DNA of 41,270 nt from a virus (lineage: Duplodnaviria > Caudoviricetes). Position 1 is the stretch's first letter; each line of letters opens with the position of its first letter. The position numbers and the translations under genes were made by a program. The stretch is from the IMG/VR virus record IMGVR_UViG_3300035662_000055, positions 1-41,270 of that record. One strand, written 5' to 3'. Shown piece by piece: positions 1 through 41,270 of the stretch. The notes under the pieces were generated by a model. It saw only the letters and a list, made by a program, of their open reading frames with translations, was not told the origin of the DNA and searched no databases.

Positions 1-2
1 CA

Positions 3-3000
3 AGCGAACTATGGCGGGTGATGCTTGAGGAGGCTAGGGCCGCACGGCAGGAAAGCACGTTTCTATCTCGCGTGCTTCGTGCCGGCGAAACCATCGACCC
101 GGCGCGCCACCGACCGGGACTGGAGATTTATTTCCGGTCGCCAATCCCACGTAGCGAACTCGATGCGCTGATCAACAAACTGAACGAAAACGGCGTGGAT
201 TTCTTCACGGTCATTGTTGATGCCCGCCGGAGCACAGAAGCGCAATCTGGAGCGATGGCTGACGCGGTTGGCATCCGCATGCAGTACGTCCCGGAGTTCA
301 TGCAGCGGTATGGAATTGAGGACTTTTCGGGGTTGTCAGAAGCGGAAATCGCAGGTAGAGTGCAGGAGAAAGAAGCGGAGTGGTTATTGCTGGCTGACAA
401 GGTCCGGCGGGTTATGCCGGAGGTGTCATTTGTCGGTGTGTTCTGGCACGAAACTCGGGTCGCATTTGCGGATGCATACGAAAGCGAAATCAATGCAATC
501 ACAACAGGAACGACTACAGGAGATGGTGGACTATCTGCTGGAACACAGTGGGCCGGACAGTCCGTTGGCGAGGGACTTGCAGCAGCAAATCGTTTCGTTG
601 AATCGCGGGCGGCCCGGGCCGAATCCGATGGTGGAGGACAGGTACTTGGCAGGGTTCAAGAAGGGGATCGTGGCGGATTCGCCGAACCAGGCGTAAGAAC
701 TGGATTTGAGCAGGCCGCAGTCGGACCAGCCCGCGGCGGATTCGACCCGCGCACTCTGAACGTCCTCGTCGGCAAGGGTGGCGATGTATCGACGCTCGCG
801 CACGAACTGATCCACCTCCGCGTCGCCGAGTACCTCCGCATGGCGCGTGGCACCACGCCGCCGGCGCGTGTGAACGCCGACCTCGAGACGCTGTTCGGGT
901 TCATGGGCGTGGAGGGCGCGACGTTCCAGGAGCGTCTCGACAACTACGAGACGATGACCATCGACCAGCGCAGGCCGCTGGAGGAGAAGGTCACCTACAA
1001 CTTCGAGATTTACTTGTACGAAGGCAAGGCTCCAAGCGTGGAGCTGCGCGGCGTGTTCGACCGCCTCGCCGCGTGGATGCGCCGCGTGTACAAGTCGATT
1101 CGCGATAACCTGAACGAGATCTATCGCCGCGAGTTCGGCACCGACCTCCCGATCCTCACGCCCGAAGTGCGCTCCGTGTTCGACCGCATGCTCGCTTCCG
1201 AGGAGCAGATCAAGCGGCAGGAGGCCATCGAGGGGATGAAGGGTCTGTTCCAGACACGCGAAGAAGCATTTGCATCTGGCATGGACAATGCCGAGTGGGC
1301 CGCGTACCAGGCCATGCAGCAGGAGGCAACGGAGGCGGCCGTCACCGACCTAAACACCGCAAGCATGCGGCAGGTGCAGTGGCTCGGAAACGCCCGCGCA
1401 CGAATCCTGCGCGACCTCCAGAAAAAGCATGACGCGAAACGCAAGGAGGTCACCGCCGAGGTGGCCGCCGCCGTCAAGGTGGAGCCCGTGTACCGGGCTA
1501 TGACCTACCTGCGCTACGGTCGGTTCGTGGACACGGACGGGGCCGAGGTCGAGGTCGAGGGCACGCACCGCCTGGACATCGAGAAGGTCCGCGCCATGTA
1601 CGCCAGCCTGCCGTCTGCCGAGGGCGTGGAGATGATCCGCGCCACGGGTATGGCCGTGCCGGCGAACGTGCGCCCGGACATCACGCCGCTCGGGACGGGC
1701 AAGTACGGGATGCTCGGCCGCGACGGGCTCGACCCGGACGTGGTGGCCGAGATGTTCGGCTACGGCAGCGGCGACGAGATGGTCCGCGCACTGCTGGCTG
1801 CCAAACCCATGAAGGAGGCCGTGGCCGAGCGGACGGACGCCGAGATGCTGCGGCGCTTCGGCGACATGAACACCCCGGCCGCTCTCGAGGCCGAGGTCCA
1901 GAAGGCGCTCCACAATGAGGCCCGCGCCCGTATGGTCGCAGTGCAGCTGCGGTTCGTGTCCAAGGCGCAGACGCCCGTGCGCGTGATGATGGAGGCCGCC
2001 AAGCAGGTAGCCGCCGACATGATCTCGGACACGACGATCCGCAATCTGCGACCGAACGACTTCGTAGCTGCCGAGGCGCGGGCGGCTAGGGACTCCGAGT
2101 ACCTCGTCAAGTACGAGGCGCAACCGCGCATCCGCGGCCGTGCCGAATATGACCGCGTCCGTCTCGCGGCGCTCGCCGCCGGAAGCACGGAGGAGGACGC
2201 CAGTATCGCCGCCACGGCGGCGCAGGAGGCGTTCATTGCGGCGCAGACGGAGGCTCGGTCGCAGGAGTTCCGCGAGCGGTTCGGGCCGACCACGCCACAG
2301 GAAGCACTGATCCGAGCCCAGCGTGCGCAGCTCTACCAGAACCAGCTCGCAGCCGAGGCGCTCCGCGTGAAGGAGTACGTGGACAAGCAGGTCAAGTACC
2401 TGCGCGGCGTGATGCGCGACAGCAACGTCAAGCGCATGGGTGCCGCTGCGGCCGACCAGGTCGCCGGCCTGCTCGAGCGGTTTGAGGTGGCCCCGGTCAG
2501 CCTCAAGCGTCTTGACGAGCGTCGGTCGATGGCGCAGTTCCTCGCCGACCTCGAGGCCGCTGGCGTGGTGCCGGACATCGCCGAGGAAATCGCGAACGAG
2601 GCCCGCCGCGTCAACTACAAGGAGCTCAAGGTCAGCGAGTTCCGCGACCTGGTGGACGCCGTCAGGCAGATCGAGCACATCGGCAAGAACGAGCAGAAGA
2701 TGCGTCTGGCCGAGGAGCGTGCTGCGTTTGAGGAAGTGCGCGACGATGTGGTTACTCGCATCCGTGCGGTCGGCAAGGTGCGCGAGCTCCAGATCGACCC
2801 TCGTACACCGCTGACCGGGATCGGCCGCACGGCGGCGTTCCTGCGCGGATTTGCGGCGCAGCACCTGAAGGCCGCGTCCATTGCCCGCATCCTTGACGGC
2901 GGCAAGGAGGATGGTCCGCTTTGGAACGCCATCATCCGCACGGCGAACGACGCCTCCGACATGGAGACGCGCATGCGGGCCGAGGCGTCCCTGAAGCTCG

Positions 3001-4772
3001 GCGAGATCCTGAAGCCCGTGTTCGCCCTCGGCGGCATGGGTGGTAAGGGGATGTTCTTCCCGTCCATCAACCGCAGCCTGAACCGCGAGGCTAGGATCGC
3101 CATTGCCCTGAACCTCGGCAACGACGGCAACCGCCAGCGCCTGCTCGACGGCGAGGGCTGGACGCTTGAGCAGCTCCAGCCCGTACTCGAGAGCCTGACC
3201 GAGGCCGAGTGGCTGGCCGTGCAGAAGGTGTGGGACTTTATCGACGGCTACCGCCCGGAGATCGCCGCCAAGGAGCGACGCCTGTACGGCAAGGAGCCCG
3301 AGTGGGTAAAGCCCACCCCGTTCACCGTCCGCACGTCGGACGGCAAGGAGGTCGCCTTGCAGGGCGGCTATTACCCGGTCAAGTACGACCCGGTGGCCTC
3401 CGACCGCGTGGCGACCGTGGACGCCGCAGAAGAAGCCAAGCGCGACCTTCAGGGCGCGTACACGGCGGCCACGACGCGGCGGTCGTTCGTCAAGGCACGT
3501 GCGAAGGAGGTCCGCGATAGGCCGCTCCTGTACACGCTCGACGCCGCCTTCAGCGGTGTCAACGACGTGATCCACGACCTGGCGTGGCACGAGTGGCTCA
3601 TCTCGACGAACCGCCTGCTGCGCGACGTGAAGTTCGCCAACGCCGTCCGCGAGACACGGGGGCCGGAGTTCCTGAAGCAGCTGCGCGACTGGACGAAGGA
3701 CAACGCCACCGGGGCGCGTGGTCAGCAGGTCGCCGGCGAGTCGGTGCTGTCCTGGCTGCGGCAGGGGATCAGCGCGTCGGGCCTCGGGTTCAACGTGGTC
3801 AGCGCGGCCATGCAGGTCACCGGGTTCAACCAGAGCATCGTGCGGGTGGGCGCCAAGTACATCGGGCAGGGCATCGTGCAGTTCTCGACCAGCCCGTTCG
3901 AGTCGGCCAAGACGGTCGCCGAGAAGAGCTCGTTCATGGCCGAGCGTGGCCGCACGCAGTTCCGCGAGATCAACGAGATCAAGAACCGTGTACGCGGACA
4001 GACAGAGGTGGCACGCCGGGTGACGGCTGGCACCTACTTCCTGATGATGAACATGCAGCGGTCGGTGGACATCCCGACGTGGCTCGGCGCGTACCAGAAG
4101 GCGCTCGACGCCGGGAAGGACGATGCCAAGGCCGTGGCGCTCGCCGACCAGGCGGTGCGCGACTCGCAGGGCAGCGGCCTCGTCTCGGACCTCGCGGCCG
4201 TGGAACGCGGCGGTCCTGCCATGAAGCTGTTCACGGTGTTCTACTCGTACATGAACAACGTCTACAACATGACCGCCGTGCAGACGATGACGGCCCGCGG
4301 CAAGGGCAAGCTGGCCGCCGACTACGCCATGCTGCTGGTGGTCCCGGTCGTGCTCGGATACGCCATCAAGAGCGCCATCCAGCCCGACGCCGGCGATGAC
4401 GAACTCGACCCCGAGGCGCTCGCCCGCAAGCTCGCTGCCGAGGAGCTGTCGTACCTGATGGGCACGATGGTGATCGTCCGCGAGTTCGGCGGGGCAGCGC
4501 AGCTCCTGACGGGCGCAGAGGGCGCTCGCATGGGCTACGGCGGCCCTGCCGGCCTCCGGGCCGTGGGCGAGGTCTACGGGCTTGCCACGCAGGCGGGGCA
4601 GCTCGAGTTCGACCGCGCCTTCCGCAGGGCTGCCATCAACACGCTCGGTGCGTTCACCGGGCTCCCGAGCGCCCAGATCAACCGCACCATCGACGGCATT
4701 GAGGCGTTGGTGGAAGGCGAGGTCGAAGGGCCGTCCGCCGTGCTCGCGCCGCTGACTGGCGTGCAGCGTTAG
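3..4772 (+). CDS. Giant polyvalent internal virion (ejection) protein, C-terminal part; 5'-truncated, with 1-1148 an alternative allele
   Basis: The frame is open to the contig edge (track ORF 18..4772, 1584 aa). HELIH zincin motif at 801-815, then a long helical C-terminal region. It sits directly upstream of the tailspike, as the largest internal virion protein does in podoviruses, and continues the ORF starting at 35390 through the circular join. Confidence 0.85.
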   Translation, partial: SELWRVMLEEARAARQESTFLSRVLRAGETIDPARHRPGLEIYFRSPIPRSELDALINKLNENGVDFFTVIVDARRSTEAQSGAMADAVGIRMQYVPEFMQRYGIEDFSGLSEAEIAGRVQEKEAEWLLLADKVRRVMPEVSFVGVFWHETRVAFADAYESEINAITTGTTTGDGGLSAGTQWAGQSVGEGLAAANRFVESRAARAESDGGGQVLGRVQEGDRGGFAEPGVRTGFEQAAVGPARGGFDPRTLNVLVGKGGDVSTLAHELIHLRVAEYLRMARGTTPPARVNADLETLFGFMGVEGATFQERLDNYETMTIDQRRPLEEKVTYNFEIYLYEGKAPSVELRGVFDRLAAWMRRVYKSIRDNLNEIYRREFGTDLPILTPEVRSVFDRMLASEEQIKRQEAIEGMKGLFQTREEAFASGMDNAEWAAYQAMQQEATEAAVTDLNTASMRQVQWLGNARARILRDLQKKHDAKRKEVTAEVAAAVKVEPVYRAMTYLRYGRFVDTDGAEVEVEGTHRLDIEKVRAMYASLPSAEGVEMIRATGMAVPANVRPDITPLGTGKYGMLGRDGLDPDVVAEMFGYGSGDEMVRALLAAKPMKEAVAERTDAEMLRRFGDMNTPAALEAEVQKALHNEARARMVAVQLRFVSKAQTPVRVMMEAAKQVAADMISDTTIRNLRPNDFVAAEARAARDSEYLVKYEAQPRIRGRAEYDRVRLAALAAGSTEEDASIAATAAQEAFIAAQTEARSQEFRERFGPTTPQEALIRAQRAQLYQNQLAAEALRVKEYVDKQVKYLRGVMRDSNVKRMGAAAADQVAGLLERFEVAPVSLKRLDERRSMAQFLADLEAAGVVPDIAEEIANEARRVNYKELKVSEFRDLVDAVRQIEHIGKNEQKMRLAEERAAFEEVRDDVVTRIRAVGKVRELQIDPRTPLTGIGRTAAFLRGFAAQHLKAASIARILDGGKEDGPLWNAIIRTANDASDMETRMRAEASLKLGEILKPVFALGGMGGKGMFFPSINRSLNREARIAIALNLGNDGNRQRLLDGEGWTLEQLQPVLESLTEAEWLAVQKVWDFIDGYRPEIAAKERRLYGKEPEWVKPTPFTVRTSDGKEVALQGGYYPVKYDPVASDRVATVDAAEEAKRDLQGAYTAATTRRSFVKARAKEVRDRPLLYTLDAAFSGVNDVIHDLAWHEWLISTNRLLRDVKFANAVRETRGPEFLKQLRDWTKDNATGARGQQVAGESVLSWLRQGISASGLGFNVVSAAMQVTGFNQSIVRVGAKYIGQGIVQFSTSPFESAKTVAEKSSFMAERGRTQFREINEIKNRVRGQTEVARRVTAGTYFLMMNMQRSVDIPTWLGAYQKALDAGKDDAKAVALADQAVRDSQGSGLVSDLAAVERGGPAMKLFTVFYSYMNNVYNMTAVQTMTARGKGKLAADYAMLLVVPVVLGYAIKSAIQPDAGDDELDPEALARKLAAEELSYLMGTMVIVREFGGAAQLLTGAEGARMGYGGPAGLRAVGEVYGLATQAGQLEFDRAFRRAAINTLGAFTGLPSAQINRTIDGIEALVEGEVEGPSAVLAPLTGVQR
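708..1275 (+). repeat. Copy 1 of a 568-bp direct repeat (copy 2 at 40703-41270)
   Basis: Colinear with no indels. About 50 mismatches in the first 441 nt by manual count, many synonymous; the last 127 nt (1149-1275) are identical to 41144-41270. Confidence 0.95.
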
Positions 4773-4803
4773 TACCCGTAACCGTACCCGTGATCCGTAG
4801 CCT
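4772..4803 (+). promoter_or_regulatory. Putative late promoter GTACCCGTA-N17-TAGCCT
   Basis: Same 9-mer and 17-nt spacing to a TANNNT hexamer as at 24060 and 26601; intergenic, upstream of the tailspike. Confidence 0.75.
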
Positions 4804-4827
4804 CCGATACGCCGAGGAACACCCGAG

Positions 4828-6669
4828 ATGACGATTAGCAGCACTACCCGCATCGCTGGCCCGTTCTTGAGCGGCACCGCGCTGCCATTCACGTTCAAGG
4901 TATTTACGGCCGCCGACCTCGAGGTCGTGCGCCTGAACACTTCAACGGGCGTTGAAACGTCGCTTGTTCTTGGCAGCGACTATACGGTCGCGTTGAACGG
5001 CAACCAGAACACGAACCCTGGCGGCACGGTGAATCTGACGGTGGCCGCCTCGGCGACGAGCACGGTCACGATCACGTCGGACATCGCCAACCTTCAGCCG
5101 ACCGACCTGACGAACCAGGGCGGGTTCTACCCCGAGGTCATCACGGACGCGCTGGACCGGGCCACGATCCAGATCCAGCAGATGTCCGAAGACGTCGGCC
5201 GCAGCCTGAAGGGGCCGATCTCGGACGGCAGCCTCAACATGGAGCTGCAAACGGCCGCACTCCGTGCGAACAAGTATCTGGTATTCGATGCAAACGGACT
5301 CCCGATTACGTCCACCGGGAGCGGAACGGACACCGCGCTTCGGACGGATCTTGCCAATACTGGCATCATTACTGCCGGGGCTGGACTCGTCGGATTTCGC
5401 AACGCGGACGCTTCGTCGGTCGGAAGGACTGTGCTGTCCAAGCTCCGAGATGTCGTGAGCGTGAAGGACTTCGGGGCGGTGGGAGATGGGGTGGCGGATG
5501 ACACGACTGCCATTGCAAACAGCATTGCCGCAGCTGCCGGAAAGACGCTGACGCTCCCGCCCGGAACGTATCTCGTTGACGCATTCGACATGTCAACGAA
5601 CAAGCCAGTCGCCGTGCTCGGGCCGGGAGCGACGATCAAGGCCAGGACGGTTACGGCTGGTGCGCTCGTTCTCATCGAGAACCCGCACGCCGGGACGAAC
5701 GAGGCATTCCGTTTCGATGTCAAGATGGTTGACGCGGATGGCAAGGCAACGTATGCCGTGCGAATCCACGGCGGACAGAACATGCAGATGTCGTTCTCTG
5801 CGAAGAATGCAACGAGTCATGGTGTGTGGCTCGACGCTGCATCTGGATACGGTATCTATTACTCACGGTTCTCAATCGACTCCACGTACAACGGCGGCAG
5901 CGGCGTGTTCATGGAGACAACAGATGCCGCATACCGCATCGCCAACAACGTGTTCATGGGTGTTGCACAGAACAACCTGTCGCACGGTTGGTCGATGAAC
6001 TACGCGCAGAACACGTTCGTCGGGTGTGGCGCAGAGCTCAACAACGGGTTCGGGTTCAATGTCGATTTCTCGCTCTCGAACGACTTCTGCGGTGGCTACA
6101 GCGAGAACAACCATCAGAACGAGGCGCAGGGCGGAACGACTGATGGCAGCCCAGATGAATCGTTTAACCTGACCGCAAACGCAGCGCGAACGAAGATCCT
6201 CGGCGGCCGTCACATCGGCGCGATCTCTGGAACGACCACTGGCGTCGGAAAGCTCCTGCTTCCTTCCGCAGCTGCGTTTGACGGTTTCGCGCTCGAGGGA
6301 ACGATGGCGACATCGTTGCCGGGAACGCTCAAGACGGCCGGCGGCCTTGGTGTCAATGGCGCAACGCCCGCGGCGAACACGATCAATATCACCGGGACAG
6401 GTTCGCCGACTGCGTTCTCATACATTCAGACAAGCGGTACGACAGCCGCGCAATTCGGCACCGACCAAAGCGTGCGAGCTCTTGGGCCGCTGTTCGCAAG
6501 TGGCGTTGCCGTTGGCCTGTATGCAGGATCGGGAACACCGGAGGGCGTTGTTACGGCAAACAAGAGCAGCATTTTCCTGCGGACTGACGGAACTGCCGGG
6601 AGCCCTGGCACGCTTGTGTATCTCAAGGAAACCGGAACAGGAAACACGGGGTGGGTCGCCAAATGGTAA
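4828..6669 (+). CDS. Tailspike / tail fibre with beta-helix (pectate lyase 3-like) receptor-binding domain
   Basis: N-terminal podoviral anchor (FTFKVF..DL.V..GSDYTV), SVKDFGAVGDGVADDT motif, Asn/Gly-rich beta-helix, C-terminal GSGTPEG..YLKETGTGNTGW; GAGG SD upstream. Confidence 0.88.
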   Translation: MTISSTTRIAGPFLSGTALPFTFKVFTAADLEVVRLNTSTGVETSLVLGSDYTVALNGNQNTNPGGTVNLTVAASATSTVTITSDIANLQPTDLTNQGGFYPEVITDALDRATIQIQQMSEDVGRSLKGPISDGSLNMELQTAALRANKYLVFDANGLPITSTGSGTDTALRTDLANTGIITAGAGLVGFRNADASSVGRTVLSKLRDVVSVKDFGAVGDGVADDTTAIANSIAAAAGKTLTLPPGTYLVDAFDMSTNKPVAVLGPGATIKARTVTAGALVLIENPHAGTNEAFRFDVKMVDADGKATYAVRIHGGQNMQMSFSAKNATSHGVWLDAASGYGIYYSRFSIDSTYNGGSGVFMETTDAAYRIANNVFMGVAQNNLSHGWSMNYAQNTFVGCGAELNNGFGFNVDFSLSNDFCGGYSENNHQNEAQGGTTDGSPDESFNLTANAARTKILGGRHIGAISGTTTGVGKLLLPSAAAFDGFALEGTMATSLPGTLKTAGGLGVNGATPAANTINITGTGSPTAFSYIQTSGTTAAQFGTDQSVRALGPLFASGVAVGLYAGSGTPEGVVTANKSSIFLRTDGTAGSPGTLVYLKETGTGNTGWVAKW

Positions 6670-6845
6670 AGCGCATCTATCGAGATTCAAGCGGTGCCGT
6701 CATCAACGTCGGCGAATGGCAATACATCAACGCCATTTCCGAGGACGGAACCGTGTACCAGACAAACCCCATTCCGGCAGGTGCGACGTTCTCCGACGAG
6801 GAAGTCGATGTTCGTCCTGACGGGAGCATTGTCATTCCCAACTGA
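6663..6845 (+). CDS. Small protein after tailspike (possible assembly chaperone)
   Basis: ATG at 6663 overlaps the end of the tailspike; 60 aa MVKRIYRDSSGAVINVGEW...; function inferred from position only. Confidence 0.6.
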   Translation: MVKRIYRDSSGAVINVGEWQYINAISEDGTVYQTNPIPAGATFSDEEVDVRPDGSIVIPN

Positions 6846-6847
6846 CC

Positions 6848-7072
6848 ATGACCACCCCCCACCACGACGAACTGTTCCTCGCCATCGGCCGCCTTGAGGG
6901 CAAGGTCGATTCGTTGCTCGCCATGCAGCAGCGGACGCAGGAGGAGCTCAAGGACCACGACATTCGCCTGCGCTCGCTCGAGCACTCGCGTGGATACATG
7001 CTCGGCTGGGCGGCGGCCATCGGGGCCATGTTCAGCTTCGCCGCGAACTACCTCATCAAGCATCTCTCGTAA
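6848..7072 (+). CDS. Coiled-coil protein with C-terminal transmembrane helix (holin/XhlA-like candidate)
   Basis: IGRLEGKVDSLL heptads, RLRSLE, then hydrophobic YMLGWAAAIGAMFSFAA. Confidence 0.6.
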   Translation: MTTPHHDELFLAIGRLEGKVDSLLAMQQRTQEELKDHDIRLRSLEHSRGYMLGWAAAIGAMFSFAANYLIKHLS

Positions 7073-7081
7073 GGACACACC

Positions 7082-7624
7082 ATGCCTACCGACATCATCA
7101 TCGCCACGGACAAGCCGAACTACCTGACCACCGGGCTGGTCACCGCCAGCAGCGGCACGTACGACACGGCCGTCCCGACCGCCACGCTTCCGTCCACGAC
7201 CGGGCAGACCTTCTTGGTTCCGACGAATCTCGGCGACAAGCCGAGCCTCCTGCGCCTCGTTCCGTTCCACAGCGCGAACAACGCGACCACGCCGAGCTTC
7301 CGTGTGATCGGGTGGACGACCTACGTGCAGACGAGCGGAACGCCGATCTACGTCCCGACGATGCTCGCCGACTGCGCTTGCTCTTACAACGCCACTGCTG
7401 GCAACATCCCGAGCCTGTCGGTGAACGGGACCACGCAGTACTTCTTCCACCAGATCGTTGTTGGCACGGGCGTCCCCACGGTGAACATCTACACGCCTGG
7501 TACGTCAGCTGCCGCCGGCACGCCTCCTGCCTGCGTTGTGCTCGACACCATCGGAGTGCAGTACGTGACCGTGCAGGTTGAGTCGAGCACCGGCACGATG
7601 GGTTGCTTCTACGCCTTCCTCTGA
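7082..7624 (+). CDS. Hypothetical Thr-rich beta protein, probably virion-associated
   Basis: AAGGA SD, high-GC3 codon usage, 180 aa Thr/Val/Gly-rich. Confidence 0.7.
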   Translation: MPTDIIIATDKPNYLTTGLVTASSGTYDTAVPTATLPSTTGQTFLVPTNLGDKPSLLRLVPFHSANNATTPSFRVIGWTTYVQTSGTPIYVPTMLADCACSYNATAGNIPSLSVNGTTQYFFHQIVVGTGVPTVNIYTPGTSAAAGTPPACVVLDTIGVQYVTVQVESSTGTMGCFYAFL

Positions 7625-7636
7625 TCGGAGTCCGCG

Positions 7637-8989
7637 ATGCGGTATGACGTAGGCAGATTCCGTCGCCCGATGCGGCGTGGTGTGATGGAGCAGATGGTGT
7701 CGCTGATTTCTCTCGGCGACGGCTCCACGCTCACGCTGGACTTCACCACGGGCGTCCTCGACTCGCGCCTGACGTTCACGCGGGCGAGTACGACGGCGAC
7801 GTACATCAATTCGAGCGGATACGTCACGACGGCAGGCACGAACGTCCCCCGCTTCGACCACGACCCGACCACGCTGGCACCGCGAGGGCTGCTGGTGGAG
7901 GGGCAGAGTGTCAATAGCGTCAACTGGAGCGAGTCGTTTGCGACGAGCGGCAGCGGAACCCTATGGAACTACAACACCTATGTCACCCGCAATGCCACGC
8001 AAATCACGGGGCCGGATGGCGGCACCTCCGCATACCAGTTCAACGAAACCACGGACAACCAGATTCACCGTATCAGCACGTCGGTGACAGGGTCGGCCGG
8101 AGCGATTTCAATCAGCGTATGGGCAAAGGTGCTGGATACCAACGCGCCTCGCCGGCTGTATGTCAACGCACTCAACTACATGGGCGCAGGCGCATTGTTT
8201 GATCTCGACCCTGCCGTCCAAACTGGAGCAAGCGGCTCGGCCGTGGCGACATCGGGAACAGCAGCGAATCGCGCCGGGACATGGGTTAAGTACCCGAACA
8301 ACTGGTATCGCGTGACGCTTGTTGGCACCTATGTGACCAACCAGACGATGTACCTACAGATCAACCGCGCCAGCAGCACCACGGCATCCGACGACACCTT
8401 CGCCGGATCAACGAGCAACGGACTTGCGCTGTGGGGCTGTCAGGTCGAGCAGGGCTCCGGTGCCTCCTCGTACATCCCCACGGGCGCGAGTCAGGCGACG
8501 AGGAATGCGGATATCTGCACGATGAACGACATCACCGCGCTGAACTACAGCACCACCAACGGGACGATGCTGTATGTCGGGCGATTCACGCAGATCAACT
8601 CTTCTTCTTTCCCGACTCGCGCCGGATTCCAACAGGCTGGCGGAAACAATCCGGGTTTCGAGATATTCACGAATGGATCATTGATCTTCTCGGCGGCTCG
8701 TAGCGCGCCTGCCAACCCGGAGCGTAGTACCACAATTACCACGAACTCAAGCATCAAGTTTGCGACGGCATTCGACGCAAGCCTCGCAAGCAACGAGGTC
8801 ACCATTTGTCTGAATGGCGGCACGGTCTTGGGTTCATCCGCGACCGGGTTGACGGCCACATACGCACCGACGATCTTCGCACTCGGAAGGGCCGGATACG
8901 AACTGTTCTATCCAAGCGGAACCATCGCACAAGTGAAGTACTGGCCCACGACTCTCCCCAACGCCCAACTTCAGAGCCTCACCACATGA
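7637..8989 (+). CDS. Second fibre/lectin-like (LamG/concanavalin-like) virion protein
   Basis: LDF..LDSRLTFTRAS.ATY, PRFDHDP.T...GLLVE and WG.QVEQG..ASSYIPT motifs typical of phage fibre proteins. Confidence 0.75.
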   Translation: MRYDVGRFRRPMRRGVMEQMVSLISLGDGSTLTLDFTTGVLDSRLTFTRASTTATYINSSGYVTTAGTNVPRFDHDPTTLAPRGLLVEGQSVNSVNWSESFATSGSGTLWNYNTYVTRNATQITGPDGGTSAYQFNETTDNQIHRISTSVTGSAGAISISVWAKVLDTNAPRRLYVNALNYMGAGALFDLDPAVQTGASGSAVATSGTAANRAGTWVKYPNNWYRVTLVGTYVTNQTMYLQINRASSTTASDDTFAGSTSNGLALWGCQVEQGSGASSYIPTGASQATRNADICTMNDITALNYSTTNGTMLYVGRFTQINSSSFPTRAGFQQAGGNNPGFEIFTNGSLIFSAARSAPANPERSTTITTNSSIKFATAFDASLASNEVTICLNGGTVLGSSATGLTATYAPTIFALGRAGYELFYPSGTIAQVKYWPTTLPNAQLQSLTT

Positions 8990-9291
8990 CCGACTACATG
9001 CTCCGCACCGACACCGAGGCGCAGATGGACGATGCGCTGGAAGCCGCAGGACTGCTGGTCGAGATTGATCAGGGCGACGGCGAACTGGTCCTCATGCCTG
9101 TCGCTGGCTGCTATGTGGACCGCATCGGGGCGATCCCCGCGAAACTCGACCCCGAGGGCGAGGTGATCCGGCCGAGCGACACCCGGTTCCACGCCAACAT
9201 CCGCGTCACGTTCGAGCTCACGCCCGAGCAGATCGAGGCGCTGCCGACGTTCACGCCCGAGCCTGGCATCCCGTACCGGGTGTTCGCGTGA
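8986..9291 (+). CDS. Small acidic protein downstream of fibre gene (chaperone candidate)
   Basis: ATGA overlap at 8986 (MTDYMLRTDTEAQM...HANIR...PYRVFA). Confidence 0.7.
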   Translation: MTDYMLRTDTEAQMDDALEAAGLLVEIDQGDGELVLMPVAGCYVDRIGAIPAKLDPEGEVIRPSDTRFHANIRVTFELTPEQIEALPTFTPEPGIPYRVFA

Positions 9292-9779
9292 GGGCGATTG
9301 TCCTCGTCTTGTTCCTAGCCGGGTGCAACCCGGTCGCACGGATCTCCTCCAACGCGACCGCCATCCGCAACGAGGCCGGGGCGCTCATCGACCACGGAAA
9401 CGCCATCGGTGACCAGGTCGTGGTGCAGGGCGCAACCCGCATCGACGAACACGCAGCCGCGATCCACGGCGACATCCCGAACGTGCAGGCGATCACCCCG
9501 GCGTGGCTGTCCACCCTGAAGTGGTGGGGCATCGCGCTGGCGGTCGCCGGCGTGGCGTTCGTCCTATGGCAGAGCGGGGCGTTTACCGCTGTCCGCATCG
9601 CCATAGGGTGGCTGCCTCGCCGGAAGGTGGCAGCCGCCGAGCTCGCCGTCAGTACACTAGACCCCTCCCGTCCCGAGGGGGACAGGGAACTCGTCACGCT
9701 GCTCCGGGCGGACCCGGAGTTCGACGCGGCGTTCAAACGCGCCAAGGGGCGCAGAAAGACACAGGATGATTCTCGCTGA
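9288..9779 (+). CDS. Lipoprotein with internal transmembrane helix (unimolecular-spanin-like topology)
   Basis: Signal peptide with lipobox LAGC, ~65-aa spacer, TM segment WWGIALAVAGVAFVLW; GTGA overlap with the upstream gene. Confidence 0.6.
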   Translation: MRAIVLVLFLAGCNPVARISSNATAIRNEAGALIDHGNAIGDQVVVQGATRIDEHAAAIHGDIPNVQAITPAWLSTLKWWGIALAVAGVAFVLWQSGAFTAVRIAIGWLPRRKVAAAELAVSTLDPSRPEGDRELVTLLRADPEFDAAFKRAKGRRKTQDDSR

Positions 9780-9876
9780 CTTCCTCGGTACGACTTGGTT
9801 CATCGCTCTCGTGGCCGTGGCTGGCATCCTCGCCGGCGCGTGGCTCCACAAGAAGTATGGGCACAAGCTCCGCTGA
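9766..9876 (+). CDS. 36-aa single-pass membrane peptide (holin-like candidate), not in ORF track
   Basis: Translates as MILADFLGTTWFIALVAVAGILAGAWLHKKYGHKLR: hydrophobic core with basic tail; last gene of the rightward operon. Confidence 0.65.
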   Translation: MILADFLGTTWFIALVAVAGILAGAWLHKKYGHKLR

Positions 9877-9950
9877 CCAGCCCAGCGGCGTTCGCGCCAA
9901 TGGCACTGCGAGCGGGCGTGGCCTACGGGCTGCGCCCGCTGTGCCAAATG

Positions 9951-9993
9951 AAAACCCCCGCCCGGATCTCCGTCGTGAGGAGCCGAGCGGGGG
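9951..9993 (-). terminator. Rho-independent terminator of the leftward operon
   Basis: On the minus strand, CCCCCGCTCGG...CCGGGCGGGGG followed by TTTT, just downstream of the stop at 10011. Confidence 0.7.
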
Positions 9994-10010
9994 GAGGAGA
10001 GGATGGCGAT

Positions 10011-10517
10011 TTAGCGGATTCGCAGGCTCGTGCCCCGTGGCAGGAGCGTCACACCGGGGATCGTAGCACCCGCTGCCAGCGCCTCGCGTAGCGCGGCCTT
10101 GTCGGCCTCGACGCGCACGGCCTGGTACTGCGGCGGGAGCTGCTCGGGCGGCACGGTGACCTCAAGCGGCTGCGCTCCGCCGTTGGCCTGCACCGACAGG
10201 CGGAACCGGGCCGTCTCGATCTTGCCCTTCCCGGTGGCCTCCATCGCGTCCTTCAGGCGCTGCTTGAGGCGGTCGGCGAGCGCCTCGTCGGCGGCGGCCA
10301 GTTCGCGCATGCGCTTGGCCTCCTCGGCGCGGCTGTCAGCGCGGCTGCGGAGCGACTGGATCAGGGCCGCGTAGTCATCGGCCTTGGCCTCGAGCTCCTC
10401 GTCGAGGCCGGCGAGCATTTCGTCGAGTGCGGTCTGTGCCTCGGTGGTTTCGCCCGCCCCGTCGAGGATGGCCTCGACGAGGGTGGCGATTTCGGTCTGG
10501 ATGGCGTACAGGTTCAT
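10011..10517 (-). CDS. Siphovirus Gp157 / Gam-like protein
   Basis: MNLYAI start, KADDYAALI..AEEAKR coiled coil, KIETARFRLSV, DK.ALREAL..G..IPGV......SLRIR. Confidence 0.85.
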   Translation of the reverse strand: MNLYAIQTEIATLVEAILDGAGETTEAQTALDEMLAGLDEELEAKADDYAALIQSLRSRADSRAEEAKRMRELAAADEALADRLKQRLKDAMEATGKGKIETARFRLSVQANGGAQPLEVTVPPEQLPPQYQAVRVEADKAALREALAAGATIPGVTLLPRGTSLRIR

Positions 10518-10536
10518 GGTATGTCTCCTCGTATGG

Positions 10537-11505
10537 TCAGAAGGGCAGATCGTCGGCCGGCACGGTGGCTGGGACGGGTGCCGGTGCGGGAGCGGTGCGG
10601 ATCACGCGCATGATGGTGAGCGCACCCCCGACGCGGGCGATATCAAGCCGCAGCTCGCTGTCGATGGCCTGCTCGCACAGGTCGGCGTACTCGGCGACGG
10701 TAGTGGCGATCCAGGCGGTGCCGTGCTCGCCGGCGGCCTGCACGGCGATGGGCTTGCCGGGGCGGCGGACCACGCGCTGGATCAGGAACAGCCCCTCGTA
10801 CTCCTCGGGGTAGGAGTCAGCGGGCGCGGGAGCCACGGGAGCGGCCGCGGCCTCGGGGGCGGGCGCAGCGAGCGCCTGCCGCGTCGTGCGCTTGCGGACG
10901 GGCTTCGGGGCGTCCTCGGCGATGGGCGCGTCCTGGGGCATCGTGGTGGCTTCCACGACCTCCGGGGCGGGCAGGGCGGCGCGGCTGCGCGGAGCGTCCT
11001 CCATGATCTCCGTCTCGCCGTGTGCCTCGACATATACCGGGGCTGCGCCGAGGGCGTCGGGGCAGTGCTGCTTATAGCCGCTCGAGATGCAGCGGGCGAA
11101 CAGCATCGCCTTCGGCCACTTGCGCCAGTTGTCGCCGCCGAGCTGCGCCCGCCGTGCGTCCTCGAGCGTGAACTCGGTGGTGCCGATCTCCTCCCACTTG
11201 CCCTCCATCGTGCGCCCGAAGAACACGATGCTGCACTCGGTGTCGGAGCACGTGGCGCGGTAGTCGTACTTCCCGGCCCGCTTGATCGACGCTGCCATCA
11301 GGTTGGCGGCCAGGACCGCCTTGCCCTTGATGATGTGCAGCCCAGTCATGGCGTCGTAGTCGGACAGACCAAGCCCGCGACCGATGATGATCTTGGCGCA
11401 CGCCGCCGCCTCGGACTGGATATCGGGAAACATTCCCGATGCCTTGAACACCTGTGCCACCGTCATGGGGTCAAGCTGCGCCTGACCAATTCGTGCAAGT
11501 TCCAT
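10537..11505 (-). CDS. Phage single-strand annealing recombinase (RecT-like)
   Basis: G..LGL....M.GLHIIKGK, W.KWPK.ML.ARCIS motifs; acidic DDLPF tail; adjacent to the Gp157-like gene; GAGGAG SD. Confidence 0.7.
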   Translation of the reverse strand: MELARIGQAQLDPMTVAQVFKASGMFPDIQSEAAACAKIIIGRGLGLSDYDAMTGLHIIKGKAVLAANLMAASIKRAGKYDYRATCSDTECSIVFFGRTMEGKWEEIGTTEFTLEDARRAQLGGDNWRKWPKAMLFARCISSGYKQHCPDALGAAPVYVEAHGETEIMEDAPRSRAALPAPEVVEATTMPQDAPIAEDAPKPVRKRTTRQALAAPAPEAAAAPVAPAPADSYPEEYEGLFLIQRVVRRPGKPIAVQAAGEHGTAWIATTVAEYADLCEQAIDSELRLDIARVGGALTIMRVIRTAPAPAPVPATVPADDLPF

Positions 11506-11560
11506 ATGAGTCTCCTCTCGTATGCGTCGCCTCGGGCACGCGCCCGATCACGACACGCAC

Positions 11561-11589
11561 ACTATACGGGAGGGTAGAGGCCGTGTCAA
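11561..11589 (-). promoter_or_regulatory. Sigma70-type promoter TTGACA-N17-TATAGT with overlapping TCTAC-N6-GTATA inverted repeat
   Basis: Near-consensus hexamers and spacing on the minus strand, upstream of the recombinase. Confidence 0.8.
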
Positions 11590-12494
11590 GATGCCAAATC
11601 GTCAAGATCCGGCAGCGTCTCCGCGCCGGCAAACTCTGCGCCGTGCGCCTCGAACCACGCCAGCCTGATGAATCGCTTCCACGCAGCCGAGGAATCGACC
11701 AGACCCTTGATCCGTGCCACGGCCCCGATGACCCGATGGCAACCAGCGCACAGTGCCACCATGTGCTTGTTATCGGGATCGTTCACCTTGCCGATCACGT
11801 GATGCACGTGCAAAATCGGCGGATCGTTTCGGGAACACACCTGGCATATCCGCTCCCGAGCGCCAGCAGCCTCGAGGCGACGGCCTCCGAAATACTGCAG
11901 ATCCTTCAAATGGTTGGCATTGCACTTCCGCGTGCAGTACGTCTGCTTGCCATTGGCCGGAATGAACTTCGCGCCGCAGCCAGGACATTCCCTGCGCTCA
12001 ATATCACCGTGATGATCCGCCAGGTACGCGGCAAACCTCTCCGGGAAATAATTCTGCATGGCGGTTACTAGCGAATCGACACGCAGCCCATGCTTGCGCG
12101 AATACGGCGTGATCTTGGTTGCGGGGTTGGCGACGAGGAACGCTAGGTGCTTCTTCATGCTGGCCTTGTCGTACCCGGTTCCCTTCTTCACGTTCTTGAT
12201 GCGTGCGCGCCGGTAGTTCTTCAGTCCGATCTCGTTCAGCTTGCAGGCCACGGCCGCATACGTCCGATTGAGTCTCGCGGCCATCTCGTTGATGGCAACG
12301 CTGGAATCCACCATCCGGCGCAGTTCATCGATCTCCTCATCGGTCCACTGGGTGATGCCCGTCATCGGCACGCCGTGCTTTCGCAGGCGTTCGTGGACCG
12401 CTTGGCCGGGAATGCCGAGCATCTTGCCGACCTTCCATACCGACCCGAGCTGCCGATACGCCTGGACGATCTGCTCTATTTCGACCCGCGCCAT
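11586..12494 (-). CDS. HNH endonuclease with N-terminal HTH-like segments and zinc ribbon
   Basis: CPGC..YCTRKC; CQVC..LHVHH..N...LCAGCH; WTDEEIDEL..MA..LNRT..AV..K. Confidence 0.8.
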   Translation of the reverse strand: MARVEIEQIVQAYRQLGSVWKVGKMLGIPGQAVHERLRKHGVPMTGITQWTDEEIDELRRMVDSSVAINEMAARLNRTYAAVACKLNEIGLKNYRRARIKNVKKGTGYDKASMKKHLAFLVANPATKITPYSRKHGLRVDSLVTAMQNYFPERFAAYLADHHGDIERRECPGCGAKFIPANGKQTYCTRKCNANHLKDLQYFGGRRLEAAGARERICQVCSRNDPPILHVHHVIGKVNDPDNKHMVALCAGCHRVIGAVARIKGLVDSSAAWKRFIRLAWFEAHGAEFAGAETLPDLDDLAS

Positions 12495-12495
12495 G

Positions 12496-12681
12496 TCACT
12501 CTCGCCTCCTGTGGTTCGTCTCCCGCAGGATGAACGAGTTCACTTGTTTCATTGCCTTCGCCAGTTCAAGACGCAGGTACACGACCTCCTGCATCAGTTC
12601 GATAGTGAGTGGATCATCGGTCCCGCTCACGCGGACGCGGTCCACTACGTCCTCCTCGTGCTCTCCTCTCCCCGGTTGCAT
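12496..12681 (-). CDS. Small hypothetical protein
   Basis: Probable start MQPGRGE at 12681; tightly packed leftward operon. Confidence 0.6.
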   Translation of the reverse strand: MQPGRGEHEEDVVDRVRVSGTDDPLTIELMQEVVYLRLELAKAMKQVNSFILRETNHRRRE

Positions 12682-12682
12682 C

Positions 12683-12883
12683 TCATCCCTCGCCTTCGTA
12701 CAGGATGCGGCTGATGCGATGTGGCAACACGGCCCGCAGTTTGCGTACCTCATCGCGCAGGGAGCGGATCTCGCGTGCGGCCTCGCGGCGCTCGTCGTTC
12801 GCCATCTCGCCCATCCCAGGCCACAGCAGGTCGAGGCGCTCGAGGATGTCGCGGTGCTTGTGCTCGTCGCCGGGGTCGTTCAC
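12683..12883 (-). CDS. Small hypothetical protein (DI..RL..EAA.EI..LR type)
   Basis: GTG start with AAGGAGG SD, GTGA overlap. Confidence 0.7.
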   Translation of the reverse strand: MNDPGDEHKHRDILERLDLLWPGMGEMANDERREAAREIRSLRDEVRKLRAVLPHRISRILYEGEG

Positions 12884-13136
12884 TTGCCGTCCTCCTTATC
12901 CCAGAACTTGGCTTGGCCGCCGATGCTCATTTGCAGGTTGGAAATCTTGCTAGCCCATCTCGTCATCTGACGGCCACCAGCACCGGGCCTGCACGGCGCG
13001 GCGAACCTCGCTGCCGCAAGTACGTGCTCATGCGCCAGCTTCAGGTAGGTCGCCGCGTTGTCTAACTCCCGGCCGCATTCCTTGAGAATCGCGTCCTGTT
13101 CGATTTGATCGCAGTATTTCACTTGCCGTCCTCCTT
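12879..13136. repeat. 19-bp direct repeat TTCACTTGCCGTCCTCCTT at 12879-12897 and 13118-13136
   Basis: Exact match. On the minus strand it reads AAGGAGGACGGCAAGTGAA, i.e. SD plus overlapping stop/start. Confidence 0.9.
12880..13122 (-). CDS. Small hypothetical protein flanked by 19-bp direct repeats
   Basis: GTG at 13122 (VKYCDQIEQ...) with AAGGAGG SD; ends DKEDGK. Confidence 0.6.
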   Translation of the reverse strand: MKYCDQIEQDAILKECGRELDNAATYLKLAHEHVLAAARFAAPCRPGAGGRQMTRWASKISNLQMSIGGQAKFWDKEDGK

Positions 13137-13268
13137 GTCGGCCTGCGCTAGCCGTTGTGCGAGTTCGTCCTGCTGTCGCTGGTTCATCGCCTTGATTGCC
13201 GCAAGTACCAGCATGACCATCGGGTCGGCGTCCTCCGGCGGCGGCTCCTCGAGCAGGAACCGAGTCAT
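13119..13268 (-). CDS. 49-aa hypothetical protein, not in ORF track
   Basis: MTRFLLEEPPPEDADPMVMLVLAAIKAMNQRQQDELAQRLAQADKEDGK; ATGA and GTGA overlaps at both ends. Confidence 0.6.
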   Translation of the reverse strand: MTRFLLEEPPPEDADPMVMLVLAAIKAMNQRQQDELAQRLAQADKEDGK

Positions 13269-13621
13269 GAATGAGGCCCCACATTCACTTGGACCTTGAT
13301 TGGCAACTCCGCGACCATCGCAGATACTCGTTCCTTGACCAGCCGTTCAACCTCGTCAGCTACGAGTTTGTCCATGCGTCCATGGACGGACTTCACAGCA
13401 ATATCCATCATGCGCTCTATGGATGGCTTGATCTTGTCCCTGTAGTTCTCCTGCTCAACAAGGAACTCCACTTGCTCTCGCAGTGCCTGTTCCATCAACC
13501 GCTTATACACCGCGATGTCAAGCCGAACGCGGTGCCGGTTGCTCGTCCGCTCATTCGCGGTCGTGTCCTCAAGCACCGCAACGTCCTGATCTTTGATTTC
13601 AAACGTGATTCCGTCAGTCAT
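13265..13621 (-). CDS. Hypothetical protein
   Basis: 118 aa, ATGA overlap, GAGGAGG SD, visibly lower GC than flanks. Confidence 0.7.
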   Translation of the reverse strand: MTDGITFEIKDQDVAVLEDTTANERTSNRHRVRLDIAVYKRLMEQALREQVEFLVEQENYRDKIKPSIERMMDIAVKSVHGRMDKLVADEVERLVKERVSAMVAELPIKVQVNVGPHS

Positions 13622-13887
13622 GATTTGCCCTCCTCAACCAAGTAACTCCAGCCGAACGCCTTGGCAACCTCCGCAGCTGCCTCATCAAGCGGCAAATCGT
13701 CATGCGCCGGATTGGGGCAGAAGTCTGTAAAGCCCAAACAGTAATCCCAACGCGCCTCGTCGCGCTCGGCGGTGAGGGCTAGCACAACCTGCTCAAGCCG
13801 CACAATCTCATCGGCGGCCTCGTCCATCAGGCACGGCGCAAGGCAGTCGCGGTTCGTCCGCAGGCGGTTCACGATGTCCCGGGTCAT
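13618..13887 (-). CDS. Hypothetical protein (DIV.RL..EAADEI.RL type)
   Basis: AAGGAG SD, ATGA overlap. Confidence 0.75.
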   Translation of the reverse strand: MTRDIVNRLRTNRDCLAPCLMDEAADEIVRLEQVVLALTAERDEARWDYCLGFTDFCPNPAHDDLPLDEAAAEVAKAFGWSYLVEEGKS

Positions 13888-14141
13888 AGCAGCTCCTTCA
13901 AGATGGCGGGCAGGGGCCGAGGAACGCCCCCGGCCCCCGCCTTCTCCAATACACGGCTCGTTCGTTCCTCGGCGGCCTCGCGCTGGAGCTGCTCGATGCA
14001 GTCAGCGACGCCGTCAAAGAACCGCGCCTCGGCGCGACAGTGTTCGGCAAACTCGTGGTGCCTCGTGGGCGTGCGCTCGGCAGCAGCGGCACGCTCGTCG
14101 GCACGCCGGCGGAGGAGGTAGGTGGCGTAGTCAGCGTTCAT
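13884..14141 (-). CDS. Hypothetical protein
   Basis: GAGGA SD, operon packing. Confidence 0.7.
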   Translation of the reverse strand: MNADYATYLLRRRADERAAAAERTPTRHHEFAEHCRAEARFFDGVADCIEQLQREAAEERTSRVLEKAGAGGVPRPLPAILKELL

Positions 14142-15243
14142 GGTGTTCCTCTACAGCGGGAATTTCTCGTCCGATGTATTCATGCGAATAACACAACCGA
14201 TTTGCGTGTTTCATTTTATGTCCATCTTCTTTGGTGCATCTGCTGATGTTGTAATCAGTCCGAGCGCGATTGTTTTTGCTTGTTGGTTTCCACAGCGGCG
14301 AACGATTTCTGTATTCGCCCATGCGCGGATGTGCGGTTTTTGAGAAGTATCGACAGCTCTGACGCACAAACAATTCAGCCGTGGCATCAGAGATTCGCAC
14401 TCCTAAACCCAAACCTTGGTAGTCGGGAAGCACCACCGTCCTATGTTCACGCCAAGCGTTTTTCAAATTCCCGTTAGGAAACGAAAGGGCAGAAGAGAAT
14501 CCAACTGGGGTTCCGTCCCAAGAAACAATCCAGCATCGTGCGCTTTTATTGATGTTTCCGTCGAGATAGTGATGGTTGCGGAACATTGCCCACGCTTCGG
14601 TCGAGCAAGGAAGCATTTCCAAGACAATCTCGGGTCGCCTTTCAAACCCCCTTGCGGTCAAACTACCGCTGCTAGTGTCGAACACCCAATCTGGACGCAG
14701 CCATTCAATGATGTCGTAATGACATGAAGCAAATACCAAACCCTTAATGTTGTTCTGATCAACATAACGGCGAGTGGAATGAGCACACGACTTGGCAACG
14801 GTTCTGTCTACTACGGACGTGAACTCATCAATTACAGCACCGCCATGTAGTTGTCGAGCCAAATCAGCACGAAACTTCTCTCCAGTGGAGAGGACGTGAT
14901 ATGGACGCATCCATGCGGGAATGGAGTTAAAGCCAACTGCAGACAAACGCTCACGAGCATCCACCGCATCTTTGAAATGAGAACAGACTGCAAGCGCTGG
15001 ATTCCACTCAATCTTCTGCTCTTCACCAAATTTACGGAGAATGGTTGACTTTCCTGTTCCCGATGGACCAACAATCAAGCCAATTCCGTAGTCCGCTGGC
15101 AAAGATGGAAGTTGAGGTGGAGTGAAAATACTTGTTCCATCGAATGCGTAGTCAAACATGGAAGATAGCTCCCGGACCGTTTGATCTACCTGCACGCATA
15201 CGGTGGCCGCTTCAATGCCGCTGCATACTGACAGGTATCTCAT
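14131..15243 (-). CDS. ABC-type ATPase fused to GNAT/Mom-like acetyltransferase, with C5-methyltransferase-like first 15 residues
   Basis: True start probably the ATG at 15243 (ATGA overlap). Walker A GPSGTGKST, signature LSTGEKFR, Walker B VIDEF, FRNHHYL, RTVVLPDYQGLGLG acetyl-CoA motif. Confidence 0.8.
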   Translation of the reverse strand: MRYLSVCSGIEAATVCVQVDQTVRELSSMFDYAFDGTSIFTPPQLPSLPADYGIGLIVGPSGTGKSTILRKFGEEQKIEWNPALAVCSHFKDAVDARERLSAVGFNSIPAWMRPYHVLSTGEKFRADLARQLHGGAVIDEFTSVVDRTVAKSCAHSTRRYVDQNNIKGLVFASCHYDIIEWLRPDWVFDTSSGSLTARGFERRPEIVLEMLPCSTEAWAMFRNHHYLDGNINKSARCWIVSWDGTPVGFSSALSFPNGNLKNAWREHRTVVLPDYQGLGLGVRISDATAELFVRQSCRYFSKTAHPRMGEYRNRSPLWKPTSKNNRARTDYNISRCTKEDGHKMKHANRLCYSHEYIGREIPAVEEHHER

Positions 15244-15572
15244 GGCGTCGCCCCCGGCCCGATGGCGCGGATGTCCTCGCCGATCTCGGTCTGAAGTACG
15301 CGCATCACCTCGAGCATCGGGAATCCTTCCGGCACCGAGTCGGCGGTTAGGAGCTGCTTCCCATCCACGTGCAGCGCGACCACGTTCCAGGAAAGCAGCG
15401 TCCAGATCGTCCGCACGCGGCTGCCGTGGTAGTGGAAGTCCTCGCGCTGCTCGGCCATCCAGCGTGCGTCGATGGACGCCTCGACCTCGTGGCGGTCGCA
15501 GTAGTCGGCGACCTCGGGCGCGTGCGGAAACAGCCCTGCGTGCAGGGTCATCTTGATTTCGACGGTTCTCAT
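15240..15572 (-). CDS. Hypothetical protein
   Basis: ATG at 15572 (MRTVEIK) with GGAGG SD and ATGA overlap. Confidence 0.65.
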   Translation of the reverse strand: MRTVEIKMTLHAGLFPHAPEVADYCDRHEVEASIDARWMAEQREDFHYHGSRVRTIWTLLSWNVVALHVDGKQLLTADSVPEGFPMLEVMRVLQTEIGEDIRAIGPGATP

Positions 15573-15874
15573 CGGAGCCTCCACACGCGAATGAGGCGAC
15601 CGTGCGACGATGGCCGGCGCGACGGCACGACCTGCCCGGTCCACACGAACTTCTCGTCGAAGATGCTGCCACGAGCGTTTCCGAGGTCGTTGTAGTCAAG
15701 GCCATTGTGGGCCATGAGGTTTGCGACCTCGTCGCTCGTCACGGTATCGCCGTCGCGTGCGATGAATGCAGCGAACCCGCGGGCGGCGGCGAGCAGTTCG
15801 CTGCGGCGGTCGGCCGCGAGCGCCTTGCCGATCACCTTGCGGCGGTCGGCCTCGATGGGGTCGAAGAGCGTCAT
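15569..15874 (-). CDS. Hypothetical protein (possible winged-helix)
   Basis: ATG at 15874 (MTLFDPIEA) with GGAGG SD; VTSDEV..GNARGSIF..S.RPSSHGR.IRVW. Confidence 0.65.
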   Translation of the reverse strand: MTLFDPIEADRRKVIGKALAADRRSELLAAARGFAAFIARDGDTVTSDEVANLMAHNGLDYNDLGNARGSIFDEKFVWTGQVVPSRRPSSHGRLIRVWRLR

Positions 15875-16119
15875 GCGGCCCTCCGTCCTGATAGAGCGCG
15901 TACGTTCAGGACGCCTGGGTCGCGCAGCGTGTACCCCGTGTGCGGCACGTGCTCGATGCGGACCTTGAACATGGCTCGGGCGCTGCCGAGCAAATGATTC
16001 ACGGCGCGAGGCGTCACATCCCACCTCGACGCAAGTTCCTTGCGAGTGATGGGTCTCCGGTCGAGTGCCGCGACCAGCCACAGGATGCGGCGCACGTATT
16101 GCGTTTGGTCGAGCCTCAC
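15871..16119 (-). CDS. Winged HTH DNA-binding protein (HTH_11-like)
   Basis: GTG at 16119 with GGAGG SD; ITRKELASRWDVTPRAVNHLL..I.....GYTL. Confidence 0.7.
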   Translation of the reverse strand: MRLDQTQYVRRILWLVAALDRRPITRKELASRWDVTPRAVNHLLGSARAMFKVRIEHVPHTGYTLRDPGVLNVRALSGRRAA

Positions 16120-16364
16120 AGGGTCACCTCCGTCTCGGCGTGGACGGACAGGAATCGGCGCTCGGCGATGTCCATCTCGATGACGGCGGCGTCGAACTCG
16201 TGCTCGGCGTCGAACGGGATCTCGCCGAGGCGCTGGTGCGCCTGCACGACTTCCATGCTGTAGGTGTCGCCGAGCTCCATCGCGCACGCGAGCAGCACGT
16301 CGTTGTGCCGCTTGCGAAGGTCTGGGCGTTCGATCAGGTTGGTGACGGTGTCTCGAATCTTCAT
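16116..16364 (-). CDS. Hypothetical protein, first gene of leftward early operon
   Basis: ATG at 16364 (MKIRDTV) with GAGGAG SD, downstream of the promoter at 16420-16448. Confidence 0.7.
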   Translation of the reverse strand: MKIRDTVTNLIERPDLRKRHNDVLLACAMELGDTYSMEVVQAHQRLGEIPFDAEHEFDAAVIEMDIAERRFLSVHAETEVTL

Positions 16365-16419
16365 CGGTCTCTCCTCGATGACGTGCGGTCCACGGCAACG
16401 TGCCGTAACCCGCTCGCGT

Positions 16420-16448
16420 GTTGTACTGATGCGTATATCGGCGGTCAA
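16420..16448 (-). promoter_or_regulatory. Sigma70-type promoter TTGACC-N17-TACAAC with TATAC-N6-GTACA inverted repeat
   Basis: Minus-strand hexamers with 17-nt spacer and an AT-rich upstream tract (16463-16488); divergent gene arrangement. Confidence 0.7.
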
Positions 16449-16525
16449 GAGGGAACCCGTGAGAAAATCCAACAATTTTTTCTTACAACGGGAAATAGGC
16501 GGATCGGTTGCTATGGTGCGGCTGG

Positions 16526-17428
16526 ATGGGCGCGACGATCACGCAGCATCAGCCCGGATCGTTCACGGTCGAAATGGACTTCGACGGAGCCGTGCCATCC
16601 GCCAATTGGTCGCAGGAATACCTGCTGATCTCCGACGCTCACATCGATAACGCCCACGCGGATCGGCAGATGTTTGAGCGCCACATGCGCCAGTGCCGCG
16701 AGCGCGGGGCCAAGTGGCTCTCGAACGGGGATTTTCTCTGTCTAATGCAGGGTTCCTGGGATTTTCGCAAGGACACCTCGGCATGCCGGCCAGAGCACCG
16801 CGAAGGGCGCTACCTCGATGCGGTCATCAACACGACCGCCGACTACGTCGCGCCGCACGCCGACATGGCGTTGCTGTTCGCCCCTGGCAACCACGAGACT
16901 TCGGTCAAGAAGCGCCACGACACGGACATGAACGAGCGCCTGGTCGAGGCGCTCAAGGCCCGGAACAAGGACTGCCGTGCATATGCAGGCAGTTATGCAA
17001 ACTGGGTGCGGTTCCTCGTCAGGGGCAAGGAACGCCGGCAAATCTTCGGGAACAGCGTCGTGATGTACATGCACCACGGCTACGGCGGCGGCGGCCCCGT
17101 CACCCGTGGCACGATCCAGACCTCACGCATGGCGGTCTATCTGCCGGACGCCGACGTGATCTGGACGGGCCACACCCACGACGAGTGGATCATGCCGATC
17201 CAACGGGCGCGACTGACCCTGCAAGGGCGACCCTACCTCGACCGCGTGCTGCACGTCCGAAGCCCTGGGTACAAGGACGAGTTCAGCGAGCAGAACGGGT
17301 GGGCCGTTGAGAAGGGCATGCCACCGAAGCCGAAGGGTGCGCTGTGGCTGCGGTTCTGGATGGACAACCTTCGCAAGAACGGGGTCGCTAGCCGTACGCT
17401 GCGCTGCGAGGTCCGTGAAGCGCAGTAA
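16526..17428 (+). CDS. Calcineurin-like metallophosphoesterase
   Basis: Motifs SDAH, NGDF, PGNHE, HHG, GHTH. The ATG at 16526 lies 8 nt after an extended -10 (TGcTATGGT), consistent with a leaderless start. Confidence 0.85.
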   Translation: MGATITQHQPGSFTVEMDFDGAVPSANWSQEYLLISDAHIDNAHADRQMFERHMRQCRERGAKWLSNGDFLCLMQGSWDFRKDTSACRPEHREGRYLDAVINTTADYVAPHADMALLFAPGNHETSVKKRHDTDMNERLVEALKARNKDCRAYAGSYANWVRFLVRGKERRQIFGNSVVMYMHHGYGGGGPVTRGTIQTSRMAVYLPDADVIWTGHTHDEWIMPIQRARLTLQGRPYLDRVLHVRSPGYKDEFSEQNGWAVEKGMPPKPKGALWLRFWMDNLRKNGVASRTLRCEVREAQ

Positions 17429-17463
17429 CTGACCGTTTCAGAAGGACAGATTCAGGAGCATCC

Positions 17464-17730
17464 ATGCCAACGCCAGCCAAGGGCAAGCGATTCGTGAAGG
17501 TGGTACGGAACCCGGAGACGGGCCGCACTCGCAAGGTTTCCTACGGTCAGGCCGGGAAGGCCAAGAGCGGCGGCGACCGCATCAAGCCAGGGACCGCGAA
17601 GGGCGACGCATACTGTGCTCGCAGCTTCGCGCAGATGAAGTCGCACCCTGCGGCGGCACGCAACCCGAACAGCCCGCTTCGGCTCTCGCGTGCGAAGTGG
17701 AAGTGCAGCGGCAAGACCTCGAGAGGATAA
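17464..17730 (+). CDS. Small basic phage protein (YG..G..PGT.KG.AYCARS..NSP..W.C family)
   Basis: AGGAG SD; motif pattern familiar from aquatic phage genomes. Confidence 0.75.
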   Translation: MPTPAKGKRFVKVVRNPETGRTRKVSYGQAGKAKSGGDRIKPGTAKGDAYCARSFAQMKSHPAAARNPNSPLRLSRAKWKCSGKTSRG

Positions 17731-17735
17731 ACATC

Positions 17736-17870
17736 ATGGCAAAGAAGACAGCAAAGCGCGGCCTGTACGCAAACATCAACGCACGACGTGCGGCTGGCAC
17801 CAGTCGCCCGAAGTCGAAGTCAACCGTGAGCCCTTCGGCATACAAGGCGATGAAGCGCGGATTCAAGTGA
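17736..17870 (+). CDS. 44-aa basic protein, not in ORF track
   Basis: MAKKTAKRGLYANINARRAAGTSRPKSKSTVSPSAYKAMKRGFK; GAGGA SD. Confidence 0.7.
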   Translation: MAKKTAKRGLYANINARRAAGTSRPKSKSTVSPSAYKAMKRGFK

Positions 17871-17877
17871 GGCACCT

Positions 17878-18141
17878 ATGCGCGTCCGACTCGGCGGCAA
17901 GTACTGGACGCTGCGGTTTAGCCCGAACCTGCACGACTACGGGAACATGGTCGATCCCGGCAAGGCCGCTGGGCGCATGCTGCGCGTTGCCACATGGCAG
18001 AGCGAAGAGGAGCGTTTAGATACCACGCTCCACGAGGCGATTCACTGCTGCCGGCCAGAGCTTGACGAGCAGGCCGTGACCGACCTCGCCAACGATCTGT
18101 CGCGCTTGCTGTGGAAGCTCGGGTACAGGCGCGAGCAGTGA
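17878..18141 (+). CDS. Minimal zincin-like metallopeptidase
   Basis: TTLHEAIH (HExxH) with a downstream E; 87 aa. Confidence 0.7.
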   Translation: MRVRLGGKYWTLRFSPNLHDYGNMVDPGKAAGRMLRVATWQSEEERLDTTLHEAIHCCRPELDEQAVTDLANDLSRLLWKLGYRREQ

Positions 18142-18162
18142 TGTTCAAGAAAGTGGAAGTTG

Positions 18163-18187
18163 CGTACACGTTATTGCGACGTGTACG
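18163..18187. terminator. Hairpin between convergent genes
   Basis: CGTACACGT-N7-ACGTGTACG perfect 9-bp stem; no strong U-tract. Confidence 0.45.
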
Positions 18188-18195
18188 TTCGATCA

Positions 18196-18765
18196 CTATT
18201 CCTCCCAGTACACATCCTCGCCACGGCGGTACTTGGCGAGGTCTGCGTCGCGCTTGTGCGACGTGAAGTGCTTGTCGAGGAATCGGCAGTAGTTGTTGGG
18301 GAACAGGATGAACCTGCCGTCCACGCGCTCAATGAGGTTGAGCGGCTTGTGTTCCTGCGGGTAACGACTAAACCCGTCACTCCAGTCGATGACGATCCCG
18401 GTATGCCGGCCGCAGAACCCGCGCTCGGCGCTCGTGCCCATCACATTGATTCCCTCGAGGTACTCAAGGTGAATCGCCTCAACATGGTCGCCCATTGCGC
18501 CCCATGGCTGGAGGTGTGACGGCTCGCAGAACCCCGGCAGCGGGCTGCGCTCAAACGCCTTGGGGTCGTGCGCGAGCTTGTGCAACGGGACGCCGCACCA
18601 TTCTGCGCCCGTCTCGAGCAGGACGTGCGCCATCACGATCTGGCCGGGGCGGGCGTAGACGGCGTGCCAAATGCCGCGTGTTGTGCCGGCGGGCATCGTC
18701 GGCCCGAGCGCGGTGTTGCACACATGCACATACAGGTGAAACGGGAGATTCGCGTGGCGAGGCAT
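18196..18765 (-). CDS. Hypothetical phage protein
   Basis: ATG at 18765 (MPRHANLP) with GGAG SD; P.EHK and PNN motifs. Confidence 0.7.
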   Translation of the reverse strand: MPRHANLPFHLYVHVCNTALGPTMPAGTTRGIWHAVYARPGQIVMAHVLLETGAEWCGVPLHKLAHDPKAFERSPLPGFCEPSHLQPWGAMGDHVEAIHLEYLEGINVMGTSAERGFCGRHTGIVIDWSDGFSRYPQEHKPLNLIERVDGRFILFPNNYCRFLDKHFTSHKRDADLAKYRRGEDVYWEE

Positions 18766-18769
18766 ATGG

Positions 18770-19564
18770 TTACTCCGTGCAATCACATGGAATGGTTGTA
18801 TCGTCTTTGTCGCCGAAGAGCTCGCCTTGCACAGTAATCTGTGTGAGCAACTGCGCGTAGGTTGGGCGGTCCTTTCGGAACCTCGCGTCGCGTAGGCGTT
18901 CCTGCTCCACCCACCATGCAGCGCGTTCTGGCTCGGCGCGGATGACGCGCTCAACTCGAGCTGCGCCCTTGAGGAAACACAAGTCGCAGTTTCCGAACGC
19001 AGGGTCATCGTTAGGCAGACGTAGGTCGAATGGCTGCTCGCGCCAGAATGCGCGAACATCGTCGGCCGTGACTCCAGCGTCGGCTAATGGCATGGCGATG
19101 TCGCGGGTTGGGTCCGACCGGAGGCGGGCAACGCGGCGCGGCTCGTCGGCGCGAAGCCCGATGATGGAGGTAAAGTCTTCCTTCCCCAGCGAGGCCATGT
19201 ACTTCCGCATAGGGATCACCTTTAGATCGGATGTACAGAACCGCGTAATGGGATTAGGTAGGTACTTGCGCTTGGCAATCAGTTCCGCAAACGGCTTCCC
19301 ATCTCGACTGGCCGTGTCGGCCGTCACGACGGCAAACCCACCCGGTCGATACTCCAACCACGTGACGTGGCACCAATGCCGCTCGACGTCTTCCAAGAAT
19401 TCATATGTGGCGGCATGTTCCCGGCCCGTGTTGGCGAACACCACGTGGCCATCGGCAGGCATCGTTCCGCCCCAGGAGTCAAGCACGCGCTGAAGCATCA
19501 TCCCGCTTGTGCGCCCGCCGCTGAAGGACAGCAAGAAGGGTGGCTGAATACGGAAGGAATTCAT
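18770..19564 (-). CDS. PAPS-reductase-like PP-loop protein with Cys clusters
   Basis: SFSGGRTSG, FANTGRE, RFCTSDLK, GLRADE, GNCDLCF, C-terminal CDC; ATG at 19564 is 7 nt after TACCAT. Confidence 0.85.
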   Translation of the reverse strand: MNSFRIQPPFLLSFSGGRTSGMMLQRVLDSWGGTMPADGHVVFANTGREHAATYEFLEDVERHWCHVTWLEYRPGGFAVVTADTASRDGKPFAELIAKRKYLPNPITRFCTSDLKVIPMRKYMASLGKEDFTSIIGLRADEPRRVARLRSDPTRDIAMPLADAGVTADDVRAFWREQPFDLRLPNDDPAFGNCDLCFLKGAARVERVIRAEPERAAWWVEQERLRDARFRKDRPTYAQLLTQITVQGELFGDKDDTTIPCDCTE

Positions 19565-19587
19565 ATTCACGATGGTATACTGCAAGT

Positions 19588-19820
19588 GCGGAGATGCGGG
19601 AGTGCGGGAGTCGGAGCCCTATGACCCGCAAGGGGATCGCCAGAAGGCCGCGAGGTACGACGCGATCCAGCGCAACCTTTGGGGTAATGACAACCTGCCG
19701 CCGAGGGACAGACCAGGCGAAGTCCGGGTGCTGTCTCATGTGACGAAACCTCGGTCGCCGGAGCGGAAGTGCTACAGATCCGCACATCTGTATGCGTTTC
19801 GGTGAACGCATACAACTTTT
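19588..19820 (+). ncRNA. Candidate structured small RNA A
   Basis: Extended -10 TGgTATACT (19573-19581); GNRA-capped hairpins CCC-GCAA-GGG and GCC-GCGA-GGT; nested stems CCGAGG/CCTCGG and GACAG/CTGTC; 10-bp terminal hairpin 19789-19814 followed by ACTTTT. Confidence 0.5.
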
Positions 19821-19842
19821 GGGGGCGGATGGAGCTGCGGTA

Positions 19843-19961
19843 AGAACAAACGCGGCCCGGGACTTGCGTCAACCAGGCCGCGCTTCCGGGGGCTAATTTG
19901 TCGGGTCGCGCCGCGCTTGGCGGCTCCAACCGCCTCGCCTCGTCAGAGAGGCACGCCCGAC
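19843..19961 (-). ncRNA. Candidate structured small RNA B
   Basis: Minus-strand -10 TACCAT (19968-19973) predicts a start near 19961, where a closing stem GTCGGG/CCCGAC enclosing two 5-bp hairpins begins; ends in a GCAA-capped hairpin followed by TTTGTTCTT. Confidence 0.5.
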
Positions 19962-20078
19962 GAGAACATGGTATACTGCCGGCAGAGCGGCTGCAACTGC
20001 TCGACAACTCAAGGCCGACGGTGGGGCGGGTCAGTGTGCAGCCGCTCCCCGCCCCACCCCGGTCGTTTCGAGGCGCTT

Positions 20079-20555
20079 ATGGCGACGAATTACCCGTGGT
20101 TCCCGTTCTATGCGGCCGACTGGACGCTGTCCGTGGTCGGGATGAATGCCACCCAGCGCGGGATTTACATCTCGCTCCTCGCCTACCAGTGGGCGAACGG
20201 ATATGCACCCGCTATGCGCGAGCAATGCGCTCGCATTGCGGGCGCACACCCGATGCAGGACGAAGATTGGGATGCGGTGCGCGTCAAGTTTGCCGTCGAT
20301 GGCGACCGAATGCGGAACCTTCGGCTCGAAGAATGCCGGGGTGTGTGTAAGTCACGCTCTGACAACGCGAAGCGAGCGGCGGCCGCTTCATGGGAGAAGC
20401 GAGCGCATAGCGACCGCAATGCGACCGCAATGCAGTCGCAAAGCGACGGCAATGCTAGTCAGAGTCATAGTCATAGTCACATATCTCAATCCCCCCCTAC
20501 CCCCCCTTCGAGGAAGGGGGGGAGGAGGAGAGGGAATGATTCACTCCCGTTCTAG
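20079..20555 (+). CDS. Replication initiator, DUF1376/YdaU (lambda O-like)
   Basis: WFPFYAADW....M...RGIYISLL..QW and N.RL motifs; GAGG SD; internal tandem repeats. Confidence 0.8.
   Translation: MATNYPWFPFYAADWTLSVVGMNATQRGIYISLLAYQWANGYAPAMREQCARIAGAHPMQDEDWDAVRVKFAVDGDRMRNLRLEECRGVCKSRSDNAKRAAAASWEKRAHSDRNATAMQSQSDGNASQSHSHSHISQSPPTPPSRKGGRRRGNDSLPF
20399..20453 (+). repeat. Five degenerate 11-bp tandem repeats (putative origin iterons)
   Basis: GCGAGCGCATA GCGACCGCAAT GCGACCGCAAT GCAGTCGCAAA GCGACGGCAAT inside the initiator gene, followed by AGTCA-type hexamer repeats. Confidence 0.75.
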
Positions 20556-20566
20556 GAGAACCCACC

Positions 20567-21037
20567 ATGCCTGACCACGAAGCGTTCCTTGAAACCAAGA
20601 AGCTCATGCACCGACTCTGGCCGAAGTGGAAAGCCGACGATGAGCTGGCGTCGCTTCTCAACAGCCGATGGCTGCACCTCGACCAAGACAAACTCCGCGA
20701 GTGCATCCGATCCCACCGATTCGACCGCAACACCATCCCCGACGTGACCGCGATCCACAAGGCGTACTGCCGCATCACCGGCGGGAACTACGCGGATGTT
20801 CCGACCCCGCAACCGCGCCGCTATGCGCTCGAGCAGGGACCGACCGAACAGGAGGTCGCAGACTGGCAGGAGTGGGCCGATGAACTGCTGGCGACGGCGA
20901 CGGCGACAGAACTGGCACACTGCCGCGAGCGGCTTGGCCTGCTGTCACTCCAAACCGACACGCCAGGGCAGCGCCGCGTCACCGCCATTGCCATTGAGTA
21001 TTGCCGCAAGAATCCTGCGACGCCACAGACGGCCTAG
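20567..21037 (+). CDS. Protein downstream of initiator (helicase loader-like candidate)
   Basis: AGGAG SD; occupies the lambda P position; function is positional inference. Confidence 0.6.
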   Translation: MPDHEAFLETKKLMHRLWPKWKADDELASLLNSRWLHLDQDKLRECIRSHRFDRNTIPDVTAIHKAYCRITGGNYADVPTPQPRRYALEQGPTEQEVADWQEWADELLATATATELAHCRERLGLLSLQTDTPGQRRVTAIAIEYCRKNPATPQTA

Positions 21038-21155
21038 GTTGCGCCAGGCCGCATTCGGCCAGCCTAGACGGCCAGAAGGGCATTGCCCGCCCCCTGCGCC
21101 GCAGGGGCAATCCTGTGGTCGCAAAATAATTCTGAGAAATATCTGCTTCACCCAC

Positions 21156-21183
21156 TTGACAACTATACGATGAAGTATAAGAT
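21156..21183 (+). promoter_or_regulatory. Sigma70-type promoter TTGACA-N16-TAAGAT with TATAC-N6-GTATA palindrome in the spacer
   Basis: Perfect -35, AT-rich upstream tract, perfect inverted repeat at 21164-21179. Confidence 0.75.
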
Positions 21184-21238
21184 TCACCGTGTCGCAGGAA
21201 CGCACGTTGCGGAAGCGCGACACAACAAGGAGACAGCC

Positions 21239-21349
21239 ATGCTCGCCACCATCGCCCTCTGCACCGTCTTCGCCACCCTCGCCCTGTGCCTGACCGCGTT
21301 TGCCGTCCACGCCGCCGCTTACATCATCACCAACTTCCGCAACGCCTGA
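21239..21349 (+). CDS. 36-aa hydrophobic membrane peptide
   Basis: AAGGAG SD; MLATIALCTVFATLALCLTAFAVHAAAYIITNFRNA. Confidence 0.65.
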   Translation: MLATIALCTVFATLALCLTAFAVHAAAYIITNFRNA

Positions 21350-21426
21350 CCAGCACTCCAACTCATCAACCATGCGCGTCCGTAAGAACCCGCAGAGAAC
21401 GTAGCACGGCAAGGTAAACTGCCGCC

Positions 21427-21705
21427 ATGCGACGGCGGCGACACCCCATCCTCCTCGCCAACATGGATGACTGCCTCCTCGGCGTCATGTACCCCAAGGC
21501 CACCGACCGAGCAGGAATACCCGTCGCCGTATACTCGGCAGACATGATCGCGGCCCGCCTGCGCGACCAGCACGACATGTCCATCGGCGAAGCACGCACC
21601 TTCGTCACCGACAACATCGAAACCAACGAACTCGGACCCGGCACCCCGCGCCTGATCTGGGCCGCAACGAGCGAAGATTTCGGCGAGCCCGTGTGCAAAG
21701 CCTGA
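21427..21705 (+). CDS. Hypothetical protein
   Basis: 92 aa; DD.LLG..VAVYS..NI....G..TP pattern; typical codon usage. Confidence 0.7.
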   Translation: MRRRRHPILLANMDDCLLGVMYPKATDRAGIPVAVYSADMIAARLRDQHDMSIGEARTFVTDNIETNELGPGTPRLIWAATSEDFGEPVCKA

Positions 21706-21718
21706 TATACTGCGGGCA

Positions 21719-21964
21719 ATGGATATCCATTCGTATGACGATTTCAAGGCGGCCGTCACCACGGCCGTGGTGTCGCAGGGACGCACCCGTAGCCAGGTCG
21801 CACGCGACCTCGAACAGCAAGGCAGACTCCGCGCACATACCGTGATGTGCCTGCTGTCCACCGCGCCCGTCATCGGGAAGCGAACCGCCACCTTCGACTC
21901 CGCCATCACACTCGCCGATGCCGCAGGACTCCGCATCACCCTCACCCCGAAGGAATCCGCCTAA
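21719..21964 (+). CDS. XRE/Cro-like HTH protein, apparently leaderless
   Basis: TRSQVARDL..ATFDSAITLADAAGLRITL; TATACT at 21706-21711, 7 nt before the ATG. Confidence 0.65.
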   Translation: MDIHSYDDFKAAVTTAVVSQGRTRSQVARDLEQQGRLRAHTVMCLLSTAPVIGKRTATFDSAITLADAAGLRITLTPKESA

Positions 21965-22110
21965 TGCCCAGCAAGTCACCTGCCCAGCGACGGCTCATGG
22001 CAGCCGCTGCCCACAGTCGCAGCTTCGCCAAGAAGGTCGGCGTCCCCATGTCCGTCGCCAAGAAGTTCAACCGCGCAGACGTGAAGGCAAAGGGCAAGAA
22101 GCGCAAGTGA
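21964..22110 (+). CDS. 48-aa basic protein
   Basis: TAATG overlap; MPSKSPAQRRLMAAAAHSRSFAKKVGVP... Confidence 0.7.
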   Translation: MPSKSPAQRRLMAAAAHSRSFAKKVGVPMSVAKKFNRADVKAKGKKRK

Positions 22111-22376
22111 CCAAACTCGCGGCCTACGGTGAGAACGGCCGCCGCGTCGGCGAAACACACCACAATGCCACGATCCCCGACGAAGTCATCCAAGAGATCC
22201 GAGAGCTCCACGAAGAGCACCGATGGGGCTATCGTCGCATCGCCAAAGCCCTCGGACTCCGCTGGACCACCGTCAGCAAGATCTGCCGCTACCAGCGCCG
22301 CGCCTCTCTCCCCGCCGACTGGAAACGCCCTCGTCAAGCGAAAGATAGGCCGGCCAGCCCTGACCAAGGCACCTGA
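22107..22376 (+). CDS. HTH DNA-binding protein upstream of terminase
   Basis: GTGA overlap; GE.H.NA....V..IR.L....GYRRIAKALGL..TTVSKIC. Confidence 0.7.
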   Translation: MTKLAAYGENGRRVGETHHNATIPDEVIQEIRELHEEHRWGYRRIAKALGLRWTTVSKICRYQRRASLPADWKRPRQAKDRPASPDQGT

Positions 22377-22740
22377 ACCATTTGCCAGCGAAGTACTTGC
22401 GTGGATCTCCCAAGGCAAGACCTTGCTCGCGTATTGCGAACAGAAGGGCAAGCCAGCAAGGCAAACGATCACCGGGTGGTTTGACCTTGATCCAGAGTTT
22501 TTCAGTCACTACAAGGCCGCACGCGAGACAGGCTTCGAGGCCATGTTTGAGCAGTGCGGGGAGATCGCAGATATCGAGCCGGAAACGCCCGTCCAGGCCG
22601 CGTGGCGTCGATACCAGATCGACACCAAGCTCAAGATCCTCCGCATGGCAAACCCGGCCAAGTATGGCGAGAAGGTCGCCGTAGACCACGGCGGCGGAAT
22701 CACCCTCAACGTCATCACCGGCGTCCCGGATGGCGAATAA
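22165..22740 (+). CDS. terS: Terminase small subunit (start uncertain)
   Basis: GRP..I..G.TL...C...P...TI..W...EF...Y..AR..ID..K......P.KYG.K pattern (Sf6-type); directly upstream of TerL. Confidence 0.8.
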   Translation: MPRSPTKSSKRSESSTKSTDGAIVASPKPSDSAGPPSARSAATSAAPLSPPTGNALVKRKIGRPALTKAPEPFASEVLAWISQGKTLLAYCEQKGKPARQTITGWFDLDPEFFSHYKAARETGFEAMFEQCGEIADIEPETPVQAAWRRYQIDTKLKILRMANPAKYGEKVAVDHGGGITLNVITGVPDGE

Positions 22741-24076
22741 GACCATCCGCCTCGGATACGAGCCTCGGGACTGGCAGCGGCGGTGCCACCTCGAGCGCCG
22801 GCGGTTCACCGTCCTCGCCCTGCACCGACGCGCCGGCAAGACCGAACTCGCCCTCATGGAACTCCTCCACCGGGCGGTGAAGTGCCAGTCGGATCTCGGG
22901 TTCTTCGTGTACGTGGCCCCGTTCTTAAAGCAAGCCAAGGCCATCGCTTGGGCGCGACTGAAGCAGAAGATCGACCCATTCATCCGCACCGGGTCCGTGG
23001 ACGTGAACGAGGCCGACCTCGCCGTCACGTTCAAGTCGAACAAGGCCACGATCCGACTGTTCGGCGGCGACAACCCGGACGCCCTCCGTGGCGTGCGCCT
23101 CGACGGCTGCGTCATCGACGAGGTCGCGCAGATCAAGCCCGAGGTATGGGAGGCCATCATCCAGCCCGCCCTGTCCGACCGCCGCGGATGGGCGCTGTTC
23201 ATCGGCACCCCCGCCGGGATCAACCTGTTCAGCGAGCTCTACTACCGCGCCGCAAGCGGCTCCCTCGAGGACTGGTATGCGGCGAAGTACACGGTCTACG
23301 ACACCGATGCGCTCGCGCCCGACGAGGTCAAGCGCCTCGAGCGCGACATGCCCGAGGCTGCGTTCGCACGCGAATACCTGTGCGACTTCAGCGCAGCTGG
23401 CGACGATCAGCTCATTGCGCTCGCCGACGCAGAGAACGCCGCGCAGCGCCAGTACCAGGACGGCGACATCATCGACCAGCCGCTCATCGTCGGCGTGGAC
23501 CCGGCACGGTTCGGGGATGACCGCAGCGTGATCGTCCTGCGCCAGGGGCTCCGCATGGAGCCGCCCATCGTCCACCACGGCATCGACAACATGGCGCTCG
23601 CCGCAGCCATCGCCAACGTCATCGAGGACCGCGACCCGGACGCTGTGTTCATCGACGCCGGGGCAGGCGCTGGCGTCATCGACCGCCTGCGGCAGCTCGG
23701 CTACGACGTAACCGAGGTCGCGTTCGGCGGCAAGGCGACCTACGCCAACCTGTTCGTCAACAAGCGCACCGAGATGTGGTGGGCCATACGCGAGTGGATA
23801 CAGGCGGGCGGCTCAATCCCCAACGACATCACGCTGAAGCAGGAAATCAGCACGCCGATCTACTGGTACGACGCCGCCGGCAAGCGCGTGCTCGAGTCGA
23901 AGGACGAGATCAAGAAGCGGCTCCAGGGCGGCGGCAGCCCGGACATGGCCGACGCGCTCTGCCTCACGTTCGCCTACCCGGTCGCCAAGATGCTGCCGCG
24001 TGAGGTGCGCGAGAAGATCGACACGCGACCGACCGACTACGACCCGTACGAAGAGATCAGTACCCGTAACCGCTAG
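22730..24076 (+). CDS. terL: Terminase large subunit
   Basis: Walker A HRRAGKT, Walker B CVIDE, GTP coupling motif, nuclease GVDPARFGDD and SPDMADA. Confidence 0.95.
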   Translation: MANKTIRLGYEPRDWQRRCHLERRRFTVLALHRRAGKTELALMELLHRAVKCQSDLGFFVYVAPFLKQAKAIAWARLKQKIDPFIRTGSVDVNEADLAVTFKSNKATIRLFGGDNPDALRGVRLDGCVIDEVAQIKPEVWEAIIQPALSDRRGWALFIGTPAGINLFSELYYRAASGSLEDWYAAKYTVYDTDALAPDEVKRLERDMPEAAFAREYLCDFSAAGDDQLIALADAENAAQRQYQDGDIIDQPLIVGVDPARFGDDRSVIVLRQGLRMEPPIVHHGIDNMALAAAIANVIEDRDPDAVFIDAGAGAGVIDRLRQLGYDVTEVAFGGKATYANLFVNKRTEMWWAIREWIQAGGSIPNDITLKQEISTPIYWYDAAGKRVLESKDEIKKRLQGGGSPDMADALCLTFAYPVAKMLPREVREKIDTRPTDYDPYEEISTRNR

Positions 24077-24091
24077 ACGGAGGTCTACAGT
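24060..24091 (+). promoter_or_regulatory. Putative late promoter GTACCCGTA-N17-TACAGT
   Basis: Second copy of the motif, at the end of terL. Confidence 0.7.
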
Positions 24092-24092
24092 C

Positions 24093-24539
24093 ATGGTCAG
24101 GCAGGCAACCGAGCAGGACATCGACCAATTGACCGCAATGGCCCGCGATTTCATCGGCTACAGCGCGTACGGCACGATGATCGAGCCGTCCGACGATGAC
24201 ATTCGCACGGGCATTTCGGCCATCGTCCGCTCCGGCGGCATGTTCGTCGCGGAGGTCGAAGGCAAGGTGGTCGGGGCCATCGCGGGCGCAATCGCGCCCA
24301 TGTGGTTTGCGCCGAGCATCCCGTGCGCCATTGAACTGGCGTGGTGGGTGGACCCAGCGCACCGCATGACGCGCATCCCTTTCCGCCTCATGGCGGCGCT
24401 CGAGGGCTGGGCCAAGGACGCAGGCGCAAGGTTCCTGTGCATGAGCGAGCTCGTCGTGGACGGCGAGACGCCCATCGCCAAGATGCTTGCCCGCATGGGT
24501 TACGTCAACACCGAACGTTCGCACGTCAAGGAGATATGA
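24093..24539 (+). CDS. GNAT-family acetyltransferase-like protein
   Basis: ATG at 24093 with GGAGG SD; VRQAT..D, FVAEVEGKVVG, WWVDPAHR, RMGY. Confidence 0.8.
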   Translation: MVRQATEQDIDQLTAMARDFIGYSAYGTMIEPSDDDIRTGISAIVRSGGMFVAEVEGKVVGAIAGAIAPMWFAPSIPCAIELAWWVDPAHRMTRIPFRLMAALEGWAKDAGARFLCMSELVVDGETPIAKMLARMGYVNTERSHVKEI

Positions 24540-24540
24540 C

Positions 24541-24885
24541 ATGGCAGCGATTTCGTCCATCCTCGCAGGCATCGCAGCGGGCGCAGCAGCCGCCGGAACC
24601 GGGTACGCCATCGTCGCCGGCGAGCGTGGCGCGTCCATGCAGCAGCAGGCGATGGGCCAGCAGAAGCAGGCGCAGGACGCCGCAGCCGCCCAGGCTCGCA
24701 GCCAGCAGCGCCGCAGCCAGCAGGCAATGGCCGCCGCCAACCGCGCCGAGCCCGCCGTCGCCGACATCATGGGACGTGCCGCCGCCGAGATGGGTGGCGG
24801 TCCCTCGAGCACCATGCTCACCGGGCCGATGGGCGTGAACCCGCAGGAACTTCAGCTCGGCCGCACCTCTCTCCTCGGGGGCTAA
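24541..24885 (+). CDS. Small Ala/Gln-rich virion protein upstream of portal
   Basis: AAGGAG SD; ends TMLTG..G.......TSLLGG, typical of the pre-portal gene in this phage type. Confidence 0.75.
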   Translation: MAAISSILAGIAAGAAAAGTGYAIVAGERGASMQQQAMGQQKQAQDAAAAQARSQQRRSQQAMAAANRAEPAVADIMGRAAAEMGGGPSSTMLTGPMGVNPQELQLGRTSLLGG

Positions 24886-26598
24886 ATGAGCGAGTACACC
24901 GGAGACAATCAGTCGTATCCCGGCGCTCCCACGCGGGATCGACTGTTCACCCGGTGGGGCCAGCTCAAGAGCGAGCGTGCATCCTGGTACGCGCACTGGC
25001 AGGAACTCACCTCCTACATCCTGCCGCGCAATGGTCGCTACTTCCGGCAGGACCGCGACCGCGGCTACCGCCGCCACAACAACATCTACGACTCAACCGG
25101 CACCCGCGCCCTGCGCGTCCTCGGTGCTGGCATGATGTCGGGCGCGACCTCGCCGGCACGGCAGTGGTTCCGCCTTGCCACGCCGGACCCGGAGCTCAAC
25201 TCGTACGACCCGGTCAAGCTCTGGCTCGATGACGTGACCAAGCGCATGCAGCGCGTGTTCCAGAAGTCGAACACCTACAACGCGCTGCATCAGATGTACG
25301 AGGAGCTCGGCACGTTCGGCACCGCAGCCACCATCCTGCTCCCCGACTACCAGAGCGTCATCCACCACTACCCGCTGACCTGCGGCGAGTACTGCATCTC
25401 AACCGACGCAAAGGGCCGCGTCTGCACGTTGTACCGCGAGTTCGAGATGACCGTCTCGCAGGTGGTCAAGGAGTTCGGCCTTGAGAAGTGCAGCGTGTCG
25501 GTGCAGAACATGTACCGCACCGGGAACCTTGACCAGTGGGTGCCCGTGATCCACGCCATCGAGCCTCGCGCCGACCGCGACATCGGCAAGCGCGACGCCA
25601 AGAACATGCCGTGGGGTTCGTATTACTTCGAGGTCGGCGGCGAGGAAGGCGTGTTCCTGCGCGAGAGCGGGTTCCAGTACTTCCCGGCGCTCTGCCCGCG
25701 CTGGTCGGTAGTTGGCGGCGACATCTACGGCAACAGCCCTGGCATGGAGGCGCTCGGAGACATCAAGCAACTCCAACACGAGCAGCTCCGCAAGGCGCAG
25801 GCCATCGACTACCAGACCAAGCCGCCGCTTCAGGTGCCGGCGTCCATGAAGAACCGCGACGTGGAGACGCTCCCGGGCGGAGTGTCGTACTACGACGGGC
25901 AGTCCAACGGGATCAAGACCGCGTTCGAGGTCAACCTGAACCTCCAGTACCTGCTGAACGACATCATGGACTGCCGCGAGCGCGTGCGTGGTTCGTTCTA
26001 CGCCGACCTGTTCCTGATGCTCGCCAATACCCCGAACACCCGCATGACTGCCACCGAGGTCGCCGAGCGCCACGAGGAGAAGCTCCTCATGCTCGGCCCG
26101 GTCCTTGAGCGCCTGCATAACGAGCTGCTTTCGCCGCTCGTGGACATCACGTTCACGCGCATGGTGGCGTCTGGGGCATTGCCGCCGGCACCGCAGGAAT
26201 TGCAGGGAATGGACCTAAACGTGGAGTTCGTCAGCATGCTGGCGCAGGCGCAGCGTGCCATCGGCACCAACGCCGTGGACCGCTTCGTCGGGAACCTCGG
26301 GGCCATCGCCCGCATGAAGCCCGACATCCTCGACAAGTTCGATCAGGACCAGTGGGCCGACGTATACGCCGACATGCTCGGCGTGGACCCGTCGCTCATC
26401 ATCGCCGACAAGGAAGTCGCGCTCCTGCGCGACGCCCGCAATCAGGCGATGGCTGCGAAGGAACAGGCAGCCGCGCTTCAGCAGACCTCGCAGAGCGTCA
26501 AGAACATGGCGCAGGCACCGACTGGGCAGCAGAACGCACTCACCGACGTGATGAACATGTTCTCGGGGTACGGCTCGCCCTCTGGTGTTGAGGTCTAA
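24886..26598 (+). CDS. Portal (head-to-tail connector, T7 gp8 / BPP-1 type)
   Basis: PRW....DIYG.SPG..ALGD, MTATEVAER.EEK...LGPVLERL; 570 aa. Confidence 0.93.
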   Translation: MSEYTGDNQSYPGAPTRDRLFTRWGQLKSERASWYAHWQELTSYILPRNGRYFRQDRDRGYRRHNNIYDSTGTRALRVLGAGMMSGATSPARQWFRLATPDPELNSYDPVKLWLDDVTKRMQRVFQKSNTYNALHQMYEELGTFGTAATILLPDYQSVIHHYPLTCGEYCISTDAKGRVCTLYREFEMTVSQVVKEFGLEKCSVSVQNMYRTGNLDQWVPVIHAIEPRADRDIGKRDAKNMPWGSYYFEVGGEEGVFLRESGFQYFPALCPRWSVVGGDIYGNSPGMEALGDIKQLQHEQLRKAQAIDYQTKPPLQVPASMKNRDVETLPGGVSYYDGQSNGIKTAFEVNLNLQYLLNDIMDCRERVRGSFYADLFLMLANTPNTRMTATEVAERHEEKLLMLGPVLERLHNELLSPLVDITFTRMVASGALPPAPQELQGMDLNVEFVSMLAQAQRAIGTNAVDRFVGNLGAIARMKPDILDKFDQDQWADVYADMLGVDPSLIIADKEVALLRDARNQAMAAKEQAAALQQTSQSVKNMAQAPTGQQNALTDVMNMFSGYGSPSGVEV

Positions 26599-26600
26599 CA

Positions 26601-26632
26601 GTACCCGTAAGCATTAGCCACAGGGATACAGT
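26601..26632 (+). promoter_or_regulatory. Putative late promoter GTACCCGTA-N17-TACAGT
   Basis: Third copy, intergenic; GTG start 6 nt after the -10. Confidence 0.78.
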
Positions 26633-26638
26633 CCCGCC

Positions 26639-26977
26639 GTGAGCAATTACGACCCCCTCGACCTGCGGGGCCAGGAGCGCGACAGAGCCGACAAAGAGCT
26701 CCGTGAGCGTCTGGAACGGCAGAACGAGGAGGCCGACGTGAAGTGGCTCATGTCCAGCAAGCGAGGCCGTCGCATTGTGTGGCGGCTGCTGGACCAGGCG
26801 GGCGTGTTCCGCAGTTCCTTCAACACCAACGCGATGTCGATGGCATTCGCGGAGGGCGGCAGGAACTACGGGCTACGAATGCTCGGCATGGTCCATGCGC
26901 TCTGCCCGGAGCAATACCCGGCAATGATGAAGGAACAGGCACACGATGAACGAACCAACGATGATGGAAACGGCTGA
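26639..26977 (+). CDS. Bbp19-like conserved head-region protein
   Basis: D.KWLMS...GRR..WRLL..AGVF....AF.EG.RN.GL. Confidence 0.8.
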   Translation: MSNYDPLDLRGQERDRADKELRERLERQNEEADVKWLMSSKRGRRIVWRLLDQAGVFRSSFNTNAMSMAFAEGGRNYGLRMLGMVHALCPEQYPAMMKEQAHDERTNDDGNG

Positions 26978-27641
26978 AACCAACACGACAGCCGCTCCCG
27001 CATCCGATGCTGCCGCAGTTGTCTCGGCGACGGCCGAGAAGCTCTACGGCAGCGAGCAGAAGGCGACCACGACCCAGGGCCGGCAAGCCGCGGATGCGGC
27101 CGCTGCCGGCAAGGCTCCTGAAGCCAACGACGCCAAGGCCGCCGAGGCACCAGCCGACGCCAAGCCGACCGCGCCGGAAACCTACGAGTTCAAGGCACCG
27201 GAGGGTCGAACGTTCGACTCCGAGGTCATTGCCGAGTACTCGAAGGTGGCGAAGGAGCTGAACCTGTCGCAGGAAGCCGCGCAGCGCGTCCTTGACGCAG
27301 TCGGCCCCAAGCTGGCTGAACGTCAGGCGGCGCAGATCGAGGCCGTCCGCACCGGATGGGCCGACAGCAGCAAGGCCGACAAGGAGTTTGGCGGCGAGCG
27401 TCTGTCGGAGAACCTGTCCGTGGCGAAGAAGGCGCTCGATGCGTTCGGCACCTCCGAACTCCGCAGCCTGCTCAACGAGTCCGGCCTCGGGAACCACCCG
27501 GAAGTGATCCGGTTCATGTTCCGCGCCGGGAAGGCGATCAGCGAGGACAGCATGGTCACGGGCAACAAGGGCGAAGCCAGACCGGCCGGACCCCGCTCGT
27601 TCAATGACCTCGCCGACGCCCTGTACTCCACTAGCACCTAA
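26946..27641 (+). CDS. Capsid scaffolding-type protein
   Basis: Disordered Ala-rich N-terminus, APETYEF, AKELNLSQE.AQ, GLGNHPE, ISED; directly precedes the major capsid gene. Confidence 0.8.
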   Translation: MNEPTMMETAETNTTAAPASDAAAVVSATAEKLYGSEQKATTTQGRQAADAAAAGKAPEANDAKAAEAPADAKPTAPETYEFKAPEGRTFDSEVIAEYSKVAKELNLSQEAAQRVLDAVGPKLAERQAAQIEAVRTGWADSSKADKEFGGERLSENLSVAKKALDAFGTSELRSLLNESGLGNHPEVIRFMFRAGKAISEDSMVTGNKGEARPAGPRSFNDLADALYSTST

Positions 27642-27662
27642 ACCCACGAAAGGGAAACCACA

Positions 27663-28685
27663 ATGGCAGTTCTTTCCAGCACCAACCTGACGCTCGCCGA
27701 TTGGGCGAAGCGCACCGATCCCGAGGGCCGTGTTCCGGTCATCGCGGAACTCCTCTCCCAGTCGAACGAGATCCTCGAGGACTGCGTGTTCAAGGAGGGC
27801 AACCTGCCCACCGGCGAGCGCGTCGTGATCCGCACCGGCCTCCCGGCCGTGTACTGGCGCGCCCTCAACCAGGGCATCCCGAACAGCAAGAGCACGACTG
27901 CCCAGGTCGATGAGGCCTGCGGCATCCTTGAGGCTCGCAGCGAGGTCGATAAGGATCTCGCCATGCTGAACGGCAACACCTCGCAGTTCCGCCTGTCCGA
28001 GGACGTGGCATTCCTCGAAGCCATGAACCAGACGCAGGCGACCACGATGTTCTATGGCAACCCCGCCATCGAGCCGAAGTCGTTCCTCGGCCTCGCGGCG
28101 CGGTACTCGGCGGCCCCCGGCTCGTCGGGCATCGGTCAGAACATCATTGAAGGCGGCGGCACCAGCACCGACAACACCTCGGTGTACCTCGTTGTCTGGG
28201 GCGACAACACCGTCTACTGCCCGTTCCCGAAGGGTTCGACGGCCGGCCTGATGCACGAGGATCTCGGCGAGCAGACCGTCTATGACGGCAACAACCGTCT
28301 CCAGGCTTACGCCACCCGTTATCAGTGGAAGAACGGTCTGGTCGTGAAGGACTGGCGCTACGTTGTCCGCATCGCCAACATCGACGTGAGCGATCTCGTT
28401 GGTGTGACCGGAACGCAGGCCAATACCGCTGCGACCGACCTCGTGAAGCTCATGGCACGCGCCATGTACCGCATCCCGAACATGTCGATGGGCCGTGCTG
28501 CCTTCTACATGAACCGCACCGTCCATAGCGGACTTGCCGTGAAGGCAATGGATCGCAGCCAGAACGTTCTGGCCGTGAATCAGGGTCTGTCGCAGTTCGG
28601 TACCCCCTATTCGTGGCTGTCGTTCCTCGGCGTTCCGTGCCGCCGTGTCGATGCCCTCATCAACGCAGAAGCTCGCCTTACCTGA
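27663..28685 (+). CDS. Major capsid protein (BPP-1 Bbp17-like)
   Basis: TLADWAKR, RTGLP..WR.LN.G, W..GL.V.DWRYVVRIANID, F.GVP.R.VDA; 340 aa. Confidence 0.92.
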   Translation: MAVLSSTNLTLADWAKRTDPEGRVPVIAELLSQSNEILEDCVFKEGNLPTGERVVIRTGLPAVYWRALNQGIPNSKSTTAQVDEACGILEARSEVDKDLAMLNGNTSQFRLSEDVAFLEAMNQTQATTMFYGNPAIEPKSFLGLAARYSAAPGSSGIGQNIIEGGGTSTDNTSVYLVVWGDNTVYCPFPKGSTAGLMHEDLGEQTVYDGNNRLQAYATRYQWKNGLVVKDWRYVVRIANIDVSDLVGVTGTQANTAATDLVKLMARAMYRIPNMSMGRAAFYMNRTVHSGLAVKAMDRSQNVLAVNQGLSQFGTPYSWLSFLGVPCRRVDALINAEARLT

Positions 28686-28709
28686 TAGGTAAGAAAGAAA
28701 GGACACACA

Positions 28710-29228
28710 ATGATTCTTGACCAGAACCTCCGCCTCGGCAACACCGGGGCTATCACTTCGGCCGCCACGTACATCACCGGCACCAGCGGCACGCCGGACG
28801 TGGTCGATCTCCAGAGCAACACCGCCTACACCGCCACGGTGAGCGGCTCGCTCTACACGGTCGGCCAGGGCACCCAGAACCGAGACATCGGCGAGGGCCG
28901 CGACCTCTACGTGCTGTTCACCGTCACGACCGCCCTCGCGGGCGGCACGAACGCCACGTTCCAGGTGGTCGCCTCCTCGTCCTCCACGCTTGCCTCCGGC
29001 AACATCGTGGTCGGCGAGGTCGGCGTCATCACCACCGCGAACCTCGCTGCTGGCCGGCAGGTCGTGGTCCGCATCAGCCCGCAGCAAATCGCTGCTGCTG
29101 GCCTGCGATACCTCGGCGCGCAGGTCGTGACCACCGGCACCCACACCGCCGGCGTCATCAGCGCGGACATCGTCATGGACATCCAGGACGGTCGTGCGGT
29201 GTACGCGTCCGGCTTCACGGTCGCCTGA
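28710..29228 (+). CDS. Capsid cement protein (Bbp16-like)
   Basis: Follows the capsid gene; DL..RDIGEG..LY..V, RYL......GT.TAG.I.A.IV.D. Confidence 0.8.
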   Translation: MILDQNLRLGNTGAITSAATYITGTSGTPDVVDLQSNTAYTATVSGSLYTVGQGTQNRDIGEGRDLYVLFTVTTALAGGTNATFQVVASSSSTLASGNIVVGEVGVITTANLAAGRQVVVRISPQQIAAAGLRYLGAQVVTTGTHTAGVISADIVMDIQDGRAVYASGFTVA

Positions 29229-29240
29229 TAGGAGCTATCC

Positions 29241-29444
29241 ATGCCGAAGGTCAAGGCCAAGATTCTCTGCTTCGTGGACAACGGGCTGCGCCAGCCCGGA
29301 GACGTGTTCGAGTACAAGGGACCGCGCAACCATCACCTCGAGTATCTCGAGGAAGTGGAAGCGGAACCGGAGCCGACCGTTTCCGACGCTCCGCCTCGCC
29401 GTCTCCGCAAAGGCAAGGTGGCCGAAACCGCAGGCACGGAGTGA
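29241..29444 (+). CDS. Small hypothetical protein
   Basis: AGGAG SD; F....LR.PGDVFEY.G. Confidence 0.7.
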   Translation: MPKVKAKILCFVDNGLRQPGDVFEYKGPRNHHLEYLEEVEAEPEPTVSDAPPRRLRKGKVAETAGTE

Positions 29445-29466
29445 GCTTGTAACGAGTTAGTGAACA

Positions 29467-29516
29467 GGGAGGGGCGTCGGCGGGAAACCACGGCGCCCCT
29501 CCCGTCCTACGGGAGG
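29467..29516 (+). promoter_or_regulatory. Strong hairpin after capsid genes, with an alternative SD-sequestering hairpin
   Basis: GGGAGGGGCGTCG...CGGCGCCCCTCCC (29467-29503) overlaps CCTCCCGT-CCT-ACGGGAGG (29498-29516). Confidence 0.6.
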
Positions 29517-29526
29517 AGCGAATAAT

Positions 29527-30207
29527 TTGCCATCGGTCGTGGAAATCTGCAATCTCGCCCTCGCGCACCTCGGGGACGATGCGACCGTCGCCAGCATCGA
29601 CCCGCCGGAGGGATCAGCGCAGGCCGAGCACTGCGCCCGGTTCTACCCGAGCGCACGTGACATGCTCCTCCAGATGCACACGTGGTCGTTCGCATCGCGG
29701 CGCGTCAGCCTCGCGCAGGTGACGATGCCGTACACCATGTGGAAGTATTCCTACGCATGCCCCGGTGACATGATGACCGCCGTGGCTGTGCTTCCGCCAG
29801 ACGCGGAGAACGACTACTCCGTCCGCGCATACCCCGCCGACCGCTACGGCTTCGGATGGACGAACCCACCCATCACGACCGCCGGCGTGTACGTGCCGCA
29901 GGAATACGTGATTGAGACGGACACGCTCGGGAACAAGGTCATCTACACGAATCAAGAGAATGCGCTCCTGCGATATCAGGCGCTCGTGAGCGATTCGACC
30001 AAGTTCGACCCGCTGTTCACCATCGCGCTGTCGTGGCAGCTTGCGTCATTCCTCGCCGGCCCGGTCGTGAAGGGCGAGGAGGGTGCGCGTCAGGGGCAGC
30101 GATGCCTTCAGATGGTCGCCATCTACCTCGGACAGGCACGCGCATCAGACGCAAGCCAGCGCGACGTGAAGCCCGGTCACATCACCTCTTGGATTTCTGG
30201 ACGCTGA
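29527..30207 (+). CDS. Head-tail adaptor (T7 gp11-like), TTG start
   Basis: S.V.ICN.ALAHLG, RD.LL..H.W.FA, FDPLF..AL...LA..LA.P. Confidence 0.85.
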   Translation: MPSVVEICNLALAHLGDDATVASIDPPEGSAQAEHCARFYPSARDMLLQMHTWSFASRRVSLAQVTMPYTMWKYSYACPGDMMTAVAVLPPDAENDYSVRAYPADRYGFGWTNPPITTAGVYVPQEYVIETDTLGNKVIYTNQENALLRYQALVSDSTKFDPLFTIALSWQLASFLAGPVVKGEEGARQGQRCLQMVAIYLGQARASDASQRDVKPGHITSWISGR

Positions 30208-30208
30208 T

Positions 30209-32908
30209 ATGGCGCTGACCCGCACGTACACACGGTCCTTCGCGGGCGGCGAGGTGTCGCCCGAGATGTGGGGGCGGATCGATGACGTGAAGTTCCAGAC
30301 GGGCGCGGCGAAGTTGCTCAACTTCATCGCGCTGCCGCAGGGGCCGGCAGAGAACCGACCCGGCACGGCGTTCGTGCGCGAGGTCAAGGACAGCACGAAG
30401 CGCACGCGCCTGCTTCCGTTCACGTTCAGCACCACGCAGACGCTGGTGCTCGAGCTTGGCGCGGGGTACTTCCGGTTCCACACGCAGGGTGCGACGCTCG
30501 GTCCTGGGACGCCTGCCGCATACAACGGTGCCACGACTTATGCGGTCGGTGCTCTCGTCTCGTCTGGCGGAGTGAACTACTACTGCATTGCGGCGACCAC
30601 AGGCAACGCGCCTCCGAACGCCACATATTGGTACGCGCTTCCGGCAGGGATCTACGAGATCCCGAATCCCTACGCCGAGGCCGACCTGTTCGACATCCAC
30701 TACGTGCAGTCGGCTGACGTGCTGACGCTTGTCCATCCGAACTACGCACCGCGTGAGCTGCGCCGGCTGGGGGCAACCACGTGGACGCTGACTACGATTT
30801 CGTTTGCTTCGACCGTCACGTCACCGACAAGCGTGACGGTGACCGCAAATCGAGGCGAAGCGCTTGACCTCATCGGATTCACTTCCGCGAATCCAGGCGT
30901 CGCACATACGACCGCACCGCATGGATTGTCGGTTGGAGATCCGGTCTACCTTGATGGCGGAACGTGGACGAATCCATTCCCTGATGACTACTACATCGTT
31001 TCTCACATAAGTGCCGGAGACAAGTTCCGCGTCCGCACATACAGCAGCGGAATCGAACTTGATACGACATCCTATGGAACGTGGTCGAGCGGCGGATATG
31101 TCCAGTTCGGCGACAAGGCGCTTGACTTCACCAGTTACTACGTTGTCACCACGGTCGCTCCGAACGGTATTGACGAGAGTGCGCCGAGTTCCGCGGCGAC
31201 TGCGAACAACAACCTGAACGCGCAGGGATCGAGCAATACAATTACGTGGTCTGCTGTGTCAGGAGCTGCTCGTTACAACATCTACAAGCGCCAGAACGGA
31301 CTGTACGGCCTGATCGGACAGACCGACCTCACGACATTCACCGACAACAACATCGGGCCGGACCTCGGAATTACTCCTCCAATCGTCGATACGGTATTTG
31401 CGTCAAGCGGAAACTACCCTGGTGCAGTCAGTTACTTTGAGCAGCGCCGCGTGTTTGCCGGCACGACGAATGCGCCGCAGACGCTGTGGATGACGCGCAC
31501 TGGCACCGAGAGCGACATCTCGTACCACATCCCGCTTCTTGACACCGACCGCATTGCATTTCGTGTCGCTGCCCGCGAGGCCAATACGATCCGCCACCTC
31601 GTCCCGCTGACGCAGCTGCTCGCGCTGACGAGCGCCGCCGAGTGGCGCGTGAGCCCGGTGAACAGCGACGTGATCTCGCCGACCACGATCTCGGTGCGTC
31701 CGCAGTCCTACGTCGGTGCGAACAACGTGCAGCCGTCCATCGTGAACAACACGGTGGTGTACTGCTCTGCCAGAGACGGCCACGTGCGCGAGCTTGGCTA
31801 TTCCTGGCAGGCGAGCGGGTTCGTGACTGGTGACCTGTCGATCAGGGCCACGCACCTGTTCGACAATTTCGACATCACGGACATGTGCTACAGCAAGGCT
31901 CCGCAGCCGCTGCTGTGGTTCATCTCGAGCACGGGAAGCATGCTCGGACTGACGTACATCCCCGAACAGCAGATCGGTGCATGGCACCAGCACGAAACGG
32001 ATGGCGACTTTGAGTCGTGCGCGGCCGTGGCCGAGGGTGCCGAGGACCGTCTGTACGTCATCGTCAAGCGGACCATCGGTGGCAACACGAAGCGATACGT
32101 GGAGCGGTTCGCAAGCCGGCAGGTCGGCGAGTTGAAGGACTGCTTCTTCGTGGACAGCGGCCTGACCTACAACGGAACGAACACGACTGCCACCACGGTC
32201 ACGGTAACGGGCGGCACGACTTGGGGTCCGGCCGACGTGCTGACGATTACAGCGAGCAGCGCCATCTTCCAGTTCCCGGCGACCACCGACGTGGGCGACG
32301 CCATCGTCCTGACCGATGCCAACGGAAACACCTATCGCCTGACGATCCTGTCCACGACCTCCACGACGGTCGCTACGGCCCGAACGGACCTCATCCTGCC
32401 TGTGGCCCTGCGCGGGGTGGCGACGGCTGTGTGGGCGTTTGCACGCGACACGGTGGCCGGCCTGACGCACCTCGATGGCAAGACGGTCAGCATCCTTGCT
32501 GACGGAGCGGTTATGCCGCAGGTCACGGTGACGGGTGGGGTGGCCGTGTTGCAGCGGCCGTCCGTGGTCGTGCATGTCGGTCTGCCCTACGTCAGCGACC
32601 TCGAGACGCTGCCGATGGCGCTCCAGATGGAGGCGTTCGGGCAGGGCCGCGCAAAGAACGTCAACGAGGCATTCCTGCGCGTATATCGCTCGAGCGGAAT
32701 CTTCGTCGGCCCCGACGCCGACAATCTCGTCGAGGCCAAGCAGCGCACCACGGAGCCATACGGCTCGCCGCCTGGGCTCAAGACGGACGAGATCGGCGTG
32801 AAGCTCACGCCCACGTGGCGGCAGGCGGGGCGCGTCTACGTGCGGCAGTCGGACCCGCTCCCGCTGACCATCGTTGGGCTGACCCTTGAAGTGAGCATCG
32901 GAGGCTGA
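30209..32908 (+). CDS. Tail nozzle / tubular protein B (T7 gp12-like)
   Basis: SFAGGE.SP...GR.D, QG....RPGT.FV, YP..V.YFEQR..FAG, AWH.H.TDG, Q..PLP.TI; 899 aa. Confidence 0.9.
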   Translation: MALTRTYTRSFAGGEVSPEMWGRIDDVKFQTGAAKLLNFIALPQGPAENRPGTAFVREVKDSTKRTRLLPFTFSTTQTLVLELGAGYFRFHTQGATLGPGTPAAYNGATTYAVGALVSSGGVNYYCIAATTGNAPPNATYWYALPAGIYEIPNPYAEADLFDIHYVQSADVLTLVHPNYAPRELRRLGATTWTLTTISFASTVTSPTSVTVTANRGEALDLIGFTSANPGVAHTTAPHGLSVGDPVYLDGGTWTNPFPDDYYIVSHISAGDKFRVRTYSSGIELDTTSYGTWSSGGYVQFGDKALDFTSYYVVTTVAPNGIDESAPSSAATANNNLNAQGSSNTITWSAVSGAARYNIYKRQNGLYGLIGQTDLTTFTDNNIGPDLGITPPIVDTVFASSGNYPGAVSYFEQRRVFAGTTNAPQTLWMTRTGTESDISYHIPLLDTDRIAFRVAAREANTIRHLVPLTQLLALTSAAEWRVSPVNSDVISPTTISVRPQSYVGANNVQPSIVNNTVVYCSARDGHVRELGYSWQASGFVTGDLSIRATHLFDNFDITDMCYSKAPQPLLWFISSTGSMLGLTYIPEQQIGAWHQHETDGDFESCAAVAEGAEDRLYVIVKRTIGGNTKRYVERFASRQVGELKDCFFVDSGLTYNGTNTTATTVTVTGGTTWGPADVLTITASSAIFQFPATTDVGDAIVLTDANGNTYRLTILSTTSTTVATARTDLILPVALRGVATAVWAFARDTVAGLTHLDGKTVSILADGAVMPQVTVTGGVAVLQRPSVVVHVGLPYVSDLETLPMALQMEAFGQGRAKNVNEAFLRVYRSSGIFVGPDADNLVEAKQRTTEPYGSPPGLKTDEIGVKLTPTWRQAGRVYVRQSDPLPLTIVGLTLEVSIGG

Positions 32909-32909
32909 T

Positions 32910-33623
32910 ATGAGCATGTTCGGATTGAGTCCAGCGATGCAGATGGCAACGAACTTCCCGGTTCAGAGCCGTGCAGTTGGCACGATGCTTGGCGGGCCGA
33001 CGCCATCTGGCCCTGGGTTCGCATCGCAGTTCGCCAGTGCCATGACGGTCGCTGGCCCCATCGCGGGCATCTTCGGGTCGATTACGGGCGCCATCGGCTC
33101 GTTCTACGCTGCACAGAGCCAGCAGAACCAACTCAAGATGCAGGCCCAGAACCAGCGGTTCGCGGCCGAGATGGGGCGGATCAACCAGCGTGCCGCCGAG
33201 TTCACGGCAGGGCAGATCGGCCGCGAGGGCGCGGCTCGGTTCGGGCAGTACTCCATGCGGGCGGGGCAGGCGCGTGCAAGCGCACAGGCCGCACTCGCTT
33301 CCCGTGGTGCCGTCCTCGGCGCAGGCAGCGCAAAGGAGATCATCGGCAGCATGGATCTCGTCAAGGAGATCGACCGCCTGAACATCAACGCCGCCACCGT
33401 GCGCGAGCAGGAGGCGGCCCGCCTGCGGGCGTTCAACATCGGGGTCGGTGCCACGATGGCCGACATCTCCGCGCAGAACCTACAGGCGACCGCCGGCACG
33501 ATCTACCCCGGCCTCGCGCTCGGGACGAGCCTCCTCGGCAGCGCCACCGACATTGCCACCACCTGGGCCCGCAACCGCCGCATCGAGGAGCTGCTCGAGG
33601 GCGTGTCCACGCAGAGGATCTGA
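32910..33623 (+). CDS. Internal virion protein (gp14-like position)
   Basis: Gly/Ala-rich hydrophobic segments with a Gln-rich helical middle; follows the nozzle. Confidence 0.75.
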   Translation: MSMFGLSPAMQMATNFPVQSRAVGTMLGGPTPSGPGFASQFASAMTVAGPIAGIFGSITGAIGSFYAAQSQQNQLKMQAQNQRFAAEMGRINQRAAEFTAGQIGREGAARFGQYSMRAGQARASAQAALASRGAVLGAGSAKEIIGSMDLVKEIDRLNINAATVREQEAARLRAFNIGVGATMADISAQNLQATAGTIYPGLALGTSLLGSATDIATTWARNRRIEELLEGVSTQRI

Positions 33624-33626
33624 CCC

Positions 33627-35393
33627 ATGCCGACCGTACCGACCACCTTCGTCCCGCAGGTCGCCCCGCAGGGGGGCGGCGACATCGGCGACTTCGCAGC
33701 CCCCGGCATCGCGCCTGCGGAGAACCTCGCGGGGCCACAGGTCGCACGGTTTGGTCAGCAGCTCACCCAGACGGGCATGGCAGCCTTCCGGCTCGGCTCG
33801 GCGATCCAAGACGGCATCGACGAGGCCAAGACCAAGGAAGCCGACGTAGCGGCCGGCAGGGGCATGCAGGCCGTGACTGATAAGTACATGGCGATGATCG
33901 GCAAGGACGCCGAGGTGAACTACGACGCCATGCAGGCCGAGCTGTCGCAGGCAGGGCAGTCGGCGATGGGGATGCTCGACAACGACGTGCAGCGGCGGAT
34001 GCTCTCCCCGATCCTCGCCCGGAACATGGGGATCTTCCAGAGCCGAATGGGCCAGCACCGCGTCCAGCAGCTCCGCGTCTACCAGACGAACGAGGCCACG
34101 GCCCGCGCCGAGTTGAGCGCCGACTACGCGATCCAGGCGTACTCGCAGCGCAGCCTCAAGGACGCCGAGGGACGCCCGGTTGGGCTCATCAACTACGCGG
34201 CCAACGCAGACACGGCCATCGCCGAGATTCGCAAGGCCGGCGAGCTCATGGGCTACGCGCCTGACTCGGCGCAGATGAAGCAGCTCGAGCAGAAGGTGTA
34301 CGACCGGATGGCGGTCGGGATCGTGAACGGTCTGATGTCAGAGAAGGAATACTCGCAGGCCAGCGAGTTCCTGTCCGACTCGGCGACCGTCGAGAGCCTT
34401 GACGCCAAGACGCGGCAGGCGCTGACCGAATCGGTGGAGTCGAATCGCCAGCGGTCGGTGGTCGGCGAACTGGCATCGAGCATCAAGAACATGGGGCTTC
34501 TGGTGTCCAAGAGCGACCCGGAAACCTACTGGCAACAGAAGGATGGCCCGGTCGAACCTCCGACCACGTTGCGCGATGCGCTTGTGCTATCGGAACAGAT
34601 CAAGGACGATCAGACTCGCAAGTTTGTCCAGGCCGAATTGCGGACGCAGTTCGCGCAGGACGATGCACTGATTGAACAGGAAAACCGCATTCTGATTGAC
34701 AATGTTGAGCAGTTTCTCGCGGTGCCAGGAAACACGCTTGCCGATCTTCCGCCTGAACAATTCGGCCGCCTACGGCCCGTTGACAGAGCCAAGTACATGG
34801 CCGGCCAGCGGCAGCAGGACGAGATGACGGTAATGGAGCAGGTCGCACGTAACCCGTCGCTCGTGGCCGAAGGTGACTGGCTTGAGCGAAACCGCAACAA
34901 GATGACGCACGCGACCTTCGTCAAGTTGATGTCGGAGCGCACGAAGCCCGAAAAGATCATCGAAGCACAAGTTGACGCGGACGACATCAATCGCCTGCTA
35001 GTGGACTTTGGCATGGACAGATACGTCGGCTCCAAACCAGGCACAAAGGAACAGCAGGCGAGCCTTATCTTCCGAAACAATGTCACGCAGATGATTGAAG
35101 TGCGTCAGCGCGAGCGCGGCGGAAAGATCAGCCCAGACGAGAAACGCGAAATCATCCGCAAGGCCATTGTGGACGAGGCATACGTTTCCATCGCATGGGC
35201 CAGTGATCGCAGGATGCCCGTCTCCATGATGACCCAGGAAGAACTAGGAAAGGCGTACTACGATATTGGCGACCAAGAGATTCCAATTGTGCAATATCGC
35301 GTAGCTGAACAACAGCTCATGCGCGCTGGAATTGCCACGCCGACAGAATCGCAGATCCTTGAATACTGGACCCGGAAGGGCAAGCCGAAGTGA
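33627..35393 (+). CDS. Internal virion protein (gp15-like position)
   Basis: MP.VPT start, 588 aa predicted helical; between the small and giant internal proteins. Confidence 0.75.
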   Translation: MPTVPTTFVPQVAPQGGGDIGDFAAPGIAPAENLAGPQVARFGQQLTQTGMAAFRLGSAIQDGIDEAKTKEADVAAGRGMQAVTDKYMAMIGKDAEVNYDAMQAELSQAGQSAMGMLDNDVQRRMLSPILARNMGIFQSRMGQHRVQQLRVYQTNEATARAELSADYAIQAYSQRSLKDAEGRPVGLINYAANADTAIAEIRKAGELMGYAPDSAQMKQLEQKVYDRMAVGIVNGLMSEKEYSQASEFLSDSATVESLDAKTRQALTESVESNRQRSVVGELASSIKNMGLLVSKSDPETYWQQKDGPVEPPTTLRDALVLSEQIKDDQTRKFVQAELRTQFAQDDALIEQENRILIDNVEQFLAVPGNTLADLPPEQFGRLRPVDRAKYMAGQRQQDEMTVMEQVARNPSLVAEGDWLERNRNKMTHATFVKLMSERTKPEKIIEAQVDADDINRLLVDFGMDRYVGSKPGTKEQQASLIFRNNVTQMIEVRQRERGGKISPDEKREIIRKAIVDEAYVSIAWASDRRMPVSMMTQEELGKAYYDIGDQEIPIVQYRVAEQQLMRAGIATPTESQILEYWTRKGKPK

Positions 35394-38300
35394 TTGAGCC
35401 GAACATCAACGAGCGCATGGCGCGTTTCGCGCCTTCGCAAGCGCAGGATGACGTTGATCCGATTGCATCGGATATTGCATCTCGCTCCGTTGTTGCGACT
35501 TCGCAACCAACGATGGAGATGCCAGACATTGATCCCATCGCTCGCCAAATCGCCGAAAACGACCGCGAATCGCTCAATGCCGCCGTACTCGGTGCCAGAA
35601 CTGTCAACCCGGACGAAGCCGCACGGGCGATCGAGATGGGAAGGAAGGTCGGTGTCCCTGCGGAAGTAGCGCGTGCGGACATGCAACGGGCCGAGCAGCA
35701 GGCATACTTGTCCGACCTGCGCTCAATGGACTTCCTCCGCACTGACCCGGTCATGGCGAACTTCCTTGCCAACAAACAGTTCGCGGAGACAGCGCACGAC
35801 GATATTGGCATCCTCGCCAAGCTCCAGCCGCTGGTCTTTGAGGCTGCGACGCTCCAGACCCCGGGCGGATTCTTCCGCGTGGTCGGTCGAGGATATGAGC
35901 GCGGGCAGATCGTGTCAGAGCGCGGAGACATCGGTGCGAAGGCAATGGCCGGGTTCGCCGAGCAGGGCGACTTCGACCGTGCAAAGCAGTTGCAGGAGCG
36001 CATGCAGCAACTCGGGCAGCAGGGTTTACTCGGGGCAGCCGCCGAGATGATCGCACAGAACGTCAGCCAGCTCCGAACCATCGGCACGACGGCCGCCGGC
36101 GGCGCTGCCATCGGAAGCTTCGCTGGTCCTGTCGGAACCGTGACTGGTGGAGCACTCGGCACTGCCGCAGGCATCGTGATCGGGACTGGAACGATGGAGG
36201 CCGGGAACCTGTACCTCGACATGCGCGATCAGGGCGTGTCCGATGACGTGGCTATCCCGGCAGCCATCGCCGGCGGGTTCTTGAACGGCGTGATCGAAGT
36301 GGTCGGGATGAAGATCGCATCCGCCCCGTTCAAGGCGCTTGCGTCCAAGGTCATCCGCGAGGAGGTGTCCAAGGCCATCGCGCAGCCGACCATGCGCTCG
36401 GCACTCATTGCCGCTGGCAAGGCGTATGGGCTTCAGGTTGGCGGAGAGGCGGCCGAGGAAGGGTTGCAGGAGATCGTTGCCATCGCGTCCGAGGAGATCG
36501 CCAAGGCGGCGGATGGCATTGACAGCGAGACGAGCCTGCGCGAGGCTACTGGCCGCGTCATTGAAGCGTTCGCATATGGCGGCATGGCGTCTGCTCTGCT
36601 CGGTGGCATCGGACCAGGCGCGAACCTCGTCGTTGATCTGCGCCGCGCTAGCGCCACGCAGCGGCAGCAGGCGTTCTTCGATGGCCTCGTCGAGAACCGC
36701 AAGGAAAGCAAGCTTGCCCAGCGCAACCCGCAGGGATACGAGCGTTTCCTTGCCGCACAGGCCCAGGACACGCCGGCAGAGACGATCTACGTAGACGCGG
36801 CCACCGCCCGTGACGTGCTCGCGCAGAGCGGCACCACGACGGCGCAGCTCGAGGACATCCTCCCTGGCATCCGCGAGCGGCTCGAGAAGGCCGTGGAGAC
36901 GGGAGGCGACGTGACGATCCCGACTTCGCAGTTCGGGGCGAGGCTCGTCAACACGGAACTCGGGAACGCGCTGCTGCCGCACATGCGCTTGTCGCCGGAG
37001 GCCATGAGCGCGACCGAAGCGCAGGCGTTTGAGGCGCAGCGTCAGGCCGTGGTGGAGGAGGCTCGGACGATCCTCGCCACGAAGCAGGAAGCCGACGCTG
37101 CGTTCGTCGCCGAAGCGCAGCAGGTTGAGAACGAAGCGTTCGAGCAGGTCCGTTCGGTCGGCCAGTTCACCGACATCGAGGCGCGGACGATTGCCAAGCT
37201 GCGCCAGGCGATGGTGGTCGTTGACGCCGCCGAGGCCGGGATGACGCCTGCCCAGTACCAGCGCGAGCGCGGCGTGCCGCTGGTCATTCGCGGCGAGGGC
37301 ATGGCGGCGCCAATGGCGCAGGCTGCACAAATTACGCTTGCGGATGTTGAAAGATCATTTGCGGAAATCGGTGTAGAGCAGCGTCTTACGGAAACTGACA
37401 CGACAATCCGACCAGGAATTATTCGTGTGCCAGCGGACCTGCGGGGTGAAGGACGGGCAACACGGGCGATGCAAAGCCTAATTGCATACGCCGATCAAGC
37501 AGGAAAGCGAATTGATATCTCTCCGACTGGTGAATTCGGTGCAAACAAGAAGCGACTAGTTGCGTGGTACAAGCGCCTTGGATTTGTTGAAAACAAGGGT
37601 TCCAACAAGGACTTTGCGATCAGCGCGACAATGTATCGGCTTCCATCTGCGCCGATGCTTCGACAGGCCGCCACGCTTGACGCCGACTACCTAGCCGCTG
37701 TCGAGCGCGGCGACATGGAAACTGCGCAGCGCATGGTGGACGAAGCCGCAGACGCGGCTGGATACACGGTTGCGGGATTCCACGGATTGTCGGAAGGCAA
37801 GCTTGAAGGTGATTCATTTGATCCAAAGCGGCTTGGTAATTTCACAGGAGCACCAAGCGCAAGGCTTGGATTTTTCTTTTCCAAGTCGATTGGTACTGCT
37901 GAAACTTATGGAATGCCGCGCCTTCGCCCGGATGTGGTTGAAATAATTGCCAGTCGGCTACAACGCGCATATGAGCCGCTCATAAACGCGATTCCTGAAG
38001 GCGTTCAAACGGTAGGACTAGCGCAGGAGCTGTCTTACGGAGAGAACGCATTTAACCCATATATGCAAGAGGGGGCCGAGACGGATCGCATCAGCGCGGA
38101 AAACTATTTGCCGAATCTTGAAGGCTTGTCAGAAGCAATTCTGAATGATGTGCTGGAGATGGAGGATGATCCTGAAGTATCCAAGAGAACCTTCCAAAAG
38201 CTTCTCCGGCTTGAAAAACAAGCCAACGCAGAAGTACAGAAGGTCGTTACCGAATACACGAACTCGGGCGAGCATCTTGATATTTCCACCGTGTCTGTTC

Positions 38301-41270
38301 GCTTGCGGATGCAGAATCCATTGGTGTACGACCAAGAAGGTGCCGCATACCGCGACGAGTCGTATTACGACATCATCGGGCGAGCAAAGCAACAGGGCCA
38401 CGATGGCGTCATCATCAAGAACACGTATGACGGCGGTCCGCTTGATGATATTTACGTTGTGTTTGAGCCAGAGCAGATCAAGAAAGCCGACCCCGTCACC
38501 CGCGACGAGGCTGGCAACGTCGTCCCGCTGTCGCGCCGCTTTGACATCACTAGCCCGAAGCTGTTTGAGCAGGCGGCGATGTCAACTCGCGTTCCGACCG
38601 CAGTCAAGCCGCTTGAAGATGCTCTGAATGACATCTTGCTTGCGGACTATCCGACTTTCCTTCAGGATGCCAAGTTCGTCGCAAAGAACCTTGCGAAGTT
38701 CAAGCAGCTTGGAGCGCCGATTCGCATTGACGAAACGGCAACAGAGCAGCAGCAGCTCGAGCAGATCATCGAGCACATGTCCGGCAACTTGCTGTGGCTG
38801 CACGACACGATGGATGCAGACATTCGTGAGCGTGCAAAGATGTGGTATGTCGGCGGAAGGCGTCTCGTTGACTGGCTTGCGGAACGTCATGGCTTGTCTC
38901 CGATGCAGGCTGCGACAGTGTTCGCGGTCTTGTCTCCGCAAAAGAACTGGTACGAGAACGTCGGACTCGGTATTCGGATTATCGACATCGTTGCAACCCA
39001 GGGCGACACGAAGATGGACACGGATATGCAGGAGGCATATCTGTCATCGCTTCGCAAGGAAGTGACGAAGCGCCAAGGTCAGCTTGACAAGCATGATGAG
39101 AAGAGGCCAAAGCGCGGAAAGGCAGAAACCGCGAAATGGCAAGAACAGCGCGATGAAATTACCGAGGCGCTTAATGCGGCAGCGTCCAAGGTGAACGAAG
39201 CGCAGGGAAACATCGACGATATTGGAGGTCGCACGCTCGACGAAGTATTGGCAGCACGTGAGTTCTTCCTTGCTGCGATCATGGTCAGATGGTTCGACCA
39301 GACGAAGAATGACAGGACATATCCGGTCATCAGCCCAGAAGGCGGCGTCGGCAGTCCGATGGTCACGGAAGCTGGTACGCCGGCAAGCATTCGTTATGGA
39401 AGCTACAACGAGGTCGCGAAGGCAATTGCCGCATACGTGGATGGGCGTGCAGAGAACGTCCACCTGTTGATCGGCGGCGAGCACAAGGTCAGAAACTTCT
39501 ACAACAACTTGTTCAATCCGGCAGACCCGCGCTTCGCAACGATTGACACCCATGCAATCGCTGCCGCATATCTGATGCCACTTGCCGGCACTGATGCTCT
39601 TGTGGCGCACGGACTTGGTGGAGGGGTTGGCAACGCGATGTTCGGACTTGGCGGCGGCTATGCGGTGTTCTATGAGGCATACCGTCGAGCTGCCGAAGCC
39701 AGGGGAATTGATCCTCGCGAGATGCAGTCCATCACTTGGGAGGCAATTCGCGGCATGTTTGAGGCCGCAATGAAGGGGGGCCTCAAGGCTCCAGTCGCGG
39801 CAATTTGGAAGCGATACGTCGATGGCGAGATCGATATCGACACGGCTCGTGCGGAGGTAATGCAGCGGGCAGGCGGGATCACCACGCCGTCGTGGGTTGC
39901 TCTCCCGGTTGACATGCAACCAAATGCTGGGTATTCGGGCGTGTCACGAACGGCGGCAGACGAGCAGGCAAAGAATCTTGCGGCAGAACCTACCGCTGCG
40001 GCCATCATGTTTGAAGTGGCACCAGATCCTGCGAATGAAGAACTCACGGCAAAGTGGAAGGCGCTATCGCCGTTGCGCCGGCAGGAAATCAGCGTTCGCG
40101 TTGCTGAAACAATTGTTCCTCGAGTGCTTCAGGAATACGGAATCGCGGCCGACATGGTGTTGCAGGTCGGTGGTTGGAAGGGCGATACGAATGTCGGATT
40201 TGCGTTGCGAATGCCTCCGAGCCCGCTGGTTCGCCAGATCGCTCGTGCAATTGGCGAATCGCTTTCACAGGAAGGAATGTTCTCGATCTCTGCTACGGAG
40301 TTCAAGGGCTCTTCCAAGACGGGCATCATTAGGTTGCAGTTGCAGCCGGGGTTGACGCCGGAACAGATCGGCGATCTTTACGGAAACACGCTGTATCCGC
40401 TTGGAATCCAAGGGCACGCGACATTTGAGGATTCGATGGTTATTGCCCTGGATTCAAGTGTTGATACTGATGTACTTGCGCGTACAATTGCGCAGGCCGT
40501 ATCTGGAGACAACCGCGTCACTGGAATCACGCAATATGAAGGATGGAGCTCTTACGATGAAACAAGAATCACCACGCCTGCTCCAAGTGCAGAAGGGAAG
40601 CAGCGAGGAGTTGAAGGCGCTGCTGGGCGACGGCGTATTGATGTTTACCGCCTCGAAGCAAAGCGACTCGTCGAGCAATACCTCGGAGAATCTCCAATCC
40701 TCGAGCAGGCCGCAGTCGGCCCTGCCCGCGGCGGCATCGACCCGCGAACCCTGAACGTATTCGTCGGCAAGGGCGGTGACGTATCGACGCTCATCCACGA
40801 GCTGATCCACCTCCGCATCGGCGAGTACCTCCGCATGGCGAGAAGCGCCACGCCGCCGGCGCGGGTGGCCGCCGACCTCGACATCCTGTTCGATTTCATG
40901 GGCGTGGAAGGCGCAACGTTCCAGGAACGCCTCGACAACTACGAGACGATGTCCATTGAGCAGCGCAGGCCGCTCGAGGAGAAGGTCACCTACAACGCGG
41001 AGATATACGTCTACGAGGGCAAGGCTCCAAGCGTGGAGCTCCGCGGCGTGTTCGACCGCCTCGCCGCGTGGATGCGCCGCGTGTACAAGTCGATCCGCGA
41101 TGACCTGAACGCGATCTACCGCCGCGAGTTCGGCACCGACCTGCCGATCCTCACGCCCGAAGTGCGCTCCGTGTTCGACCGCATGCTCGCTTCCGAGGAG
41201 CAGATCAAGCGGCAGGAGGCCATCGAGGGGATGAAGGGTCTGTTCCAGACACGCGAAGAAGCATTTGCAT
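35390..41270 (+). CDS. Giant polyvalent internal virion protein, N-terminal ~1,960 aa (runs off the window; continues at 1276 via the circular join; total ~3,125 aa)
   Basis: GTG at 35390 overlaps the upstream stop. Frame checked at 37313, 37631, 38522, 39962, 40682 and 41141; presumably missing from the ORF track because it has no stop. Contains GNAT, ART-like and glycosylase-like modules and HELIH at 40796-40810. Confidence 0.88.
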   Translation, partial: MIEPNINERMARFAPSQAQDDVDPIASDIASRSVVATSQPTMEMPDIDPIARQIAENDRESLNAAVLGARTVNPDEAARAIEMGRKVGVPAEVARADMQRAEQQAYLSDLRSMDFLRTDPVMANFLANKQFAETAHDDIGILAKLQPLVFEAATLQTPGGFFRVVGRGYERGQIVSERGDIGAKAMAGFAEQGDFDRAKQLQERMQQLGQQGLLGAAAEMIAQNVSQLRTIGTTAAGGAAIGSFAGPVGTVTGGALGTAAGIVIGTGTMEAGNLYLDMRDQGVSDDVAIPAAIAGGFLNGVIEVVGMKIASAPFKALASKVIREEVSKAIAQPTMRSALIAAGKAYGLQVGGEAAEEGLQEIVAIASEEIAKAADGIDSETSLREATGRVIEAFAYGGMASALLGGIGPGANLVVDLRRASATQRQQAFFDGLVENRKESKLAQRNPQGYERFLAAQAQDTPAETIYVDAATARDVLAQSGTTTAQLEDILPGIRERLEKAVETGGDVTIPTSQFGARLVNTELGNALLPHMRLSPEAMSATEAQAFEAQRQAVVEEARTILATKQEADAAFVAEAQQVENEAFEQVRSVGQFTDIEARTIAKLRQAMVVVDAAEAGMTPAQYQRERGVPLVIRGEGMAAPMAQAAQITLADVERSFAEIGVEQRLTETDTTIRPGIIRVPADLRGEGRATRAMQSLIAYADQAGKRIDISPTGEFGANKKRLVAWYKRLGFVENKGSNKDFAISATMYRLPSAPMLRQAATLDADYLAAVERGDMETAQRMVDEAADAAGYTVAGFHGLSEGKLEGDSFDPKRLGNFTGAPSARLGFFFSKSIGTAETYGMPRLRPDVVEIIASRLQRAYEPLINAIPEGVQTVGLAQELSYGENAFNPYMQEGAETDRISAENYLPNLEGLSEAILNDVLEMEDDPEVSKRTFQKLLRLEKQANAEVQKVVTEYTNSGEHLDISTVSVRLRMQNPLVYDQEGAAYRDESYYDIIGRAKQQGHDGVIIKNTYDGGPLDDIYVVFEPEQIKKADPVTRDEAGNVVPLSRRFDITSPKLFEQAAMSTRVPTAVKPLEDALNDILLADYPTFLQDAKFVAKNLAKFKQLGAPIRIDETATEQQQLEQIIEHMSGNLLWLHDTMDADIRERAKMWYVGGRRLVDWLAERHGLSPMQAATVFAVLSPQKNWYENVGLGIRIIDIVATQGDTKMDTDMQEAYLSSLRKEVTKRQGQLDKHDEKRPKRGKAETAKWQEQRDEITEALNAAASKVNEAQGNIDDIGGRTLDEVLAAREFFLAAIMVRWFDQTKNDRTYPVISPEGGVGSPMVTEAGTPASIRYGSYNEVAKAIAAYVDGRAENVHLLIGGEHKVRNFYNNLFNPADPRFATIDTHAIAAAYLMPLAGTDALVAHGLGGGVGNAMFGLGGGYAVFYEAYRRAAEARGIDPREMQSITWEAIRGMFEAAMKGGLKAPVAAIWKRYVDGEIDIDTARAEVMQRAGGITTPSWVALPVDMQPNAGYSGVSRTAADEQAKNLAAEPTAAAIMFEVAPDPANEELTAKWKALSPLRRQEISVRVAETIVPRVLQEYGIAADMVLQVGGWKGDTNVGFALRMPPSPLVRQIARAIGESLSQEGMFSISATEFKGSSKTGIIRLQLQPGLTPEQIGDLYGNTLYPLGIQGHATFEDSMVIALDSSVDTDVLARTIAQAVSGDNRVTGITQYEGWSSYDETRITTPAPSAEGKQRGVEGAAGRRRIDVYRLEAKRLVEQYLGESPILEQAAVGPARGGIDPRTLNVFVGKGGDVSTLIHELIHLRIGEYLRMARSATPPARVAADLDILFDFMGVEGATFQERLDNYETMSIEQRRPLEEKVTYNAEIYVYEGKAPSVELRGVFDRLAAWMRRVYKSIRDDLNAIYRREFGTDLPILTPEVRSVFDRMLASEEQIKRQEAIEGMKGLFQTREEAFA
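40703..41270 (+). repeat. Copy 2 of the 568-bp direct repeat (copy 1 at 708-1275)
   Basis: Begins at GAG CAG GCC GCA (EQAA); the last 127 nt are identical to 1149-1275. Confidence 0.95.

Follow-up and report, generated by a model that had tools for sequence, protein, structure and literature searches.

Hydrophobic-x-Gln junctions in the cassette array of a Bbp10-like phage ejection protein with a predicted metallopeptidase

The window, a stretch of 41,270 nucleotides of phage DNA, ends within a giant virion gene whose product carries a string of enzyme modules, punctuated by a short Gln-Ala-Ala (QAA) motif and followed by an HExxH peptidase motif. The original prediction read QAA as the cleavage site that releases the modules, as the microhomology by which they are exchanged, or as both. 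Which of these roles does the motif have, and how far does it reach beyond this phage? We examined both questions in the window and in its relatives.

The giant ejection gene and its cassettes

The window is a BPP-1-like podophage. Its gene set comprises terminase (22730), portal (24886), a gene in the scaffold position (26946), capsid (27663), tail tube genes, three ejection-type genes and tail fibres. The final 127 bases of the window are identical to bases 1149-1275, which indicates a circular genome of about 40.1 kb and leaves 1-1148 as the arm of a second allele, in support of the original reading of this region. On the plus strand this arm holds the end of a different cassette (L003 type), a junction motif with its Gln codon at 711 and a diverged copy of the peptidase. 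The phage was found in lake metagenomes (24/24 among the runs listed). Long antisense ORFs at 36026-37330, 1350-4940, 26820-29144 and 31403-32917 (all minus strand) overlie high-GC3 genes and are probably shadows of codon bias.

Three genes follow the nozzle gene, and the giant gene is the last of them. Its 5' part occupies 35390..41270 (plus strand) and, via the 127-nt terminal overlap, the gene resumes at 1149-4772, giving 3125 codons by arithmetic. It contains an LPD22 domain (35585..35827, plus strand; Pfam PF18834, E 1.7e-13) and a constant C-terminal region (1149..4772, plus strand; phrog_9880, E 0) that is likely part of the ejection channel. The gene order nozzle, small, medium, giant, tail fibre is common to the window and BPP-1, and the peptidase region is 36.8% identical to that of BPP-1 Bbp10 over 96% of the peptidase query (E 6e-24). 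The giant gene is orthologous to that of Bbp10 in Bordetella phage BPP-1. Bbp10 resembles the T7 ejection protein gp16, and the accessible text of Hardies et al. (PMC4819975) gives it as an IVP-D (T7 gp16) homologue. By analogy, from gene position and this IVP-D assignment, the giant protein is likely to be packaged and injected with the DNA. It belongs to the phage-type polyvalent-protein class: terminase, portal, capsid and tail genes lie upstream of its gene, as expected of a late gene, and it combines LPD22, ART-PolyVal, DUF7178 and a weak GNAT, to which relatives add PBECR5 and PFIN-like cassettes. The polyvalent proteins described in the accessible text of Iyer 2017 (PMC5512222) likewise unite LPD22, ART-PolyVal, GNAT-like and MPTase domains in one late virion protein.

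Four junction motifs lie on the plus strand of the giant gene, at 37313..37327 (Gln codon at 37319), 37658..37672 (37664), 38564..38578 (38570) and 40700..40714 (40706), in addition to that of the second allele. All the motif positions first noticed were correct on recheck, and the HELIH motif indeed starts at 40796, exactly 30 codons from the Gln codon at 40706. The AT-rich stretch of codons described between high-GC3 flanks was borne out by GC3 values of 0.82 before the cassettes, 0.44, 0.58 and 0.60 in the three cassettes and 0.87 after them. The cassette zone, 1136 aa long, contains five copies of QAA (shuffle mean 0.77, P=0.0004), and the 640-aa N-flank and the 1352-aa C-flank contain none; for [LFM]xQAA, four copies were seen versus 0.10 expected. 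Two other sites that had been put forward were rejected as junctions. DEQAK (Q39965), proposed as a weak border, is not conserved in homologues, and the domains on either side mostly move together. SPMQAA (Q38906), proposed as a motif copy inside a module, has Pro two places before the Gln, where the motif needs a hydrophobic residue, and falls within predicted helix 110-120 when mapped on the DUF7178 model; it does not qualify as a copy of the motif.

The motifs delimit three cassettes, all on the plus strand. Cassette 1 (37322..37666, 115 aa) is GNAT-like, with a Pfam Acetyltransf_7 match below cut-off (E 0.0044). Cassette 2 (37667..38572, 302 aa) is an ART-PolyVal domain above cut-off (PF18760, E 5.8e-11), in which conserved end caps surround a variable core. 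Cassette 3 holds two domains, DUF7178 (38573..39889) and an unassigned one at 39995..40591. This second domain and the second-allele domain at 3-452 share a Gly-aromatic...Gln pattern reminiscent of SAM lyases; the lead is a weak one, comprising one weak Pfam match in 12 proteins (PF23780, E 0.034) and a non-significant profile comparison. Cassettes across the QAA clade include ART-PolyVal, PBECR5, PFIN-like, GNAT-like and DUF7178 domains and many without an assigned domain; ART-PolyVal was above cut-off in 7 of 23 scanned cassettes and just under it in one more.

The model of DUF7178 (pLDDT 93.6) suggests an HhH-GPD DNA-glycosylase-like fold. Over most of its length it can be superposed on 8-oxoG glycosylases, endonuclease III, Mag1 and DUF2419, an enzyme of queuine salvage (Z 8.9 to 6.4), the best match being the T. 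maritima 8-oxoG glycosylase (Z 8.9, rmsd 3.8, 186 aligned). Against four glycosylases the scores were 8.9, 7.1, 7.1 and 6.4 over most of the domain, which is middling for a helical protein. Lys305, Asp325 and His327 are invariant; HhH-GPD enzymes use a catalytic Lys and Asp, to which Lys305 and Asp325 may correspond. DUF7178 also occurs in phage proteins of 490-760 aa without the peptidase. A literature search found no mention of DUF7178, and an Atlas search returned DUF7178 clusters and unnamed clusters only.

The junction motif and cassette exchange across the family

Family scans started from 289 loci, of which 280 had an HExxH-bearing ORF (223 distinct); four loci with a profile match but no HExxH match and five without a match were dropped. 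From 217 proteins, 94 representatives under 70% identity were drawn. In 85 of these 94, [LFYM]xQ occurred in the 31 residues before the second strand of the peptidase, versus 25% of random windows, and the controls hydrophobic-x-Glu, -Asn and -Lys and small-x-Gln were at or under their nulls in the same representatives. The true signature is hydrophobic-x-Gln, and QAA is the version of this clade; the original prediction had missed this family-wide reach. Held-out proteins found via the C-terminal region (from 79 loci, after exclusion of duplicates of known loci, four truncated and two frame-broken ones) had an intact HExxH and the motif in 37/37 cases. In a profile-search set the last motif was found in 135/148, a figure biased by the Gln column that the profile holds. 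The motif at the first junction was present in 68/79 (null 29%), 30/32 and 119/126 proteins of three sets. The last motif was absent in 9 of the 94 representatives, and both end motifs were absent in 2/79. The spacing from the Gln to the His of HExxH ranges from 19 to 42 residues, as would be expected of a linear motif.

Five cassette-start signatures, internal to the cassettes and independent of the motif, had the motif upstream in 68/68 distinct contexts, and a looser cassette-end signature had it in 41/61. The boundary enrichment in homologues by which the original idea could be checked is strongly supported by these cassette starts and by the breakpoints described below. Cassettes begin 2-10 residues past the Gln. 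By eye, the motif was also found at cassette ends in the cultured phages Caulobacter Jess A, Cobetia Carin-1, Limnohabitans DC33 and BPP-1, Bbp10 having a single cassette of ~150 aa between two motifs. Prophages and phages from many host groups retain the motif. As a pattern, hydrophobic-x-Gln is short and common and is also found inside domains, and the residues after the Gln are loosely conserved across the family. In one relative (L019), a truncated cassette is fused to the peptidase and the fusion point lacks the motif. Tandem motif copies of six to seven residues form mini-cassettes in five relatives (L002, L006, L011, L039 and L211).

Cassette content varies among phages that are nearly identical, and also inside individual lake samples. 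In the QAA clade, the array start could be located in 29 of 57 proteins, and division at the motif yielded 54 cassettes, which fell into 29 types; some first cassettes escaped the strict pattern, and copies of 6-7 residues were each scored as a type. The 20 proteins with complete 5' ends had 20 distinct cassette strings. The proposal that the modules are swappable is thus strongly supported, and the invariant domain content that would speak against it was not seen. Breakpoints between proteins cluster at the motif: among 65 non-redundant proteins, 120 of 301 supported sites lay within 6 aa of [LFM]xQ versus 36 expected, and when all sites were counted, 170/672 lay within the same distance of [LFM]xQ versus 81 expected, with five control patterns flat. 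At the DNA level, 56/219 breakpoints lay within 15 nt of the motif versus 12 expected, with peaks at 0, +4 and +7. Most of the other 163 fell where the conserved ART-cassette caps end, in the first linker or in cassette interiors, pointing to exchange at a second level. Contigs from four lake runs diverged at 37664, 38577 and 708-711; contigs joined 38577 to 40706 in one of the four and 37278 to 37664 in two, and the cassette of the second allele was covered in one, a low coverage that is no evidence of its absence from the others. The likeness used for these runs was 88-90%, and some contigs may stem from related phages.

ART cassettes have fixed N- and C-terminal caps (37667-37760 and 38486-38572 here) around a swappable core, and a caps-only cassette of 61-63 aa occurs in six relatives (L009, L010, L013, L039, L072 and L212). 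A RecT-like single-strand annealing protein (10537..11505, minus strand; phrog_561, E 6.5e-9) is a candidate agent of cassette exchange. Its gene and an adjacent Gam-like gene together occupy 10011-11505 (minus strand), likely as a recombination module. A further gene at 14131-15705 (minus strand) has low GC3 (0.47), a phrog_11143 match and ABC-ATPase-like and acetyltransferase-like parts, and has the appearance of a recent acquisition.

The predicted peptidase and the position of the array

After the array, 40727..41245 (plus strand) encodes the C-terminal part of a predicted zincin-like metallopeptidase, with two strands, HELIH (40796-40810) and a predicted third ligand, the Glu encoded at 40979. 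The H, E and H of HExxH and the downstream E are invariant in 94/94 representatives. The model of this part (pLDDT 88.6) shows two strands of three or more residues and two helices, and the HExxH motif and the later Glu both lie on helices, as in zincins. Its fold search gave no match at E<=0.001 in 'pdb', a wide search gave only helical hairpins (Z<=5.9), and no zincin was among the fold matches of this half domain. Sequence searches of the PDB with four alignments returned no credible match, Pfam gave no match on seven cassette-free members, and the Pfam zincin matches among the 94 representatives were all sub-threshold (such as Tox-MPTase4 in six and Peptidase_M78 in two). Because fold and Pfam searches gave no solid zincin, the case for the predicted peptidase activity comes from the invariant HExxH...E pattern and from published profiles of Bbp10. 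In the accessible text of Lenart et al. (PMC3650047), residues 700-1000 of Bbp10 served as a seed for CLCA_X, which is sister to the self-cleaving CLCA metalloproteases. The CLCA_X consensus HExxHxxxD, with its Asp after HExxH, was not found here: the window has Gly at that position and Bbp10, the CLCA_X seed, has Glu.

Before the array, a conserved helix-helix-strand was recognized with a family-wide profile at 37172..37300 (plus strand). It closes the N-flank in 179/225 proteins, at 30 to 2222 residues from HExxH. Seven natural cassette-free proteins have 30-39 residues between the helix-helix-strand and HExxH, six of them with one motif in between, in a loop that would belong to the zincin fold, and two further cassette-free proteins occur in the set found via the C-terminal region. 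According to the accessible text of Iyer 2017 (PMC5512222), the MPTase core consists of an N-terminal helix, three strands and two helices. Since the post-array model has only two strands, we infer that the missing helix and first strand lie before the array, in the helix-helix-strand. On this view the array would be inserted between strands 1 and 2 of the zincin, and the peptidase would be split by its own cargo. The original prediction, which placed the peptidase after the last module, missed this apparent interruption of the peptidase domain by the array.

For DUF7178, the motif was upstream in 18/18 peptidase-bearing proteins versus 6/120 short homologues (the best 120 of 339; 119 without peptidase; 23 clusters at 70% identity). 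This association of motif and peptidase is a correlation, not proof. Among relatives, no dead peptidase was found as a sole copy, and one degenerate extra copy was found in P0259. A search for natural splits at the motif gave only frame breaks elsewhere or truncated contigs. Several partial or degenerate peptidase copies occur in P0124, P0125 and P0259, some with long inserts between the HExxH and third-ligand helices.

Reading of the motif and its significance

Taken as a whole, the reading that we consider fairly probable is as follows. The full-length protein would be packaged and then ejected, full-length packaging being suggested by the need of the cassettes for a carrier. The two peptidase halves would fold together, and the predicted enzyme would cut its own chain at the junctions, probably after the Gln. 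Cuts would free the GNAT, ADP-ribosyltransferase and glycosylase-like domains, leaving them with ends close to native, and the freed domains would act on the host in early infection; cutting after ejection rather than in the head is favoured. Recombination, probably RecT-assisted, between short Gln-Ala-Ala codon stretches or cassette caps would generate new in-frame strings, of which selection would retain those with intact motifs. A bolder, family-wide form is that the peptidase folds and switches on only after the whole array has entered the cell and then cuts every hydrophobic-x-Gln junction; we put this forward tentatively, as possible but rather doubtful.

Could the motif instead be a DNA microhomology or recombination scar that merely keeps swaps in frame? 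The breakpoint peaks near the Gln codon (0, +4 and +7 nt), the RecT-like gene and an agreement slightly above chance between the first and last motifs of one protein at P3 and P1' (32 and 14 of 58, p ~0.01, kinship uncorrected) would suit such a scar, as would codon choice: in 78 QAA-clade contexts, which were chosen by protein pattern and include three that are not true junctions, Gln is encoded by CAG in 70 and CAA in 8, exceeding the 67% CAG of cassette interiors (p=3e-6). However, junction CAG use matches that of the flanks (88.5%, p=0.45), and both Ala positions use all four Ala codons. In the wide family the Gln codons are CAG in 50 and CAA in 35, with 19 different DNA 5-mers, yet the amino-acid pattern survives at ~30% identity. 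This freedom at synonymous positions places selection on the protein; for the same reason, a conserved DNA site independent of coding, as in site-specific recombination cassette systems, was not found. We regard the scar alone as very unlikely. Comparison of amino-acid with synonymous conservation, a check attached to the original prediction, came out on the side of the protein. Among the three roles that it offered, 'both' fits best: the QAA codons coincide with many crossovers, and the DNA-only reading is not supported. In the QAA clade, the motif is best described as a protein signal doubling as in-frame microhomology.

If the motif is a protein signal, it might still be bound without being cut, as a docking, threading or packaging signal on a single beads-on-a-string polypeptide. 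The accessible text of PMC5512222 provides precedents in the MPTase-bearing N4 virion RNA polymerase, ArdC and TraC1, which are packaged or transferred uncut; the two residues before the Gln form a short strand or bridge in the single-chain model, and the looseness of the residues after it also suits an uncut signal. We nevertheless consider this unlikely, given zinc ligands and a catalytic Glu that are invariant in all representatives and kept in cassette-free proteins with one motif, and cassette starts shortly after the Gln that fit released products. Cutting by another protease, from the phage head or the host, seems to us decidedly unlikely. T4 gp21, which cleaves after Glu within a hydrophobic-x-Glu triplet, offers a precedent, and the gene before the capsid gene (26946-27641) matches phrog_458, labelled 'protease'. 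This gene, however, has no Pfam or NCBIfam match, occupies a T7-like scaffold position and lacks [FLM]xQ[ASG], and retention of the motif across many host groups fits a single host protease poorly. The phrog_458 label on this gene may be wrong. The least likely of these alternatives is that the Gln motif is a structural part of a peptidase loop, with internal copies as relics copied along with insertions. Cassette-free proteins do carry the motif in the loop before the conserved strand, and the short tandem copies exist; but the distance from motif to HExxH varies by more than 20 residues, and internal copies are kept at both cassette ends in distant lineages, unlike relics.

Self-processing, the reading that we prefer, has antecedents. 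For phage polyvalent proteins, autoproteolytic release was proposed and an analogy with viral polyproteins drawn in Iyer 2017, in whose accessible text no cleavage site is named (PMC5512222); the injection model is restated in the accessible part of PMC9503650. P1 DdrB, as cited in the former text, is an MPTase-bearing virion protein reported to be processed to 76 kDa and cut before packaging; it resembles the present protein but lacks a cassette array. As a site comparison DdrB was set aside, showing no clear hydrophobic-x-Gln near residue 700 by eye. The accessible texts of PMC4819975 and PMC3650047 leave cassettes and motifs of Bbp10 unmentioned, and Bbp10 has one cassette versus three here. 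A preprint on phi24B (10.64898/2026.04.10.717836), in its accessible part, reports a 2811-aa polyvalent protein detected in virions and suggests that its peptidase attacks peptidoglycan. Neither a description of the junction motif nor virion proteomics of BPP-1 or Carin-1 was found in the mostly open-access literature searched.

In MARTX toxins and the polyproteins of positive-strand RNA viruses, an internal protease frees variable effectors at short repeats, by a similar working. Those systems use cysteine proteases and act in eukaryotic cells, whereas the phage protein has a zinc motif and targets bacteria; it is not a member of either.

What is new here is the family-wide junction code and an array that apparently lies inside the peptidase. 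Self-processing of polyvalent proteins has been predicted since 2017, and the hydrophobic-x-Gln junctions supply candidate sites for it. The motif makes cassette boundaries readable from sequence throughout a family of great size (9,742 clusters at E<=1e-10 in a profile search), for which Jess A, Carin-1, DC33 and BPP-1 are cultured phages suited to direct tests. The cassettes also expose a pool of uncharacterized domains, among them the glycosylase-like DUF7178, that would act against the host at an early stage, and cassette alleles coexist within one lake population. If its family-wide form were true, the giant protein would be a self-timing effector magazine, reloadable by recombination and with a readable cleavage code, across thousands of Bbp10-family clusters.
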